From positions 139,481,418 through 139,545,417 of the forward strand of contig CP092864.1 in assembly GCA_030710605.1 (NCBI GenBank): 64,000 nt of DNA. Reading direction: 5' to 3'. This stretch comes from Cordylochernes scorpioides. Its lineage: Eukaryota. This document shows positions 1 to 64,000 of the stretch, in pieces. The notes beneath the pieces are model-generated. The model made no database searches. It saw nothing but the letters and a program-made list of their open reading frames with translations, and had not been told where the DNA came from. How positions within the stretch are numbered: the first letter of the stretch is position 1; every line of letters starts with the position of its first letter. The position numbers and the translations under genes were made by a program.

Positions 1-548
1 TTTTTATCCTTCTTACATATAATATACATACCAATAAAAATTACCAAAATACGATCCCCTAACAATTTATATAAAATAAATAAAGTTCAAGATCATTTAT
101 GGGTACTCCAATTTTAGATAACCCCTATAAAATGAAAGCTCATTGAATATTTAATGGTATTTGATACTGCCTAAGAAAACAGGAGAGAATCCCCCTTTTT
201 TTTTTTTCCATCACTAGATAATATGCAATGATTTGATTTGGCGCCTTAAAAATCACCCATTTGTTCTAAAATTAGGATTGGGTTCTTATTAAATTATAGT
301 TCTTTACTTTTATATAAATGAGAGGTGATTTGTGTGTATGTCAAAAATTGAGGTCTATTCAGCACCTATAGTTGATCCCCGAGGAAGACTATTTTTTCTT
401 TAAAAAAAGAAAAGTTTTCAAGACCAAGATGGTACTTCTAGATGGTAGCCTTCGCCACACTTGTCATTTGCATAGCCTCAGAATGAAGCCAGGTTTGCAG
501 ATCCAGGGGCAAGTCATTAGAGAAGAACACCTCCCAGAGCAGAGGTTG

Positions 549-2310
549 TGTTGGGGCACGTTTTTGTAACCATACCCCAACAGAAGGCGTATGTATAATC
601 AAATCAAATGGATACATGGCTTCCCTCCCACATAGACTTACAGACCATTCTTTTTGCCCAGAAACCTAGACAACAGATGACACCAGACTTCCATGCCGAA
701 AGCTGATGCCTGGTAAAGAAGAAGACATCCAGAGACATCCGAGCTGGAAACTGTTGTTTCATATGTACATATATTCCCCTCACCAAAAATTTAGGTAAAG
801 GTGACCAGAAAAAAAAAATGGAGAAGGAAGATCTCTAAAAGACTGAACCGAGAAAGGAAAGCGTTATATTACAGTGCAAGTGAAAAGGGGCCTGTGTCAA
901 TTTTAGCTAAGACGGAGGGGGGGAGCGATATATATATATCATCCCGAGAAAAAGGGAGGATGATATTTCAATCCATGTGGATGGGAGGGCTGGCGTCTGA
1001 AATTTTACACTATCGCCGTAGATGTTACTCTCTTTAGATTTTTGTTTTGGTAATACTATATGTTCTATTTTGATGGAAGAGGCCTGGAGTCTGAAATCTT
1101 ACACTAGTGCCATGTTGTTTCTCTTTTGAGATTTTTTTTTGTTTTGGTAATACGATATGTTCTTTTTTTGGTGAGGCCTGGGGCGTCTATGAAATTGATA
1201 CTGGAGCCGTTGGCCATTTGGATTGGTTTTCTTTCGGCGAATGAAAATGGAGAGAGGGAGGATATAAAGGAAGGTTCTTTGCCAAAAGGCAGGATTCGAT
1301 CGGAGTCGCTCAGTGAGAAGGACGATTTTTAGACGGGCCTGAGACGTAGAGGAGACCAGACCTTGCCGCCGCTTTCGAGAGAAGGTAAGCCCCTTGCCAT
1401 TATGGCTTAGCCCCCTTTTTTTTTTTTTTTTTTTTTTTTCGAACAGAAGCTAATCTATTTAGATTCTGAATGGGCCCTAAAGGGCTTTAAGTGACTTAAA
1501 AAGGAGTGTTAGGGTTCGTATATTTTGTCCCGCTAGAATAGATGGAGATCTAGGTTTCCCCCCCTTTTTGTGTAGTAGCCAACCTAGATTTCGCATGGGC
1601 CTTAAAGGGCTATAAAGTAACTTCAGGTCACCTCTATCTAAATTTTACTATGTAAATAGCATATCTCGTCAGTATAGACATGTTCCCAAATTTTAAGATA
1701 TTTTAAATAAATGTCTAGAGAAATTTTCTTGTTTCCTCTGTTACCTATTTCATACATAATTTGCCTTATGGTGCTATTCCCACTGTTTAAATGAAATGTT
1801 GTATGTTTCTTACCTATTTGAAGGGAATGTTACTAATAATCAAGTCTCCCATAAATTACCGGCCACATACATTGCCGCGAGTGTCTGTGTTTCATTGTTT
1901 TATAGATTGCCCAATTTAATAACGATTTCATGGGTTGTCTGATAATATTGTATAATAGTGTCGCGGCTGTTTCCATCTTTAGACCATTGTTCTGACAATA
2001 TTATATGCTCGATCCTTGCTTTAGCTCAACTCTTAATCAATTACAGAGTTTTTCCCCCCTTTTCTTTTTTATTTATTTTATTTATCCTGTTTGCATAAAT
2101 TGCATTACATGTGATGATGTAAAGACATATGCCGATAGTGCATCACTGACAGCTGTGCTGCTATTATACAACATTAAGGTCTTGCTGTGGGTTATATACA
2201 TGGGGTTGTTGGCCTAAATTGCTATATATATATATACTTAAGTAAGGAAACTTTTAATAAGATACATCGTGTATCCTCCCTTTTCAACTATCCAAACCGG
2301 GAACCCATCA
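549..2310 (+). repeat. A-type interspersed repeat, copy 1 (TG...CA termini; internal CCAAT, TATA and exon-like segment with GTAAGC donor)
   Basis: Near-identical to 29198-30972. The ORFs at 604-786, 1126-1332 and 2005-2217 recur at 29253-29435, 29801-29989 and 30667-30879. Starts TGTTGGGGCACG and ends AACCCATCA. TATA-like GATATAAAGG near 1262 and GAAGGTAAGC near 1379. Confidence 0.8.
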
Positions 2311-2918
2311 ATGTCGCCCGCCGCGGGGCTCGAATTTAGTATATGTTTCTTCCCCTATACTTTAGAAATATATACCTAATGAAAAGCCATACTATTTTTA
2401 AGTATTGGTGAAGTAGTCCACGCATCCTGAGATTAACAGTCTATTATAAATCGTGAATTTTAATTTATGCTTTCCGTTTCACTGGCATTTTATCAGGCAA
2501 TGAAAGTTATGTTGAGGCGGTGTATACCGCATCTCTCGCCGCTGTCTTTTACGATTCACATTGTTTGTGGCAAAAACCTTAATATTATCATTGATTTCTG
2601 ATATCAAAGTAAAACGTCTATGGGGATGAGTATCTTGTATTCTGGTCTTCTCGAGCTTTCGAGCTTGTCCGCCCTTCTACAGGAGAAACATATACAATAT
2701 ATCAAGAAAATATAACGTCGCCTGATGCTAAAACTATTATGATTCTATGTACATATATATATATACATTAGGAAGTTTTGCATATTATTTGTTTTCTTAA
2801 GACATATTTTTTTGATTAAGGTATTACACATATTCTACTATTGTTTGCTATATTCTATGAATTATCTTATAGGTTAGAAATTCTATTATTTAAGTAGTTT
2901 TATAATAGTTATTGGCTA
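2311..2918 (+). repeat. C-type repeat, copy 1 (about 600 bp, starts GTCGCCCG..GGGGCTCGAATTTAGTATAT, ends GTTATTGGCTAT)
   Basis: Homologous to 6050-6828 (a longer variant) along its whole length. Smaller C-like fragments carrying the AGCTTTCGGG..CCCTTCTACAGGAG motif occur near 56300 and 59935. Confidence 0.7.
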
Positions 2919-5900
2919 TGTTGGGTCAGTTTTTCCATTAAACAAAACCCAACAAAGATGTAAACATTCATTTACATCATATAAACATATATATACGCAG
3001 TGTCTCGCCGAAGTGTTTGTTGCCTAGGTGGAAAACTCCCAACGATGGCCGACGATGCTCTAAAGGCCCCCTTCCCTGACGCAGGGCCTCCCTTGGAAGG
3101 ATGTGCAAAGGGCAGACACGTGAAGACACGGGTGACATCCAGAGACATCCGTGCTGAGAACTGCTGTACCATATGTACATATATTGCTGTACCATATGTA
3201 CATATATTCCCCTCATTTCCTTTTGGTAGTAGGTGACCTAAGGAAAACAATGTGTCATTTAAACATATAAATTAATAATTTTATATACTCGGGATATATA
3301 TATATATTTTTAATATAATCAAAATATATATATATATTAATTAATTCCCAAAGGAATTAATTTTAGGGGTTAATTTGTTTTATCCAATATACGATTTCTT
3401 TCTCGCGCGGCAACACGGGAAATTGGGGGCGTGGTCATGGGGGGACGTGCGTGTTTTCTTCCGACGAATGGAGATGCCCATTGATCACGTGGGTGTTTGC
3501 CCTCGGCGAATCAAAATGCCAGCCAATAAAGGCTTTGGCATGATCAACGAATGGAAATGAAGAAAGACTAGTATAAAAGGGCCCGTTTTTGACTAAAAAA
3601 GGATCAGACAGAGAGAGCCGCTCAGTGACAGTAGAGAATTTATCCAGACGAGCCTGGGACGTAGAGGAGACAGTCCGTGCCGCCGCTTTCCGAAAGAAGG
3701 TAAGCACGCCATTATGGCCCAACTCCCTTTCATAGTTTTCAATTAGAAACAGTTCTATTTAGAATCAGAATGGGCCCTAAAAGGGCTTTAAATACAAGAT
3801 AGAATGTTTGTATTTTCGTGTCTTGTCCCGTTAGAAGGGATGGAGATCTATGTTCTCCAATCTATAGAGAGGAAATAGTATCCTTAAGTCACCCTACCTA
3901 TATTATTATGTAAATAGTATGTCCCGCCAGCATAAAAAAAAAAAATGCCCCCAAAAATATGAATAGTTCAAATAAATATCCGATACATATCGTATGAGAG
4001 TAATTTCTTGTTCTCTCTCCTACATACTCCATTCTTTTGCCCTATGATGTTACTCCCACTGTATAAATGAAATGTTGTATGTTTCTTATCTATTTGAAGG
4101 GAATGTTGCTAATAATTAGGTCTCCATAAATTGCCGGTCATATACATCGTTGCAAGTGTCTGTGTTTCAGTGTGCCTGCATCATGTCTACTTTATATTGT
4201 TCATTGATTTAAAATTAATAAGATACATGTTGTCTTAAAACTCATTAGGTTGTTCTCTTTACGGCTTTATTGAAGACCCAGGTTTTAGATATATTATGAT
4301 TGTTAATGTCAATGGCATAAGTCTATAGTTTGCTTGTCCTTTATTATTAGATTTTTGGTGTAATCTTCATAAATAGAGTTCTTCCCATATATCCAGATGG
4401 TAACATACTTATCGCATCTTGTTGAATCTTTACTATAAAGGATTAGGATTAATGTATACCTGCATGTGCGGCCAGATTTTCCACCAATGGAGTCTGAATC
4501 AGGTACTTCATGATATCTACTTTGAAATATTGTTTTCCGCCCACTATACTTCAATAGAAATATTAGTTTGGTCTTGTATATTCAGGATTTTAGTCTCTAA
4601 TAGTAACATGTTCATCTTTTCTGAGATCTTCCAAAGTCGTTGGATGATCTCAAAGGACGTGACACAAAGAGATGGGTGCGTCACGGACCAAAGTCCGTTG
4701 GACTGTAGGGGCGGTAAAATGGATGGCGGTTCCATTCCAGCGTCTATCTTTATGATGGGAGAGCCGTTCACTATTAAGGGTATAGTTTGCTTGTCCTTAA
4801 ATCTTATTTGTTAGTCTTCAGATATAACCTTCACAAGTAGGGTTCCTTCTACATATATCCAGATAGCAAAATAATTCAAATATCTTAACCACTTGTTATA
4901 TGCTAAGTACAGACTATTTACATATTTTTAAACTAAGGTTAAATTATTATATAATAAAAATATAACTTATGAAATTTGAATTAGCCATGGAGCAGAGTTA
5001 TGGCTATTGTATCTTTTTATTCTGATTTCTGACTATTGCGCTTATGTCAGGTATGTTTCTATAATATATCCCTATACCATATTTTCTAATTCTTCGGGCT
5101 ATTGTTAAGCAGTTAGGAGGGTAAGGTGTGATGCAAATAGATCTATATGTATGACTACTGTCTGTGTCATTTGGGTTATAAAAAGAAAGGGGGATGCCTT
5201 AATATGAATCTATCCGCAATTGACCTGTAGAAATTATAGAGATCTATTGCTATAATCTATTGCTATTGCTATGTCTTGATGACAGAGCCGACCATTATTT
5301 CACAAATCATTTTAACGTAGTGAAGGAACAGGAATAATTCGATATTTCCCCCCTTTCTTCCTAATTACACGTGAGCCCTAATTTAATGGGAGTGTCTTTA
5401 CACATCTGTCCTAAACTTCCCACACTATATCCCTTGTGTATAAATCTATTTTTTTAATTCATCTGTAGAAATATAGAGATCTGTTGCTATAATTTCCTCT
5501 ATGAAGTAGCTACCAGCGTCTTCAGTAGGTGGCTAAATCGTTAGAAGGCGATTCTTTTAGAGGAATGGTTGAAACAACGAGGGAGGCAAAGGAAGGGTCC
5601 GCCATTTTTCTTTCATGGAAGAAGAAGCAGGAGAGAGTATGGATGTAAGTTGAAACCCCTGAGACGTTTGGACCCCACATTCCTGAGACATCGTTAGTTC
5701 GCGCGCGAAGGATCCATCAACGGGACTGCCTGACGCTGGGCCCCTTTCCCCCCCCCCCGCTATTAGTGGAATTCCACCCACGCCTGGCGTGGTTGGAAGC
5801 CTCACTTGGAACTGCATTCCTCTAAATCCTTCTGTACTTTGTATATTATCTGATATTCCATTCTTCCAATTATAGTTCTTATGCTCAAGTGCTACATTGC

Positions 5901-6049
5901 TTATCTCTATATCAAACGCCTTGCCTATTGTGGTAGAGACCCAGTTACCAAAATGTTACATTTGCAGTTTTTTTTTATAAATAAATTTTTTGTATTAAGT
6001 CACTCCCTACATGCTCCGTTCTCGTAGGTCTAAAATAGGGAACGCGACA
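2919..6049 (+). repeat. B-type interspersed repeat, copy 1 (about 3.1 kb; paralogous to the A-type over its first ~1.3 kb)
   Basis: Near-identical to 18959-22094, with identical ORF sets (2972-3250 = 19012-19290 and so on). Starts TGTTGGGTCAG and ends GGGAACGCGACA. Has CCAAT (GCCAGCCAATAAAGG), E-box CACGTG, TATA (TATAAAAGGGCC, 3583) and GAAGGTAAGC (3705). Confidence 0.85.
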
Positions 6050-6828
6050 GTGGCGCCCAACGTGGGGCACGAATTTAGTATATATTTCATCTTGAATACT
6101 TTAGAAATATATACCTAATGAAAAGCCATAATATTTAATTATTTAATTAATAAAATTGGTGAAGTAATTCACACCCTGAGTTAAGAGTCTATATCTAAAG
6201 TGACTTACAAAAATTTCGAGTTGTCTTACTTAAGGAATGTCATGTTGTCACCTTGTGATTTTCCGTTAATTTTAAGAGCTATTCATAGCGTCCTTTCAGT
6301 ATTCTAACCGCACCTACTGATACGGTTTAAATCGTGAATTTTAATTTATGCTTTCCGTTTCGCTGGTATTTTATCGGGCAATAAAAGTTAAGTTGAGGCG
6401 ATGTCTACCACAACACTCGTCGCTGTCATTTACGATTCACATTGTTTGTGACAAAGCCTTAATAATATCACTGATTTCTGATATCAAAGTAGAACGTTTA
6501 TGGGGATGAGTATCTTTTATTCAGGTCTTCTCAAGCTTTCGGGCTTGTCAGCCCTTCTGCAGGAGAAACATATACAATATATCGAGAAAATATAATGCCG
6601 CCTGCTGCTAAAACTATTATGATTCTATATACATATATGTATATATATATATATTAGGATGTTTTAGCATATTATTTGTTTACTTAAGATACACTCTTTT
6701 TAACTGGTTAAGGTATTTACATATTCTACTATTGTTTGCTATATTCTATGAATTATCTTATAAGTTAGGAATTCTATTATTTAAGTTAGTTTTATAACGG
6801 TTATTGGCTATTACATACAAGTTCATTA
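6050..6828 (+). repeat. C-type repeat, copy 2, inserted within B copy 1 (absent at the orthologous point 22094/22095 of B copy 2)
   Basis: B copy 2 reads GCGACAG|CTATTACATA where B copy 1 has GCGACAG[779 bp C-type]CTATTACATACAAG. Confidence 0.7.
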
Positions 6829-7140
6829 TATTATTATTGATATTGCTAGTTGGTACTAGGATATATTGTGTTATATGCTTCGGGCAAATCTATTTTCTAT
6901 TAACGTTATTGTGTTTTCTGAATAACTGAAGGATCAATTATAAGTCTTTGATATTTACTGTTTATATTATTGTAATGTATTCTATGCTTCTCCTAGAGCG
7001 AAAGTGTGACTTGTTTCTTTACAGTGTAGGAAGAATTAGAGATCTATTGTCTTATTTAATAATGTTGCGTCTATGTTCATATATTCTATTGATGTCTCTC
7101 CTTCCTGTCTCCACCACGTACTTGGCTTAGCAGTTGTTTC
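6829..7140 (+). repeat. Tail segment shared by both B copies (matches 22095-22425)
   Basis: Homology with the sequence after B copy 2 continues for about 310 bp. Confidence 0.6.
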
Positions 7141-10129
7141 ACCCTATGGAATATATTGTCTTTTATGTCTGTTTGGTTAGTGAGTTTTTATGATATTAGG
7201 ATTATTTTAGATAGTTGATTTTAATGGTGGAGACTATATTAGGTGAATTACAGTAATATGCTTGGATGCCAAAGTTCCTTAGGTAATTGACTATAGTTAT
7301 AGATATTTGTGAGTATGTAGTGTAACATATCGCCCTATAGATACTTGTGGTTTTATTTATTGGGTTATTGATTGTTACACTTTTGTGGAAAGTTTTCTTT
7401 TTATTAATATAAAGGTGGTTGGGCATCCTGCTTGCTGGACATTATTTATAATGTTCTGTGTTTCAATCAATTTTGGATTCTGTTGCGAGCACCATTGATT
7501 ACAATTTTTTTTTCTAAATTGTTTTATACAGTATGAGAAATGCGGTTGGGTTGCCATGGATCAAAATCTAGGACAGTAACCCGTGTCTTACAGTAGTCTA
7601 CTGAAATGACTTAGAATTTCCTCTCATCACAGCCCTGATATAATCTCTCTCACAGCAGAAGTGAGTCCTGATAATTATTACTGGCTACAATTTATTAACT
7701 TTACTTTAATAGCGCTTCCTGCCAGGTCATACTAGTCTGTGCGTCCAGAATTAGAAATAATATGCCTGGAGATAGTTATTCTATTTTATTTATACAGCTC
7801 ATAGTGGATTGGGAGAGTGACAGACACACGAGCCTTAAGGCAGAATTAGAATGGGAGATCCAGTGTAGCGCACCCGTGAAGAGAGAAGTTTTGACCACCA
7901 TCTCTTCGTAAACCTTTTCTTTTAATTTGAAATCAGTAATGAATAGAAATCTGGTTCTTAATATTCCAATGGCAGAATTTCAAGGGATAGATATAGCGAC
8001 CAATTTGCGCGAGTACTTTTAATCACTGTGGAAGTATTTATCAACTTATGACAACTACCTGGGATAATCTTTAAATATATTCAAAGAAAAGAGAGATGAC
8101 TGGAGCTTGTGTCTGCAAGACAGATGAGATATCCCGAGGCATGCGTGGACAGCCTTAAGTAAATGACAAGGCAGCAAAAGCCAACTGTGTTAGAGACAGG
8201 ATCTATCTAATATTTGGGGGTATAAGGGACAGGAGAGTTTATCGAGGCTCGATTTGATACTAATATATATAATGAGGAGGTTAGCGAAATGAGGATCTCC
8301 AGCGCGAAGTAATATCACCTGAAGGCTGTGAAGGAGGGAGAATGAAGCCGGGACACCCGAGCAAGGATATTACGTTGAATGCAATTCGGAGCCTATAGGC
8401 GTGAGGCGGCGTCGTGATTGGTTAGAAGGCTAGATGCGCGAGGAAGGGCGGTCCCCTTTGACGTCGTTTTCTGCCAAGTTAAGATCACTGGATGCCGATA
8501 GATCGCCAAAAAGGGTGTGTGCACCACATGGAAATTGTCATTGAAGATGTGCCAGCATGACGAGGAAGAAGATCTAGGACGAGATGACGTTTCCCTAAAT
8601 TTGACACTCATAAGGTGCTACGCCTGGACAATAGATGGAGCAGTGAAGTCCATCTAGAAATTAGCGCTAATTCCAGAACAAAATGTGTTTAGATTGAGCT
8701 GAGGTTTCCTCTCCATATCATATATACTCCTGTAAATCCTTAGATGTCCACATGTATTTCCACAGTGAATTATACCCGCTGCACACCTATATCTCATGAG
8801 CCAGGAATGTAATTACCAGTCTGACAGTAATAAAGAATAATATGAGTTCTCTGACCCAGTAACAAACAAAACCCATGGTATGCAACAAAGTCCAACAAAA
8901 GTAATTCCCCTGCAAGATTCACAGTATTACATTATAACCCAACAGAAAACTCAGTTAAAATAGATGTCCTAAAGGGCGAAATAACTTTGTCATCTCCCAG
9001 CTCAAAAATGCAACTGTTATCCCGTAGACAATGATATTATAACCGCATTTTATTCAGTACCAGCAGATTGTAAGAGGGATGAACCCATGGAATTAGAACT
9101 TCCAATCACTGCACCTCATACTGTATAAATACAAAAGAAAGGCTTCTGATAACAGTCTCTAAGTGGCAATGGACTCGTACACGTGTTATGAGATCAAGTA
9201 AATTGGTAGGATAGGGCCCCAGATATTCTACAATTGTGTATTCATAGTTTGTAAGTTGTAAACAATGTGCCAGAGATCTTCCAGGTCTTAGACGCGCCAT
9301 TCGAGTATGTCCCAGAGGGGAAAGGCACCACGACGGCCAATTTCCTAAAAAGGCCTCGTGCGGGGGTGATAAAAGATTTGCAGCTGAGGCAATTAACGAT
9401 AGAAACCGTGGGCCCCCTGCCTCCCTTTTGGGAGATAATGACCGGACGTGAGAGGGTCTGCTTTAGCTTGTAAAAATTGAGGATGTTAAAACACACAGAG
9501 CAGTTTGTGTAAGCTGCTTTATCTAAATCTAGGCAACTGTATACACTAATTTATCCGCGTAGGTTTAAATTAGTTTTAATATTAGGTTATATATTAAATA
9601 ACAAATGTTTGTGTAAGCTAATTTACCTAGATTTCAGTGACTGTATACACTAATTTATATATTTAGGTCTTTTATTTGTTATAATATTGGGCTATATTAT
9701 ATAACAAATAAGTATTCTCCTGTTAAGAAACGAATTTTTTTGTTCACTGCAATCTTGGCCTTAATGCTGATATATGATATTTAAGAGTTACTTAGTTTTT
9801 TTTTTTTTATTAACAACACTCTGTTTTTGTTATAGGCTGTGATTTAAAGAGTTCCAGCTTTCTTTTATTTTTCTAGCTGCGAGTTTGTTTTCTCCTTTAT
9901 AGTATTGTAATGAGCCTTAAGATTTCAATTTTTTTATTTAAGTTAACAATTTTTGTCTTAAGTACCATGGTGAACTTTAAATAGTTTGCAGTTCTTCCTT
10001 TTATTTTTTTTAAACCATAACGTTTGTTCTAGTGCTGAGTGACAGTTGAAAGGAACTTTAACACCCTGTTTTAGTGTTTGTGTGCTAATTGTCCCAACCT
10101 TGTTTTTTTTGTGCAGTATATCGTCTCAC

Positions 10130-10870
10130 AACCCGTCTTAATGTTAGTCCACAGTTAATAGGATTTTTTTTTACAACCTGTTTTAATGTTAGTCCATCCT
10201 TAAAGAATTTTCACAACCCGTTTTAAAGTTAGTGTATCGTTTGTCACAACCTCGTTTTTGTGTAGCTCATTGTCGAAGAGAGTTTTCACAACAGTGTCTT
10301 AATGTTAGTCCACAGTTAATAGGATTTTTTTTTTCACAACCTTGTTTTAAATGTTAGAGTGTCATTTGTAACAACCTTTTCACAACCTCGTTTCAGTGTA
10401 GCTCATTGTTGAAGAGAGCTTTCACAACAGTGTCTTGATGTTGGTCCACAGTTAAAAAGGAGTTTTTTTTTCTCACAACCTTATTTTTAATGATAGTTTG
10501 TCATCTTTATGAGTTGTGTCACAACCTTGTTGTAATACAACACATCGTTTTGAAGAGCTTTCGCAATCCTGTCAGGATATGATTTAGGAAAACTTTAGTT
10601 TTTACTTTTGTTTTTTTTATGCTCCAATTTCGTTCTTTTATAGAACCTTCAAATTTCTCACAACGCGATGTCTGCGTTCACATCACTAGGGTTTCTTTTA
10701 TAAGAATCATTTTTTTTACAACGCGATGTCTGCGTTCACGTCACTCAGGTTTCTTTTATAGAACCTTCATTTTCACAACGCGATGTCTGCGTTCACATCA
10801 CTCGGGTTTCCTTTTTAGAATCTCCATTTTACACAACGCGATGGTTGCGTTCACATCACTACATACTTAC
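10130..10870 (+). repeat. Two tandem arrays in the gypsy 5' leader: ~100-bp units (10130-10560) and 57-bp units x4 (10640-10870)
   Basis: Repeated CACAACC..GTTTTAATGTTAGTCCACAGTTAATAGGATTTTTTTT units and repeated TTTCACAACGCGATGTCTGCGTTCACATCACTCGGGTTTC units. The ORF at 10619-10933 is an artifact of the repeats. Confidence 0.8.
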
Positions 10871-11075
10871 ATGTATGGTTTCTATGTTATTGAATACCAG
10901 TTTCCTTTGAAACGTGAACCCCATAGTGTTTAGGAACATGATTAAGAAAGGACCCCCCCCTTTTCTTTCTGTTTTGTGTTCCCTACTCCGCCCGCCCCTA
11001 TGGGTCCTGATACTACAGTTACAACCAGGGTGAATGACTAATACCTAGTTCCTGTAGATCCAACAACTGAGGACC

Positions 11076-12077
11076 ATGCCTGCCGATGAAGAGAATGCCG
11101 CAACTAGCCAAGCCCAGCTGCCCTCCATGCTGTACAACCTGGAGAAGTTTGAAGGGAAGGGCATAGTCCCCTTCACAAAGTTCATAAAGGACTTTGAACT
11201 TGTCTACGACCTGAAGGCCCTAGACGACGCCAGGAAGAGAATCCTGTTGGACAACCACCTCCGGGGGGCTGCGAGAGAGTTTGCTCTACAATCTCAACAA
11301 ATCCGCCTCGGATATGAAGAATTGAAGGAGAGCCTAGAGGGGAGGTTCCGAAAGAGGGTCTCTACAAGGGAGATGAGAAGCCAGTTCTTCTCATGTAGAC
11401 AAGGGGCCGGAGAGAAAGTACGAGACTTCGCCGCACGGGTGAGCGACCTTGCAGCGGGAGCAGAGTCGGACGGCCTGAAGATAGGCACCTCGGAAATCGC
11501 GGAGGTTTTCATCGACGGACTCTGCCCCAGCCTGTGGGAGAAGGCTCATCTATACCAAGGCGAACCCTGGGAAACCCTAGTAAGCAAACTACAGTGGCTG
11601 GAACAGAGGGAGGAAGACTACAGGGAGGCGCAGCGCTCCAGCGCCGACAGGAACGGCCAGAGGCTGGGTGACATGGGCAACAAATTGGCCGACCTGGAGA
11701 AGAAAATGGAGGCACTTGCAATAGAGAACGCAGCCCTCAGAAGACAAAGAGGGAGTGCCAATATTACAAATAGCGGGGGAGGAAGGTGGCCATCACACCC
11801 CGCAGGGAGAAGGGATTACAGAGACAACTCCCAGGATAACAGGAGGGGAGCCCCCCTCAGGAACTGGCAGAGGAGGCCAGCACAACAACCACCCAGACAA
11901 CAACGGAATCCATCCCCGCCTAGACAACAAAGGAGGGAACCCAACGGTGAAAGGGAGGAGAACCCTGGAGTGGACTACAAGAAACAGGGTGCAGGGAGAC
12001 CGCCCCCCAAGTGCTACGGGTGCGGCGAGCCAGGGCATTTCATCCGAGACTGCCAGCAGAAGCAGAGAAAAAACTAG
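11076..12077 (+). CDS. gag: Gag (capsid/nucleocapsid) of the gypsy element, with a C-terminal CCHC zinc knuckle CYGCGEPGHFIRDC
   Basis: 333-aa ORF with a retrotransposon gag-like coiled region and the CX2CX4HX4C motif. It ends at TAG 12075-12077, immediately after the slippery site. Confidence 0.85.
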   Translation: MPADEENAATSQAQLPSMLYNLEKFEGKGIVPFTKFIKDFELVYDLKALDDARKRILLDNHLRGAAREFALQSQQIRLGYEELKESLEGRFRKRVSTREMRSQFFSCRQGAGEKVRDFAARVSDLAAGAESDGLKIGTSEIAEVFIDGLCPSLWEKAHLYQGEPWETLVSKLQWLEQREEDYREAQRSSADRNGQRLGDMGNKLADLEKKMEALAIENAALRRQRGSANITNSGGGRWPSHPAGRRDYRDNSQDNRRGAPLRNWQRRPAQQPPRQQRNPSPPRQQRREPNGEREENPGVDYKKQGAGRPPPKCYGCGEPGHFIRDCQQKQRKN

Positions 12078-15000
12078 GTCCGGCTTGCCTCAAGGCAGGA
12101 GGGGGATTTGCGGCCAGTTTACCTGCTATAAATGTATATATTTTGAATAAAGGGAGGTCTCTGGACGAGAAGTGTTTAAAATTTATCTTAGATTCAGGCT
12201 CAGAGGCCAACATTGTAAATATTGACAATCTAAATTTATGCACTGAGGGACTAGACAAGCCTACTTACCATAAAGGTATATCAGGAAAATCTTTAAGGTC
12301 ATTAGGGAGTGAGGTGTTAGAAATAGGGGCAGTGGTGAACGGTAAGCCCATTAGGGAGATAAGAACGACCTTCGAGTATTGTCACATGGGGGAAATAGGA
12401 ATTGATGGCATACTCGGATTACCAGGCTTCCGAGCTCTAAAACTACACCTTAGCTACGACGGTAGTATTAGGTCCGACTACGAAAGGAAGGAGGATCCGA
12501 CCAAGTCGGCCTTCCTCTCCTCACTACAAACCATAGAAATGTCTCCCCAACCACCCAGGATACCACTAAACGAGATCCACACGGGCCACGATATTTTCAG
12601 GGCCTTCAGTCATTGCTTCTGCAATGATATAAAAGATATGGGGAATGGCTCCACCATCACAGCCCCTAAACTGAGGATGCTGACTAGCAAACCAGTATAT
12701 AGGAGGCAATATCCAATCCCGAATAAACTAGTCTCAAAGGTGAAAGCGTTAGTGGACGAGCTGGAGGAAGTAGGGATAGTAGAAGGGAGCACCTCTCTGT
12801 GGAATTCCCCTCTATTCCCGGTTGCCAAAACTGATGGTAGTGTTCGCATCACCATGGATCTACGTATGATCAATGAGGCAACTGAATTCTTCCCGTTCCC
12901 GATACCCCGTGTCGAAGACAATCTGCGCGCATTTGCAGGTGCAAAGGTCTTCAGCACATTAGATCTGACTTCCGGATTCTTCCAGATCCACATCCCAGAG
13001 AGCGACAGAGATTATTTTACCTTCTCTCTGCCCTGGGGGAGATATCGATTCACACGTTTGCCACAGGGAGCTAAAAACTCAGCACAGGTCTTCCAGTGGG
13101 CCATGAACTTGGTCCTGGGTGACTTGTTGTTCAAATGCGTTCGCCTGTACATCGATGACGTCATTGTCTACAGCGACTCTCACGAGCAGCATGTAGCGGA
13201 CCTCGCCGCTGTACTCGAACGCCTGAGTAAGTTCGGTTTGAAGGCCAAATACGGGAAGAGCTATCTCTTCAGGGACTCAGTAGAGTACCTGGGTCATGTA
13301 ATCGACCAAAATGGGATCAAACCCATGTGGGATAATGTCGCCGCTCTCAGGAATTTGAAACGACCTCATAACATCAAGGCAGTCAGAAGTCTATTGGGTA
13401 CAGTGAACTACTACCGACGCTTTATTCCCAACGCAGGTGAGGTCCTGGCTCCACTGAGCAACCTATTAAGGAAGGGACATAGATTTGCTTGGGGTGTGAT
13501 AGAGCAGTCAGCCTTTGAGACGGTGAAGGGAATATTAACCAGCGAGCCACTACTAATTCACCCAACAATTGGGGTTCCTTTCATCCTGAACACTGACGCC
13601 AGTGGGATAGCGGTAGGCGCTTGCCTCCAACAGGAGGTCAATGGGACAGTGAGGCCAATTGCTTATTATAGCAAGAGACTGACTGGTCCTGAGATCCGCT
13701 ATTCCACAATAGAAAAGGAGGCTTATGCAGTAGTGTTGTCCCTACAACACTTTAAACACCTCCTGGCGGGCGGTAGAGTAGAAGTACATACTGACCATAA
13801 ACCGATTACTTATAATAAGGGGTCTGATTATAAGAACGCCCGACTGTCTAGGTGGGCAGAGATCATCCAAGACTTCAACGTTACATTCATTTATGTCCCG
13901 GGGAAGGAAAACACGATAGCCGACTTCCTTAGTAGATTCCCGTGCGAGGATGATTCAAACCTACCACAAGATAGGAGGGTAGTGGCCACGGTGGTAAGAG
14001 ACCGTCGGCCCCCCTTATTAAATAGTAATCAGATATGGGAAGGTTTACTTCAAGAGAAAGGATGGGCCCCAGTAATGGATAAGTTAACGAAATTAAAACC
14101 AAATAGCACGGAGAGGTATAATGGCCGGGAATATAGGTTACTAGACAAATACCTCGTTACAAAGAATGAAAGGGGTACCTGGGTGAAGGTGGTTCCTACA
14201 GGTTTTAGGGAAACAGTGATCAGCTATCATCATGACATCGCTACTGGAGGTCATTTCGGAGTTAGAAAGGTTATGAGAAGGCTGAAAGGTGACTATTACT
14301 GGCCTGGCATGAGGACACAAGTCCGGAAATATATACGCAGATGCGAGAGCTGCCAGCTATCGAATCAAGGCGTAGCCAAAGCCGCTAGTGCTCCCCACTT
14401 TAGACCCGAAAAACCCTTTGAGCACCTAGCTCTAGACTTCATAGGACCCTTAGAAATAACCCCACGGGGTTATTCTAGCATTCTGACCATTGTGGATCTT
14501 TTCACTAAGTTCCCAATCCTGATTCCTACTAAGGACCAGTGTGCCAATACAGTGATTAGGGCCTTGTTGGAAAGGATAATCACTACCTTTGGGGTACCAA
14601 AAACGATACTCTCTGACCGAGGATCAGCATTCATGAGTTGCGTATTCAAGGGAGTCTGCAAGGCTATGGGGGTTGGTGCAGTAAATACCACGGCCTGGAG
14701 ACCTCAGAGTAATGGCGCCGTAGAAAGGCTCAATAGGACGGTAATAGAATCTCTACGCAGGTGTACAGCGGGGAACAATTGGGATACCACCTTACCAATG
14801 GTAGCCTTAGCTATCAGGACCACTGTACACTCTAGTACTGGATTTACTCCAGCGAAACTGGTCTTCGGACATGAGATTAGGCTCCCACAACCTTTCCAGG
14901 AAGGGGAGCTTAATCCTGTATGCGAGGATTCAATTACCGAGATGGCAGCCTTCTATGAGCGGGAATTGGTGGAGGAGGTTGAAAGGGTGAGAGAGGTGGT

Positions 15001-15526
15001 GAGGCAGACTTACTTGAAGGAGCAACAAGAAGCCAGGGCTGAGTTTGAAGCTAGAGAGTTAAGGATCTTTGAAACAGGGGATCTAGCTTTGGTAAAGAGA
15101 ATGCATGAGACGAAAGGACGTCACAAATTTGAGCCAAGGTATAGAGGACCTTATGAGGTACTACAAAGGACAGGCGACACTGTCTATCTTTTGAAGGATT
15201 TGGAGACGGGGCACTTGGACAAGATTCACATAGACAGAATGAAGGCCTATCATGCCCCAGTAAAGACTTACCCTACGGGGGACGGAAACACACAAGAACA
15301 AATAGATAGTATCACTGATGATGAGGATCACTGGGTACATCCAACGTATCCCATATATTCCCATAGAACTGTAGAACCAGTGGAACCACGAGAGACAGCA
15401 ACCTTAAGGAACCCGCCTGAGGTAGTAAATAGGGCAATTGGTGGCAATGTTGACGGCCCTGGAATACGTCGTTCAACCAGGGTCAAGAGACCCACTGATT
15501 GTAAATCATGCCCAGGTTGCCATTGA
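12011..15526 (+). CDS. pol: Pol polyprotein: aspartic protease (ILDSGSEANIV), reverse transcriptase (YIDDVIVYS), RNase H, integrase (HHCC zinc finger, DDE core, GPYEVL C-terminal module)
   Basis: 1171-aa uninterrupted ORF. The domain order PR-RT-RH-IN is diagnostic of Ty3/gypsy (Metaviridae). Confidence 0.9.
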   Translation: MLRVRRARAFHPRLPAEAEKKLGPACLKAGGGFAASLPAINVYILNKGRSLDEKCLKFILDSGSEANIVNIDNLNLCTEGLDKPTYHKGISGKSLRSLGSEVLEIGAVVNGKPIREIRTTFEYCHMGEIGIDGILGLPGFRALKLHLSYDGSIRSDYERKEDPTKSAFLSSLQTIEMSPQPPRIPLNEIHTGHDIFRAFSHCFCNDIKDMGNGSTITAPKLRMLTSKPVYRRQYPIPNKLVSKVKALVDELEEVGIVEGSTSLWNSPLFPVAKTDGSVRITMDLRMINEATEFFPFPIPRVEDNLRAFAGAKVFSTLDLTSGFFQIHIPESDRDYFTFSLPWGRYRFTRLPQGAKNSAQVFQWAMNLVLGDLLFKCVRLYIDDVIVYSDSHEQHVADLAAVLERLSKFGLKAKYGKSYLFRDSVEYLGHVIDQNGIKPMWDNVAALRNLKRPHNIKAVRSLLGTVNYYRRFIPNAGEVLAPLSNLLRKGHRFAWGVIEQSAFETVKGILTSEPLLIHPTIGVPFILNTDASGIAVGACLQQEVNGTVRPIAYYSKRLTGPEIRYSTIEKEAYAVVLSLQHFKHLLAGGRVEVHTDHKPITYNKGSDYKNARLSRWAEIIQDFNVTFIYVPGKENTIADFLSRFPCEDDSNLPQDRRVVATVVRDRRPPLLNSNQIWEGLLQEKGWAPVMDKLTKLKPNSTERYNGREYRLLDKYLVTKNERGTWVKVVPTGFRETVISYHHDIATGGHFGVRKVMRRLKGDYYWPGMRTQVRKYIRRCESCQLSNQGVAKAASAPHFRPEKPFEHLALDFIGPLEITPRGYSSILTIVDLFTKFPILIPTKDQCANTVIRALLERIITTFGVPKTILSDRGSAFMSCVFKGVCKAMGVGAVNTTAWRPQSNGAVERLNRTVIESLRRCTAGNNWDTTLPMVALAIRTTVHSSTGFTPAKLVFGHEIRLPQPFQEGELNPVCEDSITEMAAFYERELVEEVERVREVVRQTYLKEQQEARAEFEARELRIFETGDLALVKRMHETKGRHKFEPRYRGPYEVLQRTGDTVYLLKDLETGHLDKIHIDRMKAYHAPVKTYPTGDGNTQEQIDSITDDEDHWVHPTYPIYSHRTVEPVEPRETATLRNPPEVVNRAIGGNVDGPGIRRSTRVKRPTDCKSCPGCH
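12068..12074 (+). promoter_or_regulatory. -1 programmed ribosomal frameshift slippery heptamer A_AAA_AAC at the gag/pol overlap
   Basis: pol (12011-15526) is in the -1 frame relative to gag. The canonical X_XXY_YYZ heptamer sits 1 nt before the gag stop, and a GC-rich region follows. Confidence 0.75.
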
Positions 15527-18500
15527 TTTGAACCTATAGAATGTGTACTAGAGTTAGTTAAATTTTGATCATAGTATGAAGTGTTAGAATGTGAGTTAAA
15601 GGCCCTAGATTGTGGTCGTAAAGAAATTTCAGTTTTTTTTTTTTTGGAGAAGCTATTCTGTATTAATAGCAAGTGGTGAATTAAGTTGAGAGTTCAACAG
15701 TGTATTTTGTTTCGATTTTTTTATTGCAGGTTTTGAACAGTGGTTCAGCTTTAAAAACAATTAAGGGGCTTAGACGCACCAGACAATTGCTGTGCTTGTA
15801 ACATATTCTCTATGGAATGACTTGGAGCTTGCGTTGGGTAAAACTTGACTCCCTGTAAATCCCTGGGTCCAGTTATACAGTCCAAAGAGAATTTCTAATG
15901 AGAGTGTGTAAGGCAATTACAGTCTAAGAATTGATGTAATAGGATAGCAAGTCATCTCTGTTGTTAAACTCCAGAACGAGCTGGGTACTGAATGCCCTAT
16001 AAGTCCAAAGAAAGAGTTTAGCTGAATAGCAGGGAAAGAAGAATGCTAATGATCCTATACGGGAAGCAGCGTTGGCAAAACACTTGTAGAACTATCATAT
16101 TTCGGCAATGAGGTAAATGCTTGAAGTTCAGCTCGCTCCATTTAAGTGCTAGTTTTGATGATTCGTTTGTCTAGACACCAAGTGTCAAGATAAGAAGATT
16201 TTCAAACTGTTAGACACACAGTTAGAGTGGTAGGTTAGATTTCAGAATACAATTGTTGACAATCATCATAGTTTGATTTATTTATCTGTTTAAATATAAA
16301 TAATGTTTATCTACGTATAGATAACTTTTATGTAGGGTTTGTATGAGGCATTTATTTAAGTCAATAGGGCTTTAGTCCCCACTTTGTTTTAATTAGAAAA
16401 CTTTATTTGATTTCACATTAGTCCTGGAATTTAGAAATTGTTAGGGTTTATTTGATAGAGATTATTGAGTGTTTTGGCGTCTATAGCAGTTTTTAACTTT
16501 AGAATGAATGCCCACAGTGACTGAATTTTTTTTTTGTTGTATGAATGAGAAGTGGAATAAATGATGAGAAGGTTAAAAACTAGTATACTGTGAGCCCAAA
16601 ATACATTAGGATAGGATTAAGGAATTTATTAGGCTCAATTTTGATTTTGATTTCTTTATTTGTTAGGACCGGATGGCCTCACAGGACTGTACAACTCTAC
16701 TATTAGGAAAGGAATTCGCTCCATTTTGTTAGGTCTCCTCCAATGGGAGTATAAATTTGATTTCTATTATTAGGGTAATCAATCACCCCATTTCATCATA
16801 TCAACTTGAATTCTAAGAGTCGTAGATAATGATCATATCTCGATTCTCAGACTGGAAGGTTGTGGGAGGTTATGATCAGACCAGAAAACCCACCAAACTT
16901 CTCCTCATTAGAGGGAACGGAGAGGTATCAGGTGAACTTTGTGCTAGGTGGGGGGATTCAGTTGCCGACGTCGCAGACTAAGTGTAAAGCGACGAAAACC
17001 TCGGGTAAACGATCTGACATCGTAATTTACGACGCTTTGAGCGTGACTGAGATGAGGGTGGTTCAGACGGCAGGTTGAGAAGGTTCGGCGCGTTGAAGCT
17101 CCTCTATAAATTGCGCAGCTTGGAACCAATCCCCGATAGACAGAAACTTCGAAACATGTGCTGGGTAAATCAGTCCCTATAACTCCTTGATTTTAGGTCA
17201 CAGTCTAAAGGGGGTTTCTAATGAGAGTTAACAATGAGAGAGCGTGTAAAAGACAAGTTATGATTAGACGACGCGATTCCGTCTACAGATTTTTAGGTAC
17301 CAGTTAGCAAAGTGACAGATGGACTGTCCAGATTCTTTGCGTTTATATCGCCCCAGGCTAGCAAAAGTTAATCACCTAACTAAAGACTATCAGTCTACCA
17401 TACGTTTAGTTAAGACGAATTTAGGTCTAAATATCAGTTAATAAGTAGAAATTTTCTTTTTGTTACGAGAGTAACTCATCATAAGATAAGGTAAATTTTA
17501 AATTAGTAGGACTTTTAAATGAACTTCTGAGGCAGATCACCAGAACAAGCCAGTGTAGCTTTCAGACCTAAGAAGGAAGAATTTTTTTTTTTTGGAAAGA
17601 TCGATTCGGCCGTGAAAAGGCCTAGAGCAATGAGCTAGTCTTATTTTATTGTAGACATAGAATAGAATATTTTCAGAGAGGTGTTAAGAACTCGAGTTGC
17701 GGGTAGAAGGTATGAGTACACATTCTATAGATCATCTAAACAATGTATAATAGGGGTTAACTACATGTTCAGGTAAAGAACAAAGATAGGTTAGATTGTC
17801 ATCACGATAAGGTGACTTAGAAATAACCTGGTTTGGGAACGTATTGGCTATCATGATCCCCTTCATATATATATTCTTCCCTGATTTAAGAGAAGCGGGG
17901 AACATACCAGACAAAACACTCCCAATGACGAGTTGATAAGAACAATTTTAAGATATTCCAAGTAGAATTTGAAATACTAGTGAAATGTCCTAGACCCTCA
18001 GTGCACATCTATCCGTTTTATTATCATTATATATTCAATATTACTATATAGCATATATCATTCCTTTATTGTATTCATGTATATTTGTGTATGTAGAATT
18101 AACGAATAATTACTGTGTGTGACATTTTGGTAACGGCATTGTTTCCATCTTCAGACAAATGTACCGAATGAGGATTCTAATCACAATTTATAGATTCATC
18201 TGTTCACCATAGTATATCCTATATATATGTATATCAAACCATTCCGTTCATACCTATAGTAAACATCCATCTTAATTTTTTTTTTTCTCCGCGTATATCT
18301 GCATTGCCCCACTTTGACATACATAATATCCGTGCAAATTTAATGTGTATATTCACTTGCCACGTTTCTGTTTTGCCCTGTTATTAGTGTCATTGATAGG
18401 AGATGCAATTTTAGTATTCTTTTTTATATTACCATTACCATGGTAACCATGTATAGTCATTCCTTTGCTGTCATGTATATATCTTATAGAGTCAATAAAG

Positions 18501-18958
18501 TTTTTTTTTTTTTGGATATGTTTTAGGAATTGTACATATCTATATTAACACACACAATTCCTTGGCGCCCTTAATAATTATGTTTATCTAGGAGGTACTA
18601 ATAGTTTGTTTGTATAGAATTGATGTTTAGACCATCCCACACCTCCACCATGAGGACCATGGCTGAGAACATGTGGACTTCACTCACATCTGGGCCAAGA
18701 CCCCCCCGGGTCACAGACAGCGAAAGGGTGGGCTTAGTACATTGCTCATTAAATGGTAGAGTAGAATTTCCTCCAGTACTTACATTGAGCTAACATGTTC
18801 CAGGTTCATGGCCCGTATATTCCTCCTTTGTCCGAGTGTCAGTGATTGCTTGCTGATATCATAAAAGAATGCATTTCCCCCGGCTTCATATTTCTCATAG
18901 ACTATAAACAGATATGAATTGGAATAAACGCATTCTTTCACTCTGGTGGGGGAGGAAT

Positions 18959-21900
18959 TGTTGGGTCAGTTTTTCCATTAAACAAAACCCAACAAAGATG
19001 TAAACATTCATTTACATCATATAAACATATATATACGCAGTGTCTCGCCGAAGTGTTTGTTGCCTAGGTGGAAAACTCCCAACGATGGCCGACGATGCTC
19101 TAAAGGCCCCCTTCCCTGACGCAGGGCCTCCCTTGGAAGGATGTGCAAAGGGCAGACACGTGAAGACACGGGTGACATCCAGAGACATCCGTGCTGAGAA
19201 CTGCTGTACCATATGTACATATATTGCTGTACCATATGTACATATATTCCCCTCATTTCCTTTTGGTAGTAGGTGACCTAAGGAAAACAATGTGTCATTT
19301 AAACATATAAATTAATAATTTTATATACTCGGGATATATATATATATTTTAATATAATCAAAATATATATATATATTAATTAATTCCCAAAGGAATTAAT
19401 TTTAGGGGTTAATTTGTTTTATCCAATATACGATTTCTTTCTCGCGCGGCAACACGGGAAATTGGGGGCGTGGTCATGGGGGGACGTGCGTGTTTTCTTC
19501 CGACGAATGGAGATGCCCATTGATCACGTGGGTGTTTGCCCTCGGCGAATCAAAATGCCAGCCAATAAAGGCTTTGGCATGATCAACGAATGGAAATGAA
19601 GAAAGACTAGTATAAAAGGGCCCGTTTTTGACTAAAAAAGGATCAGACAGAGAGAGCCGCTCAGTGACAGTAGAGAATTTATCCAGACGAGCCTGGGACG
19701 TAGAGGAGACAGTCCGTGCCGCCGCTTTCCGAAAGAAGGTAAGCACGCCATTATGGCCCAACTCCCTTTCATAGTTTTCAATTAGAAACAGTTCTATTTA
19801 GAATCAGAATGGGCCCTAAAAGGGCTTTAAATACAAGATAGAATGTTTGTATTTTCGTGTCTTGTCCCGTTAGAAGGGATGGAGATCTATGTTCTCCAAT
19901 CTATAGAGAGGAAATAGTATCCTTAAGTCACCCTACCTATATTATTATGTAAATAGTATGTCCCGCCAGCATAAAAAAAAAATGCCCCCAAAAATATGAA
20001 TAGTTCAAATAAATATCCAATACATATCGTATGAGAGTAATTTCTTGTTCTCTCTCCTACATACTCCATTCTTTTGCCCTATGATGTTACTCCCACTGTA
20101 TAAATGAAATGTTGTATGTTTCTTATCTATTTGAAGGGAATGTTGCTAATAATTAGGTCTCCATAAATTGCCGGTCATATACATCGTTGCAAGTGTCTGT
20201 GTTTCAGTGTGCCTGCATCATGTCTACTTTATATTGTTCATTGATTTAAAATTAATAAGATACATGTTGTCTTAAAACTCATTAGGTTGTTCTCTTTACG
20301 GCTTTATTGAAGACCCAGGTTTTAGATATATTATGATTGTTAATGTCAATGGCATAAGTCTATAGTTTGCTTGTCCTTTATTATTAGATTTTTGGTGTAA
20401 TCTTCATAAATAGAGTTCTTCCCATATATCCAGATGGTAACATACTTATCGCATCTTGTTGAATCTTTACTATAAAGGATTAGGATTAATGTATACCTGC
20501 ATGTGCGGCCAGATTTTCCACCAATGGAGTCTGAATCAGGTACTTCATGATATCTACTTTGAAATATTGTTTTCCGCCCACTATACTTCAATAGAAATAT
20601 TAGTTTGGTCTTGTATATTCAGGATTTTAGTCTCTAATAGTAACATGTTCATCTTTTCTGAGATCTTCCAAAGTCGTTGGATGATCTCAAAGGACGTGAC
20701 ACAAAGAGATGGGTGCGTCACGGACCAAAGTCCGTTGGACTGTAGGGGCGGTAAAATGGATGGCGGTTCCATTCCAGCGTCTATCTTTATGATGGGAGAG
20801 CCGTTCACTATTAAGGGTATAGTTTGCTTGTCCTTAAATCTTATTTGTTAGTCTTCAGATATAACCTTCACAAGTAGGGTTCCTTCTACATATATCCAGA
20901 TAGCAAAATAATTCAAATATCTTAACCACTTGTTATATGCTAAGTACAGACTATTTACATATTTTTAAACTAAGGTTAAATTATTATATAATAAAAATAT
21001 AACTTATGAAATTTGAATTAGCCATGGAGCAGAGTTATGGCTATTGTATCTTTTTATTCTGATTTCTGACTATTGCGCTTATGTCAGGTATGTTTCTATA
21101 ATATATCCCTATACCATATTTTCTAATTCTTCGGGCTATTGTTAAGCAGTTAGGAGGGTAAGGTGTGATGCAAATAGATCTATATGTATGACTACTGTCT
21201 GTGTCATTTGGGTTATAAAAAGAAAGGGGGATGCCTTAATATGAATCTATCCGCAATTGACCTGTAGAAATTATAGAGATCTATTGCTATAATCTATTGC
21301 TATTGCTATGTCTTGATGACAGAGCCGACCATTATTTCACAAATCATTTTAACGTAGTGAAGGAACAGGAATAATTCGATATTTCCCCCCTTTCTTCCTA
21401 ATTACACGTGAGCCCTAATTTAATGGGAGTGTCTTTACACATCTGTCCTAAACTTCCCACACTATATCCCTTGTGTATAAATCTATTTTTTTAATTCATC
21501 TGTAGAAATATAGAGATCTGTTGCTATAATTTCCTCTATGAAGTAGCTACCAGCGTCTTCAGTAGGTGGCTAAATCGTTAGAAGGCGATTCTTTTAGAGG
21601 AATGGTTGAAACAACGAGGGAGGCAAAGGAAGGGTCCGCCATTTTTCTTTCATGGAAGAAGAAGCAGGAGAGAGTATGGATGTAAGTTGAAACCCCTGAG
21701 ACGTTTGGACCCCACATTCCTGAGACATCGTTAGTTCGCGCGCGAAGGATCCATCAACGGGACTGCCTGACGCTGGGCCCCTTTCCCCCCCCCCCCCCCC
21801 CCCGCTATTAGTGGAATTCCACCCATGCCTGGCGTGGTTGGAAGCCTCACTTGGAACTGCATTCCTCTAAATCCTTCTGTACTTTGTATATTATCTGATA

Positions 21901-22094
21901 TTCCATTCTTCCAATTATAGTTCTTATGCTCAAGTGCTACATTGCTTATCTCTATATCAAACGCCTTGCCTATTGTGGTAGAGACCCAGTTACCAAAATG
22001 TTACATTTGCAGTTTTTTTTGATAAATAATTTTTTTGTATTAAGTCACTCCCTACATGCTCCGTTCTCGTAGGTCTAAAATAGGGAACGCGACA
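18959..22094 (+). repeat. B-type interspersed repeat, copy 2 (tail continues to ~22425)
   Basis: Near-identical to 2919-6049. About 70 bp upstream (18890-18958) is also homologous to the sequence upstream of A copy 2 (29130-29197). Confidence 0.85.
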
Positions 22095-24656
22095 GCTATT
22101 ACATATAAGTTACTTATATTATTGTTGATATTATTAGCTGGTACTAGGATATATTGTGTTATATGTTTCGGGCAAATCTATTTTCTATTAATGCTATTGT
22201 GTTTTCTGAATAATAGAAAATCAATTATAAGCCTTTGATATTTGCTGTTTATGTTATTGTAATGTATTCTAGGTTCTCCTAATGCGAAAGTGTGACCTGT
22301 TCCTTTGCAGTATTGGAAAATTAGAGACCTATTGTCTTGATTAATAACGTTGCATCTATGTTCATATATTCTATTGCTGACTCTCCTTCCTGTCTCCCCT
22401 GCGTATTTTGGCTTGGCAGCTGTATACACTCTGACAAGGGAAGGTTATCCTGAATTGACAAATGTATAATTTTTGTCTTTAGTAGAGATTTCCAAGACTC
22501 TATTTCTGAAACATTTTTTTTAGATGAAGACAAATAAAACCATCTTGATAGTATTGAATTTTACAGTAAATATTTGCCAGCAGAAGGCATGATGAGATTA
22601 CATGAAATTTAAACCAGTTATATGTTTAGTATGTTCCTTCAGTTGTAATTTGACACCGTCTTGAAATAAAGAAATTGGACGGTGCGCTATATCTTGATGC
22701 TGGATATTTCTGTGTCAGAAAGGTGTAGTTATTCTGTTTAATGAGAATTCCAATAATTATCGAAATTTAGCAGATTATCATTGGGGATTTGAACAACTGT
22801 CTTGAAAATTTTTGAACAGCCCGAGTAGATAGAAGAGTCCTAGAGTTAGAGTGGAGAATTAGTAGTACAGACTGACCACTCGACGCAGATAACTCTAGGG
22901 AACAATTACTGTGATAATCCGCCGTAGACAAGAAGAACATTGATTCTCAGGATACTCGATAGGCAGAATTTTGAGAATTGATAAAGTCATGGTTAAAGTT
23001 TACACAGGCATGTGGGAGTAAAGACAGTGATTTAAAGAGGCAGCCTTGTGTCTTAAATACTTTCAGTGGAAGCAGATGCCACTGCAAATATTCAGGTCTA
23101 ATAATTTCCAAATTTGAAGTCATGCATGACGGGTTAGCACGGGATTGACGCCTGGACGGGTTTCCACTGGGATTAATCGAGCTTGCGAAAGAACTAGAAG
23201 AAGTGTGACATGTCACGCCACTGTACTAAATTAATAATTGAGAAGATTTATGTTGAGCCAACTGAAATTAGTAAAGAATTAAGAGATTAAGGTCTTATTC
23301 TTTGAGTTTTACACTAATTTCAATTACGCGATATGGACGGCGTTATAAGTTGGGTGGAAATGATTCGGCCGCAATGGGATGGTCTCCTGGAGGTGGTACG
23401 ATCAAATACTTACTTATTGAATGCCGGGCGGGATCGCATGAAGCATTAAATGACATCGTGAAATGCTTAAAGAAACACCCTAGAAGATTGGGGATCGACA
23501 AAATGACGACATGGAAAATGCTCAACATTGTACATTGGCAGCAAAATGATATCTTGCTATTGTATGGACGACCACTCCTTCCTGAAATGTGCAGCGGATG
23601 TTAGTCCCAGAATTAGGTCCTTTGAGGCGACACTTTCCTTTGCAGATGACATAAAGACGCATGACAAAAACAGCACATGAGCATTTAAACTAACTTCAAT
23701 TCCTGCCATTAATTAATTTAGTTGACCAATAGCTATAGAACCGCTGGAGACCTCCATACCCTGTGTGAATATTTTAGTGAGAAATGAGCGATTCAATTCT
23801 ATGAGCTATGAGGTATCCTGTAAGATCAGAGCTGTACCCCATTCAATTTTTTTTATAGTAGCCAGTGCGAGATATTTCCAGAATGTTTGTTTCTTTTTTT
23901 TTCTAACTGTCATATAATTCGGAAACTAGAAAACTACACTATTTTGATACAGTTTACATCTAGCATCCATGAGAACTCAATATGACTATTGAACGTAGAT
24001 TGAAGACTAATGAGCGAGCCAACCTAAAGAGAACGAGTTTAATAGGCTTACAATCAATAGTTGAAGCAAACTATTCGCACAAATTTGTTATGTTCTCTCT
24101 CTAAATGATCTATGACATTATAGATTTTCTTAACAAGGTAACTACCCCGCCGAGTGTATATGGAGTTATAAAGCTTAAGGGTCATAGGCTGTTGGAATAG
24201 AGTAGTTCAAAATTAAGAGTGATAATAGATCGGGATCCAGATCCCGATGACGGGTTTCGAAGAGACTTCAGAGGGATGAAAGAGGTGTTGAAAGTGATGG
24301 AAGGGCGATGAAATATGATGAAAAAGGCGTTGAACTGTGTTATAAGGTGATGAATAAGAGATGAAATGTGTTGAAGGCGTTGAAGAGAGATGCGATGGAA
24401 GTAATTTGAAAGGCGTTGAGGATGATGAAGGATGATGAAAGAGTGAGAAAGCGTTGAATGTTGATGAGGAAGAGATAGAAAGATGCAGAAAGATGTTGAA
24501 AGAGAAAGAATTGAAAAAAGTTGGATAAAGGGTTTTGTAAATAGTAGATAAAGATTGATGGAAGAAAGTACATTTAATGTATAAAGCGTAGCTGTCGACC
24601 GCAATATCGCCTCGATAGAACTATTTCTTTTAAAATAAGACATATTATGCACTGGG

Positions 24657-27545
24657 GGTTTGTGTAAGCTGATTTTACATAAGTTTCGGCAACAATATAC
24701 ACTATTTAATATAGATAGGTCTTTATTAATTACAATATTAGGTTATATATTAAATAGCAAATATGTCTTAGTGTTATGGTGAACTTTGAAGAACTTGCAG
24801 TTTTTCTTTTATTTTAAACTATAACGTGTGTTCTAAACTTCCAGTTTTTCCTACTTTATTTTTTTGTTAACAATTTTGTCTTAGTGTCATGGTGAACTTT
24901 AAACAGTTTGCAGTTTTTTTTTTATGTGTTCTAGTGCTAAGTGTTGGAAGGAGCTTTAACACCATGTTTCAGGGTTTGTGTGTTATTTGTCTCAACCTTG
25001 TCTTTGTGCAGAATACCGTCTCACAACCTTGTTTTAATATGACACACCGTTTTGAAGAGCTTGTACAACCTGTCAGGATATGATTTAGGAAAATTTTAGT
25101 TTCTTTTTATTGTTATGTTACAATTTTATCCAACAATACAACCAGAGCGAACTCAGAAGTAATGAGACGAAGGGGCGTCACAAATTTGAGCCAAGGTATG
25201 GGGGTCCATATGAGGTACTAAAAGGAGCTGGTGATACTGTATATCTCTTGAAGAATCTAGAAACTGGGAATTTGGATAAATACCATATAGATAGGTTAAA
25301 ACAATACCATATACCAATTAGGATTTTCCCCACAGAGGAGGAGGAGACTAGTGATGGTAATTCAAGTCAAAGTTCCAGTGATGAAGATCATTGGATTCAT
25401 CTTACAGGTCCAGCTTATCTCCCTAATAGGTCTGTTAATGTAGTGGTTCCACAAGGGGTGACAACCAGAGCGAACTCAGAAGTAATGAGACGAGGGGAAG
25501 TTGACAGAGTTAGTGTGAACAGTTTAACTTTACGCAGGTCTACAAGGGTGAAAAGGCCCACACAGTGTAAATTCTGCTTAGACTGTCGCCTCTAACTAGG
25601 ATTTTGGAGTGTGTACGGAGAATCAGCTCGATAGAATGAGAAGTTTAGAGATTTCAACCTTTTTTTTTTTTAAACCTTTTTTTTTTTTTAAAGTAGAACT
25701 TCATTAGGATTCCTTTTTTTTTTTTTACAAACTATTTCTTGTTAAAACCCGAGTTTCAAAGACCAGTGAGAATAATGTATACCATTGTGAATTAACTATT
25801 TAGTGTAAATCTGAAATTTTAGTTATTATCAGGAGTAATAGGTGAAGGAAGGTGTAGGAAATCACAACTTAGAGGGGGGGCTATGTCTAAAACAACAAAC
25901 CTAATAGGCATCCTATGGCTTGTGTTGGGTAATTCAGAAACCCTATAATCCCTGGCCTTCAGGTAGTAGCTTTGAAATAGGTTTCTAATGAGAACATGAA
26001 AGGTCAATCTCTCAGAGTGAAATTGTGAAGTATAGGGACCCTAAGCCAGGGGTAGAAGTTAAGTAGGCCCAGACTGTAGTCGATCCTTGGAAAGCACTTG
26101 AGAATGTTAGTGTTGGGTAGTGAATCGTAAACCCTATGAATCCATCTTTCAATAGAGTGCTGAGGTCGGACTACTGCAAAGGGGGCAGACGCACGAGGAA
26201 GTAAGAAGAAAGTGACTTCACCCACGGTGGCTAGGGGAGAGACTCAATCCGCTTTTATGAGGTGTCACGCCTAATGGTCCTTTATTCGCCATTATAATTT
26301 GTGTATGTCTTTATATAGAATTGTCGTGAAAAGTCGCTTGGTGTCAAGGCAAGGGCAGTTTTTGAAGTTACACTGATTTTTTTTAGTAGGTTAGCTTCCA
26401 GATTATTTAGAATTGTTAACATTTGATTGTTAACAATCAATTTTGTTTATTTGTTTAAATATAAATAATGTTTATCCACGTATAGATAACTTTTATGTAG
26501 AGTTTGTATGAGGCATTTATTTAAGTCAATAGGGCTTTAGTCCCCACTTTGTTTTAATTAGATAACTTTATTTGATTCCTCATTGGTCCTGAAAGACTTT
26601 ATTATTGTTAGGGTTTATATGATAGAGATAATTGAGTGTTTTGGCGTCTATAGCAGTTTTTAACTTTAGAATGAATGCCCACAGTGACTGAATTTTTTTT
26701 TTCTTGTATGAATGTGAAGTGGAATAAATGAAGAGAAGGCTAAAAACTAGTATACTGTTAGACCAAAATTACTTTAGAATAGTGTAGGGAATTAACAGGT
26801 TCGATTTTTTAAATTTGATTTCTTTATTTGTTAGGATCGGGAGCCTCACAGGACTGTAAAAACTCTATTATTAGGAAAGGTATTCGCTCCATTTTGTTAG
26901 GTCTCCCCTTATGGGAGTATAAAATATTGATTTCTTTTATTAGGGTAATCAGTTACTCTATTTCATTATATCAACTTGAATTTTAAGAGTCGTAGATAAT
27001 GATCATATCTTGATTCTCAGACTGGAAGGTTGTGGGAGGTTATGATCAGACCAGGAAACCCACAAAACTTCTCCTCATTAGAGGAAACGAAGAGGTATAG
27101 ATTGAATTTTATGCAGGATGGGGGATTTGTTTTAGCCATGCCGTATAGCCTGGGGTATAACGGCGCGACCTTGGGTAACCGATCTGACACCGTAGTTTCG
27201 ACGCTTTTAGCGTGGCTGGAGCGAGGGTGTACCAGACGGGAGGTCCTGTAAGATTGGCATGTAGGCAGAGATTGCCCAGTTATTCTAGACGAAGTGTTTC
27301 CGTCTATTGAATTTTTTTGGTACCAATTTGACCCCCCATAGCTAGCGGAAGTTTCTTCTAATAAAGGATTCGCCCTGCCATACGTTTTGTTGGAATGAAT
27401 TCGAGCATAAGACCGATTCGAGAGGCAGAATAAGTAATTATTAGGACCTTCAACGAGTTTAGACTCGTTCCATGTTAGGATAAGATTTTAAAGTATTAGT
27501 TAACTATAATGACCGCGAACGAGACACCAGAACAAGCCAGTGAGT
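24657..27545 (+). mobile_element. Internally deleted (non-autonomous) derivative of the gypsy element: 5' leader plus integrase C-terminus plus 3' region
   Basis: 24657-25136 matches the leader 9497-10620 with fewer tandem units. 25137-25595 encodes the integrase C-terminus (KFEPRYGGPYEVL, HIDRLKQYH). 25596-27545 matches 15527-17560. Confidence 0.8.
25110..25595 (+). pseudogene. Truncated pol remnant (integrase C-terminal ~150 aa only)
   Basis: The ORF aligns to pol residues around ETKGRHKFEPRYRGPYEVLQRTGDTVYLLKDLETGHLDKIHIDRMKAYH. Everything upstream is deleted. Confidence 0.8.
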
Positions 27546-29197
27546 CAAAGTTTTAGAAGTGTTGTATTGAGGACAGTAGAATTAAGAGCAGTTATACAGG
27601 GAGTAGAATTCTGAAGGAATTTGTAAAAGGAACCAAAATTTCAGATTGATAAAATTCAAACTTATAAGATATAGATTTATAGGATTCAGGTCAATGAATA
27701 GAGGGTATATTAGTAGATGAAAGTAATGTGAATTTCTTGGAAGGGGGAGGTAGCTGAACTGTACACACCCCAGAGGCAAGGTAAACGGAGCCACAAACAA
27801 AATAGTAGAAATTGATTAGTCGCTCTGCCAAAACAGAAAATTTCTCTTCATACGGTTGTCACCCTAGATTTAAATGGACTGTGTAGTTTAATAGAGGTCT
27901 GGGCTATGTTCCATTTGACCAAGATTCTAAATGACGTACCCATCTGGGTTGAGAGAGTATTGTAATTTGAGGAATCTAACACACAAGAGAGAACACACCC
28001 TCCAATAGGATCGGGATAGACGAATATTACCCAGTGACCAACTCGTGATTCCAGACTGAATAAGATTGAAAACTTAATTGAGATACTAAACCTTGATCCT
28101 TCAGCGCACAAATATACATTATGTTTACATTTTCTTTTTCAATATGTTATTATTTTTATATCATATATATTATATTATAGTCATATACTATTCATTTCAA
28201 CAATTTTATTTTGACATTCATGATATTCATATTTATATTAAATATTTAATTATATATATTTTGTCACCATATATAATCTTGTAGTAGTTTTCTTTTGTCA
28301 TCTATCATGGGATGATTTTTATCACTTATATCTTAACATATTTAATCACTATCTACATGATATGTTTTTACTTCAATATATATGTTATACTCATCATATA
28401 ACATGGAAGGATTCATTTTATCATTACATATTTCGTGCCTTATTTAATGATTACTTACATAATTTGTTTTCTGTAATTTTTATTTAGCAAAAGTCATCAT
28501 GTCATAGGCTAATCATTATATACCAAGATATTTCTTTCAGCTAACTATAATTATCCTTTCCTTTGATTGTATATATATATAACTATACCACACGAATGTC
28601 TTGATTGGTACGAAAATAAAGATGCTGGCATGTTTTAGGAGTTGGACTAGTCAGTTATTTCTAAACGACTTCTTGGCGCCCAATTTTTTATATATAATAT
28701 GTAATAGGGAAATGTCCTAACTGTATTGTTAGCAGAAAGAAGGTAGCAATGAATCCAGTACCCCAAGAGGCAAGGATGGGGTTGAGAGGACTTACCACTA
28801 GGAAGGCCTACTCCTCAAGACCAAAGAAGAAAGTGGAAGGGTGGTATATATACCCATGAATGGTAAGACAGATGACCTTGCTTACTTCCATACATATGAT
28901 ATGACTGTCCCCAATAACCTATTTTGATAACAGTGTTCTGACAGAATAATAGCACATAAAAACCCCTTTGCCAGGATGCGCAATGCCCACTAGTGTTCGG
29001 AATAATAAACATCTAGAATGGCATACCATCATTTTGACTAGCCTTACCTTCCCTATAGGTTTCGGTACACCTGGCTTCACCTAGTAATGGAAAATGCATT
29101 TTGCTAGAAATGGGCCTGCTTTCATAGTAACTGATGAAAGGCAGATGAATAATGAATAACACAAACGCATTTGTCCATTACTTGGCAGGGGGAGGAT

Positions 29198-30069
29198 TGT
29201 TGGGGCACGTTTTTGTAACCATACCCCAACAGAAGGCGTATGTATAATCAAATCAAATGGATACATGGCTTCCCTCCCACATAGACTTACAGACCATTCT
29301 TTTTGCCCAGAAACCTAGACAACAGATGACACCAGACTTCCATGCCGAAAGCTGATGCCTGGTAAAGAAGAAGACATCCAGAGACATCCGAGCTGGAAAC
29401 TGTTGTTTCATATGTACATATATTCCCCTCACCAAAAATTTAGGTAAAGGTGACCAGAAAAAAAAAAAAAAAAATGGAGAAGGAAGATCTCTAAAAGACT
29501 GAACCGAGAAAGGAAAGCGTTATATTACAGTGCAAGTGAAAAGGGGCCTGTGTCAATTTTAGCTAAGACGGAGGGGGGGAGCGATATATATATATCGTCC
29601 CGAGAAAAAGGGAGGATGATATTTCAATCCATGTGGATGGGAGGGCTGGCGTCTGAAATTTTACACTATCGCCGTAGATGTTACTCTCTTTAGATTTTTG
29701 TTTTGGTAATACTATATGTTCTATTTTGATGGAAGAGGCCTGGAGTCTGAAATCTTACACTAGTGCCATGTTGTTTCTCTTTTGAGATTTTTTTTTTGTT
29801 TTGGTAATACGATATGTTCTTTTTTTGGTGAGGCCTGGGGCGTCTATGAAATTGATACTGGAGCCGTTGGACATTTGGATTGGTTTTCTTTCGGCGAATG
29901 AAAATGGAGAGAGGGAGGATATAAAAGAAGGTTCTTTGCCAAAAGGCAGGATTCGATCGGAGTCGCTCAGTGAGAAGGACGATTTTTAGACGGGCCTGAG
30001 ACGTAGAGGAGACCAGACCTTGCCGCCGCTTTCGAGAGAAGGTAAGCCCCTTGCCATTATGGCTTAGCC

Positions 30070-30101
<32 letters not shown>

Positions 30102-30972
30102 CGAACAGAAGCTAATCTATTTAGATTCTGAATGGGCCCTAAAGGGCTTTAAGTGACTTAAAAAGGAGTGTTAGGGTTCGTATATTTTGTCCCGCTAGAA
30201 TAGATGGAGATCTAGGTTTCCCCCCCTTTTTGTGTAGTAGCCAACCTAGATTTCGCATGGGCCTTAAAGGGCTATAAAGTAACTTCAGGTCACCTCTATC
30301 TAAATTTTACTATGTAAATAGCATATCTCGTCAGTATAGACATGTTCCCAAATTTTAAGATATTTTAAATAAATGTCTAGAGAAATTTTCTTGTTTCCTC
30401 TGTTACCTATTTCATACATAATTTGCCTTATGGTGCTATTCCCACTGTTTAAATGAAATGTTGTATGTTTCTTACCTATTTGAAGGGAATGTTACTAATA
30501 ATCAAGTCTCCCATAAATTACCGGCCACATACATTGCCGCGAGTGTCTGTGTTTCAGTGTTTTATAGATTGCCCAATTTAATAACGATTTCATGGGTTGT
30601 CTGATAATATTGTATAATAGTGTCGCGGCTGTTTCCATCTTTAGACCATTGTTCTGACAATATTATATGCTCGATCCTTGCTTTAGCTCAACTCTTAATC
30701 AATTACAGAGTTTTTCCCCCCTTTTCTTTTTTATTTATTTTATTTATCCTGTTTGCATAAATTGCATTACATGTGATGATGTAAAGACATATGCCGATAG
30801 TGCATCACTGACAGCTGTGCTGCTATTATACAACATTAAGGTCTTGCTGTGGGTTATATACATGGGGTTGTTGGCCTAAATTGCTATATATATATATACT
30901 TAAGTAAGGAAACTTTTAATAAGATACATCGTGTATCCTCCCTTTTCAACTATCCAAACCGGGAACCCATCA
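29198..30972 (+). repeat. A-type interspersed repeat, copy 2
   Basis: Near-identical to 549-2310. It ends at the same AACCCATCA and is followed directly by the LINE 3' terminus. Confidence 0.8.
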
Positions 30973-32389
30973 GTTGCACGGCTATGCAACTCCAATATCT
31001 GTGGGCCAGCGACCCGTCGTTGGACCGCACAGGTGGCACGCCTTGAGGCAGGATGGTCAGCATAGGTAGAGTGTAGTGGGCCAGTTATAGGGCGACATCT
31101 GCGTCGAGTCACGAGAAGCATTTGCGACGCAGGTCGGCCCAAGTGATCGATCCGGGCACATTTACAGTGGGAGTCCGCCGCGCAGCCAGCTCTTCAAAAG
31201 GATGCGCCTGCAGCCATGCCGAGTCCAGTGGCGGGGCGCGATCTGACTGGTTAGGCGGGTAATGGGCGTTGTTGAGTCCCTTAGGACGATGGTCTCCGCC
31301 TCGTACTCCGCATGATAGCTGGAACTGGATTTTTCCTGCAATAAGGGTGGCAGAAGGCCTACAAGTGCTGCGCGTCCAAAAGTCTAGCTCGCGTTGAGCA
31401 CACTAGGACAGAGGTGCCATCCGAGAAATCACCGGTTGGCAGGGTGTAAAATCTGGTGGTCCAGCTTGAGAACGCTGGACACGGCGTTCCAGAGACCCAG
31501 AAGCCTCCTTCTTCTCGGTGAGTGCCAGACGTCGGGAGCCGGCGGGATCAGTCTCGCCCGGCTGCGAATTAGCCAAGAGTAGCCGTTGGCGGTGCCGCGC
31601 AGGAGGCCTGGACGCCCTTCAGTCAAGAGAGCCGAAGCGGGCCCGCGATGTCAAGCAGGCCGACGCCACTCTCGGAGATTGGGCAAGCCAGGATTCCCCC
31701 GAGACGCACGAGACTCGGTTCATAAGCGCGTCAGCAGCTAGCCGATGGAAGTTACAGGTGAAACGTAGCCGTGGAGGTGGTTCAGGATAGAATCCAGGAC
31801 CAGGCTGTTGGCCGCACGGGCACGATCCACCAGCGACAGGCCACGAATGAAGTGAGACCACCTCGCGATGGCTCGCTCCAGCAGCTCCATCAAATGGGAA
31901 GCCTTGGGAGGCGAGGGTGTTCCAGGTAAAGATTGTGCAGCCTAGAATTATCAATGACTGGAGTCCAGAAAGTTCCCAGTGGATAATCCGCCTGGTGCTT
32001 CAAAGAACTTCACCAGAGCCCGAAACTCTTGCTCAAGTTGATAACCACCCCAGAGACCATGCGGTACTCTTCGGAAATCAGGGGCATGAGCTCAAACTGA
32101 GCGTCGTCCCTGATGCTGATGAAGAGTACGATGTCATTCGCGTCATTCACATAGGCGACACGTAGCCGCAGCCCAAGATCCTCTCGACACGGCGTAGCAG
32201 ATGCCCAACTCTGATGCTGAAGAGAGCGGCCTTAAGACGACAGCCCTGCCTCACCCCATTGAAAAGCGGAAAGGCCCTGCTGTGGACATTCCCGATCCGG
32301 ATCCGTAGAGGACAGCAATCAACCCGAGAAAGGCAGATGGTAGGCCCCGCTTCTCCAACAGGGAAAATAGGTAGCTTCAGCTGAAACTC

Positions 32390-33664
32390 TCGACACTTTG
32401 CTTATAAAATCCTGAAAACTCAATATATTTTCTCCCGGTTTGTGGCAAACGCAAGCGTCGCCCTTGGCTTGGAGACCTGCCAATTTTCAAAAATCACGCG
32501 CCACAACAGCGCGAGCAGCGGCTGAAGTGAAGCCATTTTGCCCGTGCTTCGATTTCGTTAGTCACCGAAATGGAGGATCAACGAATTTGGATCAAGTTCT
32601 GTGTGAAAAACAGATTCAAAGGTGCCAAAATTTCTGGATGTTGCAAACAGCCTACGGGGATGCCGTTATGAGCCGGAAACGAGTTTTCAAGTGGTACAAG
32701 CGCTTCAAGGAGGGTCGGGAAGAGACCGCCGACAACGAACGTTCCGGGAGACCGTCCACATCAACCACGCCTGAAAAAGTGGACAAGGTGTTGGAACTGG
32801 TGCGTGAAGACCGACGAATAACTGTCAGGGAGGTCACCGAAGAAGCAGGGATATCATTCGGGTCGACTCAATCGATAATGAAGGACATTTTGGGAGTGAG
32901 AAGACTCAACGCCGTTCTCGTTCCCAAAGATTTGACTTTTGATAAAAAGAACGCCCAGAAAGAAACGGCCAGTCTCAATCTTGAAGCGGCAACCGACGAC
33001 CCCGAATTGCTGAAGAGGGTCATTACTGGAGACGAAACATGGATTTACGATTTTGATTAGGAAACTACCCAACAGACATCGGAGTGGCGCTTCAAAAATG
33101 AGCCGAGACCAAAGAAAGCGAGGAAGGCTCTCAGCAAAGTCAAGGTCATGTTGACGGTGTTCTTCGACTACCAGGGCATCGTTCATCATGAATTTCATCA
33201 ACAAGGCTCTACAATAACTGCTGACTCCTACCTGGAAGTTTTGAGGCGATTGAGGGAAGCGATCAGGCAGAAACGGCCGGAGCTGTGAAGGAGCAAGTCG
33301 TGGATCCTCCACCACGATAACGCGCCGGCGCACACAGCCCTCAAAATCTCGAAGTTCCTGCAGGACCACTCAACCTCTGTGTTCCCTCAATCCCCCTACA
33401 GTCCCGATTTGGCCCCCTGCGACTTCTTCCTTTTTGGAAAGCTAAAAAAAAGTTAAAGGGTCGGAAATTTCAGAGCATAGAAGAGATCAAAGTGGAATCG
33501 AAGGCCATGAAGGCGATCCCGAAAACAGACTACCAGAGGTGTTTTGTCGACTGGAAAAAAAGGTGGCTGAAGTGCATCGCGGCCAACGGGGACTACTTTG
33601 AAGGGGACAATTTGAATTTGGTAGAATAATAAAGTTTTTTTTTAAGTTATGAGCAAAGTGTCGA
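32390..33664 (+). mobile_element. mariner-like element (about 1.27 kb) nested in the LINE, with 18-bp terminal inverted repeats TCGACACTTTGCTTATAA / TTATGAGCAAAGTGTCGA
   Basis: Encodes a mariner transposase with an HTH region (RITVREVTEEAGISFGSTQSIMKDILGV), ITGDETWIYDFD, HHDNAPAH and a C-terminal SPDLAPCDFFLF..DYFEGD. The terminal repeats have one mismatch. Confidence 0.8.
32570..33625 (+). pseudogene. mariner transposase pseudogene (frameshift near 32600-32640; stops at 33058 and ~33287)
   Basis: The N-terminus MEDQRIWIKFCVKN is in a different frame from the 206-aa ORF at 32440-33060. Downstream segments need further frame changes. Confidence 0.8.
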
Positions 33665-33707
33665 ATTTTTTTTTATCAGAGTAGTATTCCGGCGACTTCG
33701 TCGAACA

Positions 33708-34016
33708 CTAGCGCAATGTTCCAGGAGGATGACCGTCCTGGAACGGCGTGACCTGACAGTCGATCACCAGGTCTGGCAGATGACAGCGCAGACGGCCCAT
33801 GATCACGCCGCTGAGAACCCTGTAGTCTGTCGTTGGTAGGCAAATTGGCCGGAATGCCTCCGCACCACTGTTCAATTTCAATTTCGGAAGCATGATAACA
33901 TTGCTGCGCCTTGAGGACGGAAGCAAGGCCCCGCGGTCTCGAGAAGCCTTGAAGACTCGCCAAAGAATATCAGCGAAGAAATATTCAGACTTTGACACAC
34001 TCGTAGGGTAATCCAA
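33708..34016 (-). pseudogene. LINE reverse-transcriptase fragment
   Basis: The RPISL/TTDYR-type RT motif block is interrupted by stops on both sides. Confidence 0.65.
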
Positions 34017-35929
34017 TCCGTCTCACGGCCGTTTGGCAGGCGTAGGTATGGCTGCCGCTATCTGGTCACGTGAGATGTCGGCGAAAAAGAGCTGGTCCCA
34101 TACTCGAACTCCAAGGGGGTCACTTCAGCTTGGAAGTAAGCGATGGCTTCTCCCGAGCTTGGGCGCGGGCGCTCGTCACTATTTAAGCGCTCCAGAAGGA
34201 AACACCTAAGCTGGCTCCCGAAGATGGTGTTACTAGCGTCGTCGGTGAGGGTGAAAGGAGAGCAACGTCTGGCTCGGAGGCAACGCCCGAGGTCCGACAA
34301 GGAAGGATAGTCTCGGAGCGGAAAGTATCGTCCTCCAGTCTCCGCCTCAGGAAGTGGCTTGCTCCCTCTATGTATCCACCGCCGGACTCGACAACGTTTG
34401 GTGCGAGGGACCGTATCTCCGCGACCATATCTGCCTTGATCCTGGAGTCCATTGTTCTCATGATATCTGGAGTGAAATATTTGCTAGGTCTTGCGATATA
34501 TCATCGATGAACGTTTCCATTCGATCGACAAAAATTTCTAACCGTAGCAGCTTTCTGATTCAGGGACGTCTTGTAGGAGCTGGGTCTCCTACATGGATCA
34601 GGACGGCACGGTGGTATGACTAGGCATAGTCAATAATTTGGTACTGGGTGACGCGGTCATAAAAGTCTGATGGAAGTAGGATTCTGCCCAGACGACGTGC
34701 GTTGACCCGGCTTCTAATGGTAGCAACCCTGGTGTGCTCCAGTGCAGCATCGAAGGTGGCGGCCTCGACGAGATCGGCTTGGTCCAGGAGCTCCGCGAGG
34801 GCTTCTGCTAAACAGAATGCCTGCTCCTTTGTCGAATCTTCGGATATGTTCAGGTACCAAGGATCCACGCACCTTCTTCACAGTCAAAGATGCGATGACT
34901 CGGAGCTGGCGGCATCGCTCTTCAGGAGCATGAGAGACGTGGGCGTTGACACACATGATGGAGTAACACCGGACGATGTGGTCGATTACAGCAATCTTGC
35001 CAGGCCATAGGATCTGATGCCGGTGAACAACGACCCCGGCTGCGTAGACGCAGGCGATGCCTGGTCCGACAGCGGTCATTGCAGGTCAAACAATGACGGC
35101 GCTGTAGCCCTGGCAGAGGTCCCCTACGTCATCCAGGGACATGTCATCGTTTCCTGCAGGAAGCAGATGTCGATCTCATGCTCCTTGAGAAAATAGTATA
35201 GCTTGATTCTCCTGCGAAGAGCGGCGACCCCGCGTGTGTTCAGGGTTGCAACACGGAAGCTAATTTCGGCTGCCGAACAGAGTTTCAAGCGCGTGAAAGA
35301 TTCTACAGGGTGTTGCTGGTGTCCCCTGTAAGAGCCATAAGCGCCGTGGCTAAAGTGTCGATGGCCTGTTTCTGCTGGACGTTGGAGTTGGCCAGAAGTA
35401 TGTCCATGATGCCGTTGTTAGTAATAGCTTGAAGGAGTTGTTCTCTCTCCACAAGCCCAGTTGCTGGACGCTGGTGATGGTCGCAGAGGCTTTGTCATTC
35501 GTCATAAGAGCGTCCATTTGCCGCTGCGCCAAAGTCCGCTTCTTTTGTGAAGGAGGAAGTTTCTGGGATTCATTTGTTATGCTTGTATTCACAATAATTT
35601 CTGGAGGATCTGCGACGGCTGTAGCGGTGGAAGCTGCTAGTGTTGACTTGGGAGACTTGAGGGAAGGAGGTAAGTACTCCAGCACAAGAGCAACTTATCC
35701 TCTAAGCCTGTCCATTGCGGGCAGTTGGCACGCTTGTGCCCTTGCCTATGACAAAGGGAGCAATGGATCCCATTGGTCATGAAGAAGGGTATGGCTACCC
35801 CCTTAACCTTAATATACATCCGGGCAGGAATCTGGGAAAGCTTCACTCCATCATTCAGAGTAATGAAGGCTTCCTGTCATTTTTAACACAGAAATATACC
35901 AACGCAACAACCTGAAAGTTCATATTTTA

Positions 35930-36425
35930 TCTATATATATATATAAATGAATGTATGTGTCTGTCTGTCCTTTATGCCTGACCAAACCACTCATTGGAAC
36001 GCCGTGAAACTTTGGGAAGTTATTTAGTATAGTACTGGGAAGGTTTCTAGCAAATAAATTTTTTGAAATAACTTTTCGCCTAAAAATTCTAAATTAATAT
36101 GCCTAAATATTCTAATTCATCTGTTATAATTCAACAATCTGCTCTAAATATTATCATGATGATACGATGATTTTGTAATGTAGAAAATTAGGAAAGACAA
36201 AATTCAGGATGACACGGTAATTTATTTGAGACAAGAATAATGATACAATTCCAAGGCAAGATACTATTCCTTTAACTTCCAATTACCGAGGGAACCAATT
36301 AATATTGATTTTATTCAACTTATCGAGTATTTTTCAAGGGACCGGGAATGTTCACTTTATTGAGAGATTCGTTAGACAAACCTTTACTCTGGTAAAACCC
36401 GGGCGAAGCCAGGTACGTCCACTAG
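35930..36425 (+). mobile_element. Non-autonomous Helitron-like element (5' TCTATATATATATATAAATGAATG ... 3' CCCGGGCGAAGCCAGGTACGTCCACTAG, followed by T)
   Basis: 496-bp element. An inverted near-identical copy lies at 56410-56905. It starts TC, ends CTAG, has a GC-rich subterminal palindrome and sits between A and T. Confidence 0.7.
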
Positions 36426-36899
36426 TTATTAATAGAAATCTCCAGAATGAGATGAAAAAAGAGATGGCCATTTTTAAAGCAGGTATTTCTCCAGAAACCA
36501 GGAATGGTTCAACAGAACACAAGTTGGCATAAAGGAGAGAAGTGGAAACAGGCTTGGTGATTGGTTGGGGAAGAGATTGTAAAGGACAAAAAGTGAGTGG
36601 GCTTAGCCCCATGCCCTTAACCTACCATAGGAAATTCCTGCATCAAGGAATGCTGCCACCAAAGGAGTCTAAATTTGGTAAAAAATATTAGAACCAAGCG
36701 ATTTCAAAAATTTTTTAAAGAAATTTATCTTACAGATGTCTCAAAATAACGGGGTTAAACATTTTCAGCCATAATTTTGATAAACAAAAATACAAATAAA
36801 ATAACAATGGGTAACAATTATATGGATACTAAATAACAATTTATTCCGCCGGTCTCAGAGTGGCCTCCCTTGACTGCGATACACAGGTACAAACGTGAC

Positions 36900-37880
36900 T
36901 TGAAATTTTCAGCTATGGGCAGCAAGTCCTCGACGCTGTGATCGCTTCATCGACTTCAAATTTTTGTGGCGTGTAGCACAGACCCTGGCCTGCAAAATGG
37001 ACCACACGCTGTAATCCATCGGATCGGGTGAGTAGGGCGGCCATTTCGCCGACGTGATGAAGTCCGGAAAATGAACCCAGCACCAGTCTTGTGTCAATTT
37101 CGCCCTGTGAAGTCCTGCTGGAACGTCCAACCCGCATCTCCGAAGTGCTATTGAGCCTACAGGAGTACGACGGCCTCGAGAATGTCGCGGCAATACACTT
37201 CATAATTTATTTTAACCTCCTGATCCACGAAAACGAGGGGGGTCTTGCCACTGGCGCAAATTACGGCCCATTCCATAACCGATTGCGGATTTTGGCGGCG
37301 CTCGACAATGGCCGACGTGCGGGAGCCTCAGCGGACCAGCTCCTGTCGTTTTGGTGGTCGTGCTCGAGGGTGAACAGCTTCTCGTCCGTGAAGAGGATGC
37401 GCTCCCATCACTGACCAGTGGCCCGATGCTTGAGTTGGCAACATCTCTACAGCCGTATCTCTCATCCGTGAAGAGCTGAAATTTTTGGAGCTTGTACGAC
37501 CTGAAGTTCCTTTTTTTTTTGCTATTAGATGTACCGACAACTTGCTTATGCCGGTCTCACGGGCAATTTTTCTTAAGGACACCCTCGAATTTCGTTGAAG
37601 TCGCTTTTTGATGATCTTACGGTTGGCGGTGCGCTTACTTCCTATTCCGACACAGTCACCTTCATGACCAAGCTCATTGAAGCGATGGATGGCCTTGGAC
37701 ATAGTTTGTTGAAACACTTTGAGCAGCCAAACAATTTCACATTGATGTTTTCCTTGACAAAACAGCTCAATAATTGCACTAGGTTTGTTTGAGGTCCTAA
37801 AAACATGACAAAATAAGTTAGCACAAAGTTGAAACATAAGGATATATAAAAACATGGAGAATCTGACAAATATTTTCATG
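36900..37880 (-). pseudogene. Tc1-like transposase pseudogene (HTH RKIARETGISKLSVHLIAKK; C-terminal WPPYSPDPMDYSVWSILQ)
   Basis: The minus-strand ORFs 37328-37879 and 36909-37193 carry Tc1/mariner N-terminal and C-terminal motifs separated by stops. Terminal repeats were not identified. Confidence 0.6.
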
Positions 37881-38418
37881 TGTGTGTGGGTAAGGATAAA
37901 TTAAACATTAACTCTGCTCTGAAAGAAGAACCCTTATGCTCAAAACTGGGCAACTCTGTGCTTCACTTCCATCAATAATTGACAATATGACCCAGAATAA
38001 GTATATTGCTACGGCGTTTTATGGTTTCCACAAGTCCATATCTCAGAAGAAGGCCAAGTGACACTCACTCCTCACTTTCTTACTGCTACTCTTTTTGTGT
38101 TGTTTTTCTTGCTTCCCTCTTTCTCTTTCTTGTTTTTTTTTTTCTTTTTCTTCTGTCTATATCGTTGTTTCCTTTGTCTCACTGCTTTGTTCTTATGCAT
38201 ACCTCTGGTGAATCCTGTATAGGGTCAGTGACCCTAAATAAAGGCTTTTTGTTGTTGTTGTAAATTAAATATTAAATCCATTATTTTGGAAGAGACACCC
38301 GGTATTTCAAATATCATAATCATTTTTGTGTACTTCAAAATAGAACACATTGTAATATTTATCAGAGAAACAGCTTGTAGTTGCACTGTAAGCACATGTA
38401 GCAGAGTAACTTGACATT

Positions 38419-38868
38419 CTATATACAGTTACGAGCGTCATGCGTTCTTCATCTCTGTCACCGTTTGCTTTTATTTTGGAATGGCGCTCTCCTATTGGTT
38501 CGCTATGATGGCGCCGCCACTGCGCAAGACACTTTGCCCCCCCCCCCCCCCACTCGCTTTTTCATTTTTGTAACTATTGTGTTGGTCGCTCCTTAAATAA
38601 ATGCATATATTAGTTAATAACTAAATGGAATCCTCTCTTTCTTTTTCCCAGTAAGAGACGCCTACGGAAGCCAACAGTACATAGACAGATAAAGCACATA
38701 GGCTATAGTTATTAACTAATATATGCATTTATTTAAGGCGCCAATTTATAATTGTAACAAATAGTATTTGAATCAAAACATTCAATCGGGTAAAACACGG
38801 GCGTTAATGATCCAACAGGTCCACGTGTCTAAATTAAAACACGGGCGTTGCCCGGGTCATTCGGCTAG
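38419..38868 (+). mobile_element. Helitron-like element of a second subfamily (TCTATATACAG ... CACGGGCGTTGCCCGGGTCATTCGGCTAG, followed by T)
   Basis: Contains a poly-C(15) tract and a CCAAT plus GC-box module (read on -: G-tract..CAAAGTG..GGCGGCGCC..CCAATAGG). The 3' part matches 54066-54160 and 62891-62950 in inverse orientation. Internal 32-bp inverted repeats sit at 38590-38625 and 38708-38740. Confidence 0.6.
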
Positions 38869-39101
38869 TTTATGTATAAACAAGGATTGACAATAGAATA
38901 TATGAAGGATGTGATTGAAAGTTTTTTTCATTTATTGGGTAAAAAAAACAGCAAACTTTCAAGCATTAGCCTTTTATAAGGACATTGAGTCTGCATAGAT
39001 GAGCACTACAATAATTCAACCCACTATAATATTCAACAGGAAGTACCTTTTCCTTAGGGAATGGAATTAAAGATATTTGACTGTATATATATGTCATAAT
39101 T

Positions 39102-39798
39102 TGTAAATAGCTGTATGCAACCCCGACCCAATATGTATGCAATGTATGTTTCAAAGACTTAATAAAGAATAAGGTAACTGGAGGATAGAACGCCTTAGAG
39201 AAACAAGGCCTAGAAAAGAGGCTTAAGAGTCAGCACAACCATTAGCAAAATTACAGCCAATTTTATGATCGCGGAAATAATAAAACTTGAGTTCAACGAC
39301 ACAGTATTTCCTGGTCGCGTCAGGACAAGTCCAAAAGACAAAGAAATTAGCAAGGACCAATTAGGAAGCAGCTTCCCAAAGGTCAACCAATAGAAAACGG
39401 CCACGTCCCACCTTTCGACCAATGGGAAAGAAGATAGGTCTTGGTGTTAAATCGAGAACCTAGGATAGGCAATCTTCGACTCGCTCCCATCGGGATAACA
39501 CCTATAGTAGTTGTTTCGCTCCCACCGAGTTCGGACCTAGTTCACTTCGCTCCCACCAAGATAGCACCTAAAGTCAATCACCGCCATGTGAATCGATAGG
39601 CCAATAGTCAGAAACCGCTCCGCCTTCTTTCAAGCCTTTCTTTCCTCCAACCAGTTGCCTTTTATTTTCAACCCATCAAGTGTCCTGGCTTATTTCCCCT
39701 GGTGTGTAAACCTTACCACTCAGCCACCACGACTGCGCCACCACCTCAACAATCACCAACCCCAAGAGTAAGATTTCCCAGCATAGAATATTACGATA
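39102..39798 (+). repeat. 5' long terminal repeat of the non-autonomous LTR-like element
   Basis: Direct repeat of 42156-42852. The minus-strand ORFs 39210-39422 and 42264-42476 are identical. Confidence 0.75.
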
Positions 39799-42155
39799 GC
39801 TATTGAAAGCCGACAGGATAAAGATGGAGATTAGCCAAGACGCCAGCAAAACAAACGGCAATGACAAACCGAGAAAGAAGAAACTGGCGACGAGCGGAAA
39901 GAAGCTAGCAAGAAGCGAGGCGACCAGACGCCTTCTAGCGGCCATTATATGGCAGATGACAGTGGCCCTCCGACGAGTCAACGCCACGCAAGGTGAGACG
40001 GAGTTCCGGAGCGCCATCCCCCGGGGAGGACGACGGACACAACCCCCGCCAACCCCAGGCAAGAGGGACGGGACAGCCGACGCCCGTGCCACCACCCCAG
40101 GCAAGTGTCAACGTGGCCGGACACCGACCACCGAGGAGTCCTCCACCGCCATGCCGTATCCGTACACCGCACCCGAAAGTAATCCACGCGACCCGGGACA
40201 GTGCAAACAGTCCCAAAACGATATCCCAGTACCGGACTTCACTTCAATTCCGCGGACCGTGCAAGCAGTCCTGAGCCCCAATCAGCCGCCCCAAGCCTAA
40301 GACGCCCCAGCCGAGCAGACCTTTCGAGACTGAGGTAGGCACCCACCCTATGGCGTCAAGAAATTGGCTTTGGACTTATATCTAACCCTACCTACCTCTT
40401 TAATCATGTATCCAACCTTGTACCCAATGAATGCACGCACGGGCTAGGCCAAACCTGTCCGAAAGGACTTGCACTGCAATCAAATTTTTCACACAGGACA
40501 ACCCTTGCCTGCATTCATTGACCCAACTACAACTCTTTATATGCCACCATTCTAATCTCACACCACGCAACTTTTCACTCAACCCAATTACCAGTACTAT
40601 ATGCCCGCAACTCACAAGCCACAACGGCTTCAACAATCACCATGCCCAAAAAACGTGTCCATACAACAGCACAGCACACAATTACCACGCGAAATCCATA
40701 CATGACCATACGTCGTCACACAACAATCACACAAATGTACCTCATAACAAACGACAATCACAACAGCAAAACACAGACGACATCCATCCAACAGGACGGT
40801 TTTTCACGCTAACAACATGCCTCACGCTAACAACACACGCACCCATACGTCATCACGCAACAAACACGCACAACCCGCCCAACAAGCGCGACACTCGCGC
40901 CAAAAGACGACAACAACCAGTAAGCACATGCACATCCGTTAGTAACAACACCCTCGTCTAACCAAAACACTAAAAATTTTCACATTAAAAAGTGCCATGT
41001 GCACTAACAATAAAAATTTTCGATATATGTTCGTGCAACCAGCACCCCTAACTCTAGTAAATTTGTTGTTCATAGTGAGAACAGGTTAAATTTTGTACAA
41101 ACAAAGGCTTCACGTGACACCTTCTCATTTACAATTTTTTTTCGATTCGTGTCACAGGTCACACCACAAAATTTTTCACTTCAGGCCAAAGACGCCTTCA
41201 CCACGCCTGTGACACTTCTCAACTCAAAACGTGTCCACGTTGAAAGCCTCACTTTCACTTAATTCCACTCTAATATCACTGAATAGCATTTTTACTAAAG
41301 TCACAACGACCATTCGATTTAATAAATGGATACAATATCCGGATTTTCAAAATACAAATAATGCCGAAACTACACCAACTCATCTCTTCACAATGTTATT
41401 GGCAGAACATAACACACGACAATACAAAAAGAGGTAAAAACCTTTCCCACCTGCCGATTTGCTAGAAGAATCGATGAATCCAACCAACCTCCACGTAAAA
41501 ATACCGACACAACCCACAAACTAAACAAAATTCGTACACAAAACACAGCGTATACACAATACAAACAATGCCGAAATTACATCACCTACGTCAGAGAAAC
41601 GATTACACATCTCCACTTAAACCAATTACCGCCGACATATCTCTAATAAAACCATTGACGATCAAACAGGAGAACGGCGAACCTGACAATCATTTAAATT
41701 CTACAATTAATAAGGTTCAAACAAATATTTCAGAATCACCATTTATAACAATATGGAAGAACATGTATCAATACCCTATCTTTCATCTGATTTTTATCCT
41801 TTGTCTGCTAGTCCTACCCTATAAATGTACCCCAGTTTTATTCCTGCTAATATATCTGGTAATCTATACCATGCCCTCCCATAGCGTTTTCGAGCTGCAA
41901 GAAGCAGTTTTTCATTTTGGACAAGCATTCGTAAAACTTATTATAATTTTAGGAAACATTTTTGCAGAAAATCTAAATAAATTCCGAGGAGATAGAAGTA
42001 ACTGAAAGGTAACAAACCAGTGCCGAAAGAAAGAAAAAAATCCCCACGCCAATAAAATAAGTAGAGAGACAATAAAAGATGCAAGTCGCACACAAAATCA
42101 ATTAGCACAAAGACAATTAGACGGCGGACAGGAAGCGTAGTTCCGCGAGGCGATT

Positions 42156-42852
42156 TGTAAATAGCTGTATGCAACCCCGACCCAATATGTATGCAATGTA
42201 TGTTTCAAAGACTTAATAAAGAATAAGGTAACTGGAGGATAGAACGCCTTAGAGAAACAAGGCCTAGAAAAGAGGCTTAAGAGTCAGCACAACCATTAGC
42301 AAAATTACAGCCAATTTTATGATCGCGGAAATAATAAAACTTGAGTTCAACGACACAGTATTTCCTGGTCGTGTCAGGACAAGTCCAAAAGACAAAGAAA
42401 TTAGCAAGGACCAATTAGGAAGCAGCTTCCCAAAGGTCAACCAATAGAAAACGGCCACGTCCCACCTTTCGACCAATGGGAAAGAAGATAGGTCTTGGTG
42501 TTAAATCGAGAACCTAGGATAGGCAATCTTCGACTCGCTCCCATCGGGATAACACCTATAGTAGTTGTTTCGCTCCCACCGAGTTCGGACCTAGTTCACT
42601 TCGCTCCCACCGAGAAAGCACCTAAAGTCAATCACCGCCATGTGAATCGATAGGCCAATAGTCAAAAACCGCTCCGCCTTCTTTCAAGCCTTTCTTTCCT
42701 CCAACCAGTTGCCTTTTATTTTCAACCCATCAAGTGTCCTGGCTTATTTCCCCTGGTGTGTAAACCTTACCACTCAGCCACCACGACTGCGCCACCACCT
42801 CAACAATCACCAACCCCAAGAGTAAGGTTTCCCAGCATAGAATATTACGATA
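42156..42852 (+). repeat. 3' long terminal repeat of the non-autonomous LTR-like element
   Basis: Direct repeat of 39102-39798. Confidence 0.75.
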
Positions 42853-43462
42853 TATACATAAGAAAGCAGTTCAGCAAACAACATTATACGGTAGTGAAGC
42901 GTTAAAGAAGATAGTCAAGAAATGTGTGAGCAAGAAGGAGGATTGACAGATTCCAGGGGGTGGGAATGGACGGCTAGTGCAGCTGGCGGTCATGTGAAAA
43001 GAAACTGCTACGTTTGGCCTGAAGGCAGGTTTGTGTGCCCAGATGGCATTCCAGTGTGGGACAGTCTGGTGATATCAACATCTGCAGTAGAAGGCCCTGC
43101 AAGTTACCTCCAGGGCATGTGGATAATCCTGCAAGATGGTGCCAGGAGAGCCTGACATCGGAGCGGCCTACAAGGCGGTGTAGTTCAGCTGGACATGTAC
43201 AGTGTGGTACAGAAGGTTTCACAAGAGTGACATCCAACAGCGCCAAGAATCCTTCTGATAGGGAAGTTGAAGGCAAGTCCCACTTATTGTACTCCTTCTG
43301 TTCAGTGTGATGTGTAGTGTAGTGTGTATAATAAAGTGCTAAAATTTGCTGCATCCGTTACGAACTCACGTGTGTATCTTTATGCCATCCTGATTAGACA
43401 AAGAACATGAACAGCATCTGGATTGACGTAACATTATATGGCCAGGAGGATAATGATCTATA

Positions 43463-43630
43463 AATAAAGGTCACCTCTCCCATCAAAATAAAGACCAAAA
43501 CTAGATGCTTCTCACTTTGCCAAAGCTGTTGCTTTGTCACTGACCTGAGTCCACTAGTTTTCTGAGACATTCACAGTAGATGCTGCCTAGTTTTGGCGTT
43601 TATTTTGATGAGAGAAGGCAACCTTTATAT
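43463..43630. mobile_element. MITE (168 bp) with ~41-bp terminal inverted repeats ATAAAGGTCACCTCTCCCATCAAAATAAAGACCAAAACTAG
   Basis: Left terminal repeat at 43463-43503 and its reverse complement at 43590-43630. It abuts the left end of the mariner at 43632. Confidence 0.65.
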
Positions 43631-43631
43631 T

Positions 43632-44877
43632 ATACAAAGGGGGATCAATAAATAAGGTGAATTATCTTATTTCTTAAAAATTAAAAAAGCAAAAATAATT
43701 TAAAGCACAGAATATTAAAATATAACATCGAGAGACTATTTAAGGTGTTCTGTTCTTTTTTCCCACGCGCGGCGCGAGACATATAAATAAACTAAAATGG
43801 AAGCTCCCTTGAAGGATTGCACCACGCTCGAACAAGGTGCAGTTATTCGTTTCTTGAATGCAGAAGGTATTCAAATATCTCAAATATGCCAAAGAATAAA
43901 AAATATCTATGGTGAGTCTTGTTTGTCTCAAAAAAACATTTATAAATGGGTTAACGAGTTCAAAAATGGACGAATTACATGTTCCTCAGGTCTCAACGTT
44001 CGGCCGGTAAAGTTTTGTTAACAATTTTTTGGGATGTGGATGGACCAATCAGTCTTGATTTTTTATCCTCAAGGCAACGTATGAACAGCGGCCTTTATTG
44101 TGACATTCTTGTAAATAAACTAAAGCCCGGATATAAGAAACAAAAGAAGAGGGAAGCTTAGTAAAGGTGTTCTCTTCCTTCATGATAATGTAAGGGGGGT
44201 CGGTGGAAGGCTGGTTAAACCGTTTGGTTTACGACCACTACGACCCGGGTTCGATCCCCGCATTGGACACTTTTTTCTGTTAAAAAAAAATGCTCCAATG
44301 GCCCCCCGATTCTTGCAAAAGTCCAACCCCACCACCGAGTGCAAGTAACCAAACGGGGCTCTGGCACATTTGTAAGTGCAAAGTCGAACTGCTTTCACAT
44401 GTGTAGACATGTGGTGCGCTTACAGTAAAAAGCAGTCGCTAACTACCCACCATGATTATCATGGCCTGTACCACGTGTACTAGGGATAAGCAAAAAAAAA
44501 AAATGATAATGCAAGGCCGCATACATCATGTAAAACTGTATCTACAATCATTAAATTAGGTTTTGAAGTTTTAGAACATCCTGCATATAGTCCAGACCTA
44601 GCCCCTTCTGACTATTTCCTTTTTGGACTACTAAAGAAGGAGTTAAAGGGAAAGCGATTTGACTCGGATGAAGATGTCCAGAAAGTGGTGCAAGATATTT
44701 TTCACACACTTCCTAAGAGTGCCTATAAAGAGGGTATTTACAAGTTGCCAGAACGATGGAAACGATGTATAGAAAGCCAAGATGATTATTTTGAATAAAT
44801 CAAGTCCTAATTTTTAATATCGTTTTTATTTTTTTTAATAAATTATAATTCACCTTATTTATTGATCCTACCTTGTA
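43632..44877 (+). mobile_element. Second mariner-like element, internally deleted (catalytic DDD core missing), with ~33-bp terminal inverted repeats TACAAAGGGGGATCAATAAATAAGGTGAATTAT
   Basis: N-terminal HTH ORF at 43797-44021 (MEAPLKDCTTLEQGAVIRFL). C-terminus at 44530-44800 (HPAYSPDLAPSDYFLFGLLKKELKGKRF...DDYFE). Terminal repeats at 43632-43664 and 44845-44877. The flanks are consistent with TA. Confidence 0.75.
44194..44503 (+). mobile_element. tRNA-derived SINE (tRNA-like head with box B GGTTCGATCC and a poly-A tail) inserted inside the mariner
   Basis: GGGGGGTCGGTGGAAGGCTGGTTAAACCG...GACCCGGGTTCGATCCCCG, then ~230 bp of body and A(12). A second copy lies at 55834-56138. Confidence 0.75.
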
Positions 44878-45206
44878 TATATAAATATCAAAGATAGATT
44901 TAACTTTATCATTTATATATTGAATGTCTTTGCGGACCTATTGTCCTAATGAATAGCTAACACTTGAAAGCTTGCTATTTTATCCAAAAAATGAAATGAT
45001 TTGCAATCAGGCTTTGTTGATTACAATGTTGAAGAGTTTTGCTTGTATACTAGTGAGGTTAGGCTTAGAGCGGACAAAACTAACTAGGCTTGGGAGCCAT
45101 TTTATTCTCTTTTTACTAGTCCAGGGATCAAAATTTAAGTTGAAATAGATAGAATAGGTGTTGAATTATAGTCAATTGAATGAAAGAAAATAGCAACTAA
45201 GAATTC

Positions 45207-45408
45207 TGCAACATCTTCGTACACATTTATTTTTAGCAAATCTTTATTGTCTTAGTAAAGTCTGATACAGCCTTTTATTGTTTATTTTCGGAACGCCAAA
45301 AAGTGACAAAAACAAATCAAAAAGGGATGATGATAACCTGCGTCTTGCAGATTAACATTTTCATAGAAACATATATATATATACATATTTATTGCTAGCT
45401 ATATATCA
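45207..45408 (-). repeat. 3' LTR of gypsy-like element 2
   Basis: Identical to 49562-49763. Confidence 0.9.
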
Positions 45409-45421
45409 CCATCTTCTCTCT

Positions 45422-46372
45422 TCAAACACGAAATCTCACAGGCGGTCTCCTCGCTCGAGGTGGGTTCCGCCTTAGGACAGGACCCTCCTCTTTCAAGGCC
45501 TCGGGGTCCAGCGAGCGAAGAGGCTCCAATGACTTTCCATCGTCTGTATCACTCTGAACCTCTGAATCTTGATCCGACCGCTGGCTAGTTAGTCCTGGCG
45601 ACAGCGACTCCATATAACCTCTGTCTCGTACAACCTCCGAGATTATGGCACTGGGACCTGCTCCTCTTGAGTGCTCGGGTTGACGCTCTCCATCTCCACT
45701 CTCATCTTCCTCACCATTCCTCCACCTTTTTCTAATTTGATCCCTGTGATAGGCCTTTACCTGTCCGTGGATCAAAATGGTGTAGACTCTAGTTCCCTTC
45801 TTGCCCACAATTTTTCCTGGGATCCATTTATCACCACCTCTAAAGTTTTTACACCACACTAAATCATCTATCTGGAATTCTTCCAAATGGGTTCGCCGAT
45901 CATACTTCATTTGCCTGGCTTGCTGGTCCCTAACTCTAGATGCCAAGCTGGGATGTATCAACGATACTCTGGTTCGAAGCGCACGCCCAATAAAGAGCTC
46001 TGATGGAGTCTTTCCCGTTGTCACATGCGGGGTGCTTCGATATGCCAGAAGAACTTTTGATAAGGTGTCTTGAATGGTATCCCCAATTTTCCTTTTATTT
46101 TTATCCAGGGCAGTCTTAATTGTTCTAACCGCTCTTTCAGCCAAGCCATTACTTTGCGGGTGGTACGCCGGGATCAATGTTTGTTTAATTCCATTTCCTT
46201 CCAGAAAACCTTTCATTTCACTACCAGTAAACTGAGGTCCATTATCAGATACAAGTTCCTCCGGTAGACCATAGGAAGAAAAAAGTCGCCGTAGTTGCTC
46301 AATGGTTTTGCGTGTGGTGGTCTCTCTCATTGGGATGGCTTCGATCCACTTTGAATGACTATCTACTACTAT
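45422..46372 (-). CDS. pol: Integrase catalytic core and C-terminus, in the same frame as the upstream Gag-Pol ORF and separated from it only by one TGA (46373-46375)
   Basis: Reading through the TGA gives ...HIDFANKENINL*IVVDSHSKWIEAIPMRETT..., which is the expected integrase D-region. The rest contains SDNGPQFTG and HPQSNGLAER (DDE core). Confidence 0.85.
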   Translation of the reverse strand: MVVDSHSKWIEAIPMRETTTRKTIEQLRRLFSSYGLPEELVSDNGPQFTGSEMKGFLEGNGIKQTLIPAYHPQSNGLAERAVRTIKTALDKNKRKIGDTIQDTLSKVLLAYRSTPHVTTGKTPSELFIGRALRTRVSLIHPSLASRVRDQQARQMKYDRRTHLEEFQIDDLVWCKNFRGGDKWIPGKIVGKKGTRVYTILIHGQVKAYHRDQIRKRWRNGEEDESGDGERQPEHSRGAGPSAIISEVVRDRGYMESLSPGLTSQRSDQDSEVQSDTDDGKSLEPLRSLDPEALKEEGPVLRRNPPRARRPPVRFRV

Positions 46373-49300
46373 TCATAAATTAATGTTTTCCTTATTTGCA
46401 AAATCAATGTGAATTCTTTGCCAAGGTCTGGTTGACCATTTCCAGGGTTGCCATTTTCCTTTATTTGGCCCATCCTGGGATTGCTGACAGCTTCTGCACT
46501 TATTTACCAAAAACTCGATTTGGGTATCTAGATTTGGCCACCAAAAATGTGATCTTGCTACAGCCTTCATTTTGTTCATACCAGAATGAGTCTCATGAAG
46601 ACAGTTCAACATTTTTATTCTGAGAGATGGTGGAATGACAACTCTCATTCCCCAAACCAAACACTCCCCATCTACAGTTAGCTCAAGTTTCCTTTGAAAA
46701 TAAGGTCTGAGGTGATCAGCCACCTTTTCAGGCCAGCCTTGCTGAGTATAAAATTTGGCCAATGAGAGCACTTCGTCTTTTTCAGTTTCTGTGGCAATTT
46801 CCTCTGCTGTGATCGGCAATTCTTCCACATAGGATAAAGCATAGACATTATTTAATCTTGGAATTTCTTCACAGCCCACAGGAAAACGTGACAGAAGATC
46901 TGCATTCCCATGGTCTTGAGTTCTTCGAAATTTAATATCGTAAGTATAAGCTGACAAAATAAGCGCCCAACGCTGCAATCTTGAAGTAGATAAGGTGGGG
47001 ATTCCTGATCTTGAGCCCAAAATGGTCACCAATGGCTTATGGTCTGTAATAAGAATAAATTTTCTTCCATAAATAAATTGATGAAACTTGGTAACTCCAT
47101 AAATAATGGCTAGAGCCTCCTTCTCAATCTGAGAATAATTTTGTTCTGCTACCGATAAAGTCCGTGAGGCAAACATAATCGGTCTCTCCTGGCCTTCTAT
47201 AATATGTGACAACACAGCGCCCACTCCAATCTGCGATGCATCAGTGGCCAAACACAATGGCAAAGTCGCATCATAAGGGACTAGCACCCTCTCAGAGGTA
47301 ATGCTATTCTTGCACTTGTCAATGGCCTCTCCACATTCCTTTGTCCAAACCCAAGGACGTTTTTTGTGAAGAAGCTCATGAAGAGGCTTCAAAAGCTCTG
47401 GCAAATTGGGTATGAACTTCCCATAAAAGTTTACCAAACCAAGAAATGACCTTAATTCAGAGATATTCGTAGGCGTTTTGGCCTTCTGTATTGCTTGTAC
47501 CTTATGATCTAAAGGTCTGATGCCCTCTTCCGTGACAAGATGTCCTAAATATTCAATTTCTTTTTGCAAAAATAGGCATTTTTCTTTCTTTAGTTTGATA
47601 TTATACTTCGCCAAGCGAGCAAATATAGTCTTCAACAACGCCAGATGTTCTTCAATTGATGCTGTGGCTATAAGGACATCATCAATATAACAAATTACGC
47701 CTCCTATACCTGACAAAACCCTATCCATTACAGATTGAAAATAACTGGGCGCATTTGCCAATCCAAATGGCATTCTCTTAAACCTGAAAAGCCCTTTATG
47801 AGTATTTATCGTTAGTAACGGTCGGGTGCCTGGGTCCACCTCTAATTGCAGATAAGCGTTCCTCAAGTCCAATTTAGAAAAGTATTTTCCCTTGGCCAAT
47901 GTGGAGAATAAATCTTGCTGTGTGGGAAGGGGATAGGCCGCAGTGTCCAAATATTTATTTAGAGTTACCTTGAAGTCGCAGCAAATTCTGATCTCTTTAT
48001 TTTTCTTCGGCACTACAACCACTGGAGTGGCCCATTTACTGCTCGCCACCTCACATAGATAACCCTTAGCCACCATTTTGTCTAATGCTTCAGTAACTGC
48101 TGGCCTAATGGCGAAAGGCACCGGACGAGCCTTATGGAAAATTGGATTCACATCACACATGTTTACTGAAAATGTGAAACCTTTTATTGGTTCGGTTGTC
48201 TCCACAAATAGGGCTTGATTTTCCTTCAAAATTTCCTCAATGGTAATTTCCACAGGCATATGTTTTACCGCGAAACAGCCCAATTTCAATCTATTTATCC
48301 ATTCTCTTCCCATCAAAGCCCTCTTTTCTCCTTTCACCACCAACGCTCTAAGTTTGTAAGTAATATCTTGACACTCCACTTTGACATTGATTTTACCCAG
48401 AATGGGTACCACGGTACCATCATAAGTTCTTACAATAATACTCGCTTTTTCCAATTTCAAGTGTTGAAGACTATTTTTAAAATCCTTTTCTGATATCAGT
48501 GTTAGACCACTACCCGTATCCATTTCAAATTTAATAAAGTTTCCTTCTACTTTTAACTCCATCAGATAGGGAGGGTCACTTGAGGCAAAATTAATTTTAT
48601 ACTCAGGTATCGTCACGCTTATAATTTTCTGGACATACTCTTCCTCCTCTTCTTGGTCTCCTATCTGATGTATATTTCCCGGCTGATTCTGATGTTGCCT
48701 TAGATTTCTTCTACTGCTCCAACATATTGAGGCAATGTGTCCTTTTTTATTACACTTAAAGCATATCGCCTCCTTAAATCTACATAGTTCTTTATGCTGT
48801 TTACCACAATGTTTACATTTGCCATTCTGGAAATTTGAATCAACCTTGCGTTCCATCCTCAACTTATCTACACAATCTTCACCCTGCTCCAAGTGAAATA
48901 ATTTTGTATTTTTCTCGGCCGCTTCCATAGATAATGCTATCTCAATTACTTTAGCTAAAGAAATGTCGCCCTCCGACAAAATTCTATTTTGTATTTTGGC
49001 ATTATATAATCCACAAACCATTTTATCACGTAAAGAATCCTCCAGAAAATTTCCAAAGTTGCATGAGGAAGCCAAACGCTTAATTTCCACCAAGTAATCC
49101 GAGATGCTTTCTTCCTTTAATTGCATTCTTTTAAAAAAAATGAACCTCTCTACTACAATTGAGCGCTTTGGAGAGAAGTGCCTTTTCAAGATATCTATTA
49201 GGTTATCAAAAGTTTTATCTTTAGGTAGAATAGGACTGCACAAATTCTTCAAAACACCATATGTTTTACTTCCCATGAGGGTTAGGAGATAAGCCTTTTT

Positions 49301-49408
49301 CTTCTCATCCCCTGCCTCCTCCAATATGAGAAACTGTTCCAATCGTTCATAAAACGTTTCAAAAGTTTCAGTTTCCTCATTATATTCCTTAAATTGGTAA
49401 CTAGCCAT
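46373..49408 (-). CDS. gag-pol: Fused Gag-Pol: gag with two CCHC knuckles (CKHCGKQHKELC, CFKCNKKGHIASIC), protease (FEMDTGSGLT), RT (CYIDDVLIA), RNase H (LATDASQIGVGAVL), integrase zinc finger (HETHSG..CRSCQ)
   Basis: 1011-aa ORF. gag and pol are in a single frame, with no frameshift. Confidence 0.9.
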   Translation of the reverse strand: MASYQFKEYNEETETFETFYERLEQFLILEEAGDEKKKAYLLTLMGSKTYGVLKNLCSPILPKDKTFDNLIDILKRHFSPKRSIVVERFIFFKRMQLKEESISDYLVEIKRLASSCNFGNFLEDSLRDKMVCGLYNAKIQNRILSEGDISLAKVIEIALSMEAAEKNTKLFHLEQGEDCVDKLRMERKVDSNFQNGKCKHCGKQHKELCRFKEAICFKCNKKGHIASICWSSRRNLRQHQNQPGNIHQIGDQEEEEEYVQKIISVTIPEYKINFASSDPPYLMELKVEGNFIKFEMDTGSGLTLISEKDFKNSLQHLKLEKASIIVRTYDGTVVPILGKINVKVECQDITYKLRALVVKGEKRALMGREWINRLKLGCFAVKHMPVEITIEEILKENQALFVETTEPIKGFTFSVNMCDVNPIFHKARPVPFAIRPAVTEALDKMVAKGYLCEVASSKWATPVVVVPKKNKEIRICCDFKVTLNKYLDTAAYPLPTQQDLFSTLAKGKYFSKLDLRNAYLQLEVDPGTRPLLTINTHKGLFRFKRMPFGLANAPSYFQSVMDRVLSGIGGVICYIDDVLIATASIEEHLALLKTIFARLAKYNIKLKKEKCLFLQKEIEYLGHLVTEEGIRPLDHKVQAIQKAKTPTNISELRSFLGLVNFYGKFIPNLPELLKPLHELLHKKRPWVWTKECGEAIDKCKNSITSERVLVPYDATLPLCLATDASQIGVGAVLSHIIEGQERPIMFASRTLSVAEQNYSQIEKEALAIIYGVTKFHQFIYGRKFILITDHKPLVTILGSRSGIPTLSTSRLQRWALILSAYTYDIKFRRTQDHGNADLLSRFPVGCEEIPRLNNVYALSYVEELPITAEEIATETEKDEVLSLAKFYTQQGWPEKVADHLRPYFQRKLELTVDGECLVWGMRVVIPPSLRIKMLNCLHETHSGMNKMKAVARSHFWWPNLDTQIEFLVNKCRSCQQSQDGPNKGKWQPWKWSTRPWQRIHIDFANKENINL

Positions 49409-49561
49409 TTTTTTTTCACTCTTTCTTAAATTTGCATCCTAAAACTTTGCAATTTGTGTCTTTTAAAATTTACTTTCAATTATATGCAAAATCAAAGATA
49501 TTTTCTAAAAATATTTACTTCAAAATTCGAGGGTACTTACTCTTATATCCTCGTCGCCAAA

Positions 49562-49763
49562 TGCAACATCTTCGTACACATTTATTTTTAGCAAATCTTT
49601 ATTGTCTTAGTAAAGTCTGATACAGCCTTTTATTGTTTATTTTCGGAACGCCAAAAAGTGACAAAAACAAATCAAAAAGGGATGATGATAACCTGCGTCT
49701 TGCAGATTAACATTTTCATAGAAACATATATATATATACATATTTATTGCTAGCTATATATCA
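49562..49763 (-). repeat. 5' LTR of gypsy-like element 2
   Basis: Identical to 45207-45408. Confidence 0.9.
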
Positions 49764-49889
49764 AATTCTTCTAACACAATCAAGTATTGGAGATTTGAAA
49801 CAATCTAGTTCAATAATATGTGAAATCCTCCTACAGTTCACTCCTAGAGTTCACTTCTTACACTAATAATATTTACAGTACTTTAAAAT

Positions 49890-49899
49890 AAATACACAG

Positions 49900-49930
<31 letters not shown>
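49890..49930. repeat. Homopolymer C(31) tract
   Basis: Read directly. Other long homopolymers: T(31) at 30073, C(22) at 21785, G(22) at 63250, T(25) at 1417. Confidence 0.95.
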
Positions 49931-49984
49931 ATTAGATCAGTTTAGAGAAAATCAGCCTACAACCAAATCTAAATTAAGCAAGCC

Positions 49985-50357
49985 TCTTCTTCTTCTTTCT
50001 TATCTCCACTCAATCATATTAGGGTATCAAGTTGTGACCCTTGATGGTGTCTGTTTGACAACCACCATGACTGGGTGAAGTAGAATACGTCTGCCTTTGT
50101 CATTAAGACTGGGAGCACTACTCAGTGGCAGGCCGACTTAGCTCCAAAAAAATGGCCGCCTCTGACATGAGGAACAGACGCCATGTGCAGCCGCTCCTAA
50201 CATGGAGTACAAACGCTGCTCATCCTGTATCCCTGGATTAGGAGCCCTTACAGTGTACATCAGTCGGGCCAGTTGAACCCAGGTTTTTTTAGCGAGCTTG
50301 TTACTGCTTCCCCTCCTCCTTTTTCATCCGGGCTTGGGGCCGGCAAAGGCAGAGTTT
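49985..50357 (-). mobile_element. SINE-like interspersed repeat (D family), copy 1; shares a GAGATAAGAAAGAAGAAG tail module with the tRNA-SINE
   Basis: About 95% identical to 60841-61207. On the minus strand it ends in a (GAA)n-like tail. A box-B-like CCTGGGTTCAACTGGCCC lies near its minus-strand 5' end. Confidence 0.5.
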
Positions 50358-50520
50358 AAGCAAGCCTTAAATGTAATAACAAGATAGAGACATGATGAGG
50401 CTCAAATTATGTAGGTATATTTTTTCTTAAATCTTTAATAATTTTTTTGTGAAATAATAGGTAAGAGAGAAGCCTTCTTGAACTTATATTTTTTAAAAAT
50501 GGTAAATATTCTCTGCAATA

Positions 50521-50703
50521 CAGTAGAACCTCCCTTTGGCGGACACCCTGCTAGCGAACACCTTTCTACAAAGGACAGTGTTTTCATATGCAAAATCACC
50601 ATTTTTACAATTTAGTAACTCTCTGTTAAGAGGACACCTCTCCGTAAAGGAAACTTTGGTTCTACAATTAGGTGTCCTTAACAGGGAGGTTCTACTGTAC
50701 AAC
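50521..50703. mobile_element. Tc1-type MITE (183 bp) with terminal inverted repeats CAGTAGAACCTCCC flanked by TA
   Basis: TA|CAGTAGAACCTCCCTTTGG ... CAGGGAGGTTCTACTG|TA. A solo copy of the same terminus sits at 61352-61368. Confidence 0.65.
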
Positions 50704-50911
50704 AGTTTCAAACTTAGGAAAGCTGACTTAATCAGTTATGAAAAAGCATTACCAAGAAAAAAAACTGGATTATAAACACAATTTTTGTGCTAAAGTAGAT
50801 AAAACACTTTATTATTAGACATAGGTGAATATATACAACAACATCAACTAACTCTGGGACAAATGTGAGAGGCTGTCCAATGGTAGATTGTTCTCAGACA
50901 ACAATAGCCCA

Positions 50912-51203
50912 TCAGTGATGTGAAGGTGAGGTACTGAAGGGGAAAGGAGCAGAAGGCAGGAGCTGTTTGCCCTGGAGGTAGAGCTGGAACTGCGCCAGGT
51001 GGTGCTGCGTGGTGTTGCGCAGGGCGCAGTACCCCAGCACCACCTCCAGGGCCACAAACACCCCCTGCACAGCGTCCAGTGCCAGCTCCAGTGGGAACAC
51101 CACCAGTACCTCGCAGGCCACCAGAGCACAGAAGAACGGCAGCTTCACCAGCACAGACATCAGCCAGAACCCTGCCAGCCGTGGGATCTGGAACACCTCC
51201 GGG
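50912..51203 (-). CDS. Putative terminal coding exon of a host multi-pass membrane protein gene (acceptor CTCTCTCTCTAACCAG|, stop TGA at 50912-50914, AATAAA about 105 nt downstream)
   Basis: Hydrophobic helix-rich translation ...EVFQIPRLAGFWLMSVLVKLPFFCALVACEVLVVFPLELALDAVQGVFVALEVVLGYCALRNTTQHHLAQFQLYLQGKQ... There is a polypyrimidine-AG acceptor at 51204-51205 and a poly-A signal (TTTATT on +) near 50806. It has no TE hallmarks. Confidence 0.45.
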
Positions 51204-51436
51204 CTGGTTAGAGAGAGAGATTGAAACTACTTTATTTCAAAGTCCATATAAGATTATATAAGGTAAAATACATAAATATGATTATATAATGATAAAAATA
51301 TGAATAAATAGATATAAATAATTGATAAATATACATATATATACAATATATATAGTTCATTGGTCTTCCTGGTTAACTTCATTGCCTCGCGATTGGGGCC
51401 GACGCCGAACAGCCATGCCTGAAGATCTAGGGGCTC

Positions 51437-52440
51437 ACCTGCCGGGGCAGGGGTCGCATGGCTAGGCAACTCAAAAATCTGTGGGTCAGCGACCCCTCGC
51501 TGGACTCACATTCGGCACAGGTGGACCCCGCCTCGAGGCAGGATAGAACTTGAGTAAGGATGCCGAGCAGAGTTCCTGGCACGCGACAGCTTCTTATACA
51601 TGGTGTTGCTAGTATTCCCTGTTAAAGCCATAAGCGTCGTGGCCAAGGTGTCGATGGCCATTCTCTGCTGGATGTTGGATTTGGCCAGAAGCTTGTCAAT
51701 GTCCAGGCCTTCTTCAATGAGCCTCTCTGCGAGCTGCACGCTGGAGAGGCCGACTAGGATGTGCCCCTCCATCTTGCTCAGCTGGTACACGCAGCCTTTT
51801 CCCAGCATCGCCTCCAGCGCCATGAAGTACTGCGCCTGGCTGAATTCTGGGGAGAATTCCAGGTAGGCACATTGGTCTACCTGACCGGCCACCGACTTGG
51901 CTCTGAAGTCTGTCTGTTTGTGCAGAGTTTTTGCGCACCTCTGCACTCTGGGCTTGTTCGCAGGGGGTGGAACAGTAGGCTTGGTGGCACCAGGATGGAC
52001 GCGGCCTCTTTTGCTCTGCCATTCTGCCGCCGCTTCAGCTGGCCTCTTGCGCTCATGGTTGACGAGGATGAAGCCATCATCTTGATCCTCCATCGGGAGT
52101 TGTTTGCCTTGTTCGACGAGGTCAGCCCAGCTCGTCGAAGGCATGCCTGTACCAGGCTGTAGTTCTTCGTAGTTCCCCTCAGTTACCACTGGGGCCTGAG
52201 GAGTGCTAATGGTATCAGCAGGTGTAGATAATGAATGGCTCTCAGCCAATGTAATCGCGTCTTGGAGGGGTGGGGAATCCCCCATGAAATTTAAAGAAAA
52301 TCTAAAAGAATAAAAATTTCAGGCTTAAAAATAGAACGCCAAAGAACACGCCACGCTGGCGGGGTTAAGCGGGAGCGCGCGCACGCATGTGCGCCTGTGC
52401 CGCTCGAGAAAGAGGTAAAATTAGACCACTAGTGAACCCT
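51437..52440 (-). mobile_element. ORF2-deleted copy of the LINE family (3' terminal hairpin plus an ORF1-like gene only)
   Basis: The 3' terminal ~95 bp (GCAACTC..CTGTGGG..CAGCGACCC..GGCAGGAT) matches 30973-31070. The ORF1-like region 51590-51700 matches 35300-35420. Confidence 0.6.
51506..52285 (-). CDS. LINE ORF1-like protein (259 aa), intact reading frame
   Basis: Shares a conserved block with the degenerate ORF1 region of the large LINE copy. No RT follows it. Confidence 0.5.
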   Translation of the reverse strand: MGDSPPLQDAITLAESHSLSTPADTISTPQAPVVTEGNYEELQPGTGMPSTSWADLVEQGKQLPMEDQDDGFILVNHERKRPAEAAAEWQSKRGRVHPGATKPTVPPPANKPRVQRCAKTLHKQTDFRAKSVAGQVDQCAYLEFSPEFSQAQYFMALEAMLGKGCVYQLSKMEGHILVGLSSVQLAERLIEEGLDIDKLLAKSNIQQRMAIDTLATTLMALTGNTSNTMYKKLSRARNSARHPYSSSILPRGGVHLCRM

Positions 52441-52492
52441 CTCAGCGGCTTCGCCAAATTAATCTCCAGACCACTCTACTATTATATTGGAA

Positions 52493-54004
52493 CTAGACGA
52501 ATGGCCCGGGCAACGCCCGGGGTTTACCCGAGTGCGAATATATTTTAAAAACGTTGTCTTGGGTGGTCGCTATAGACAGGGTGGTCTGTATAGACAGGTG
52601 TATGTATCACACTGCTGATAACAGGGTTGCCTGAAGTGACCGCTATAGACAGGGTGGTCTGTATAGACAGGTGATTGTAACACACTGATGATAACAGGGT
52701 TGCCTAAAGTGACCGCTATAGACAGGGTGGTCTGTATAGACAGGTGGATGTATCACACAGCTGATAACAGGGTTGTCTAGAGTGGCCGCTATAGACAGGT
52801 GTATGTATCACACAGCTGATAACAGGGTTGTCTAGAGTGGTCGCCATAGACAGGGTGGTCTGTATAGACAGGTGTATGTATCACACAGCTGATAACAGGG
52901 TTGTCTAGAGTGGTCGCTATAGACAGGGTGGTCTGTATAGACAGGTGAATGTATCACACAGCAGATAACAGGGTTGTCTAGAGTGGCCGCTATAGACAGG
53001 GTGGTCTGTATAGACAGGTGGATGTATCACACAGCTGATACCAGGGTTGTCTAGAGTGGCCGCTATAGACAGAGTGGTCTGTATAGACAGGTGGATGTAA
53101 CACACTGCTGATAACAGGGTTGTCTAGAGTGGCCGCAATAGACAGGGTGGTCTGTATAGACAGGTGTATGTATCACACTGCTGATAACAGGGTTGCCTAA
53201 AGTGACCGCTATAGACAGGGTGGTCTGTATAGACAGGTGAATGTAACACACTGATGATAACAGGGTTGCCTAAAGTGACCGTTATAGACAGGGTGGTCTG
53301 TATAGACAGGTGGATGTATCACACAGCTGATAACAGGGTTGTCTAGAGTGGCCCCTATAGACAGGTGTATGTATCACACAGCTGATAACAGGGTTATCTA
53401 GAATGGCCGCTATATACAGGGTGGTCTGTATAGACAGGTGGATGTAACACACTGCTGATAACAGGGTTGTCTAGAGTGGTCGCTATAGACAGGGTGGTCT
53501 GTATAGACAGGTGTATGTATCACACTGCTGATAACAGGGTTGCCTAAAGTGACCGCTATAGACAGGGTGGTCTGTATAGACAGGTGAATGTAACACACTG
53601 ATGATAACAGGGTTGCCTAAAGTGACCGCTATAGACAGGGTGGTCTGTATAGACAGGTGAATGTAACACACTGATGATAACAGGGTTGCCTAAGGTGACC
53701 GCTATAGACAGGGTGGTCTGTATAGACAGGTGGATGTAGCACACTGCTGATAACAGGGGTGTCTAGAGTGGCCGCTATAGACAGGGTGGTCTGTATAGAC
53801 AGGTGGATGTAACACACTGCTGATAACAGGGTTGTCTAGAATGGCCGCTATAGACAGGTGTATGTATCACACAGCTGATAACAGGGTTGTCTAGAGGGGG
53901 GCAGGGAGGTCACGTGTTCATCCGGCAGCCAATGGGCGCGCATTCTATCCGTGAGCTTCAGACATACAGACAAACAGACAGAATAAGGCAAATATATAAG
54001 TAGA
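52493..54004 (-). mobile_element. Helitron-like non-autonomous element carrying a 73-bp tandem array and a G-tract, CACGTG, CCAAT module
   Basis: On + it begins with a|CTAGACGAATGGCCCGGGCAACGCCCGGG (the reverse complement of a 3' hairpin plus CTAG). On + it ends with ...CAAATATATAAGTAGA (5' TCTACTTATATATT on -). Near the 5' end is GGGGGGCAGGGAGGTCACGTG..CCGGCAGCCAATGGGCGCGC. Confidence 0.65.
52560..53890. repeat. Minisatellite: about 18 tandem units of ~73 bp (CGCTATAGACAGGGTGGTCTGTATAGACAGGTGNATGTANCACACNGNTGATAACAGGGTTGNCTNNAGTGNC), with some 55-bp short units
   Basis: Direct reading. The minus-strand 62-aa MCYIHLSIQTTLSIA ORFs are repeat artifacts. Confidence 0.9.
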
Positions 54005-54065
54005 TGGTTTTCTTATATACCTGCATTTAATAAGGAAGGCAGCTTAGGGGTGTTTAGAGAACCTA

Positions 54066-54190
54066 CTAGCCAAATGGCCCGGGCAACGCCCGGGTTTTAC
54101 CCGATTAAATGCTTTTATTCAAATACTATTTGTTACAATTATAAATTGGCGCCGTGGATTCAATTCTTGTATAATATATAAATGAGTTTT
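54066..54190 (-). mobile_element. Truncated Helitron-like 3' fragment (the 38419-38868 subfamily in inverse orientation)
   Basis: a|CTAGCCAAATGGCCCGGGCAACGCCCGGGTTTTACCCGATTAAATG... matches the reverse complement of 38760-38868. Confidence 0.55.
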
Positions 54191-54209
54191 AAAAATTGTA
54201 AAAAAAAAA

Positions 54210-54280
54210 TGCATCGGCCGGGAATCGAACCCGGGCCGCCCGCGTGGAAGGCGAGCATTTTACCACTGAACTACCGATGC
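54210..54280 (-). tRNA. trnG-UCC: tRNA-Gly (anticodon TCC), 71 nt, with a downstream T(10) Pol III terminator
   Basis: The minus-strand sequence GCATCGGTAGTTCAGTGGTAAAATGCTCGCCTTCCACGCGGGCGGCCCGGGTTCGATTCCCGGCCGATGCA folds as a cloverleaf. It has a 7-bp acceptor stem, box A TAGTTCAGTGG, an anticodon loop CTTCCAC and box B GGTTCGATTCC. It is highly similar to metazoan tRNA-Gly-TCC. TTTTTTTTTT follows the 3' end. Confidence 0.85.
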
Positions 54281-55296
54281 TTATAAGAAATGGCCATATT
54301 TGGGTATTTATTCCATTCACACAAAAGCAAACGGTGACAGAATTAAGAATTGATTAATGACTCTGATACTTGTATTAATTAATGCTTATAGGTCTGTAGA
54401 GGTGCATACTTCAAGAAATTACATCGAGCAAAGCTCTTCAGCAAATATGGTTTTATATCAAAGCTATATGAGCTATAAATTAAATAACAACAGCATTGAT
54501 ACCATCTTCAGAGAAAAGTATTAAAATGGACTCTTCTTTCTTCTTCTTTCTTATCTCAAAGCCATGATAATCATGGTGGGTAGTTAGAGACTAAAATGGA
54601 CTAAAACTTAGATTCTAAAAAATTTTTGAAATTGGTAACAATTTTGTTATCGAAGGTAGCCTTTAATTATTCAATTGAGTTTTTCAATAATTTGAAATTT
54701 CTTTACATTGCAAGAAACTCTCATTGTCCCAGATTAGCATTGGACATTACTAGAAATTTAAACATACCACTTTTAGTTTTGGCTTTGCATACCACCAAAG
54801 GTGGCCTTTTATTTTTAGACCTCCTCTGGTAAATCTGCAGCCTGTTAAATAGGAAATTGATTGTACAGTTGAATATTGATTTGAAAAAAATGTGTCAGGT
54901 AACCAAAAGGTTTCGGTCTTAAATCATATCTGGATCTATATTTTATTAGTTACCCTACTGGAACTGTATTCAGGATCAATACACAATCAGTCTTAAATAC
55001 AAGGTGGTCTAAAATTCAGAGTAGGTCTTAAAACAAGAAATAACTGAATAAACTCACTCACTTAAGCAAGCTAACAAAATATTTTGTCTAAAAAAATGGT
55101 GGTTTTGAAATTAGCACTGTGTAATAAGTGAGAGCATTATGTGATGTGGAAAAAGATAAAGCACAATTTGGATTATAGATTATAGCTACAAGAAAATAAG
55201 ACCTAATCCAAATAAATTAATAATATGTGACATTTCAGTAACATCATTGTTACCATCATCAGACAAAAGAATAAATGATTTATTCTTTATTATATA

Positions 55297-55654
55297 CTAG
55301 ACGGGTAACCCGGGCTTCGCCCCGGGATTGACCCGTGTGCATATCTACCCGAGCGATATATATTTAGATAAGATTTTTTAAAATAATTTTTTGTTATTAG
55401 CATTATCTATTTGTTTGCATCAGCATAATTTAATCTAATCTTTGATAGAGGGCGCTGTTCGTGAGCTAAGTAGAATAATTTGAATATACAGTTTTAATAA
55501 TTGATTTATATATTTTTTAAAATAGCCTATCGTCTTCCCCGTATTTTTTTACCTATGTATGGAAATTTTGGTTTGAATTAGTGAACTACTGCGAATTTGT
55601 ATACCGGACATAAAAACAAACAAACATACAAACATTCATTTATATATATATAGA
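55297..55654 (-). mobile_element. Helitron-like non-autonomous element (358 bp), nearly identical to 60111-60466
   Basis: On + it runs a|CTAGACGGGTAACCCGGGCTTCGCCCCGGGATTGACCCG ... CATTCATTTATATATATATAGA. On - this is 5' TCTATATATATATAAATGAATG and 3' hairpin plus CTAG. Confidence 0.7.
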
Positions 55655-55830
55655 TATAACAGCATTGTTACCATCATCAAACAAAAGAATAAATGATTTA
55701 TTCTTTTACTATATATATAACAGCATTGTTACCATCATCAGACAAAAGAATAAATGATTTATTCTTTATTATATATATAACAGCATTGTTACCATCATCA
55801 GACAAAAGAATAAATGATTTATTCTTTATT
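55655..55830 (+). repeat. Tandem ~60-bp units x3 (TATAACAGCATTGTTACCATCATCAGACAAAAGAATAAATGATTTATTCTTTATTATATA). A fourth unit sits at 55240-55296 on the other side of the Helitron, and an inverted copy at 56139-56235
   Basis: Direct reading. The Helitron 55297-55654 interrupts the array. Confidence 0.8.
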
Positions 55831-55833
55831 ATA

Positions 55834-56138
55834 GGGGGGTTGGTGGAAGGATGGTCTAAACCGTTGGTTTACGACCGCTACGACCCGGGCTCGATTCCCA
55901 CATTGGGCACTTTTTTCTGATTTAAAAAAAATGCTCCAATGGCCCCTGATTCTTGTAAAAGTCCAACCCCACCAGCGAGGGCAAGTAACCAAACGGGGAT
56001 CTGGGACATTTGTAAGTGCAAAGTCGAACCGCTTTTCACATGTGTAGACATGTGGTGCACTTACAATAAAAGCAGTCGCCTTCTACCCACCATGATTATT
56101 ATGGCCTGTACCACGTGTACTAGGAATAAGCAAAAAAA
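55834..56138 (+). mobile_element. tRNA-derived SINE, copy 2
   Basis: About 93% identical to 44194-44503, with the same GGGGGGTYGGTGGAAGG head, GGGYTCGATYCC box B and an A-rich tail. Confidence 0.75.
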
Positions 56139-56409
56139 TAAATCATTTATTATTTTGTCTGATAATGGTAACAACGCTGTTAATGAAATGTCACACGCTA
56201 TTAATTTATTTGGATTAGGTCTTATTTTCAGTAATGTGTAAAAATTACACTCATGGACAAATTAAGGAAGTTCTACCTCCAAGCACGAGTTTCTTACTTT
56301 ATTTTATATTTTTTTCTCTAGCTTTCGGGTTTTACAAACCCTTCTACAGGAGTATGTGATAGGAAATAATTCAAGATACATTCATGCTTCAAAGCCATTT
56401 TATTCATTA

Positions 56410-56905
56410 CTAGCGGACATACCCGGCTTCACCCGGGTTTTACCCGAGTAAAAGTTTGTCTAACGAATCTCTCGATAAAGTGAACATTTTTTCCCGGTCC
56501 CTTTAAAAATACTCGATAAGTTGAATAAAATCAATATTAATTGGTTCCCTCGGTAATTGGAAGTTAAAGGAATAGTATCTTGACTTGGAATTGTATCATT
56601 ATTCTTGTCTCAAATAAATTGCCGTGTCATCCTGAATTTTGTCTTTCCTAATTTTCTACATTACAAAATCATCGTATCATCATGATAATATTTAGAGCAG
56701 ATTGTTGAATTATAACAGATAAATTAGAATATTTATCTTGATTATTTTTAGGCGAAAAGTTATTTCAAAAATTTTATTTGCTAGAAACCTTCCCAGTACT
56801 ATACTAAATACCTTCCCAAAGTTTCATGGCATTCCAATGAGTGGTTTGGTCAGGCATAAAGGACAGACAGACACACATACATTCTCATTTTTATATATAT
56901 AAAGA
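56410..56905 (-). mobile_element. Helitron-like element, inverted copy of 35930-36425
   Basis: Its reverse complement aligns end-to-end with 35930-36425. CTAG at 56410-56413; 5' TCTTTATATATATAAAAATGAGAATG at 56905. Confidence 0.7.
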
Positions 56906-56940
56906 TTCAATACTTGTATCCCAAAAAAAGGAGGACTTAC

Positions 56941-57081
56941 ATCAGAGTTGAGGTTCCCTGTGTAGCCCATGAACAGTCTGGGGGCCTCCGCCAACAATCC
57001 GACCATGAGGAAGAACATGTTCAGCAGGCGGTTGAAGTCATCCAGAAAGGGATACTGCCACAGGATTAAAACTTTCCCAGT
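56941..57081 (-). CDS. Putative internal coding exon of the membrane protein gene (acceptor CTGCAG|, donor |GTAAGT)
   Basis: Translation TGKVLILWQYPFLDDFNRLLNMFFLMVGLLAEAPRLFMGYTGNLNSD (141 nt, open). A consensus GTAAGT donor sits at 56935-56940 (reverse complement). The exon lies between a Helitron and the piggyBac. Confidence 0.35.
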
Positions 57082-57140
57082 CTGCAGTTAGTAATCCTGA
57101 AAATTTCAATGAGCCAAGTAAGCAGAGGCAATGATTTTAA

Positions 57141-59285
57141 CCCTTTAAGCGCCGAGGTAACGATCCATCGTTACCCTATAACGTCACCAGGAGCGCCGGG
57201 GTACCGATCTATCGTTACTTCCTTGTAGGGCCCCTCGTGGGGGAGGGGGTGGTGGCTGGCTATTTTTATCACCTCCCTTCTCACTTCTGGGCTTGTCTCT
57301 ACACGTTAGCTGTGTTTTTATCTCCTTTGTCTTGCGATTTCCTTTTTTTATTTTTAATTTTTTAAAAATGGCTTCCGGTTCAGAATGCTCTGCATTTTCT
57401 GAGGACACTGAAGTTTATTCTTTGTCTTCTGAGTTTGAAGAAAGTGTTGAAGACACTTTTGAAGATGAATTTTCTGATGAAGAAGTGGATGAAAACCAGC
57501 CAAGTCCTTGGGTAAGAGTTTATACTCCATTTTCCACATCTAAAACGTTGACTTTTGGAGAAGTTTGTGGCCCACAGCACCTTCCCCCCTCTATTATCCG
57601 GCCTATTGAATACTTTTTGTTATTCATAACAATTAATTTGATGAAGGAAATTGTGGCTTTTACCAATAAATGTGCCCAAACTTTATTGGCAAGCAATAGG
57701 GACAAATTGCCTCTATTTTCTAGGAAGCTGGCCTGGAAGGACACTACCTTGGATGAGATGATGGCCTTTATTGGAGTCATCTTCAATATGGGCAATGTGA
57801 AGAAGAACCAAATCAGGGACTATTGGAGCAAGAATGAACTTTTAGAGACGCCCTGGTTTGGTAAAGTTATGTCTAGAGGGAGATTTGAGTTGCTCTACAG
57901 CTGCTTTTCTCTGATTGATGACTCCAACCTGGTTCCAAGTTCTCATCCTGATTACAACCCAACTGCAAGATTTGAGAAGCTCATAGAGCATGTGAACAAC
58001 AAGTTTATATATTATTATAAGCCTACTCAAAATCTTACAGTTGATGAGAGCTTGGTGTGCCTAAAAAACCGAACTCGTCTTAGACAATATATGCCCCAAA
58101 AGCACCATGGTCGATTTGGAGTCAAACTGTGGATGCTTTGTGAATCTAAAACTGGCTATTGTCTGAGAATGAAGCCATATAAAGGGAAATTATCTCCAAT
58201 TATCAAGTCCCTTTCCTATGATGTTCCAATGAATCTGCTCCAGGAATCCAGTTTACTTGGAAAAGGTTATCATTTGATAACTGACAACTTTTTCACCAGC
58301 ATCAACCTAGCCAAGGACTTACTGGACAGTCATACTTATTTGACTGGTACTATAAGAACTAATAGGAAAGGACTTCCTAAAACCTTAAAAAGTGCAAAAT
58401 TAGGTGTTGATGAATCCCTTTATATGGTAAATAATAATCTACTGGCCCTGGCTTACAAAGAAAAGAAGAGCAAACCTCCAGTGAAGTTTCTCTCAACATT
58501 TTGTGATGCTTCTTCTGGCAAAAAGAAGGTGTCAGACCAAAGAGACTACCCACAGATGAAAATATGCTATGATAGCTACATGGGAGGGGTAGATCTCAAT
58601 GATCAAATGTTGTATACATATATGGATGAAAGAAAAGGAAGAAAATTTTATAGAAAGGTGATCCTCAACATCTTCCACAGGGCTTTCCTAAACTCCTTCA
58701 TCCTATATGAACAGCATACCAAAGACAACCCCAAGCTTTCTAGAAGGGCTTTTAACTATTCAGTAATAAATGAATTAGTTAAAAATCACTTGAAACCTCC
58801 AGTACTGCCTTCAACAAGCCAGGAAGTACTCGAAAAACTTCCAGAAAAGAGAGAGAGTAGATGTGTGGAGTGTACAAAAGAAGGCCTGAAGCGGAGGTCT
58901 AGAACCATATGTTCAAAGTGCAAGAGAGGCTTGCATCCAGTCTGTGCTTTTAAACACAAGTGTTAGCTTTGTAAATAGCCTTGTATATATCTAAAATTCC
59001 TTTTTATATTTGTAAAACCTTATTTTGAAAAATTCAAGTCGATTATTCAATTAATTATAATTAACCCCCAATTAAAAAATTAAATACTCACTCCAGTATA
59101 ATAAAATCAGAGTGTTGTGTTGAGAGAGGAGTCTGGATTATATTACACTTTACAGAACACTTCTATCTATCATATTTATTTATTTATAACATTTTTTACT
59201 TAACAACTACTTGATCATCAGTTTAGGCTTAATTAGTGTGGTCCTGATAGTGATAGTTAGCATTCGGGCCCTAGAGCTTAAAGGG
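57141..59285 (+). mobile_element. piggyBac-family DNA transposon (2145 bp) with TTAA target-site duplications and terminal inverted repeats CCCTTTAAGC / GCTTAAAGGG
   Basis: TTAA at 57137-57140 and 59286-59289. The terminal 10 bp are perfectly inverted, with partial matches beyond. A single intact transposase ORF lies inside. Confidence 0.85.
57368..58966 (+). CDS. piggyBac transposase (about 533 aa from MASGSECS), intact ORF with a DDD catalytic region and a C-terminal Cys-rich domain (CVECTKEG..CSKCKRGLHPVCAFKHKC)
   Basis: Conserved piggyBac blocks: DESLVCLKNRTRLRQYMPQKHHGRFGVKLWMLCESKTGYCLRMKPYKGK, GYHLITDNFFTS, LTGTIRTNRKGLP and YDSYMGGVDLNDQ. There are no internal stops. Confidence 0.9.
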   Translation: MASGSECSAFSEDTEVYSLSSEFEESVEDTFEDEFSDEEVDENQPSPWVRVYTPFSTSKTLTFGEVCGPQHLPPSIIRPIEYFLLFITINLMKEIVAFTNKCAQTLLASNRDKLPLFSRKLAWKDTTLDEMMAFIGVIFNMGNVKKNQIRDYWSKNELLETPWFGKVMSRGRFELLYSCFSLIDDSNLVPSSHPDYNPTARFEKLIEHVNNKFIYYYKPTQNLTVDESLVCLKNRTRLRQYMPQKHHGRFGVKLWMLCESKTGYCLRMKPYKGKLSPIIKSLSYDVPMNLLQESSLLGKGYHLITDNFFTSINLAKDLLDSHTYLTGTIRTNRKGLPKTLKSAKLGVDESLYMVNNNLLALAYKEKKSKPPVKFLSTFCDASSGKKKVSDQRDYPQMKICYDSYMGGVDLNDQMLYTYMDERKGRKFYRKVILNIFHRAFLNSFILYEQHTKDNPKLSRRAFNYSVINELVKNHLKPPVLPSTSQEVLEKLPEKRESRCVECTKEGLKRRSRTICSKCKRGLHPVCAFKHKC

Positions 59286-60110
59286 TTAAACCAGGGCAAA
59301 TAAGACTTTACCACCCTGATTAAAAACTCATCTATGATAAGATACAATTTGGATTATAGATCAGAAACCAAGATAACAGAACCAAATACAAATAGTATGT
59401 GAAGTTTCAGGAAAAAGGGTTGTTACCATCATCAGAAAAAAGTTTTCTTGATTGGCTCTGTCTGCCTTGCTAGCAACATCTTTTCTTTTTTAATCGTAAC
59501 TCAATCATATTAGGCCTGTAGAGCTTGAGATTTATATTGTCTGCTGGGGATGAGTACAGCTCATCAATGGATGAGTCAATGCTATGCTGGCAACAACAGC
59601 ACCCTCTATGGTCACCTCAAGCTCCACAAGGTGGGTTGGTCCAGATAGACATTTACTTATTTGGATTTGGTCTTGTTACCGTATGTTAAAAACTTGTCTA
59701 TTACATAAATATTTCAACTACAAGACTTTTCATTAAAACTTGTAATAAAAGCTTCCATTTGATGCTAAAAAAATGCACTCGCAAGACAAGTTGACTCCTA
59801 AGAGATAGGTTAAATAAAAAATTGGTTATAAAAACATAAAACTATTCTTTCTTTGGAAAGTACAATCCTCTGCAATACATATAAATAATAAACAAAATGG
59901 CTTCATAGGATCAGTTTCTTATTTTATTTTATATCCCTCTCAAGCTTTCGTGTATCACAAACCCTTCTACAGGACTCCTGAAGGCAGCTTTGAGATACCA
60001 GAAAGCTTTAGAATAATATAAAATGTAAGAAATTCATCCTATGAAGCTCAAAGTGATATGACCAAATCTAAATAAATAATGTCACACTATTTATGTGTGT
60101 TTATAATCTA

Positions 60111-60466
60111 CTAGACGGGTGACCCGGGCTTCGCCCCGGGATTGACCCGTGTGCATATCTACCTGAGTGATATATATTAAGATAATATTTTTTTAAATAA
60201 TTGTTTGTTATTAGCATTATCTATTTGTTTGCATCAGCATAATTTAATCTAATCTTTGTTAGAGGGCGCTGTTCGTGAGCTAAGTAGAATAATTTGAATA
60301 TATAGTTTTAATAATTGATTTATATATTTTTTAAAATAGCCTATCGTCTACCCCGTATTTTTTTACCTATGTATGGAAATTTTGGTTTGAATTAGTGAAC
60401 TACTGAGAATTTGTATACCGGACATACAAACAAACATACAAACATTGATTTTTATATATATATAGA
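60111..60466 (-). mobile_element. Helitron-like element (356 bp), near-identical copy of 55297-55654
   Basis: The same termini and internal sequence (GATAGAGGGCGCTGTTCGTGAGCTAAGTAGAATAATTTG...). Confidence 0.7.
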
Positions 60467-60840
60467 AGATAATCCAAGTTATGTGCTTTATCATCCTATG
60501 AAGCTATTTTGTTTATTTATACTATTCTTTCTTATGCAAAATCAACGATGCTCTTCATATAGGATTTTGAACACATTTAGTATTTAGGGATTTAAAAAAA
60601 TTAGACATGTTAAACAGGGTCAGATGCTTAAGAAAGCTAAATTAATGATGGAACAAACAATCCCTACTAAACTCCAAAGACAGGTGACTGCAGATTTTAC
60701 TGTATTTAGTTCTCCTTATTGGTCTCTGTGTCACATCATTAAAAGTTGCCTTACTTGAGAGCAAAAAAGTGTCCAATGATGGCTGACCTCCATTTTGTAG
60801 TTGGCCCTACAGTCAAACCTCTCACTTATGGATAAGATCT

Positions 60841-61207
60841 CTTCTTCTTCTTTCTTATCTCCACTCAATCATTAGGGTATCAAGTTGTGACCCTTGATGG
60901 TATTTGACAACCATCATGACTGGGTGAAGTAGAATGCGTCTGCCTTTGTCATTAAGACTGGGAGCACTACTCAGTGGCAGGCCGACTTAGCTCCAAAAGA
61001 AATGGCCGCCTCTGACATGAGGAACAGACGCCATGTGCAGCCGCTCCTAACATGGAGTACAAACGCTGCTCATCCTGTATTCCTAGATTAGGAGCCCTTA
61101 CAGGGTACTATCAGCCGGGCCAGCTGAGCCCAGGTTTTTTAGTGAGCTTGTTACTGCTCCCTCTCCTCCTTTTTCATCCGGGCTTGGGACCGGCAAAGGC
61201 GGAGTTA
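60841..61207 (-). mobile_element. SINE-like D-family repeat, copy 2
   Basis: Matches 49985-50357. Confidence 0.5.
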
Positions 61208-61879
61208 TGGATAAGATAATTGTTGCAAAGACAAAGTGTCCTTTAGGAAGAGGTATACTCTTACTGGAGAGTTGCTAATTAGTAAAAATGGTAATTTTGG
61301 CGATGAAAATTGTCCTTTGTAGAGTGATAGATTTCTCTAGTAAGAGTGCCTTGTCACAGAGGTTCTACTGTATAGGAAGAGAAAGCAGAGACAAGCTTGG
61401 GTCAGCATCAACAAATGTGTTTGGCTCTATGGTTTCCATTTTTGGTTACAATGTATAAATTTGACATGGGACTTATCCCTCCCAATATAAATAAATAATA
61501 TCACACATCAGTCTTTGCATTTTATGGGGGAGTATTTTCTTATAATTCAAGAATTATACAACAACAAAAATCCTTTATTAAAGACACTTGTACCATACAG
61601 GATTCTCCTAAATTGGGTAAACAGAAGTAAACATAACATTCATCTAGAGAAAGTGGAGATTAACATCGACCTTTCTTCAAGTTGGATCCATCATCTGTGT
61701 TGAGCCTATTGTCTGTGTTGTTTCCCAGAATTTGTGAAAAGCTAATGCATTAGGTTTGTTTTTCATTACTTTTTCCATTAGAGAACATATGCGGAATTGT
61801 TTTCATAACCAATCTTTTGCCGAGAATTTCTCTGTCTTCCTCCAATACCAGAAAATAAAAAGTGTAGTGGGGAAAGTCA

Positions 61880-62097
61880 TGGTTAACCCGGCATTGCGCG
61901 CGCCGGGTGAAAATTACCCATGGCAACATTTGAATGGAGAATTAACCAATAAAAAATCGGTTGCCGGAGATGTGGTTTCGTTTAGCTTCCTGACTCATCA
62001 ATTAATCTAAAGTTTTGGTTTCACATTTTGACAGCTCCCACTGAAATTCCATCTATTGTCACTGTCGGGTAAAAATTACCCGGCGCGCGCACTCACG
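61880..62097. mobile_element. MITE-like element (~215 bp) with GC-rich terminal repeats GGGTAAAAATTACCCGGCGCGCGC
   Basis: 61885-61915 (CCGGCATTGCGCGCGCCGGGTGAAAATTACCC) is inverted at 62056-62095. A solo terminus of the same family sits at 63788-63850. Confidence 0.55.
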
Positions 62098-62890
62098 TAA
62101 TTTTTTTGTTGCATTTTTTTAATAACATTTTTTAAAATGAGATAAATAATTCGAATTAATAATTTAAAAAATAACTATAATAGGTTGATATATTTATTAG
62201 CCTATAATTCTATATAAAATGGAGGGAAGAAGGTCATATTTATTAGATCAAGAAGAGATTATTGTAGAAGGTGATATTGAAGAAGATCATCTAAATGAAC
62301 ATTTTTATGGAGGTGACACTGGAATATATTCAGATATAGGAATTTTGTGGAATAAGGGAATTATCCCACAAACACATTTTTATATAGGGAGAGCCTCGAA
62401 AATCAAATGGTTCAAAAATTGTCCTTCACAAACAGTAAAGCTGAGAACGCCTAATGTCATTACACATTTACTAGGCTTGAAAGGTGAAGAAGCAAAATAT
62501 TAAAATACACCTTTAGAAGCTCTTTTGAAGAAAATTTTTGAAAGTTTTGGCCCTTGAACTCATCAAAGAGCAACTAAATCAAAGAAAAATCATTTCTTCA
62601 CTGCCTAAAAGACTATTAAAAATTTCCTTTTTTTACAGTTAAGTTAATTTAAATCATAAATGTATACTCTAAATATTTATTTCAATTATTTTTAGAAGTC
62701 ACTTCAAGCCATTAAGAAGGTCAGGAACCGCAAGATAAAGCTTCCTACCAGATGTAGTGTGTCCCTCCAGTAAGGACAGGAAGACCTCGACTTTGTGCCA
62801 TAAATGTGTAAAAGCCAATTTATAAAGGACATACAATTGCAGTTTGCAATGATTTGTCTAAAATATCCTCATGGAATTTTATATATTTAA

Positions 62891-63572
62891 CTAGCCGAAT
62901 GACCCGGGCAACGCCCGGGTTTTACCCTATTAAATGTACCCTGTTTCACCCGTGGTCTCTGTTTTTTGGAATATTTTTCCCGATATAATTTTGTATCTGA
63001 TAATCAAACTTGATACAGCAAAATTTTTAAAAAGCAAAATTTTTAAAATAGCCTATCGTCTTCCCAGTATTCTTTTACCTATGTATGGAAATTTTGGTTT
63101 GAATTAGTGAACTACTGAGAATTTGTAGACGAATGCCCCGCGCAACTGTCCAACTGGGAGCGCCCCGCGCCGTCAAAATCGTCACGCGTTCTAGAGGGCG
63201 CTGTTCGTGAGCTCAACCGGCCGTCAGCCGGGAGATCTCATTTACTCGGCGGGGGGGGGGGGGGGGGGGTGCAGGGGGAAGGGAAGTCACGTGCTGCGCC
63301 GGCAGCCAATCGTCGCGCGCCGCCATCGCCCGCCTGAGTGTTCTAGAGGGCGCTGCTCGTGAGCTAAGTTGAATAATTTGAATATATAGTTTTAATAAAT
63401 GATTTATATATATTTTAAAATAGCCTATCGTCATCCTCGTTATTTTTTACCTATGTATGGAAATTTTGGTTTGAATTAGTGATCTACTGCGAATTTGTAT
63501 AGGAGTCATACAAACAAAGACACAGACAAACAAACATACAAACATACAAACATTCATTTTTATATATATAGA
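62891..63572 (-). mobile_element. Cluster of rearranged Helitron-family fragments (a 3' CTAG/hairpin end at 62891, partial bodies at 63040-63240 and 63330-63572, each with a G(22), CACGTG, CCAAT module)
   Basis: 62891 a|CTAGCCGAATGACCCGGGCAACGCCCGGG. 63046-63125 and 63420-63572 match the 55297-55654 body. The 5' end TCTATATATATAAAAATGAATG (on -) is at 63572. Confidence 0.5.
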
Positions 63573-63914
63573 TATTGAAAAGGAGCAATAGTTTCATATT
63601 TTATATGCCATTACCAATTTTAAGGATTATTCAAGAATAGTTTTTAAAATGTTTAATCTGTGTAAAAAATATAAATATTTTATTATTAATTGCCTTTTTT
63701 GAAAATTAAAATGTTATTACTTTGAAATAGAAAAGGTTTTGTTTTTCCTCAGTTAATATTTATATTCAAAATATGTAATTTTAATATCGGGTAAATTTCA
63801 CCCAGCGCGCGCAAGTACGTTACATTTCTAGCGCGCGCGCTCGAGGGTTAAATTAACTATTGCACAGAGTGCACTTTATATTCTTAGATTTAAATAATAA
63901 ATAATGATAAAGAA

Positions 63915-64000
63915 AACTGGGCAACTCTGTGCTTCACTCCCATCAATAATTGACAATATGACCCAGAATAAGTATATTGCTACGGCGTTTTATGGTTTCC
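63915..64000 (+). repeat. Short repeat shared with 37930-38040 (AACTGGGCAACTCTGTGCTTCACT[T/C]CCATCAATAATTGACAATATGACCCAGAATAAGTATATTGCTACGGCGTTTTATGGTTTCC)
   Basis: An 86-bp near-identical match. It lies next to the Tc1-like pseudogene in one locus and at the window edge in the other. Confidence 0.6.

Follow-up and report, generated by a model that had tools for sequence, protein, structure and literature searches.

Two young, nested Ty3/gypsy-type retrotransposons of Cordylochernes scorpioides and a candidate promoter, splice-donor and polyadenylation module in their LTRs

In the 64,000-nt stretch of DNA from the pseudoscorpion Cordylochernes scorpioides that was analyzed here (the window), two families of repeats, A and B, carry what looks like the beginning of a gene: a TATA box, a short segment and a splice donor. 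The preliminary description of this DNA offered two readings, a solo-LTR or LARD-type family with a spliced leader or a family of spliced non-coding RNA genes. The questions that are raised by this locus are what these repeats are and what the gene-like part does in them. The first can be answered plainly. Both families of repeats are LTRs, and they belong to two young related Ty3/gypsy-type retrotransposons, A (549-30972) and B, the latter inserted within the leader of A. The elements and their terminal features are:

549-30972, plus strand: element A, a non-autonomous LARD-like element derived from Ty3/gypsy, with an LTR pair and a TSD; 11.2 kb without the nested B
549-2310, plus strand: A 5' LTR, 1762 bp, TGTTGGGG...CCCATCA
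2312-2329, plus strand: sequence at the PBS position of A, TGTCGCCCGCCGCGGGGC, read directly
29198-30972, plus strand: A 3' LTR, 1775 bp, with the PPT GGCAGGGGGAGGAT directly 5' of it (29184-29197)
2919-22094, plus strand: element B, an intact Ty3/gypsy LTR retrotransposon of 19,176 bp in the A leader, with an LTR pair, a TSD and gag-pol
2919-6049, plus strand: B 5' LTR, 3131 bp, TGTTGGG...GCGACA, the interval under study
6051-6068, plus strand: B PBS, TGGCGCCCAACGTGGGGC, of the tRNA-Lys1,2 type, 1 nt past the LTR
18959-22094, plus strand: B 3' LTR, 3136 bp, with the PPT GGTGGGGGAGGAAT directly 5' of it (18945-18958)

BLAST returned the repeat pairs of both families with exactly the boundaries first given for them, and the LTR-like TG...CA termini are present as TGTTGGG(G)...(C/A)CA. 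The two LTRs of A are 98.9% identical (BLAST) and differ by 4 substitutions plus homopolymer indels, while those of B are 99.5% identical (BLAST), again with 4 substitutions. Since each pair has accumulated 4 substitutions, the features found in the LTRs belong to a recently active element. A is flanked by the 4-bp TSD GTTG (545-548 and 30973-30976) and B by the 4-bp TSD GCTA (2915-2918 and 22095-22098). The empty site of the B insertion can be found in B's own leader, where the uninterrupted homologue TTGGCTATTACATA lies at about 6807-6820. The 18-mer of the B PBS is the tRNA-Lys1,2 PBS (PMC1084362), and the sequence at the same place in A differs from it at 4 of the 18 positions, TGG included.

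Target-site duplications and internal regions were thus both found, and the repeats are fragments of larger elements, an outcome that the preliminary description had itself named as contrary to its reading. Every copy is paired and adjoins a PBS or PPT and internal sequence, and no lone LTR flanked by a TSD was seen, so that solo LTRs can be discarded. The LARD-type reading holds for A, which has LTRs and a PPT and is missing gag-pol. A family of spliced non-coding RNA genes, or of SL RNA genes, does not agree with pairs that flank internal regions with PBS, PPT and TSD, nor with the gag-pol of B. The Rfam search gave no family, whether SL RNA, snRNA or other, at the gathering score and only chance-level matches at E<=5.

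The internal region of B is organized as follows:

6069-11075, plus strand: ORF-free leader, ~5 kb, which includes tandem-repeat arrays (10126-10860)
11076-12077, plus strand: gag, 333 aa, with the Pfam domains Retrotrans_gag and zf-CCHC (CCHC zinc knuckle)
12011-15526, plus strand: pol in the -1 frame, with a protease DSGS motif, RT, RNase H, integrase and SH3_Tf2-1
15527-18944, plus strand: ORF-free trailer of 3.4 kb that separates pol from the PPT; a part of it (16182-17555) is conserved in A

A slippery heptamer, A_AAA_AAC, is located at 12068-12074, immediately 5' of the gag stop. In pol, the DSGS motif is at residue 61 and is followed by the Pfam domains RVT_1 (272-431), RT_RNaseH (523-622), Integrase_H2C2 (728-785) and rve (800-898). 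Gag and pol with the order protease-RT-RNase H-integrase are found in B only. The interval from the LTR to gag contains no ORF of at least 70 aa, and there is no env, that is, no third ORF after pol, as the plus strand of 15527-18958 has no ORF of at least 73 aa. In an insect errantivirus-type gypsy such an ORF follows pol and is expressed from a spliced mRNA, and B does not agree with this type. Coding sequence accounts for ~4.5 of the 19.2 kb. Many C. scorpioides proteins, encoded on several chromosomes, share 84-97% identity with B pol. As gag, pol and the frameshift site are intact and the LTRs near-identical, the B family looks active. The NCBI gene models P0001-P0018 were considered as indirect splice evidence and set aside; they are chimeric, with several transposons fused, and have no extra exon in the LTR or the leader.

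The internal region of A is 7.7 kb long and is collinear with the leader and the trailer of B, and the alignment shows that B 10647-15098 is deleted in A. What remains of the coding part is the integrase C-terminal only (161 aa, 25110-25595); the rest of pol and gag are absent. A is LARD-like because it has no gag-pol, and presumably it depends in trans on B-type proteins. An nhmmer search with an A/B core profile detected no further copies of the core in the window, nor did any copy turn up when viral and metagenome contigs were scanned for exact patterns. The comparison set consists of two divergent lineages only, A and B, and conservation between them has little power. No published name for the B family was found in our literature search.

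B resembles the Ty3/gypsy elements (Metaviridae) in its TG..CA LTRs, 4-bp TSD, PBS, PPT, CCHC gag, -1 frameshift and PR-RT-RH-IN order, and A resembles LARDs in being bounded by LTRs and having no coding capacity. Compared with animal Ty3/gypsy elements B is very large, with LTRs of 3.1 kb, a 5-kb leader, a 3.4-kb trailer and no env or extra ORF. Ogre and other large elements of plants, together with the non-autonomous LARDs, come nearest in size and style. In Ogre the experimentally demonstrated intron sits in the internal region and not in the LTR, according to a citation in PMC12786077.

Another question is what the gene-like part of the LTR does. Homology between the A and B LTRs is confined to a block of ~100 bp in U3 and a core of ~650 bp, and the LTRs are otherwise unrelated. 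We think it probable that the shared core is the elements' own promoter, R region and polyadenylation module, with a splice donor in R in a foamy-like arrangement. The features of the core are:

3444-3569, plus strand: promoter-proximal U3 repeats, two clear direct repeats of ~42 bp (3444-3527) and a third copy of their motif
3572-3579, plus strand: TATA box of B, TATAAAAG; in A, TATAAAGG at 1263-1270
3606-3699, plus strand: candidate first exon or 5' part of R, ~94 nt, without ATG; 72-76% identical to A 1294-1384
3697-3705, plus strand: strong 5' splice site or U1 site, AAG/GTAAGC, a motif match with predicted use; in A, 1382-1390
3971-3976, plus strand: conserved AATAAA, followed by the conserved U-rich ATTTCTTGTT; in A, 1706-1711
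4047-4125, plus strand: most conserved block of the LTR, 90-97% identity between A and B; in A, about 1771-1850

Retroviral U3 regions can carry enhancer repeats 5' of the TATA box, such as the tandem repeats of the murine leukaemia virus LTR. B is similar in having one motif, CGAATSRARATG, three times directly 5' of TATA (at 3465, 3507 and 3548, a spacing of about 41-42 nt), whereas A differs from this type in having a single copy. The motif is found only in these LTRs, and in both A and B one copy lies 24-25 nt 5' of TATA. A local peak in CpG o/e is seen at or just 5' of the TATA box in both families. A Pol II-type promoter at this TATA box is plausible, and an Inr-like ATCAGA suggests a start site near 3606 in B, with its counterpart at 1294 in A. 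The TATA boxes announced in the preliminary description do exist in both families, with the one in B at 3572 and not at 3583 and the one in A at 1263; the positions given there are 6-15 nt off. A CCAAT box and then an E-box had been reported for both families. They are found in B (E-box at 3486, CCAAT at 3523, within the U3 repeats) but not in A, where CACGTG is absent from the LTR and CCAAT occurs only reversed, as ATTGG at 1222.

Downstream, the order of motifs is the same in the two families, as had been described: TATA, the donor AAG/GTAAGC, the palindrome GCCATTATGGC, GGGCCCTAAA(A)GGGC and the GU-rich TGTGTTTCAG. All of these lie inside the homologous block (68-97% identity between A and B), so that finding them conserved together adds no independent evidence. 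For B the positions are 3572 (TATA), 3699/3700 (donor) and 3971 (AATAAA), and for A they are 1263, 1384/1385 and 1706; in the 3' LTR of B the donor is at 19738 and the AATAAA at 20008. The donor is intact in all four LTR copies and ranks 2nd among 478 GT sites in 3560-11100, the splice-site ranks here and below being based on a rough PWM; donors of equal quality occur about once per 10 kb in the window. The AATAAA is the sole canonical hexamer of the A LTR and is conserved within a poorly conserved stretch. It is a candidate poly(A) signal, which would place the R/U5 boundary near 3990. Of the conserved hairpins that had been proposed, the sequences are kept in order while the stems are of 4-5 bp and thermodynamically ordinary. 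When exon 1 with the donor and the 4030-4175 block were each folded as single sequences, on either strand, no unusual structure emerged (z from -0.17 to +1.86). The RNAalifold covariation term for the presumed R region is about 0, a value to which the small number of sequences gives little weight. The statement that no ORF exceeds 30 codons needs correction, since an ATG ORF of 120 codons (4452-4814) is present in B and ORFs reach 70 codons in A. Neither those of A nor that of B gave a Pfam match or a homologue, and the region can therefore still be regarded as effectively non-coding. The 120/131-codon ORF of the B LTR, for which 5.8 billion proteins were searched, was rejected as a gene.

Based on these motifs, we infer the start site, the poly(A) site, the use of the donor and the effect of U1 in the following way. 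The promoter would consist of the repeated U3-proximal factor sites and the TATA box. R would begin about 30 nt 3' of TATA and end at a poly(A) site formed by AATAAA and the U/GU-rich sequence downstream of it. The donor, ~94 nt into R, would precede the poly(A) signal and so be present in both LTRs. As a binding site for U1 snRNP it may suppress the promoter-proximal poly(A) site of the 5' LTR, and as a major splice donor it may allow a gag(-pol) mRNA to bypass the ~7.4 kb of ORF-free, AUG-rich sequence that separates the start site from gag. In foamy viruses the major splice donor is located in R, 5' of the poly(A) signal; polyadenylation at the 5' end is suppressed by U1 snRNP bound at this site, and expression of gag depends on the donor (PMC3694450). 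The likeness includes the order TATA, predicted start site, strong 5' splice site and AATAAA, a donor that, judged by motif, would be at both ends of the RNA, and a donor that would be needed to express gag past a long leader. The differences are that B is a retrotransposon of a different family and that its distances are larger, with the donor at ~+94 and the AATAAA at ~+365.

Some observations do not fit easily with this module. With an R end near 3990, U5 would extend over ~2.06 kb (B) or ~0.58 kb (A), much more than is usual, and the well conserved 4047-4125 block would fall in U5. The donor is present in the 3' LTR as well, and therefore suppression by U1 must somehow be relieved there. 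The energy of a duplex in which U3 would occlude the donor was not significant: among 200 shuffles, it was equalled or bettered in a fraction of 0.075 for B and 0.36 for A. The module does not need the intron that may lie at 3700-4170. That candidate is defined by:

3700-4170, plus strand: candidate GT-AG intron, 471 nt, a motif prediction; in the A 3' copy 30042-30557, 516 nt
4157-4170, plus strand: candidate acceptor GTCTGTGTTTCAG, where the homology between A and B ends (TTTCAG/TGT)
Predicted exon-exon junctions: CCGAAAGAAG/TGTGCCTGCATC in B and TCGAGAGAAG/TGTTTTATAG in A

The exon of B would end at 3699 and the acceptor AG at 4170, instead of the junction 3705^4186 given earlier, and the candidate exon of A would end at 1384. 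A genuine GT-AG intron lying wholly in the LTR (B 3700-4170, A 30042-30557), which would produce a spliced leader of the element's RNA or spliced non-coding RNAs contained in the LTR, is in our opinion a rather unlikely option. The donor is strong and conserved, the layout of TATA, ~90-nt ATG-free segment and donor is that of a gene, and the homology between A and B stops exactly at TTTCAG/TGT. The only AATAAA common to both families falls within the candidate intron, so that splicing would take out the promoter-proximal signal. Long-read data from maize report introns in LTRs and spliced lncRNAs contained in LTRs (PMC13192763). The acceptor itself speaks less clearly. The claim that it is conserved holds for three of the four copies, including the A 3' copy (AG at 30557), while the A 5' copy reads TTTCAT (G to T at 1895), which means that one of the four substitutions in the A pair destroyed the AG. 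It is also weak (rank 65 of 467 AG sites), its pyrimidine tract is interrupted by G and another AG lies 15 nt upstream; no good branch site is found within 40 nt, and the only branch-like CTAAT is 57 nt upstream with AGs in between. The same sequence matches, at 4161, YGTGTTYY, which we take to be the consensus of the GU-rich poly(A) downstream element, and a CATAAA at 4125 lies 36 nt 5' of this match. Moreover, conservation in the LTR is highest over the last 170 nt of the candidate intron (84-97%), well beyond what splice signals need. By the standard logic of reverse transcription, a spliced RNA that is retrotransposed gives LTRs without the intron; yet the candidate intron is retained in both young families, and therefore the replicating RNA is unspliced there.

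The long U5 could be avoided if the real promoter and poly(A) signals were at the 3' end of the LTR, with a short R and U5, the core being a U3 enhancer, another cis element or an internal transcription unit and the donor incidental. U3 is normally the longest part of an LTR, and R and U5 would then have conventional lengths. In A as in B, TATA-like and AATAAA-like strings do exist at a distance of 65-90 nt from the end of the LTR (TATAAATAAA at 5976-5985 in B; TATATATA and AATAAG at 2222-2259 in A). However, AT-rich DNA is expected to contain such strings, and those of A show no homology to those of B. A canonical hexamer is lacking at this place in A; in B the signal would be used in the 3' LTR, which here has the sequence GATAAATAAT. 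The conserved TATA, the motif repeats upstream of it, the CpG peak and the conserved AATAAA would be left unexplained, and we regard this arrangement as improbable. Far less credible still is a foreign origin of the core, either as the captured 5' end of a host gene (promoter, first exon and first intron) or as independent genes resembling SL RNA or snRNA. The gene-like layout agrees with it, and the order exon, donor, hairpin, U-rich stretch, hairpin is superficially similar to SL RNA, but copies were seen only within LTRs bearing TSD, PBS and PPT, and the hairpins, with their 4-5 bp, are unstable. We know of no report of trans-splicing in arachnids. The promoter, R and poly(A) module therefore remains our preferred reading of the core.

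Spliced lncRNAs contained in LTRs were described in maize in a 2026 preprint (PMC13192763). The candidate intron is similar to these in being a GT-AG intron located entirely within the LTR of a young element, 3' of a gene-like U3 promoter. The maize cases differ in having junctions validated by long reads, typically three exons and long introns; the intron of this arachnid element is predicted from motifs and its acceptor is weak. We put forward only tentatively that the LTR of an arachnid Ty3/gypsy element may contain a 5' splice site that is functional, perhaps with an entire intron of ~470 nt, which would produce maize-like RNAs or serve a foamy-style control that silences the 5' poly(A) site and removes a 7-kb leader by splicing.

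At the level of annotation, ~30 kb of the window are accounted for by two nested, very young gypsy-type elements, and the suggested new family of spliced non-coding RNA genes is removed; in other respects this is routine transposon annotation. For an animal element, the B family is unusual in its size and in being non-coding for the most part, and A and B form a natural pair of an autonomous and a non-autonomous element, which marks candidate cis-acting sequences. Splicing inside the LTR has so far been documented in maize elements, and U1-based control of polyadenylation in foamy viruses. The conserved donor upstream of the AATAAA offers a cheap and concrete test for either process in invertebrate retrotransposons. 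If it is true that the donor works in this manner, a retrovirus-like control of RNA processing would have evolved independently in a giant invertebrate retrotransposon.

Both repeat pairs bound complete LTR-retrotransposon insertions, which refutes the suggestion in the preliminary description that they are solo LTRs, while its LTR-like or LARD-type reading was correct. Within the window the repeats are indeed fragments of larger elements, and a family of RNA genes does not fit either, as the repeats are the LTRs of complete elements and an Rfam search gave no matching family. Self-BLAST of the window confirmed the proposed repeat boundaries, with 98.9% identity for the A pair (549-2310 and 29198-30972) and 99.5% for the B pair (2919-6049 and 18959-22094). 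Just 4 substitutions were found within each pair and the differences are mostly homopolymer-length changes.

Examination of the junctions shows that the inner element, B, is a complete insertion of 19,176 bp that starts with TGTTGGG, ends with GCGACA and has a 4-bp target-site duplication, GCTA, on both sides. One base past its 5' LTR starts TGGCGCCCAACGTGGGGC, the 18-nt primer binding site (PBS) for tRNA-Lys1,2 (PMC1084362), and the polypurine tract (PPT) GGTGGGGGAGGAAT adjoins the 3' LTR on its 5' side. Pfam domains were found in the gag ORF (Retrotrans_gag and a CCHC knuckle) and in pol (12011-15526, 1171 aa; RT, RNase H and integrase), which also contains a DSGS protease motif. Pol is in the -1 frame relative to gag, and a canonical slippery heptamer, A_AAA_AAC, is located in the gag frame directly 5' of the gag stop TAG (12068-12077); this heptamer, together with the open -1 frame, suggests that B is translationally intact. 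B pol is 84-97% identical to many predicted C. scorpioides proteins on several chromosome-scale contigs, so the family is multi-copy in this pseudoscorpion genome and the window is nuclear DNA of an arachnid. The leader (6069-11075) is ~5 kb long with numerous AUGs and without any ORF of at least 70 aa, tandem arrays with units of 45, 58 and 139 bp lie just 5' of gag (10126-10860), and the 3.4 kb trailer (15527-18944) is ORF-free. Only about 4.5 of 19.2 kb are thus coding, which is unusual among animal gypsy elements. The NCBI 'K02A2.6-like' models P0001-P0018 are chimeras that join B-type gag-pol to other retrotransposon and DNA-transposon ORFs; being chimeric, they are uninformative as splice evidence for the family, and they indicate that the public protein set of C. 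scorpioides holds many transposon-derived artefacts.

The outer element, A, is also a complete insertion, with TGTTGGGG at its start, CCCATCA at its end, a flanking GTTG duplication and GGCAGGGGGAGGAT as PPT. B sits within its leader: the internal sequence of A breaks off at 2918 and restarts at 22099, and the insertion site is uninterrupted in B's own leader (equivalent TTGGCTATTACATA). Without B, A measures 11.2 kb, and its interior is collinear with the B leader and trailer (64-88% identity), but B 10647-15098, which covers gag and almost all of pol, has no counterpart in it. This makes A a LARD-like, non-autonomous relative. The sequence at its PBS position (2312-2329), TGTCGCCCGCCGCGGGGC, has 4 mismatches in 18, TGG included, to the tRNA-Lys1,2 PBS of B, too many for post-insertion decay given an LTR divergence of 0.2%; A may use another primer tRNA or may carry a 1-nt deletion at the PBS.

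The relatedness of the A and B LTRs is confined to two places, a ~100-bp block and a core of ~650 bp:

A 724-820, B 3134-3252: ~100-bp block shared by the LTRs
A 1238-1898, B 3548-4173: shared core
A 1263 (TATAAAGG), B 3572 (TATAAAAG): TATA box
A 1384, B 3699: last exon base of the donor AAG/GTAAGC
A 1396, B 3708: GCCATTATGGC
A 1472, B 3772: GGGCCCTAAA
A 1706, B 3971: conserved island around AAATAAAT, then conserved U-rich ATTTCTTGTT
A 30557 (3' copy), B 4170: end of the candidate acceptor TGTGTTTCAG

All core features described earlier were found, in the same order in A and B, at positions 6-15 nt from those first assigned. The observation was largely correct, with some over-statement: the A LTR lacks CACGTG and has CCAAT solely in the reverse form, ATTGG, and where no ORF longer than 30 codons was reported, B has an ATG ORF of 120 codons (4452-4814) and A has ATG ORFs reaching 70 codons, none with a Pfam match or a homologue.

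The B TATA box is preceded by three copies of CGAATSRARATG (3465, 3507 and 3548, a spacing of about 41-42 nt), the first two within clear ~42-bp direct repeats (3444-3527). A carries a single copy, and the TATA-proximal copy is located 24-25 nt 5' of TATA in both. The motif is absent from the rest of the 64-kb window; as the pattern was defined from these same sequences, any chance estimate for it is descriptive only. The CpG observed/expected ratio has its maximum at or just 5' of TATA in both LTRs. From an Inr-like ATCAGA, a plausible TSS is near 3606, 34 nt past the B TATA, and the ~94 nt from there to the donor are ATG-free. In a rough splice-site PWM ranking, the donor is number 2 of 478 GT sites between the putative TSS and gag, and equally good donors occur about once per 10 kb of the window. 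Past the donor, A-B conservation falls to 45-70% with several indels; the AAATAAAT island holds the sole canonical poly(A) hexamer of the entire A LTR, and conservation climbs again to 84% over B 4001-4170. Within this stretch ~80 nt (B 4047-4125, A about 1771-1850) are 90-97% identical, exceeding the putative exon 1 and the internal leader; this block contains GATA-like (AGATAA), GGAATG and TAATTA strings, and its RNA folds worse than shuffled sequences. Homology stops a few bases past GTGTCTGTGTTTCAG/TGT, and the acceptor AG is changed to AT in the A 5' LTR copy.

It was proposed that 3700-4170 is a genuine GT-AG intron inside the LTR. The donor is strong, the AG is conserved and the homology boundary coincides with the acceptor AG, yet we consider this unlikely. 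As an acceptor, the site is mediocre: it comes 65th of 467 by the same matrix, its pyrimidine tract is broken by a G, another AG lies 15 nt upstream, and the sole CTAAT-type branch site is 57 nt upstream with AGs intervening. Moreover, the acceptor string fits YGTGTTYY, the consensus of the GU-rich poly(A) downstream element, and has a CATAAA 36 nt before it and UGUA motifs upstream. The LTR's most conserved part is the 3' third of the candidate intron, which splice signals do not account for, and the sole poly(A) signal common to A and B, a signal obligatory in every LTR, falls within it. In reverse transcription, by established retroviral mechanism, the R-U5 of both new LTRs is copied from the RNA 5' end, so that a spliced template would yield LTRs without the intron; as both young families retain 3700-4170, the replicating RNA is unspliced at that segment. 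The classic Ty intron-loss experiment follows the same R-U5 logic (summarized in PMC12786077). Partial or alternative splicing would be compatible with all five counter-arguments, and a 2026 maize preprint describes abundant spliced transcripts within LTRs, called there the first evidence for LTR introns (PMC13192763).

The most likely account, and the simplest one for a core that an autonomous and a non-autonomous element have both conserved, is that the core would provide the cis functions required of an LTR, namely promoter (repeats and TATA), R and poly(A) site; such functional statements cover two lineages in one window. The donor would then be placed in R, 5' of the poly(A) signal, and hence in both LTRs. 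In its motifs, this arrangement resembles that of foamy viruses, to which it was described as unique; there, the 5' poly(A) site is suppressed by U1 snRNP sitting on the major splice donor, and gag expression depends on that donor (PMC3694450). Such a donor is clearly needed in B, where gag lies 7.4 kb past the putative TSS, separated from it by 2.4 kb of LTR and the 5-kb leader, and several acceptor-like sites were seen 5' of gag (rough PWM and sequence). Weaknesses of the cis-module account are the unusually long U5 that it implies (for B about 2.06 kb, with internal duplications; for A about 0.58 kb) and the 4047-4125 block, which has no role in it. A search for U3 sequence that could mask the 3'-end donor gave no significant result, and no covariation or unusual folding energy supported a structured RNA in the core. 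Another option is that the promoter and poly(A) signals are really at the LTR 3' end (TATAAATAAA at 5976), but the strings there in A lack homology to those in B, and the B 3' LTR carries an altered version. Two of the four B LTR-LTR substitutions are at most 10 nt apart in this region (TATAAATAAA, 5976-5985, vs GATAAATAAT, 22021-22030); this clustering could reflect chance (about 4%), a low-complexity assembly error or a functional site. Internal duplications (4318-4410 vs 4775-4876, spacing about 460 bp; 5232-5256 vs 5469-5493, about 237 bp) occur in the 3' portion of the LTR that is specific to B, which suggests that the B LTR grew via local duplication.

The remainder of the window is likewise transposon-rich. 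A second gypsy-type element, unrelated to A and B, is found at 45207-49763 (minus strand), with 100% identical 202-bp LTRs. Its pol is divided between two ORFs, one with protease, RT, RNase H and the integrase zinc finger (46373-49408) and one with the integrase core (45422-46330). Direct repeats of 700 bp (39099-39798 and 42153-42852, 99.3%) flank an interior of about 2.4 kb, with ORFs that match no Pfam family; the whole may be a small non-autonomous LTR element. A 557-aa ORF (57293-58966) contains the piggyBac-type transposase domain DDE_Tnp_1_7 in full (E 4e-71), and ORFs 32440-33060 and 37328-37879, with Mos1/Tc1-mariner-type HTH domains, are probably DNA transposon remnants. Amid the transposons are also a tandem array resembling a satellite (52553-53896, about 1.3 kb; 73-bp unit, higher-order periods of 146, 219 and 493 bp) and a tRNA-Gly(TCC) gene (54210-54280, minus strand) on which ARAGORN and Rfam agree.

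The repeats thus belong to unnamed, new but ordinary Ty3/gypsy LTR retrotransposons, notable for large size and for an RNA-processing layout that recalls foamy viruses or maize elements and is testable.

Follow-up and report, generated by a model that had tools for sequence, protein, structure and literature searches.

The Drosophila gypsy insulator comprises about 12 Su(Hw) sites within ~340 bp of the 5' UTR (PMC2374998), and retrotransposon UTRs commonly contain hypervariable tandem repeats that arise as by-products of replication (PMC7004042). Our analysis of a 64-kb stretch of the genome of the pseudoscorpion Cordylochernes scorpioides, referred to here as the window, showed that it contains two Ty3/gypsy LTR retrotransposons, one nested in the other; we found no published work on the transposable elements of this species. 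Positions 24657-27545 of the window had been described in an earlier note as a deleted gypsy derivative which, like a full-length copy nearby, appeared to lack long LTRs. We put at about 93% the probability that this segment is the internal part of a canonical non-autonomous, LARD-like Ty3/gypsy LTR retrotransposon occupying positions 549-30972; the segment takes in only about one quarter of an element whose true length is 11.2 kb.

All features described here lie on the forward (+) strand. The outer element (11,244 bp of its own sequence) is bounded by a 5' LTR of 1,762 bp (549-2310, TGTTGGGG...CCCATCA) and a 3' LTR of 1,775 bp (29198-30972), which are direct repeats of each other with TG..CA termini, and the 4-mer GTTG that precedes it (545-548) recurs right after its last nucleotide (30973-30976) as a target-site duplication. 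A PBS-like site (TGTCGCCCGCCGCGGGGCTCGAA, 2312-2334) lies 1 nt past the 5' LTR and aligns with the PBS region of the inner element, and a polypurine tract (GGCAGGGGGAGGAT, 29184-29197) abuts the 3' LTR. The start of the PBS-like site (TGTCGCCCGCCGCGGGGC at 2312) is diverged, with 4 of the first 18 positions differing from the inner PBS, including a change from TGG to TGT, and the ~80 nt that follow the site are 74% identical to the inner element and contain a 35-nt perfect match. The inner element is a full-length Ty3/gypsy element of 19,176 bp (2919-22094, TGTTGGGTCA...GCGACA), inserted in the leader of the outer one and flanked by identical GCTA duplications (2915-2918 and 22095-22098). Its LTRs (3,131 bp, 2919-6049; 3,136 bp, 18959-22094) again form a direct repeat, with a polypurine tract (GGTGGGGGAGGAAT, 18945-18958) directly upstream of the 3' copy and, 1 nt past the 5' copy, an 18-nt PBS (TGGCGCCCAACGTGGGGC, 6051-6068) that is unique in the window and that we take to pair with the 3' end of animal tRNA-Lys(CTT). 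A tRNA-Lys-type PBS is also found in Drosophila gypsy. Both LTR pairs open with TGTTGGG and close with ..CA, and both elements show the structural hallmarks of LTR retrotransposons, namely LTRs with TG..CA ends, 4-bp target-site duplications, a PBS or PBS-like site and a polypurine tract. An Rfam search of positions 1-31500 of the window gave no match at E ≤ 0.1.

The coding region of the inner element consists of gag (11076-12077), with a Retrotrans_gag domain and a CCHC zinc knuckle in Pfam, and pol (12011-15526), which lies in the -1 frame relative to gag, with a slippery heptamer A AAA AAC (12066-12072) in the overlap. Pol comprises a DSG protease motif, reverse transcriptase (RVT_1, residues 272-431), RNase H (494-622), an integrase (IN) zinc finger (728-785), an IN core (rve, 800-898) and an SH3-like tail, the Pfam domains following the Ty3/gypsy order with integrase after reverse transcriptase. 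The DSG motif is visible in the translated N-terminal part of pol, for which no Pfam protease match was reported. Pol is 97% identical to the C. scorpioides NCBI protein P0001, which supports the assignment to this species and to this family. Downstream of pol, the longest ORF is at most 72 aa in the inner element (15527-18958, + strand) and at most 73 aa in the outer one (25596-29197), neither with a Pfam match; lacking an env as a third ORF downstream of pol, neither element is an errantivirus.

The nesting is proven by what happens when the inner element is taken out. A non-coding leader block (6328-7145 in the inner element, where it is 88% identical to its outer counterpart) is split in the outer element by the insertion into a first part at 2447-2918 and a second part at 22099-22432, and excision of 2919-22098 joins the two into a stretch that is collinear with inner 6328-7145 at 87.8% identity over 822 bp. 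The divergence between LTRs is 0.23% by substitutions in the outer element and 0.13% in the inner one, an ordering that fits the order of nesting. Each LTR pair has 4 substitutions and 3 indel events, and both elements are thus very young. The copies of each pair, 1.8-3.1 kb long, are 99.0-99.5% identical with indels counted, which is also compatible with a recent segmental or tandem duplication; the apparent nesting would then itself be a product of duplication or of assembly. We consider this extremely improbable, since the repeat pairs are arranged A-C...C-A, each pair has TG..CA ends and its own 4-bp duplication, each pair has a PBS or PBS-like site just after its left copy and a polypurine tract just before its right copy, and a homologous block becomes contiguous again once one pair is taken out together with what lies between, none of which is expected from duplication.

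The supposed lack of LTRs had led the earlier note to propose that the family has unusual or very short termini, or that the two copies share the same truncation at TTTGTGTAAGCTG ... CACCAGAACAAGCCAGTG. These strings are present (at 24659/9504 and 27525/17538), and at ordinary BLAST sensitivity the similarity between the elements does stop close to them, near 24658/9503 and 27542/17555. Both strings are, however, internal: one marks the start of a 104-bp repeat unit in the leader and the other lies in the 3' non-coding region, and beyond them the elements become similar again, at the 822-bp leader block and around the PBS. Canonical LTRs (549-2310/29198-30972 and 2919-6049/18959-22094) lie 2-7 kb beyond the homology block, outside the coordinates first inspected, and both elements end in them with TG..CA, PBS or PBS-like site, polypurine tract and 4-bp duplications; the LTRs, the duplications and the resumed outer homology refute unusual or truncated termini, to which we assign next to no probability. 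The LTRs were overlooked because the nesting put the outer 5' LTR 22 kb from the core of the outer element, and also because the two subfamilies have diverged so far that only a few blocks still align. Since the subfamilies are related, the inner element had also passed for the 'parent' of the outer one.

The homology that first drew attention to 24657-27545 is real and covers leader, pol end and 3' region. Positions 24658-25143 align with the inner leader at 9503-10647 (64-83% identity), 25155-25616 with the end of pol at 15098-15548, and 26341-27244 with 16182-17075 (83-86%, E = 0), with a further weak match between 27334-27542 and 17351-17555. The part of the outer leader that remains beyond the insertion (22099-25133) is made up of three segments: the second part of the conserved block, a 2.2-kb stretch (22433-24657) that has no detectable similarity to the inner element, and a segment derived from the arrays (24658-25133). 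Together with 25617-26340 (0.7 kb) and 27543-29197 (1.65 kb), the 2.2-kb stretch has no counterpart in the inner element detectable by blastn with a word size of 7, the search to which all such statements here refer; further small nested insertions could lie within these three stretches. Conversely, ~4.45 kb of the inner element (~10647-15098), holding gag, protease, reverse transcriptase, RNase H and the zinc finger and core of integrase, is without counterpart in the outer element, in which Pfam detects nothing more than the IN C-terminal SH3-like domain. The description of this copy as a non-autonomous, internally deleted Ty3/gypsy derivative, which has lost gag, PR, RT, RH and most of IN and has kept part of the leader, the IN tail and the 3' non-coding region, is thus borne out. 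The outer element has no gag or pol capacity and yet keeps its LTRs, PBS-like site and polypurine tract, as in LARDs. The term LARD-like is used here for long LTRs combined with a mostly non-coding interior.

The retained integrase tail shows that the deleted copy was not derived from its neighbour, contrary to what had been implied. It forms part of an open 161-codon ORF (25110-25595), which from 25162 onwards encodes the integrase C-terminal tail (SH3_Tf2-1 / Integrase_p58_C), and is identical at 112 of 116 amino acids to the protein P0015 and at 111 of 116 to P0014 (a search with the 161-aa ORF gave one match, at 51% identity and of unrelated length, and did not recover P0014 or P0015 themselves). 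It is thus ~97% identical to P0015, but only ~60% identical in nucleotides (~54% in protein) to the inner element, with a pS of 0.72, saturated synonymous sites and a dN/dS of 0.12.

The junction left by the deletion (25138-25174) consists of 37 bp that duplicate 25461-25497 at 97% identity and run into the IN coding sequence, with 25139-25170 exactly matching 25462-25493. A 9-nt microhomology (ATGAGACGA) at the junction is found at both donor sites and at inner position 15105. A templated duplication of 37 bp at a 9-nt microhomology suggests template switching by reverse transcriptase, and we infer from these features that the starting point was an autonomous member of the P0015 subfamily, from which ~4.45 kb went missing between the leader's end and the last ~140 codons of integrase, most likely by two microhomology-guided template switches, one of which would have used ATGAGACGA and left the 37-bp duplication. 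As proposed, the junction is a textbook-quality case of a two-step switch of this kind. It is also possible, although we think it less likely, that the deletion was a chromosomal event that followed integration, by replication slippage or microhomology-mediated repair; in that case the non-autonomous form would never have moved as such. Microhomology with a short templated insertion is a signature of replication-based repair as well. The near-identical LTRs and the still open IN-tail ORF leave little time since insertion, and reverse-transcriptase template switching, whether between or within co-packaged RNAs, is the standard source of such derivatives, but neither of these points is decisive. 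Template switching has also been proposed as the origin of tandem repeats in retrotransposon UTRs (PMC7004042).

The deleted copy kept the parts expected to act in cis, namely the LTRs, the PBS, the PBS-proximal leader block, the 3' block and the polypurine tract, and it could thus have been reverse transcribed and integrated with proteins supplied in trans. It inserted first, recently, generating the GTTG duplication, and the full-length element, 19.2 kb long and from a related subfamily, later entered its leader at 2918/2919, generating the GCTA duplication.

Two non-coding modules, the ~820-bp leader block and a ~660-bp 3' block, are 88-89% identical between the subfamilies. The 3' block extends over 26341-27244 in the outer element, and its core (26442-27105) is 89.4% identical to inner 16277-16935. 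The IN tail, the sole coding DNA common to both subfamilies, is 60% identical, with synonymous sites saturated. Excess RNA folding was found neither in the 3' block (z = -0.38 and -0.03) nor in the leader block (z = +0.29), and the 3' block gave no sign of hidden coding, its substitutions showing no period of three bases (p = 0.25) and each frame being interrupted by 14-24 stop codons. The small ORFs of 72 and 73 aa differ mostly at non-synonymous sites and have no Pfam match, and a 29-mer taken from the 3' block was not found, as an exact match, among metagenome contigs. We tentatively suggest, as one possibility that we would not call the likely one, that the two modules are the cis-acting signals of the lineage, for packaging, export or transcription, and that they owe their similarity to purifying selection and not to recent recombination between subfamilies. 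If so, the deleted element would show the least that is needed in cis for mobilisation in trans.

The number of repeat copies in the leader arrays differs from one element to the other. The inner leader has three arrays between 9503 and 10861: two units of 104 bp (9503-9716), units of 45/139 bp (10115-10578) and 3.9 copies of a 58-bp unit (10633-10861). The deleted copy had been said to retain the arrays, and this was not borne out: its leader has one ~104-bp unit and one two-copy repeat with a spacing of 113 bp, and the 58-bp x 3.9 and 45/139-bp arrays are absent. The arrays had also been likened to the gypsy insulator, and by analogy with its 12 Su(Hw) sites they might be functional protein-binding arrays, insulator- or enhancer-like. 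They do share the location in the 5' leader, and TCACAAC recurs 11 times within 650 bp of the inner leader (17 matches in the whole window against 7.2 expected, a number that no shuffle reached). Motif repetition is, however, automatic in any tandem array, and the deleted element has a single TCACAAC and duplicates a different unit. Matches to YRYTGCATAYYY with at most 1 mismatch are at background in the 64 kb (18 against 15.2 expected), one of them in the arrays, at 10857, and neither leader contains the Su(Hw) core TGCATA on its + strand. Unlike errantiviruses, the two elements lack env, and hypervariable UTR tandem repeats are often replication by-products (PMC7004042). With no cluster of YRYTGCATAYYY and with copy numbers that differ between the elements, the likeness to the Su(Hw) insulator does not hold up, and a binding function of the arrays appears unlikely to us.

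The element is an ordinary one, and established knowledge of LTR retrotransposons is unchanged by it. The corrected structure averts a false report of an 'LTR-less gypsy' and leaves 30 kb of a little-studied arachnid genome cleanly annotated. It reveals recent activity in C. scorpioides of a giant Ty3/gypsy lineage, with elements of up to 19 kb and LTRs of 3.1 kb, in at least two of its subfamilies and shows that this lineage yields non-autonomous deletion derivatives, and it provides two strongly conserved non-coding blocks as candidate cis-acting signals.

Among known systems, Drosophila gypsy, of the same Ty3/gypsy superfamily, likewise has repeats clustered in its 5' untranslated leader (PMC2374998). 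Unlike gypsy, neither element has an env ORF or a YRYTGCATAYYY cluster, the repeat units measure 45-139 bp as against 12 closely spaced sites of ~12 bp in 340 bp, and the arrays of one subfamily are not conserved in the other. In its dimensions the inner element resembles the giant Ty3/gypsy elements of the plant Tat/Ogre type (PMC7004042), with a total of 19.2 kb, LTRs of 3.1 kb, a leader of ~5 kb, a 3' UTR of 3.4 kb and hypervariable tandem repeats in the UTRs; it differs in its arachnid host, in having the arrays in the 5' leader and not in the 3' UTR and in having no extra ORF, and the likeness is a structural one, with no phylogenetic relationship claimed. The arrangement as a whole is that of the nested LTR insertions of large plant and animal genomes, with the younger element in the older one, a duplication for each and LTR divergences in the corresponding order; nothing essential sets it apart, the two elements here being of related subfamilies. 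The outer element itself is closest to LARD-type, internally deleted Ty3/gypsy derivatives, a likeness that rests on one copy of the deleted form: it has long LTRs, a PBS-like site, a polypurine tract, a target-site duplication and a long interior from which gag, PR, RT, RH and the IN core are missing, as well as leader and 3' blocks in common with autonomous relatives that are a possible source of proteins in trans. Unlike the old non-coding LARD families, it has an integrase tail that is still open over 161 codons and a deletion junction that can still be read, which mark it as a young derivative rather than a member of an old, fully non-coding family.

Our analysis showed that the deleted gypsy copy at 24657-27545 and its full-length neighbour belong to two nested Ty3/gypsy elements, which are large but ordinary. 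Comparison of the whole window with itself revealed two long direct-repeat pairs that enclose both copies, an outer pair of 1,762 and 1,775 bp (549-2310 and 29198-30972) and an inner pair of 3,131 and 3,136 bp (2919-6050 and 18959-22095 in the self-comparison), each pair differing by 4 substitutions and 3 indels. The earlier note had seen no recognisable long LTRs at the homology boundaries and proposed unusual or truncated termini, which is wrong: canonical LTRs, which by the note's own reckoning would make the structure ordinary, lie outside the homology block, and both elements possess long LTRs, target-site duplications, a PBS and a polypurine tract. The LTRs were overlooked owing to their distance of 2-7 kb from the central homology, and nesting shifts the outer 5' LTR 22 kb away. 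From the boundary readings, the inner element (2919-22094, 19,176 bp) runs from TGTTGGGTCA to GCGACA and is flanked by a duplication of GCTA, and the outer element (549-30972, with 11,244 bp of its own sequence) runs from TGTTGGGGCA to CCCATCA and is flanked by GTTG. When the inner element and one GCTA are removed, outer positions 2447..2918 and 22099..22432 align in one piece with inner 6328-7145 (87.8% over 822 bp); this rejoined block directly proves that the deleted element's leader was the insertion site of the full-length one. The substitution divergence between LTRs (0.23% for the outer element, 0.13% for the inner) is consistent with this nesting order.

The inner PBS (TGGCGCCCAACGTGGGGC, 6051-6068) lies 1 nt past the 5' LTR and is presumably complementary to the 3' terminus of animal tRNA-Lys-CTT. 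At the equivalent position, the diverged outer PBS (TGTCGCCCGCCGCGGGGC, 2312-2329) starts with TGT and has three more changes in the portion that pairs with the acceptor and T stems of the tRNA, which suggests that a different tRNA isodecoder primes the outer element, plus one post-insertion mutation. The polypurine tracts, GGTGGGGGAGGAAT in the inner element and GGCAGGGGGAGGAT in the outer, both abut the 3' LTR. The 1.76-kb and 3.13-kb LTRs have a common core of about 600 bp with 68% identity (1303-1898, 3615-4173, 19654-20210 and 29960-30560); in the longer LTR, about 1.8 kb of additional sequence separates the core from the 3' end, so LTR length in this lineage varies through large internal gains or losses.

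In Pfam, the inner gag (11076-12077) shows a Retrotrans_gag domain together with a CCHC zinc knuckle, and the long pol ORF (12011-15526) contains RT, RNase H, the IN zinc finger, the IN core and an SH3-like IN tail, arranged in the domain order of Ty3/gypsy. An NCBI protein of the pseudoscorpion Cordylochernes scorpioides shares 97% identity with this pol, and about twenty more paralogues from the genome of that species are found at 54-95% identity. The two genes overlap, with pol in the -1 frame, across the heptamer A AAA AAC (12066-12072). Since no ORF was found downstream of pol, the inner element is without env.

The similarity reported in the earlier note between the two copies is real and consists of four matching segments: a leader match (24658-25143 versus 9503-10647 in the full-length element, 64-83% identity), an end-of-pol match (25155-25616 versus 15098-15548, about 64%, with 82% over the first 118 bp) and two 3' non-coding matches (26341-27244 versus 16182-17075, 83-86%, E = 0; and, weakly, 27334-27542 versus 17351-17555). 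The boundary strings it quoted were located at 24659/9504 and 27525/17538. Its idea of a deleted derivative was also correct: about 4.45 kb of the full-length element, comprising the 58-bp array, gag, PR, RT, RH and the IN zinc finger and core, is absent from the deleted copy, whose sole remaining domain signal is the IN tail, within an open 161-codon ORF (25110-25595). The leader arrays are retained only in part, with one 104-bp unit present versus two, and the 58-bp x 3.9 and 45/139-bp arrays missing. The deleted copy has a single two-copy repeat with 113-bp spacing, and TCACAAC occurs once there versus 11 times in the full-length leader.

Derivation of the deleted copy from the neighbouring inner element is ruled out by its IN tail, which is identical at 112/116 residues to the C-terminus of P0015 and at 111/116 to P0014 but has only about 54% protein and 60% nucleotide identity to the inner element. 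P0015 and P0014 are C. scorpioides proteins of one autonomous subfamily, and its pol and that of the inner element share about 70% identity. The parent is a different subfamily from the inner element. Synonymous sites are saturated between the two tails (pS 0.72), dN/dS is 0.12 and third codon positions are enriched in substitutions (p = 0.003); the IN tail has therefore diverged under coding constraint in a different autonomous lineage. The deletion itself is recent. Leader homology stops near 25133, equivalent to inner ~10641 at the start of the 58-bp array, and a 37-bp stretch (25138-25174) copies 25461-25497 from the downstream IN tail (97% overall, 32 nt exact) and leads into the IN frame at ATGAGACGA. 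This 9-mer is shared by the 'HETKGRH' site of IN (inner 15105, outer 25162) and the donor site further downstream (25485). The junction was probably produced by two template switches guided by microhomology, with the ACAAC motif of the arrays perhaps serving in the second; a replication error after integration would give an identical scar. For tandem repeats in retrotransposon UTRs, the proposed origin is likewise abnormal strand transfer between RNAs packaged together (PMC7004042).

Only the following segments can still be aligned between the outer and inner elements: the LTR tips and 600-bp LTR segment (68%), the PBS region, which contains a perfect 35-mer, an 820-bp leader block (inner 6328-7145, outer 2447..22432; 88%, with evenly spread divergence), the array region, the IN tail, and a 3' block of about 660 bp (inner 16277-16935, outer 26442-27105; 89%, with 100-bp stretches at 96-98%). 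Interior stretches of about 2.2, 0.7 and 1.65 kb lack detectable similarity. The leader and 3' blocks show no coding signal (14-24 stops per frame, no codon periodicity), no excess of RNA folding and no Rfam match. At 88-89% identity, these non-coding blocks surpass the coding DNA that the two elements share (60%, with saturated synonymous sites), which points either to a cis-acting function (packaging, export or promoter) or to recombination between subfamilies. The divergence of the leader block, an even 12%, somewhat favours the latter.

The window is eukaryotic, AT-rich DNA that is dense in transposons. A second, unrelated Ty3/gypsy element on the minus strand (45207-49772) has short, 211-bp LTRs that are 98.6% identical (45207-45417 and 49562-49772), a gag-PR-RT-RH-IN zinc finger ORF (46373-49408) and a separate IN core ORF (45422-46330). 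Direct repeats of 700 bp with 99.3% identity (39099-39798 and 42153-42852), 2.35 kb apart, probably represent a further small LTR element or a pair of LTR-like repeats; the ORFs between them (39803-40300 and 40431-40961) had no Pfam match. A mariner/Tc1-like HTH ORF (32440-33060, plus strand) lies in a GC-richer block directly right of the outer element, and a piggyBac-type transposase ORF (DDE_Tnp_1_7, E = 4e-71) occupies 57293-58966 on the plus strand. About 18 units of a 73-bp satellite, showing higher-order periodicity at 146, 219 and 493 bp, and a 60-bp x 3 array are found at 52553-53899 and 55649-55833; a predicted tRNA-Gly(TCC) adjoining the satellite (54210-54280, minus strand) may be either a true tRNA gene or the head of a SINE.

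The leader arrays had also been likened to the Su(Hw) insulator of Drosophila gypsy, which has 12 YRYTGCATAYYY sites in 340 bp of the 5' UTR (PMC2374998). Allowing at most one mismatch, YRYTGCATAYYY gave 18 matches versus 15.2 expected, which is background, with only one in the arrays, and TGCATA is absent from the plus strand of both leaders. The analogy is thus unsupported, and nothing here supports a regulatory role for the arrays, although they may have one. The two subfamilies have arrays of different units and copy numbers. Retrotransposon UTRs commonly contain tandem arrays, which are hypervariable (PMC7004042).

Follow-up and report, generated by a model that had tools for sequence, protein, structure and literature searches.

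Ty3/gypsy (Metaviridae) elements carry a TG..CA pair of LTRs, a 5-bp target-site duplication (TSD), a tRNA-complementary primer-binding site (PBS) and a polypurine tract (PPT), and they encode a CCHC gag, the domain order PR-RT-RNaseH-IN, an H2C2 zinc finger and a DDE integrase. Stop-codon read-through is used by some retroelements, the UAG of gammaretroviral gag-pol being the established case, and UGA-C and UGA-CUAG are known leaky UGA contexts. Among compact elements, the mosquito Mag-like families tabulated in PMC3286476 have a total length of ~4.5-5.3 kb, LTRs of ~140-210 bp, one or two ORFs and TSDs that are mostly of 5 bp, and their PBS pairs with tRNA-Ser or tRNA-Leu.

A minus-strand LTR retrotransposon of 4557 bp lies at positions 45207-49763 of the window, the 64-kb stretch of Cordylochernes scorpioides DNA that was analysed here. 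It has each of the Ty3/gypsy features listed above, and it differs in that gag and pol share one ORF, without a frameshift, and in having a nonsense codon in integrase. Its features, in window coordinates, are the following.

45202-45206, target-site duplication AATTC, left copy on the plus strand (3' side of the element), by direct sequence reading
45207-45408, minus strand, 3' LTR (element orientation), 202 bp, TG..CA, 0 mismatches to 49562-49763
45409-45423, minus strand, polypurine tract GAAGAGAGAAGATGG, adjoining the 3' LTR and overlapping the ORF stop codon, by direct sequence reading
45425-46372, minus strand, post-stop frame of 316 codons, rest of the integrase core and C-terminal tail (Pfam rve; alignment to prototype foamy virus (PFV) and Ty3 integrases)
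46138-46136, minus strand, catalytic Glu E1091 (NGLAER), from the PFV integrase alignment
46246-46244, minus strand, second catalytic Asp D1055 (VSDNGPQF), from the PFV integrase alignment
46373-46375, minus strand, premature TGA, codon 1012, context TTA TGA ATA, from the sequence and paralogue comparison
46405-46403, minus strand, first catalytic Asp D1002 (HIDF), from the PFV integrase alignment
46636-46475, minus strand, integrase H2C2 zinc finger (Pfam Integrase_H2C2, residues 925-978)
46376-49408, minus strand, upstream part of the gag-pol ORF, 1011 codons (ORF list, Pfam)
47347-46946, minus strand, RNase H (Pfam RT_RNaseH, residues 688-821)
48013-47540, minus strand, RT (Pfam RVT_1, residues 466-623)
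48559-48290, minus strand, aspartic protease (Pfam, PR residues 284-373)
48820-48716, minus strand, two CCHC knuckles, in the upstream ORF part
48839-48841, minus strand, missense codon 190, GAT (Asp), Glu in 17/17 paralogues covering this codon
49375-49007, minus strand, gag-like region, in the upstream ORF part
49547-49559, minus strand, primer-binding site TGGCGACGAGGAT, 2 nt (TT) 3' of the 5' LTR, a 13-nt match to tRNA-Ser(GCT)
49562-49763, minus strand, 5' LTR (element orientation), 202 bp, identical to 45207-45408
49764-49768, target-site duplication AATTC, right copy on the plus strand, by direct sequence reading

All cis signals for the replication cycle are present: the LTRs are identical, the PBS is of the tRNA-Ser(GCT) type, and there is a PPT. 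LTR-LTR identity is 100% over the 202 bp and ends exactly at both boundaries, and both LTRs start with TG and end with CA. The AATTC repeats flank the element directly, a match that would arise by chance with a probability of ~0.001 (estimated from window base composition), and the empty-site sequence around the target reads ...CTAAGAATTCTTCTAAC... A published primer that is complementary to human tRNA-Ser(GCT) at its 3' end (PMC9072684) begins with the same 13 nt as the PBS, so the assignment is made through a human tRNA. These observations bear out the initial annotation, which had proposed paired identical 202-bp LTRs, a 5-bp duplication, a PBS-like sequence and a PPT. A search of the 64-kb window found no further copies or solo LTRs of the element and no paralogous empty site.

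A single frame runs from the ATG at 49408 to a natural stop at 45424-45422, and its sole internal stop is the TGA at 46375-46373, as had been noted at the outset. This frame comprises 1329 codons including both stops, that is, 1328 sense positions, rather than the 1314 codons counted initially. The Pfam matches fall in the order gag-like, two CCHC knuckles, PR, RVT_1, RT_RNaseH, Integrase_H2C2 and rve, with rve profile positions 29-102 matching the frame 3' of the premature stop. No chromodomain or env was detected.

These features support classification of the element as a small, single-ORF LTR retrotransposon of the Ty3/gypsy type, in line with the gypsy-like affinity first proposed. This affinity is drawn from Pfam families, domain order and the best match among solved structures, which is Ty3 Gag-Pol (PDB 7q5b). 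For example, integrase lies 3' of RT (PR-RT-RNaseH-IN), unlike in Ty1/copia; the gypsy-type families RT_RNaseH/RT_RNaseH_2, Integrase_H2C2 and gag-asp_proteas are all matched; and a Pfam search of the polyprotein returned zero matches to the Bel/Pao markers Peptidase_A17, DUF1758 and DUF1759. Domain order and Pfam families together rule out a Ty1/copia or Bel/Pao assignment. In addition, the size of 4557 bp, the 202-bp LTRs, the one ORF, the tRNA-Ser PBS and the 5-bp TSD give the element a profile like that of the Mag lineage (Bombyx mag, sea-urchin SURL and the mosquito cqgypsy Mag-like families), a likeness that is a resemblance of structural profile only.

The best 28 protein matches are all 'K02A2.6-like' or hypothetical C. 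scorpioides proteins, many of them with 92-100% identity over 80-100% of the query, and they are encoded on contigs of 64-224 Mb; the chromosome assembly of the species bears the locus-tag prefix LAZ67. More than 20 family copies with 92-100% protein identity are spread over many C. scorpioides chromosomes; for instance, UYV63828.1, UYV74754.1, UYV64475.1 and UYV85151.1 match the window polyprotein from end to end at 99.2-99.8% identity. All of this paralogue evidence is at the protein level. Some of the paralogue models are open across the whole polyprotein. Because there are so many close copies on many chromosomes and some uninterrupted models among them, the family looks recently active in this species, as the initial annotation had anticipated. 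These 'K02A2.6-like' proteins are sister copies of the same transposable element (TE) family, differing from the window element at codons 1012 (Leu) and 190 (Glu), and their database entries are chimeric gene models in which the TE is fused to adjacent TEs or genes. A literature search found no TE paper for C. scorpioides and no clade assignment for the 'K02A2.6-like' proteins; small-RNA data from testis are available for the species (PMC6305488).

Relative to the majority family consensus, the window protein differs at 2/1328 positions, E190D and L1012*. The identical LTRs and a protein this close to the consensus support the view, also taken initially, that the window element is a very young, recently integrated copy. 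Zero differences over 202 bp bound LTR divergence only to <~1.5% (95% Poisson bound), and since the LTRs are this short, the term 'very young' leans partly on the near-consensus protein.

The premature stop had been placed initially between the integrase zinc finger and the first catalytic Asp. Alignment to PFV integrase instead positions it 10 codons past D1002 and before D1055, inside the integrase catalytic core. The predicted integrase product therefore lacks D1055, E1091 and the entire C-terminal part. An autonomous copy would be expected to encode uninterrupted Gag, PR, RT and RNase H and a full DDE integrase, and in this copy that coding capacity is broken by the TGA at codon 1012.

Two explanations had been put forward for this stop, a recently inactivated copy and a codon that is read through, and a search for sense codons in other copies had been named as the evidence that would tell against the second. 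Codon 1012 is sense in 20/20 same-family copies covering the site (19 Leu, 1 Ile), in a sample that is biased against copies sharing the TGA because gene models exclude stops. Sister subfamilies of 62-70% identity have Leu at this codon, and the residue is hydrophobic in 103/103 aligned homologues (L, F, Y, M, W or I) and in 88/88 more distant homologues covering the site. The TGA can thus be said to be missing from all 20 sampled copies, and its uniqueness genome-wide would be a further claim. The ancestral codon was probably TTA (Leu), in which case the simplest change is the single-base substitution TTA to TGA; this ancestral codon is inferred only, because the paralogues were compared as protein sequences. 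The substituted base is window position 46374, which is C on the plus strand and G in the element sense strand.

If the UGA were a programmed read-through or recoding signal, a fraction of ribosomes would yield full-length integrase, and the 316 codons that remain open past the stop do still encode a consensus integrase core. An open frame is, however, expected anyway for so young a copy. The arrangement recalls murine leukaemia virus (MLV) and other gammaretroviruses in placing an in-frame stop upstream of pol-derived coding sequence, but it differs from their gag-pol read-through in conservation, position and context. The stop is not conserved, being found in 0/20 sampled family members and 0/103 homologues; it lies between D1002 and D1055, inside the integrase core and at no gag/pol boundary; and the base that follows it is A (UUA-UGA-AUA), which is not a known leaky context. 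No stable RNA structure was found downstream either, as the 120 nt from the stop have an MFE of -17.6 kcal/mol, whereas shuffled controls average -22.4 and are thus more stable (z = +1.41, when folded without pseudoknots). Conservation of the stop, a stimulatory 3' context or structure, and a position at a module boundary are thus all lacking. Read-through or recoding at codon 1012 was therefore rejected on paralogue codons, stop context and folding, and we regard it as extremely improbable; of the two initial alternatives, the recently inactivated copy is the one that stands. Selenocysteine at the UGA was considered in passing, and Leu in every relative gives it no support. The loop 'ANKENINL', which replaces the common 'AGPFxGxxF', was considered as a frameshift scar and set aside, as the same loop occurs in all family copies and in the sister subfamilies.

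The copy is otherwise consensus, its codon lies one base away from the one inferred for the family, and multicopy repeats that are >99% identical are hard to polish, so the TGA could be a sequencing or assembly error in a true copy that has TTA and is fully intact and autonomous. Finished assemblies seldom contain substitution errors, though, and the window has no sign of poor sequence quality. The second private substitution, E190D, also fits real low-level divergence. An error of this kind is considered quite unlikely.

It is also conceivable that the stop was already in the template RNA, and that the copy is one of an integrase-null sublineage relying on trans-complementation to spread. Several paralogues on different chromosomes have identical internal gaps; for example, P0003 and P0009 both lack the second-zinc-knuckle residues, and P0010 and P0092 have the junction VVESSRRNL in common. 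If real deletions, these gaps mean that defective derivatives are being copied, but they may be no more than identical 'introns' placed by the gene predictor in near-identical sequence. None of the listed protein models ends in ...ENINL or starts with MRETTT, as models of copies with the stop should, and the sense codon in every one of the 20 sampled copies also argues against such a sublineage, which we consider unlikely. A variant in which low-level near-cognate decoding of the UGA gives weak autonomy, or in which integrase-null copies like this one form a parasitic sublineage regularly propagated in trans, is considered very unlikely.

The locus is thus very probably a recently integrated copy from a multicopy Ty3/gypsy family; the copy has acquired an integrase-truncating nonsense mutation and can no longer act as an autonomous element. 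In gag, PR, RT and RNase H, its predicted protein departs from the family consensus only by E190D. The nonsense codon would end translation within integrase, leaving the copy unable to make active integrase and so unable to move on its own. The TTA to TGA change may have arisen in the round of reverse transcription that made the copy, or after integration. Intact sister copies could still provide integrase in trans and so mobilise the RNA of this one.

The finding has little import beyond genome annotation, and UGA read-through inside integrase is an attractive idea that fails. The C. scorpioides 'K02A2.6-like' gene models can be recognised as chimeric TE fusions. In addition, a compact, single-ORF Ty3/gypsy family that looks recently active is documented in a pseudoscorpion, and the window element, as a clean reference copy two codons off the consensus, could seed a TE library.

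The sequence at 45207-49763 on the minus strand is a complete LTR retrotransposon of 4557 bp, with the following landmarks:

45207-45408 and 49562-49763: LTRs, 202 bp each, with 0 mismatches
45202-45206 and 49764-49768: AATTC flank on both sides of the element
49559-49547, minus strand: primer binding site (PBS), reading 5' LTR, then TT, then TGGCGACGAGGAT
45423-45409: polypurine tract GAAGAGAGAAGATGG, adjoining the 3' LTR and overlapping the natural ORF stop
48841-48839, minus strand: codon 190, GAT (Asp), which is Glu in 17 of 17 other copies

Both LTRs start with TG and end with CA, and the identity between them stops precisely at both edges; the identical LTRs and AATTC duplication reported in the initial annotation were seen directly, with the PBS-like sequence (after the 5' LTR) and the polypurine tract (before the 3' LTR) also in place. 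All 13 nt of the PBS coincide with the start of a published primer, 5'-TGGCGACGAGGATGGG..., which is the complement of the human tRNA-Ser(GCT) 3' end, the match having been made to the human tRNA (PMC9072684). Mosquito families of the Mag lineage have a tabulated structural profile (PMC3286476) that this element resembles (4.6 kb, 202-bp LTRs, a single ORF, a tRNA-Ser PBS and a 5-bp target site duplication), and this profile, taken by itself, provides a lead to Mag membership.

The gag-pol region is a single frame that runs from the ATG at 49408 to the stop at 45424-45422 and comprises 1328 sense positions, not the 1314 codons counted initially; as first noted, it contains one in-frame TGA, at 46375-46373 (codon 1012). 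Pfam matches follow the order weak gag-like, two CCHC knuckles, aspartic protease, RVT_1, RT_RNaseH, Integrase_H2C2 and rve, and include no Bel/Pao-specific families. The position of integrase downstream of reverse transcriptase and this lack of Bel/Pao families indicate a Ty3/gypsy arrangement, and the top solved-structure match is Ty3 Gag-Pol (7q5b), all of which agrees with the original description of the element as gypsy-like.

The catalytic triad of prototype foamy virus integrase is D128/D185/E221, and alignment to this protein places the corresponding residues of the element at D1002 (HIDF), D1055 (VSDNGPQF) and E1091 (NGLAER). The stop, which had been positioned ahead of the first catalytic Asp, therefore falls 10 codons past it, in the next beta strand (NL*IVVDSHSKW), and the Pfam rve core match after the stop begins at profile position 29. 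A truncated product would retain Gag, protease, reverse transcriptase, RNase H, the zinc finger and D1002, and would lack two of the three catalytic residues plus everything downstream.

When the full polyprotein was used as a query, the best 28 matches were 'K02A2.6-like' or hypothetical proteins of C. scorpioides, many of them 92-100% identical across 80-100% of the query and located on chromosome-sized contigs (64-224 Mb). The annotated 'K02A2.6-like' proteins (P0001-P0026, e.g. UYV63828.1 and UYV74754.1) are chimeric gene models of 1.5-2.3 kaa that join the element's polyprotein to unrelated transposable elements (a second gypsy, mariner, copia-like) or host genes; within such models the polyprotein can be uninterrupted (residues 1-1323 in P0002, 3-1328 in P0007). 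Looking for a sense codon in other copies, as had been proposed, gave one in all 20 same-family copies that cover codon 1012 (19 Leu and 1 Ile, at the protein level). Sister subfamilies at 62-70% identity likewise read ...NLLIVVDSHSKW at the site, and the position is hydrophobic in 103 of 103 aligned homologues, which reach down to ~35% identity in spiders, bivalves and insects (L 83, F 11, Y 6, and I, M and W once each).

Programmed read-through of the UGA, raised in the initial annotation, fails every criterion tested, since the stop is not conserved, carries no stimulatory signal and lies inside the catalytic domain instead of at a module boundary. Its context is UUA-UGA-AUA, and a UGA followed by A is not known to be leaky; relative to shuffled controls, the 120 nt starting at the stop form a less stable fold (z = +1.41). 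Neither the 3' context nor the folding of this segment revealed a stimulatory signal. The open 316-codon frame past the stop is simply what would be expected of so young a copy.

Compared with a majority consensus protein built from the paralogues, the window copy differs at 2 of 1328 positions, E190D and L1012*. The Leu codon beside the stop is TTA, TGA is one step from TTA, and ATA is the sole Ile codon one step from TTA. As the adjoining TTA has both TGA and the Ile variant one step away, the simplest inferred history of codon 1012 is a single TTA to TGA transversion; an assembly error at this one base is an unlikely alternative.

The absence of differences over 202 bp bounds LTR-LTR divergence at < ~1.5% (calculated 95% Poisson bound), so LTRs this short date the insertion only loosely by themselves, and the near-consensus protein provides independent support for the youth of the copy. 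One to two substitutions per ~4 kb of internal sequence predict ~0.1-0.2 differences between the LTRs (calculated), making their identity fully compatible with mutation during or after insertion. Together with the many C. scorpioides copies at 92-100% identity, some uninterrupted over the polyprotein, these data support the proposal that the gypsy-like insertion is very young and that its family was recently active.

Several other repeats occupy the same window. An apparent giant Ty3/gypsy element of ~19.2 kb (2915-22098, plus strand) has 3.1-kb direct repeats (2919-6049 and 18959-22094, 99.5% identical, TGTT...GACA) with a 4-bp GCTA at both sides, and directly after the left repeat TGGCGCCCAACGTGGGGC (6051-6068), which we take to be a tRNA-Lys(CTT)-type PBS. 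Its gag ORF (11076-12077) is uninterrupted and overlaps a pol ORF of 1171 aa (12011-15526; RT, RNase H, H2C2, rve and SH3_Tf2-1 domains) in a frameshift-type layout. It is bracketed by a 1.8-kb direct repeat pair (542-2310 and 29192-30972, 98.9% identity), for which a nested older element and a segmental duplication are both possible explanations. The piggyBac-like DNA transposon at 57136-59290 (plus strand; ends TTAA|CCCTTTAAGC ... GCTTAAAGGG|TTAA) is compact and may be intact, given its uninterrupted 557-aa ORF (57293-58966) and DDE_Tnp_1_7 match (E = 4e-71), and an ORF fragment with mariner/Tc1-type HTH domains (HTH_32, HTH_48; 32440-33060, plus strand) is probably a decayed DNA transposon. 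Direct repeats of 700 bp (39099-39798 and 42153-42852; 5 mismatches, 3054 bp apart), which show no clear TG..CA ends and enclose ORFs without a Pfam match, may form a non-autonomous LTR-like element. The window also holds a ~1.3-kb tandem-repeat array (52553-53896; self-alignment offsets in multiples of ~73 bp, 86-94% identity) and a tRNA-Gly(TCC) gene (54210-54280, minus strand) called by both ARAGORN and Rfam.

In the window copy the cis signals are intact, the protein from gag to RNase H equals the consensus save for E190D, and the integrase ORF is truncated. Such a copy would be dead as an autonomous element, but intact sister copies could supply the proteins for packaging and integrating its RNA. 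Identical internal gaps recur in some paralogues on different chromosomes. They could be real deletions, in which case defective derivatives would be copied in trans; just as well, the gene models could have the same predicted 'introns' placed in near-identical sequence. Judged by its sequence, the element is an ordinary recent transposable element copy with a nonsense mutation absent from all other sampled copies, and it adds one more to a well-known kind of retrotransposon.

Follow-up and report, generated by a model that had tools for sequence, protein, structure and literature searches.

TMEM17 is part of the MKS module at the ciliary transition zone (PMC4794247), and ciliopathy variants are known in its transmembrane helix 2 (PMC12779253). 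A 64,000-nucleotide stretch of Cordylochernes scorpioides DNA (the window) carries two open, hydrophobic segments on its minus strand, with a GAT|GTAAGT donor, CAG acceptors, a TGA stop, and an AATAAA hexamer. The original prediction attributed them to a host gene for a multi-pass membrane protein, and both these signals and the host gene are borne out. The two segments very probably represent the final pair of coding exons in an orthologue of TMEM17, joined directly across a transposon-filled intron. The locus would thus hold the 3' half of a gene for a four-helix membrane protein, and by orthology with TMEM17 the product would be expected to localize to the transition zone and take part in the MKS module. 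The explanation is an ordinary one and leaves existing knowledge of TMEM17, Helitrons, and tRNA-Gly unchanged. Its main value lies in annotation, as it supplies a correct gene model for a member of a ciliopathy family in a transposon-rich and poorly annotated genome.

The protein had been left without a family assignment. When the exons are joined, their translation gives a single contiguous match to PF09799 (Transmemb_17; E = 3.5e-14; score 53.7 bits, cut-off 26) that spans residues 6-91 of the joined protein and positions 21-106 of the 107 in the profile. The translated exons thus match the TMEM17 family and not transposon proteins, a match to which would have counted against the original prediction. 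A phmmer search against 1.84 billion representatives returned 274 hits with alignments crossing the exon junction. The top hit is a TMEM17B-like protein of a scorpion (Centruroides), and every one of the best 120 named hits is a TMEM17 or TMEM17B. The alignment with TMEM17 proteins has no gaps, GNLNSD|IPRLAGFW here standing against GNLxEK|VPELAGFW. It retains the invariant family columns E32, R35, G39, G42, N43, and W55, and the motif E..RL..GY.GNL...[VI]P.LAGFW is present at its fixed spacing across the junction. This locus differs from TMEM17 and TMEM17B in reading SDIPR in place of EK[VI]PE, and the N-terminal half with helix 1 is not seen in the window. Identity to the nearest known TMEM17 proteins, those of scorpion and horseshoe crab, is just 37-40%.

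TMEM216 and TMEM80 belong to the same Pfam family and share its fold and an RLF.G..GNL motif, but they have no PELAGFW-type motif and neither is among the best 120 named hits. Limulus TMEM17 aligns to the joined protein without gaps at 69 bits, whereas a provisional human TMEM216 sequence gives a gapped alignment of 22 bits. Best hits and pairwise scores thus point to an orthologue of TMEM17 and not of either paralogue.

The last coding exon (51187..50912) contains 91 codons and the TGA stop (50914-50912), matches the family with an HMM E-value of 4e-19, and encodes the stretch between IPRLAGFW and the C-terminal tail, transmembrane helices 3 and 4 included. A candidate polyadenylation signal, AATAAA, lies 98 nt after the stop (50808..50813, minus strand); hexamers of this type are common in AT-rich DNA. 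The penultimate exon (57054..56941, minus strand; 114 nt, 38 codons, YPFLDDF...GNLNSD) is also covered by the Pfam and HMM matches and contributes transmembrane helix 2 together with the RLxxGYxGNL motif. It ends in phase 0 at the donor GAT|GTAAGT (56941/56940).

How the two exons meet depends on the choice of acceptor. The original prediction started the last exon in phase 2 at 51203, directly after AACCAG|, and concluded that the segments could not be spliced to each other, so that a further exon or two separate genes would be needed. The mismatch arises because the first CAG was picked as the acceptor. Three AG dinucleotides follow the pyrimidine tract (CAG 51204, GAG 51197, and CAG 51188), and the third, TTCCAG|ATC, 16 nt downstream of the first, opens the exon at 51187 in phase 0. 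With a start at 51203 the exon falls out of frame and all homology is lost; a start at 51187 brings it back, and tblastn alignments begin at 51187-51190. The 16 nt between the two acceptors (51188..51203) are intronic in this model. The GAG at 51197 would also be in frame as an acceptor and would add VFQ.

That the segments are not joinable, with an extra exon between them or two different genes, thus draws on the first CAG past the pyrimidine tract being out of frame with the phase-0 donor. The next CAG is in phase, however, the family match across it is uninterrupted with zero residues missing relative to homologues, and an HMM search of the intron (51188-56940) found no TMEM17-family match. 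The junction at 51187 also falls on an intron position conserved in five other taxa, as described below. Such a reading is extremely improbable. In the preferred model, exon 3 (57054..56941, possibly from 57081) and the last exon would be joined by direct phase-0 splicing, and the two would encode helices 2-4 and the tail. The sequence itself shows the family membership, the frame through the junction, and the conserved intron position; that the exons are actually spliced in this way and that the gene is expressed is inferred.

The upstream exon was originally drawn as 56941-57081. The exon and its donor are real, and its start is probably 57054, although 57081 is possible. The later start is favoured because the intron position is conserved in Limulus and Lingula, where the homologous penultimate exon likewise measures 114 nt and begins at the Y of K|Y. 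Here the acceptor is GTGGCAG|TAT, with a branch-like TACTAAC motif 33 nt upstream of it. The preceding 27 nt (57055..57081, minus strand; TGKVLILWQ), which follow a CAG at 57082-57084 and are open and in frame, are probably intronic; a TAA stop lies two codons upstream of a start at 57081.

Both introns present the same arrangement at their 3' ends: a CTAAC branch-like motif (CTCTAAC beside AACCAG| in the last intron), a decoy CAG right after it, and the real acceptor 16-27 nt farther on. The motifs may act as branch points. As the decoy precedes the real acceptor, a naive "first CAG" call breaks the frame, and the locus illustrates this practical trap for annotation.

Exons 1 and 2 of TMEM17, which include helix 1 (LPLQM.LYFN), gave no minus-strand match by tblastn or HMM in the 6.9 kb upstream within the window (57082-64000), so what is demonstrated here falls short of a complete gene. 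These exons presumably lie beyond the window end. Their absence from this interval, together with the transposon-saturated surroundings, could also indicate a relic, that is, a pseudogene or truncated duplicate of TMEM17 that transposon-driven rearrangement has stripped of, or parted from, its 5' exons and that no longer yields a functional protein. The sole exon-2-like match lies on the plus strand (60588-60755), the wrong one for this gene, and would count in favour of a relic, but its score is at chance level and is reached by 3 of 30 local shuffles. Moreover, both exons are open, every invariant family residue is kept, the splice signals are intact, and the coding GC3 of 0.76 is strongly above the 0.41 GC of the intron. 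The scorpion gene extends over 16 kb, which makes an intron of more than 7 kb plausible in this gene. A relic is accordingly improbable, and an intact TMEM17 orthologue extending past the window remains the preferred interpretation.

The last intron (51188..56940, minus strand; 5,753 nt, phase 0) occupies a position shared across distant animals. Limulus, Lingula, Pocillopora, Branchiostoma, and Centruroides (horseshoe crab, brachiopod, coral, lancelet, and scorpion, respectively) likewise have a phase-0 intron immediately ahead of [VI]P. Position, phase, and the 114-nt penultimate exon agree with TMEM17 genes elsewhere; length does not, at 5.75 kb compared with ~1 kb in Limulus. About three-quarters of the intron is recognisable mobile DNA, in agreement with the earlier description of an intron packed with nested transposons. 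It clearly exemplifies an ancient intron whose position is conserved and which Helitrons and fragments of LINEs and SINEs have inflated. Serial insertion of four Helitron-type elements, a truncated LINE, a SINE, and short tandem arrays would have enlarged it to its present size; all of the inserted DNA would be removed by splicing and would need no function of its own.

Non-autonomous Helitrons or Helentrons with internal tandem repeats are known, for example from oyster (PMC7492417), and they are the closest described counterparts of the Helitron-type insertions. Three Helitrons had been predicted. The intron contains four Helitron 3' ends, three of which belong to complete elements, all on the minus strand. 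The first element (H1, 52493..54004) has the form A|TC...hairpin...CTAG|T and carries a 1.3-kb array (52553-53895) in which a 73-bp unit, in places a 55-bp variant of it, recurs ~18 times and which the original inventory of the intron omitted. The second (H2, 54066..54153) is a 3'-end fragment with only the hairpin and CTAG; its homology to a copy at 38737-38869 ends at GGCGCC, 57 nt short of the terminator of the tRNA gene discussed below. The third (H3, 55297..55654, 358 bp) has a 95% copy at 60100-60466 and another within 63040-63575, and the fourth (H4, 56410..56905, 496 bp) has a 92% copy at 35923-36437 and a 5' end just 35 nt from the splice donor of the penultimate exon.

The termini support this classification. 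Seven Helitron 3' ends align as far as CTAG and diverge past the following T, and five minus-strand 5' ends read A|TCT.TATATA. The elements thus fit the Helitron pattern of 5' TC and 3' CTRR ends, a hairpin ~10 nt short of the 3' terminus, and insertion at an A/T site with no target-site duplication. The comparison with the oyster-type elements (PMC7492417) holds for both ends (5' TC, 3' CTAG), the A/T insertion site, and the GC-rich hairpin ~10 nt inward of the 3' end, and it extends to a microsatellite-like region close to the 5' end and, in H1, to the internal satellite-like array. The two differ in repeat unit sequence and host lineage, and no Rep/helicase ORF was found in or near the elements described here, which are therefore non-autonomous derivatives. 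They would derive from either Helitrons or Helentrons.

The intron also contains a tRNA gene. The animal tRNA-Gly(GCC), as in Drosophila (PMC6587125), is its closest described relative and matches it at 68 of 71 bases. ARAGORN and Rfam (63.7 bits) place a tRNA-Gly gene with a TCC anticodon at 54210..54280 on the minus strand, the same strand as the host gene, and a run of ten T residues (54200..54209), an RNA polymerase III terminator, directly follows its last base. The gene and the T10 run had been predicted correctly. The intact cloverleaf claimed with them does not stand: pairing is perfect in the acceptor, anticodon, and T stems, but the cmscan alignment flags a C13.A22 mismatch in the D stem, so three of the four stems are fully paired. 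Judged against the textbook consensus, the gene has its internal promoter boxes in addition to the terminator; the B box GGTTCGATTCC is exact and intact, and the A-box region reads TAGTTCAGTGG. Because a perfect B box and T10 are kept, the gene can probably still be transcribed.

The tRNA body is that of tRNA-Gly(GCC) with three substitutions, G9A, G22A, and G34T, the last of which creates the TCC anticodon. The acceptor stem, anticodon stem, and whole T arm are those of the animal tRNA; A9, A22, and T34, and with them the anticodon and the C.A pair in the D stem, are not. Among 134 environmental copies of tRNA-Gly(GCC), 124 have the identical sequence and all 134 have G at positions 9, 22, and 34, which makes the earlier description of the gene as functional-looking over-optimistic. 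The gene is real and may be decaying; it would be a polymerase III gene derived from tRNA-Gly(GCC) that has lost G9, broken a D-stem pair, and acquired a TCC anticodon.

One alternative is a working tRNA-Gly(UCC) that arose by anticodon switch from a tRNA-Gly(GCC) copy and was kept for decoding GGA and GGG. The perfect acceptor, anticodon, and T arms, the intact B box, and the T10 run directly after the gene are all as such a tRNA would have them. Because position 34 is not among the glycine identity elements, the tRNA would still be expected to be charged, and the reading retains some plausibility because the Rfam score is still 63.7 bits. Against it, two further substitutions fall at positions that are G in every natural copy, one of them breaking the C13-G22 pair, and no copy of this tRNA body with TCC was found in 241 million metagenome records, compared with at least 120 GCC-bearing stretches. 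A working tRNA-Gly(UCC) is therefore doubtful, though not far-fetched. Somewhat less probable again is the full scenario of a live isoacceptor switch in which G34T redirects tRNA-Gly(GCC) to GGA and GGG, A9 and the C.A pair are tolerated, and polymerase III transcribes the gene on the sense strand of the TMEM17 intron. A drifting extra copy is more likely than the organism's standard tRNA-Gly(UCC). Either way, the gene offers a small case study of tRNA gene drift or anticodon switching.

The remaining insertions are retroelements and short arrays. The predicted ORF2-deleted LINE is present as an internally deleted non-LTR remnant (51362..52285, minus strand) that comprises a 259-aa gag-like ORF (51506-52285) and a short 3' piece, followed by an AT-rich tail of 22-bp repeats found by tandem-repeat detection (51274-51339). 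Of the gag-like ORF only the N-terminal part is present; the remnant shows no RNA-binding or zinc-knuckle region, no reverse transcriptase, and no Pfam matches. The homologues of the ORF are solely "Gag-like" or hypothetical proteins of Cordylochernes scorpioides itself, 49-85% identical. The 60-bp array listed earlier was recovered by tandem-repeat detection as 3.1 copies at 55649..55833, and its unit is related to inverted-repeat arms at 55192-55288 and 56133-56229. The SINE was likewise confirmed, as a SINE-like retroposon with a tRNA-like head that lies antisense to the host gene (55833..56142, plus strand). The 91% copy of this element, at 44193-44502, carries both a poly-A tail and a target-site duplication, TGATAATGYAAGG. 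Among the side observations, a nearby SINE headed by a twister ribozyme is the most unusual.

Two open segments on the minus strand carry the 3' half of a candidate TMEM17 gene. The upstream segment closes at 56941, its exon end, with the donor GAT|GTAAGT, and the downstream segment closes with a TGA stop at 50914-50912, with AATAAA 98 nt beyond. The consensus donor, CAG acceptors, stop and AATAAA of the original prediction are therefore all present in the sequence. G+C is 51% and 62% in the two exon segments (GC at the third codon position is 0.76) and 41% in the intervening intron, a contrast that exceeds chance.

The family assignment comes from the joined product. An HMM search with the translated exons, named as a check in the original prediction, returned a single unbroken match to PF09799 (Transmemb_17), with residues 6-91 aligned to profile positions 21-106 of 107 (E 3.5e-14; 53.7 bits, where the family cut-off is 26). 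The 138-aa joined product had no match in a word-indexed protein search and a full HMMER scan was required, which yielded 274 matches at E up to 0.001 among 1.84 billion representative proteins. The matched proteins are ~190-200 aa long, their alignments cross the exon junction without a break, and the top match is a 'transmembrane protein 17B-like' of the scorpion Centruroides sculpturatus. In a profile search, the 120 highest-ranking named relatives are all TMEM17 or TMEM17B. Alignment with TMEM17 proteins is gapless at the junction (GNLNSD|IPRLAGFW versus GNLxEK|VPELAGFW) and retains all invariant columns. The joined product scores 69 bits without gaps against Limulus TMEM17, versus 22 bits in a gapped alignment with a hand-typed human TMEM216 sequence. 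A PDB sequence search gave no match. Taken as sequence evidence, these results indicate a divergent but ordinary TMEM17 orthologue, probably in an arachnid genome, with 37-40% identity to its nearest known proteins; the original call of a membrane protein holds, but not the statement that its family could not be assigned. TMEM17 is an established MKS-module component of the ciliary transition zone (PMC4794247). Human TMEM17 ciliopathy variants cluster in the second transmembrane helix (PMC12779253), encoded here by a 114-nt exon.

The earlier interpretation had ruled out direct splicing of the two exons. An exon opened at the first CAG downstream of the pyrimidine tract (exon start 51203) does not match the phase-0 donor in frame; a second CAG 16 nt downstream (TTCCAG|ATC, exon start 51187) is in phase. 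TMEM17 loci from five animals (Limulus, Lingula, Pocillopora, Branchiostoma and Centruroides) were fetched and their exons mapped. In all five the last exon opens ...ag|GT[ACT] CC., directly before V-P, and the preceding exon closes ...AAG|gt in each of the four cases mapped (all but Centruroides). This pattern places a phase-0 intron exactly where the 51187 acceptor places the last TMEM17 intron. The in-phase CAG, the single PF09799 match and an intron position shared by five animals overturn the claim that the exons cannot be joined directly, so that the earlier interpretation is only partly supported; the underlying observation is confirmed in part. Use of GAG|GTG as acceptor (exon start 51196) would also keep the frame, but it adds three residues absent from every homologue and GAG is a poor acceptor, leaving it a minor alternative only.

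The upstream exon boundary also shifts. The penultimate TMEM17 exon of Limulus and Lingula is 114 nt long and starts at the Y of K|Y, and in the window GTGGCAG|TAT stands at the homologous Y, giving a 114-nt exon at 57054..56941. By this comparison the start originally placed at 57081 lies 27 nt too far upstream, and the exon probably begins at 57054. The 27-nt stretch between the two positions is open and has weak similarity to homologues. Both acceptor regions are built alike, with a CTAAC branch-like motif, a CAG within 4-6 nt and an in-frame CAG 20-33 nt from the branch A; by general splicing rules, the CAG nearest the branch-like motif would be too close for use. Near-identical tandem copies of the last exon, spaced ~300-650 bp, occur in two comparison loci: at least two in Lingula (8133-8387 and 8623-8877 of locus L002) and two or more in Branchiostoma (8853-9949 of locus L124). 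These repeats reflect either local duplication or an assembly artefact.

Searches for exons 1 and 2 (~65 residues, including helix 1), by tblastn using 13 homologues and by a 62-sequence HMM run over all six-frame fragments, gave no match on the minus strand across 57082-64000. The sole candidate, at 60588-60755 on the plus strand, scores 11.6 bits at HMM positions 23-62, a fitting region of the profile. It was rejected as a TMEM17 exon: it is on the wrong strand, AT-rich and without LPLQM and YFN, and local shuffling gives scores as high in 3 of 30 windows. Given that the scorpion TMEM17 gene spans 16 kb, an upstream intron of >7 kb would be unremarkable. The presumed upstream intron contains, on the strand opposite to TMEM17, an intact piggyBac-type ORF (57293-58966, plus strand; 557 aa, or 532 aa if translation starts at the first ATG, 57368). 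Its transposase domain is full-length (PF13843, E 4e-71); no exact copy is recorded in the gene-position index.

The last intron (51188-56940; 5,753 nt) is densely occupied. Along the minus strand from donor to acceptor, it begins with the Helitron-type element H4 (56905..56410, minus), 35 nt from the donor, followed by an inverted-repeat arm (56229-56133), a SINE on the strand opposite to TMEM17 (55833-56142), a 60-bp array of 3.1 copies (55649-55833), Helitron H3 (55654..55297, minus) and the partner inverted-repeat arm (55288-55192). The SINE and the array had both been predicted. After ~900 nt of AT-rich sequence, most of it unassigned, come a tRNA-Gly(TCC) (54280..54210, minus) with its T10 terminator, the Helitron 3' fragment H2 (54153..54066, minus), Helitron H1 (54004..52493, minus), whose 73-bp unit is repeated ~18 times at 52553-53895, a LINE remnant (52285..51362, minus) and an AT-rich 22-bp repeat tail. 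Transposon-inflated introns and intron-nested tRNA genes are both commonplace.

Four Helitron 3' ends were found in this intron rather than the three elements originally counted, and the large 73-bp array in H1 was missing from the earlier list. All four elements are oriented as the host gene. All Helitron 3' ends are shared up to ...CCCGGGCGTTGCCCGGG, 10 further nt and CTAG, with divergence beyond the following T; at the 5' ends the sequence is A|TCT.TATATA. The CTAG/hairpin 3' ends and A|TC 5' ends are canonical Helitron hallmarks, and the absence of Rep/helicase makes these elements non-autonomous. Other parts of the window contain sister copies. Satellite-like arrays have precedent in non-autonomous Helitron-type elements, for example those of oysters (PMC7492417). 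The LINE remnant contains a 259-aa ORF whose only homologues are Cordylochernes scorpioides proteins annotated as gag-like or hypothetical (49-85% identity); one of these proteins is matched over its first 152 residues and a short C-terminal piece. The ORF has no Pfam match and its nature rests on these named homologues. Because the RNA-binding/zinc-knuckle part and a reverse transcriptase are absent from the remnant, 'ORF2-deleted LINE' was an apt description.

The intronic tRNA is the only one called by ARAGORN in the entire window, and its identity as tRNA-Gly(TCC) is borne out by an Rfam score of 63.7 bits; ten T come directly after its last base. It is identical at 68 of 71 positions to Drosophila tRNA-Gly(GCC) as printed in PMC6587125. 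It differs by G9A, G22A and G34T; G34T changes the anticodon from GCC to TCC, and G22A converts the D-stem pair C13-G22 to C.A, a mismatch flagged in the Rfam alignment. The cloverleaf, predicted to be intact, is so in its acceptor stem, anticodon stem and T arm, but not in the D stem. Among 241 million metagenome records scanned, none had this tRNA body with TCC, and a pattern allowing GCC matched at least 120 stretches. All 134 matches in fetched loci carry G at positions 9, 22 and 34, 124 of them matching the fly sequence exactly. The window's gene is thus a copy of a very strongly conserved tRNA-Gly(GCC) gene with three hits, and a drifting extra copy is the likelier reading. Transcription is plausible given the intact B box, acceptor and anticodon stems, T arm and terminator, and a working tRNA-Gly(UCC) is a possible, though rather doubtful, alternative to the drifting copy. 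The possible anticodon switch is among the most unusual things seen. Carriage of the tRNA as cargo of the adjacent Helitron is not supported, as homology between H2 and its 38.7-kb sister copy ends 57 nt short of the terminator; the tRNA is not demonstrably part of a transposon.

Other mobile DNA is abundant. Two Ty3/Gypsy-type LTR retrotransposons (11076-15526, plus; 45422-49408, minus) have gag, protease, reverse transcriptase, RNase H and integrase domains, and long direct repeats such as 45207-45417 and 49562-49772 look like their LTRs. Several kb of direct repeats, 98-100% identical, link 549-6040 with 18959-22085 and 29198-30511 (spacing ~16 kb and 28.6 kb). They represent very recent copying of transposons or segmental duplication, and thus young repeats dominate the window.

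Outside the TMEM17 finding, a twister-like-headed retroposon family is one of the two most unusual observations. Two ~375-bp copies, 94% identical, lie on the minus strand at 49984-50356 and 60839-61206, and each starts at its 5' end with a twister-P1-like motif (50307-50361 and 61157-61211). The motifs score 37.9 and 46.6 bits with Rfam RF03160, both below the gathering score of 67.2, and have CUUUG in place of the optional P3 stem. Each copy has a (GAA)n-type 3' tail. The flanking target-site duplications (GGCTTGCTTAA; ATCTTATCCATAA) adjoin the predicted cleavage site, and that of copy 1 provides the 5' strand of P1. Schistosoma Perere-3 likewise has twister variants at its 5' end (PMC8501958), whereas the element in this window is SINE-sized and its genome probably that of an arachnid. 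Shortly upstream of each copy on the minus strand is a palindromic MITE-like element of ~150-180 bp (ACAGTAGAACCTCCCT...AGGGAGGTTCTACTGT; 50509-50658 and 61232-61383, 75% identical), a pairing that may reflect target preference or chance. A minus-strand fragment at 54530-54600 ends in GAGATAAGAAAGAAGAAGAAAGAAGAG; it has its 3' tail in common with the twister-headed retroposon and an internal block, CTACCCACCATGATTATCATGG, in common with the tRNA-like SINE. The shared tail and block suggest that several SINE families here rely on the 3' tail of a single LINE partner.

Follow-up and report, generated by a model that had tools for sequence, protein, structure and literature searches.

Short non-autonomous Helitron-type elements in the genome of the pseudoscorpion Cordylochernes scorpioides and their probable link to the insect Hel-2 lineage

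Canonical Helitrons are defined by TC...CTRR ends, a palindrome near the 3' end and insertion between A and T, as quoted in PMC4067079. Hel-2 is the same element as BmHel-2 of Bombyx mori and OnMITE01 of Ostrinia nubilalis (Coates 2015, PMC4344730). It has been reported from Lepidoptera, from a few other insect orders and from insect viruses, and the (CTGT)n/(GTTT)n microsatellite behind its 5' motif has been called distinctive of it (PMC4344730). The Hel1 and Hel2 families of insects and spiders were described by Han et al. (2019, PMC6544945), and Ptep_Hel2Ca from the spider Parasteatoda tepidariorum has kept remnants of Rep/helicase (PMC6544945). Tandem arrays within rolling-circle elements are well documented; DINE-1 and DINE-TR1 of Drosophila and the Helentron-derived elements of oysters are a known source of dispersed satellite-like repeats (PMC4067079, PMC7492417, PMC8268682). 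In this work, we analysed a 64-kb stretch of the genome of Cordylochernes scorpioides, hereafter called the window. The host is a phoretic predatory pseudoscorpion, and no description of Helitrons in pseudoscorpions was found in the literature that we searched.

Using a self-comparison of the window, we found eight copies or fragments of one short non-coding repeat, all of them mutually related (Table 1). These repeats are very probably non-autonomous Helitron-type rolling-circle transposons that stand within or next to the Hel-2 lineage, which was first described in moths. The original prediction, made from the letters of the DNA, had read them as non-autonomous Helitrons, and the termini, the hairpin and the insertion between A and T all support this reading, as does the similarity of the 5' region to a published Helitron lineage. 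Every one of the eight intervals that it listed is a genuine related repeat. Its count of "at least nine" copies has to be lowered to eight, since profile searches of the whole 64 kb with the element ends gave exactly eight 3' ends. The same searches gave six clear 5' ends and no others, and copy B contributes a seventh, variant 5' end. At least four sequence variants can be told apart in the family. The plus strand carries two copies, and the six on the minus strand are all located between 52.5 and 63.6 kb.

Table 1. Coordinates of the Helitron-like copies and of associated features in the 64-kb window (letters A to H denote copies; sequences and ends are given in element orientation).
Feature	Position	Strand	Description
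Copy A	35930..36425	+	496 bp; 93% identical to F; hairpin decayed; 5' region matches Hel-2 profile (E=4e-7)
Copy B	38418..38868	+	~451 bp; 5' TCTATATAC; weak version of the G+C-rich block (ATTGG + C15)
Copy C	52493..54004	-	1512 bp; the copy flagged originally; 5' TCTACTTATATAT at 54004; 3' CTAG at 52493-52496; flanks A and T
3' hairpin of copy C	52505..52521	-	7-bp G+C stem, 3-nt loop, CCCGGGC GTT GCCCGGG; 8 nt before CTAG
Internal minisatellite of copy C	52553..53896	-	19 units (16 x 73 bp, 3 x 55 bp) and an 11-nt partial unit
G+C-rich block of copy C	53897..53941	-	GCGCGCCCATTGGCTGCCGGATGAACACGTGACCTCCCTGCCCCC; common to copy H
Microsatellite (GTCT/GTTT)n of copy C	53959..53982	-	just within the 5' end, as in published Hel-2 (PMC4344730)
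Copy D	54066..54190	-	125-bp 3' fragment; intact hairpin and CTAG; 94% identical to B over 69 nt
60-bp tandem array	55226..55833	.	interrupted by copy E; paralogous empty site
Copy E	55297..55654	-	358 bp; 95% identical to G; inserted precisely in the 60-bp tandem array
Copy F	56410..56905	-	496 bp; best Hel-2 profile match (E=3e-10)
Copy G	60111..60466	-	356 bp; subfamily of E; extended two-tier 3' hairpin, -11.4 kcal/mol
Copy H	62891..63572	-	682 bp; chimeric

The ends of the copies are those of canonical Helitrons. In element orientation, the copies start with TCT(A/T)TATATATA, that is, TCT(A/T)TATATA, and TC opens all seven 5' ends, which agrees with the canonical definition. The start TC(T)ATATATA proposed originally is therefore right in its TC and wrong for the copy at 52493, which begins with TCTACTTATATAT and not with TCTATATATA. 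The start of copy B had been placed at 38419, one base too late. At the other end, CTAG closes eight of the eight copies, as had been claimed, and it conforms to the canonical CTRR. The base that follows the 3' end is T in all eight copies. The base that precedes the 5' end is A in five of the seven copies and T at 38418 and 60111, so that the A and T flanks reported before hold fully on the 3' side and only in part on the 5' side. Behind the 5' terminal motif, six copies (A, C, E, F, G and H) carry a (CTGT)n or (GTTT)n microsatellite.

A G+C-rich hairpin with a stem of 6-8 bp lies close to the 3' end and finishes 8 nt before CTAG, i.e., 12 nt before the end of the element. The palindrome CCCGGGCAACGCCCGGG and its near variants (CCCGGGC-GTT/GAA-GCCCGGG) were found at six sites in the window, while shuffled sequence leads to an expectation of 0.02. 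The hairpin itself had thus been seen correctly; the exact 17-nt form occurs in three copies only (52505, 54078 and 62903, with one mismatch at 38840), and its distance from the end is 12 nt, not about 10. A variant, CCCGGGGCGAAGCCCGGG, is present in the copies at 55297 and 60111, and the palindrome is degenerate in those at 35930 and 56410. The hairpin folds in six of the eight copies, being decayed in 35930 and partly so in 56410. In these six, the intact palindrome of 17-18 nt located 12 nt from the terminus agrees with the canonical Helitron palindrome (16-20 nt, ~11 bp). The loop is GTT in copies C, H, B and D and GAA in copies A, F, E and G. In the published text that we searched for the hairpin sequences, no occurrence was found.

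Copy E made it possible to reconstruct the mode of insertion at one site. This copy interrupts a tandem array, and excising 55297-55654 rebuilds an intact junction of the 60-bp unit, which is identical over 38 nt to the unit at 55757. Because the junction is restored exactly, the insertion was a precise one between A and T that left the target site unduplicated, and it fixes both ends of the element within 1 nt. An empty site inside the window is clean proof of the insertion mode. Target-site duplications and terminal inverted repeats had been named beforehand as features that would argue against a Helitron origin. The empty-site reconstruction at copy E reveals no duplication, and neither terminal nor subterminal inverted repeats rise above shuffled controls, the best complementarity between the 5' and 3' parts being no higher than in shuffles at any consistent position. 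All the structural features of the canonical Helitron definition that can be examined within one window are present in this family.

To place the family among published elements, we built a profile from seven published Hel-2 elements taken from the supplement of Coates 2015 (PMC4344730). In the window, this profile matched copy F with E=3e-10 and copy A with E=4e-7, in the right orientation and from the 5' end, while the best match in the reversed window, which served as a control, had E=0.32. After the terminus and the microsatellite were removed from the profile, F and A still ranked highest, with E=0.0026 and 0.024, and both matches were collinear. A direct alignment of copy F with Hel-2 of Trichoplusia ni gave 69% identity over 117 aligned columns and a score of 34, as against 12.5 +/- 1.7 for shuffled sequences. 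Copies A and F are 66-69% identical to Hel-2 over the 5' ~115 nt, and the rest of these copies and the other subfamilies cannot be aligned with it, while the reference criterion is >=65% over a ~250-bp consensus. Significant similarity is thus confined to the 5' ~115 nt of the A/F subfamily. What the other subfamilies have in common with Hel-2 is the terminus, the microsatellite and the style of the hairpin. A profile of Hel1 made from its 5' ~130 nt (PMC6544945) found nothing significant in the window; its best match, with E=0.82, covered the terminus only.

Several copies have a history of internal rearrangement. In copy B, the hairpin region includes a duplication of 44 nt, and the interior contains a 36-bp inverted repeat with its arms at 38588-38623 and 38706-38741. 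Copy D may extend to ~54349 through a 40-nt B-like block located upstream of a tRNA gene. Copy H is a mosaic: in element coordinates, positions 1-233 are E/G-like, positions 234-442 are a G+C-rich insert of 209 nt, positions 443-533 are again E/G-like, and the 3' end is of the B/C/D type. Helitrons tend to swap or bypass their ends, and the chimeric structure of copy H, together with the two classes of 3' end, would fit such events.

The most conspicuous feature of copy C, which has no open reading frame longer than 68 aa, is its internal minisatellite. The prediction that one copy carries an amplified internal minisatellite was confirmed, and only its description as 18 units of 73 bp needs correction: the array is real, and it consists of 19 units, three of which are 55 bp long. 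The 55-bp units lack the 18-bp internal duplication GTGGTCTGTATAGACAGG. Units of two types, GTTGCCTAAAGTGACC... and GTTGTCTAGAGTGGCC..., alternate in blocks. When the array is aligned with itself, agreement is highest for shifts of 566 bp (88%) and 493 bp (86%), as against 83% for 73 bp, which indicates that it grew at least partly by duplication of blocks of several units. Since the array is made of such larger duplicated blocks, it most likely arose from an initial duplication that was followed by replication slippage or unequal exchange. The 73-bp unit has no match outside the array within the 64-kb window, and we therefore rejected the idea that it derives from sequence in the other copies; it is also absent from the viral and prokaryote collections that we scanned. 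An array-bearing copy of this kind is a further example of rolling-circle elements that generate, and possibly disperse, satellite-like repeats.

Next to the array, copy C carries a G+C-rich block that had been described as a promoter-like module. In element orientation its layout is GCGCGC..ATTGGCTGCCGG..CACGTGAC..C-tract. The block at 53897-53941 in copy C is 82% identical over 45 nt to the one at 63274-63318 in copy H, where it lies within the insert together with a C22 tract and where part of it is duplicated. Of this block, copy B shows ATTGG and a C15 tract only and lacks CACGTG, and the block is missing from the copies at 35930, 56410, 55297 and 60111. The same block had been assigned to three subfamilies, and it turned out to be convincing in two copies only, C and H, the third version (38419) being without CACGTG. 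In both C and H it adjoins short motifs, AGCTCACG.A.AG and CCCTCTAGA, that are contiguous in E/G, so that C and H look like relatives of a longer progenitor. The block is an internal segment inherited by the related copies C and H, and most likely it is a leftover of this longer progenitor or a captured fragment.

It has been proposed that the block is a functional promoter, either the native one of a lost Rep/helicase gene or one captured from the host. Promoter capture by Helitrons is documented in bats. Judging from the motifs, copy C could then drive outward transcription, through its TATA-like 5' terminus, into the flanking DNA. We consider this function unlikely. The block was kept between two otherwise divergent copies, and on the plus strand of the window copy C has CACGTG, AGCCAATGGG and GCGCGC in this order, with TATATAA ~60 nt further; all this would suit a promoter. 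However, the distance from the block to the 5' terminus varies from ~60 nt in C to ~250-270 nt in H, the block occurs in two copies, the third version lacks the E-box, and motifs of 5-6 nt are expected by chance in a G+C-rich stretch. The insert of copy H is 69% G+C and has a CpG observed/expected ratio of 1.05, compared to 0.69 for the window, but the CpG content does not discriminate, because the remainder of copy H has a similar ratio (~1.09). To speak of promoter activity here is an overstatement, as it would be deduced purely from short motifs. Still less probable, and in our view very unlikely, is that the block is a captured coding fragment with no regulatory role. An in-frame ATG does precede TGG in three copies, giving M..WLPDEHVTSLPP in C, MAARDDWLPAQHVTSLPP in H and MALSYWF.. 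in B, and three differences in the HVTSLPP part fall on third positions. However, the eight differences between C and H are split 2/2/4 over codon positions 1/2/3, which is indistinguishable from random, the reading frames have only ~30-40 codons, and they lead into a homopolymer run of C whose length varies (6, 15 or 22). In view of the codon-position split, the coding reading was rejected as unsupported. An inherited internal segment of a longer progenitor, or a captured fragment, is the reading that we retain.

The same weighing applies to the class of the whole family. Thomas et al. (2014, PMC4067079) grouped the lepidopteran "(GTCY)n-microsatellite MITEs", which are OnMITE01/Hel-2, with the DINE-1-like elements. 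The copies in the window could accordingly be HINEs, i.e., DINE-1-like elements mobilised by an endonuclease-encoding Helentron, and not derivatives of canonical Helitrons. Their layout does resemble that of DINE-1, in which a short microsatellite and a core follow the 5' terminus, the tandem repeats in the centre are variable, and a stem-loop lies on the 3' side; tandem repeats also fill about half of some HINE copies (PMC4067079). Such an assignment is nevertheless distinctly improbable. The subterminal inverted repeats of 12-15 bp do not appear above shuffles, the insertion is between A and T and not within TT, the boundaries have no T-runs, and TC...CTAG ends with a 17-nt palindrome 12 nt from the end correspond to the canonical Helitron definition (PMC4067079). 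That a MITE or a SINE merely mimics Helitron ends is extremely improbable. A MITE was indeed the first annotation given to a related insect element, OnMITE01 (PMC4344730), but the copies have neither the terminal inverted repeats nor the target-site duplication of a MITE. As for a SINE, there is no poly-A and no tRNA-derived head, and the window contains a single tRNA gene, which is intact and separate from the copies. The reading as short derivatives of canonical Helitrons is preferred over both.

If the family consists of such Helitron derivatives, each copy would keep only the cis-signals needed by a Rep/helicase encoded elsewhere. According to the enzymology of known Helitrons such as Helraiser, the 5' TC would be the nick site from which the transposase starts peeling off one strand, and the G+C hairpin located 8 nt upstream of the 3' CTAG would act as the stop signal. 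The excised strand would then be circularised, copied and inserted between A and T, and the target would not be duplicated. The interior of the element is free to vary, and in copy C an internal segment was amplified to 19 units. Neither a Rep/helicase gene nor its motifs were found anywhere in the 64-kb window. A helicase query stitched from Ptep_Hel2Ca matched thousands of arthropod Helitron helicases; no C. scorpioides protein was among the best 120 of the 5243 matches, and this result has no weight either way. No autonomous Rep/helicase partner was identified, so that mobilisation in trans is an inference.

The window is AT-rich and packed with transposons: nested LTR retrotransposons (gag/pol), mariner-like remnants and an intact piggyBac-type transposase. 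In a protein search, the piggyBac open reading frame at 57368-58966 was 88-99% identical to 11 Cordylochernes scorpioides proteins and at most 45% identical to those of the next species. This match, which is to a transposase and not to a host gene, points to a pseudoscorpion, an unexpected host for a relative of Hel-2. Both element ends, the block and the 73-bp unit were also looked for in viral, metagenome and prokaryote collections, and the viral and prokaryote data gave nothing relevant. Two viral matches to the 5' motif were attributed to chance, as they lie in AT-rich giant-virus contigs. Among eight metagenome matches, seven were unrelated hairpins. In the remaining one, a short non-coding contig, the hairpin-CTAG directly abuts TCTCTATATATATAAAAATGAGAG; it is possible that this is a head-to-tail Helitron junction.

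Hel-2 is known to jump among moths, parasitoid wasps and viruses. A far-reaching reading of our sequences would be that it has also become established and diversified in an arachnid, and that its copies may carry cargo with its own transcription signals, such as the CCAAT/E-box block of two copies and, possibly, a Pol III tRNA-Gly gene that is intact and lies within a B-like copy at 54066-~54349. We regard this combination as rather unlikely. If it is true, an arachnid Hel-2 would mean that horizontal spread reaches across arthropod classes. Given its similarity to the horizontally mobile Hel-2 of insects, the family is a candidate for work on transposon transfer between classes. The result is mainly one of annotation, a short Helitron family in a pseudoscorpion. 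It is an ordinary non-autonomous Helitron family that had been spotted correctly, and it leaves the current understanding of these elements unchallenged. What is new is modest: the host is a pseudoscorpion, and the family is linked to the Hel-2 lineage of insects. The habit of carrying arrays is already well known.

Compared with described systems, the family resembles DINE-1/DINE-TR1 of Drosophila and the oyster elements in being short and non-autonomous and in having a tandem array at its centre that may take up the greater part of the element. In contrast, those elements derive from Helentrons, have subterminal inverted repeats and insert at TT, and neither of these last two features occurs here. 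With the Hel1 and Hel2 families it shares the terminus type TCT(T/A)TATATATA(A)n, the TC...CTAG ends and insertion between A and T without duplication, whereas the 3' ends of those families are unlike those found here (PMC6544945). Ptep_Hel2Ca begins with TCTATATATATAAAAA, as the copies in the window do. These families indicate that arachnids carry Helitrons of this terminal type, with coding relatives (PMC6544945). The differences from Hel-2 are the host, which is a pseudoscorpion (Arachnida) and not an insect, the 5' end, which is TCTATATATATA here and TCCCTACTAATAT in Hel-2, and the hairpin stem, which is CCCGGG here and CGCGGG in Hel-2. The likeness to Hel-2 extends to the 5' TC and 3' CTAG with A/T flanks, the ATAAATG-GAA-GTA motif with a (CTGT)n or (GTTT)n microsatellite behind it, the collinear core AAACCACT..ATGAAA.TTTGG, the 3' G+C hairpin with a GCGAAGC centre, and the internal tandem arrays that have been reported in some Hel-2 copies.

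On either side of an intact tRNA-Gly(UCC) gene next to copy D (a 3' fragment of a non-autonomous Helitron, resembling copy B), we found sequence related to copy B. On one side, a 40-nt block at 54313-54349 matches positions 27-66 of copy B with 85% identity, and on the other, the stretch 54066-54153 corresponds to a B-like 3' part with the hairpin and CTAG at its end. Judging from this arrangement of sequence, the tRNA gene may lie inside a B-like Helitron, which would be a case of gene capture. The 5' terminus of this putative element is not recognisable, and the arrangement occurs at the single locus 54066-54349. Copy B itself contains an inverted repeat, and precisely where this repeat ends on the right, copies B and D are homologous again. 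Thus, a small insertion, nested within copy B, probably accounts for the repeat and the sequence enclosed by it. The 3' hairpin region of copy B also contains a 44-nt duplication.

Features in and around the Helitron copies
Feature	Position	Strand	Details
tRNA-Gly(UCC) gene, intact	54210-54280	- (element strand)	Rfam 63.7 bits; T10 terminator
~1-kb element with 60-bp tandem units	55192-56229		target of copy E; inverted ends ~97 nt
piggyBac-type transposase ORF, intact	57293-58966	+	DDE_Tnp_1_7, E=4e-71
Inverted repeat, 36 bp, 97%	38588-38623 / 38706-38741		within copy B; 82 nt enclosed
Long direct repeat pair, nearly identical	549-1715 / 29198-30377		spacing 28.66 kb
Long direct repeat pair, nearly identical	2919-6040 / 18959-22085		spacing 16.04 kb
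gypsy-type pol, second	45422-49408	-	
Long C/G homopolymer, C31	49900-49930		outside any Helitron copy
Long C/G homopolymer, C22	63251-63272		in copy H
Long C/G homopolymer, C15	38537-38551		in copy B
L004 (metagenome contig Ga0068872_10196599)	129-180		hairpin CCCGGGCGAAGCCCGGG, 8 nt, CTAG, directly TCTCTATATATATAAAAATGAGAG

The Helitrons lie among transposable elements of other types. The element into which copy E is inserted has inverted ends (55192-55288 and 56133-56229) that are 91% complementary, and a related second copy is located at about 43631-44879. It resembles foldback or MITE-like elements that carry subterminal repeats. The piggyBac ORF is 97-99% identical to many annotated C. 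scorpioides proteins, and in several of the matching gene models it is fused to host-like domains. This suggests that the piggyBac family is young, is present in high copy number and contaminates the gene annotation of this genome. The two direct-repeat pairs are nested and enclose gypsy-type gag/pol (ORFs 11076-15526); they are probably nested LTR retrotransposons that were inserted recently and have very long LTRs.

All six Helitron copies within the 11 kb at 52493-63572 are on the minus strand, an orientation bias with p of only about 0.03 at this number of copies (n = 6). Copies C and D are arranged head to tail, with 61 nt between them. When collections were scanned for the Helitron 3' end, a contig from an environmental sample (L004) was matched. 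From the order of its motifs, it is possible that at positions 129-180 two Helitron-like ends of the type present in the window are joined head to tail. Clusters of Helitrons in the same orientation are known from reports elsewhere.

Follow-up and report, generated by a model that had tools for sequence, protein, structure and literature searches.

Two structurally characterised systems serve as points of comparison for the element described here, piggyBac of Trichoplusia ni (IFP2; 6x67, 6x68) and piggyBat of Myotis lucifugus (9c0f). The T. ni element is 2.5 kb long, its transposase has 594 amino acids and its inverted end is CCCTAGAAAGATA (13 bp). A short perfect inverted repeat combined with otherwise dissimilar ends is normal for piggyBac. 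The opening CCCTT(T) is the most frequent piggyBac end motif in two surveys, and some hymenopteran piggyBacs with CCCTTT ends and ORFs of 500-768 amino acids have been shown to be active in human cells. According to recent surveys, intact piggyBacs are numerous among invertebrates: they have been recorded from more than 80 species of Hymenoptera, and 85 intact types were counted across 69 small animal genomes, those of spiders among them. The rarity ascribed to intact piggyBacs in the preliminary description of the present locus was therefore overstated. No paper on a pseudoscorpion piggyBac was found in the literature.

The element analysed here occupies positions 57141-59285 (2,145 bp, with TTAA at both borders) of a 64-kb stretch of the Cordylochernes scorpioides genome, hereafter the window. 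It is very probably an intact, autonomous-type piggyBac of a young, multi-copy C. scorpioides family, inserted at a TTAA in a repeat-rich region, probably inside a TMEM17-like gene, where it would occupy an intron in antisense orientation. With T. ni piggyBac it shares the TTAA duplication, short CCC-initiated ends whose subterminal repeats are asymmetric, and a single ORF without introns, the product of which combines an acidic N-terminus, a DDE_Tnp_1_7 core with a DDD triad and a C-terminal Cys/His domain of cross-brace type. Compared to T. ni piggyBac, however, the window element is shorter (2.1 kb), its transposase has 532 amino acids with a reduced N-terminal domain, and the structure-based identity is only about 26%, although the predicted fold superimposes with a TM of 0.64-0.71. 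PiggyBat is likewise only about 25% identical and comes from a mammalian host; it has been demonstrated experimentally to be active, whereas the window element is a candidate for activity. The closest relatives outside Cordylochernes are ‘PGBD4-like’ invertebrate piggyBacs from Mytilus, bees (e.g. Anthophora, Colletes) and metagenome and Logan contigs, which align across 88-100% of the length at 38-45% identity. At an identity of no more than 45%, the family of the window element is distinct from these, and no evidence of recent horizontal transfer was found. The element is valid and possibly still mobile, but it is an unremarkable representative of a well-known type of cut-and-paste transposon and leaves the understanding of piggyBac biology unchanged.

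Termini and subterminal regions

The non-coding features of the element are as follows.

57137-57140, no strand: left TTAA target-site duplication, read directly; part of a 15-nt inverted repeat (I3) and of an exact 14-mer match
57141-57150, plus strand: left terminal inverted repeat CCCTTTAAGC (sequence reading and repeat search)
57148-57218, plus strand: left subterminal region, in which a 27-nt sequence (57148-57174) recurs in direct orientation at 57192-57218 with 89% identity; repeat family D1, with inverted repeat I1
59100-59105, plus strand: AATAAA, candidate polyadenylation signal 134 nt past the stop codon (direct reading)
59276-59285, minus strand: right terminal inverted repeat, plus-strand letters GCTTAAAGGG, reverse complement of the left end
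59286-59289, no strand: right TTAA target-site duplication (direct reading and repeat search)

The completeness claimed in the preliminary description, with TTAA duplications and perfect 10-bp inverted ends, is borne out by direct reading. The two ends are reverse complements at 10/10 positions and, together with the TTAA and one further base, form the perfect 15-nt inverted repeat I3; past 10 bp they diverge (13 of 17 positions match), and apart from the perfect repeat they are dissimilar. As the boundaries were read from the DNA of the window copy alone, the ends might be an inverted repeat that happens to enclose a transposase fragment, the true boundaries lying elsewhere. This is highly improbable given a control in which perfect, TTAA-anchored 14-nt inverted pairs 1.5-4 kb apart were counted in the 64-kb window and in 100 first-order Markov simulations of it: the real window contains one such pair, compared to a simulated mean of 0.02 (maximum 1), which places the end pair well outside what chance would produce. 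Moreover, the left end opens with the family-typical CCCTTT, and the DNA on either side shows no relationship to the element, that on the left consisting of a dispersed repeat that ends at 56912 followed by a unique, exon-like segment and that on the right of other repeat debris. Both the TTAA duplication and the short inverted ends opening 5'-CCC are features of piggyBac membership. Related families that are 39-40% identical in protein end in TTAA followed by CCCTTTTAG, the CCCTTT opening of which agrees with the left end of the window element; the loci of two metagenome/Logan relatives at this identity share TTAA followed by CCCTTT(T/A)AG, and for a related family in other samples two 99.7%-identical copies part exactly at the TTAA. 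The boundaries proposed here are drawn from the inverted ends together with the TTAA duplications, and from analogy.

Each of the two left subterminal 27-nt repeats contains the near-palindrome GTAACGATCCATCGTTAC, which makes these repeats a candidate transposase-binding site. The motif TAMCKATC occurs four times in 64 kb, a total not above chance; its placement alone is suggestive, three of the four occurrences lying within the element ends, at 57158 (plus), 57202 (plus) and 59252 (minus). When folded as single-stranded DNA, the left end showed no significant structure (z = -1.49).

The transposase

The coding part of the element comprises the following features, all on the plus strand.

57368-58966, plus strand: uninterrupted transposase ORF, 532 amino acids and stop (533 codons), from ATG at 57368 to the stop codon at 58964-58966
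58043-58045, plus strand: catalytic Asp D226 (LTVDES), equivalent to D268 of T. ni piggyBac, in 35/35 relatives
58283-58285, plus strand: catalytic Asp D306 (LITDNFFTS), equivalent to D346 of T. ni piggyBac, in 35/35 relatives
58592-58594, plus strand: catalytic Asp D409 (GGVDLND), equivalent to D447 of T. ni piggyBac, in 35/35 relatives
58862-58963, plus strand: Cys-rich domain C499-x2-C502-x12-C515-x2-C518-x4-H523-x2-C526-x3-H530-x-C532, from column conservation

The full-length transposase, conserved piggyBac blocks and C-terminal Cys-rich domain that had been proposed from the letters all hold up to closer analysis. The first 48 residues of the protein form an acidic N-terminus rich in Ser and Thr. 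Residues 79-444 make up a DDE_Tnp_1_7 domain that covers positions 2-349 of the 349 in the Pfam profile (PF13843; E 3.7e-71, 240.7 bits), and residues 499-532 the Cys-rich domain. Sequence matches to solved transposases are obtained with T. ni piggyBac (6x67; 6.7e-42) and piggyBat (9c0f; 1.6e-41). The triad, the absence of which had been named beforehand as refuting, was aligned with that of T. ni piggyBac by HMMER against 6x67; just after D409 lies D412, kept in 34 of the 35 relatives. The Cys-rich domain has no match to Pfam PF13842 and gives weak, sub-threshold PHD-like matches, and was assigned by column conservation across the relatives and by alignment with the C-terminus of piggyBat, the spacing of which (C-x2-C-x11/12-C-x2-C-x4-H) it resembles. 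Its columns are kept in 34-35 of 35 relatives, with the exceptions of H523 (H or C) and C532 (23/35). An AlphaFold2 model of the transposase (mean pLDDT 85.4, pTM 0.78) finds its best PDB matches by Foldseek in piggyBat 9c0f (E 7e-27) and piggyBac 6x67 (E 7e-25), both with a probability of 1.00 and a TM of 0.64-0.72, while Tn5 follows at a distance.

Going by the established biochemistry of the piggyBac family, the 532-aa transposase would recognise the element by its asymmetric ends, binding them probably via the Cys-rich domain at subterminal GTAACGAT-type repeats. The ends would be cut by the RNase-H-like DDD site and the element excised by way of hairpin intermediates, so that one TTAA is left at the donor site, and the excised element would integrate at, and thereby duplicate, another TTAA.

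The full 532-aa transposase is never modelled in the public C. scorpioides annotation, which uses a cryptic GT-AG intron (57512-57723) instead. The public gene models are chimeric, with the transposase fused to reverse-transcriptase, mariner, FERM or Kunitz segments, and relatives appear in public records as ‘piggyBac transposable element-derived protein 4-like’ or ‘ZKSCAN1’. This embedding of the transposase in chimeric ‘host’ genes, some of them named ZKSCAN1, is worth correcting.

Copies in the genome and possible present-day activity

The further copies looked for in the genome were found at the protein level: at least 11 annotated C. scorpioides gene models, spread over eight chromosome-scale scaffolds, contain a transposase 88-99% identical to that of the window copy, the non-transposase parts of these models being absent from the window. 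Decay is apparent elsewhere in the family, as a D226Y substitution (P0009), internal deletions (P0005 and P0008) and indels (P0004), while the window copy has no private substitution at 459 comparable amino acid positions. Because at least 11 near-identical models exist, some of them decayed, and because the window copy lacks private changes, the locus is best seen as part of a young multi-copy family. The long intact ORF and the public names of its relatives might instead suggest a domesticated, PGBD-like host gene. The names, however, stem from automatic annotation of the chimeric gene models, and such a gene is scarcely credible where the inverted ends and TTAA duplications are perfectly kept, the catalytic triad is intact and the near-identical copies, several degenerate, lie on different chromosomes. 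On both points named beforehand as refuting, a missing triad and domestication, the outcome favours the preliminary description.

The window copy departs from the family majority at three subfamily-diagnostic residues only, L116, K341 and F440, which it has in common with P0002, P0006 and P0007. P0002 and P0007 differ from the window copy by substitutions. P0006 is identical to the window copy over 377 amino acids of transposase and has downstream exons not found in the window; it could be the window locus itself, lying partly beyond the end of the window. If all three are separate insertions, the L116/K341/F440 variant would itself have been amplified. Exact-product look-ups for the window protein, P0002, P0006 and P0007 gave none on record, a viral-contig scan revealed no relative, and a metagenome scan with the 30-nt left end returned no match. 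The same genome also holds a second piggyBac family (P0012 and the fragments P0041 and P0069). P0012 matches the window transposase at 52% identity across 99% of the length and has the same start position, triad and Cys-rich pattern, but represents a separate lineage, and 25 aa of the core are missing from its model.

Whether the young, intact copy in the window is both transcribed and competent for transposition today is, from its sequence, an evenly balanced matter. A structurally intact copy may be a recent insertion that is now dead or silenced, through a subtle inactivating substitution, missing cis sequences in the ends or host silencing (e.g. the piRNA pathway), and this reading, to which somewhat less than even weight is given, gains from the visible decay of other family members, from the three subfamily-specific substitutions and from the shortness of the perfect inverted repeat between asymmetric ends. 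Set against it are the lack of private amino acid changes, the fully intact catalytic and zinc-ligand residues, and the presence of the same three substitutions in P0002, P0006 and P0007 (with the reservation that P0006 could be the same locus). The element is also a sign that DNA transposons are active, or were so until very recently, in the large, repeat-rich genome of C. scorpioides. If active, it would add to the toolbox a divergent piggyBac, whose identity is about 25% with either of the structurally characterised transposases and at most 45% with any relative outside its host, with possible use as an orthogonal vector or as a tool for arachnid transgenesis.

Putative neighbouring exon and insertion context

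A putative host exon lies beside the left end of the element.

56941-57081, minus strand: putative host exon of 47 codons, TMEM17-family-like, with AG acceptor, GTAAGT donor and a match to Pfam Transmemb_17

This segment had been described as a coding exon of a membrane protein gene some 60 bp from the element. The distance is accurate, 57081 being separated by 55 nt from the left TTAA and by 59 nt from where the element starts. The assignment is tentative: the segment has canonical splice sites and a marginal match to Transmemb_17 (PF09799; E 6.9e-6; 27.0 bits against a threshold of 26; positions 21-62 of a profile of 107), but a partner in the protein databases or in the surrounding DNA was not obtained: the 47-aa peptide gave no candidate in a word-indexed protein search and none at E <= 0.001 when 1.84 billion representatives were scanned in full with HMMER, and Pfam searches of the three minus-strand frames of 54400-56940 and 59290-62000 gave no further Transmemb_17 exon. 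The element probably lies in an intron upstream of the TMEM17-like exon, antisense to the gene. More tentatively, and with rather more doubt than attaches to its activity as such, the element may be an active, unusually compact piggyBac (2.1 kb; 532 aa) of the chelicerate order Pseudoscorpiones that would function orthogonally to both T. ni piggyBac and piggyBat as a vector, and the insertion next to the exon may be polymorphic in nature.

With its flanks joined, the empty site is expected to read ...GGCAATGATTTTAAACCAGGGCAAATAAG...

Ends and transposase of the element

The piggyBac-type element (57141-59285, 2,145 bp) could be delimited by the inverted ends and TTAA duplications of the window copy, and both of these, as claimed in the preliminary description, are present in the sequence:

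57137-57140, left TTAA target-site duplication
57141-57150, left terminal inverted repeat CCCTTTAAGC, directly after the left TTAA
59276-59285, right terminal inverted repeat GCTTAAAGGG, directly before the right TTAA
59286-59289, right TTAA target-site duplication

A repeat finder reports the ends as a perfect 15-nt inverted repeat (TTTAACCCTTTAAGC / GCTTAAAGGGTTAAA), and the 14-mer TTAACCCTTTAAGC has only two sites in the window, one on each strand and both at the element ends. As a chance control, perfect 14-nt inverted pairs starting with TTAA and spaced 1.5-4 kb were counted; the element's own ends are the one pair in the window, and 100 first-order Markov simulations averaged 0.02 such pairs, with at most 1 in any of them. 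Past the 10 perfect bases the ends match at 13 of 17 positions and then show essentially no similarity, and such unequal ends are normal for piggyBac.

The subterminal regions contain further repeats, and a polyadenylation-type hexamer is found near the right end:

57148-57174 and 57192-57218, two left subterminal 27-nt direct repeats, 89% identical
59100-59105, AATAAA

Each 27-nt repeat encloses the near-palindrome GTAACGATCCATCGTTAC, and a half-site, TAAC(G/T)ATC, is found again near the right end, inverted and 27 nt from the tip. Of the four TAMCKATC matches in the window, three fall inside the element ends, the total count being not above chance. By analogy with T. ni piggyBac, the Cys-rich domain of the transposase may bind the left repeats and the right half-site. 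Single-stranded DNA folding of the left end gave nothing significant.

The sole long ORF of the element runs uninterrupted on the forward strand from the ATG at 57368 to the stop codon at 58964-58966 and encodes 532 aa, consistent with the full-length transposase described earlier. It matches a single Pfam family, DDE_Tnp_1_7 (PF13843; E 3.7e-71), over profile positions 2-349 of 349. A search of all PDB sequences returned the transposases of T. ni piggyBac (6x67/6x68, E 6.7e-42) and piggyBat (9c0f, E 1.6e-41) and no other protein. In the alignment with 6x67, the motifs opposite LTVDES, LITDNFFTS and GGVDLND are LTIDEQ, ITCDNWFTS and GGVDTLD, and D226, D306 and D409 are thus the counterparts of D268, D346 and D447, the catalytic residues of the T. 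ni enzyme. In an alignment with 34 relatives (29-55% identity; 35 sequences in all) this DDD triad is invariant (35/35), and D412 is kept in 34. The Cys-rich C-terminal domain claimed for the protein is likewise present and mostly conserved: C499, C502, C515, C518, C526 and H530 are kept in 34-35 of the 35 sequences, position 523 is H or C among relatives, and the final Cys, C532, is kept in 23. Its pattern, C-x2-C-x12-C-x2-C-x4-H-x2-C-x3-H-x-C, parallels the C-terminus of piggyBat. This region falls below the Pfam zinc-ribbon model PF13842, its sole Pfam matches being weak, sub-threshold and PHD-like. Residues 1-48 are acidic and Ser/Thr-rich (17 D+E, 12 S+T, no K or R), and in this they are similar to the N-termini of known piggyBac enzymes.

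An AlphaFold2 model built from the 35-sequence alignment has a mean pLDDT of 85.4 and a pTM of 0.78, with low confidence solely at residues 1-42, 233-249 and 481-485. Compared with PDB structures, its fold is closest to piggyBat (E 7e-27) and then piggyBac (E 7e-25), at TM 0.64-0.72, and Tn5 transposase comes a distant third.

A dispersed family in the pseudoscorpion genome

A database search retrieved 11 gene models with 88-99% identical transposase, all from Cordylochernes scorpioides (Arachnida, Pseudoscorpiones) and spread over eight chromosome-scale scaffolds, which at the protein level answers the search for further copies. The window was assigned to this species from the 98-100% identity of the transposon family. 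The gene models are chimeric: they join the transposase to segments of other kinds (reverse transcriptase, mariner, FERM, Kunitz and others), and some bear the name 'ZKSCAN1'. The 532-aa full-length protein has no record as a gene product and is absent from the C. scorpioides annotation. In four models (P0006, P0007, P0009 and P0010) translation starts at an out-of-frame ATG (57465) and a GT-AG 'intron', 57512-57723, is spliced out to regain the frame, at a cost of about 70 conserved residues. As the removed segment aligns with T. ni piggyBac 119-170 and has pLDDT >90 in the model, the intron is read as a probable prediction artefact and the ORF as continuous.

None of the non-transposase parts of the 11 models is present in the window, and models P0002 and P0007 carry substitutions relative to the window copy. 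Only P0006, identical to it over 377 aa, could represent the window locus, if its remaining exons fall past the window end, and the family therefore includes at least 10 other insertions. Several copies are degenerate: P0009 has lost the first catalytic Asp (D226Y), P0005 lacks 18 residues and P0008 about 100, and P0004 has several indels. At the 459 positions comparable in three or more copies, no amino-acid change is private to the window copy, which differs from the majority solely at L116, K341 and F440, residues shared with P0002, P0006 and P0007. Such a pattern marks a young subfamily. The alternative raised for such a locus, a domesticated PGBD gene, is contradicted by the intact ends and TTAA duplications, the many dispersed near-identical copies and the coexistence of intact and degenerate members. 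By its sequence features the element apparently belongs to a recently active transposon family, and, judged from its integrity and the youth of the family, the window copy is about as likely as not to be transposition-competent.

Relatives and surveys of intact piggyBacs

Outside this family, the nearest protein is P0012 (52%), from another piggyBac family of the C. scorpioides genome, followed by proteins of 38-45% identity from mussels, bees and contigs; among these database relatives nothing points to recent horizontal transfer. DNA was fetched for two distant relatives (39-40% protein identity). The first, P0022 (39%), is found on two contigs, from an ENA metagenome assembly and a Logan run (L002 463-3475 and L003 22-3030), which are 99.7% identical from a TTAA on and unlike upstream of it, both copies starting with TTAA followed by CCCTTTTAGTGCC. 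The second, P0015 (40%), lies on a marine metagenome contig (L001) that carries, at 3951, inverted and about 1.4 kb downstream of the ORF, TTAA followed by CCCTTTTAGCACGGAGG, similar to the TTAA and CCCTTTAAGCGCCGAGG of the window element. According to two recent surveys, CCCTT/CCCTTT is the best-conserved 5' motif in the inverted ends of piggyBacs.

All defining features of the piggyBac superfamily that can be computed are present in the element, which also qualifies as an 'intact PB' in the sense of current surveys, with inverted ends, target duplications and an ORF no shorter than 500 aa. The view that intact piggyBacs are uncommon no longer holds, since surveys list them in >80 hymenopteran species and count 85 such types across 69 small animal genomes, among them those of several spiders. 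Some hymenopteran elements have been chosen and assayed for transposition in HeLa cells beside hyperactive piggyBac. A literature search found no paper mentioning a pseudoscorpion piggyBac. The element is a correct and tidy finding, possibly useful as a tool, and not a surprising one.

The putative exon and the repeat-rich surroundings

The element had also been placed beside a putative exon of a membrane protein gene:

56941-57081, minus strand, putative exon bounded by CAG/ACT and G/GTAAGT

Its sequence is unique in the window, and its translation, TGKVLILWQYPFLDDFNRLLNMFFLMVGLLAEAPRLFMGYTGNLNSD, matches Pfam Transmemb_17 (TMEM17 family) marginally (E 6.9e-6; 27.0 bits, cut-off 26; profile positions 21-62 of 107). 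The splice sites and this match speak for the exon; against it, no protein containing the peptide was found in two very large databases, and no more pieces of the profile on the minus strand of 54400-62000. The exon is therefore plausible but weakly supported. If the exon is real, the transposon would occupy the intron upstream of it in antisense orientation, 55 nt away from the acceptor.

The neighbourhood is rich in repeats. A 313-321-bp repeat (56600-56912 and, inverted, 35923-36239; 92.5% identical) ends at 56912, with 28 bp between it and the putative exon's donor site. A SINE- or MITE-like dispersed repeat of about 300-370 bp occurs in direct orientation at 55286-55655, 60100-60469 and 63040-63553 (87-98% identical), with a related tail fragment at about 56860-56910, just downstream of the putative exon. 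Three tandem copies of a 60-bp unit (96% match; 55644-55833 with 56133-56229) have an inverted partner some 300-400 bp off, and together with inverted 97-nt arms (55192-55288 / 56133-56229, 91% complementary) look like a foldback or MITE-like structure. The satellite array at 52553-53895 comprises about 18 units of 73 bp (85-93% match) with higher-order periods of 146, 219 and 493 bp, and yields long spurious minus-strand ORFs on translation.

Other mobile elements are found farther away. A mariner-like transposase remnant with Mos1-type HTH domains (32440-33626) gives 50-54% tblastn matches to the mariner-derived C-terminus of P0009. A Ty3/gypsy-type pol on the minus strand (45422-49408) is split by a single frame break: a 1011-aa ORF codes for protease, RT, RNase H and the zinc domain of the integrase, and a separate 302-aa ORF for the remainder of the integrase core. 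In another Ty3/gypsy-type retrotransposon (11076-15526, forward strand), which lies in a GC-richer block and may be a further intact element, a gag ORF (Retrotrans_gag, zf-CCHC) precedes an unbroken 1171-aa pol ORF that encodes RT, RNase H, integrase and an SH3 domain of Tf2 type.
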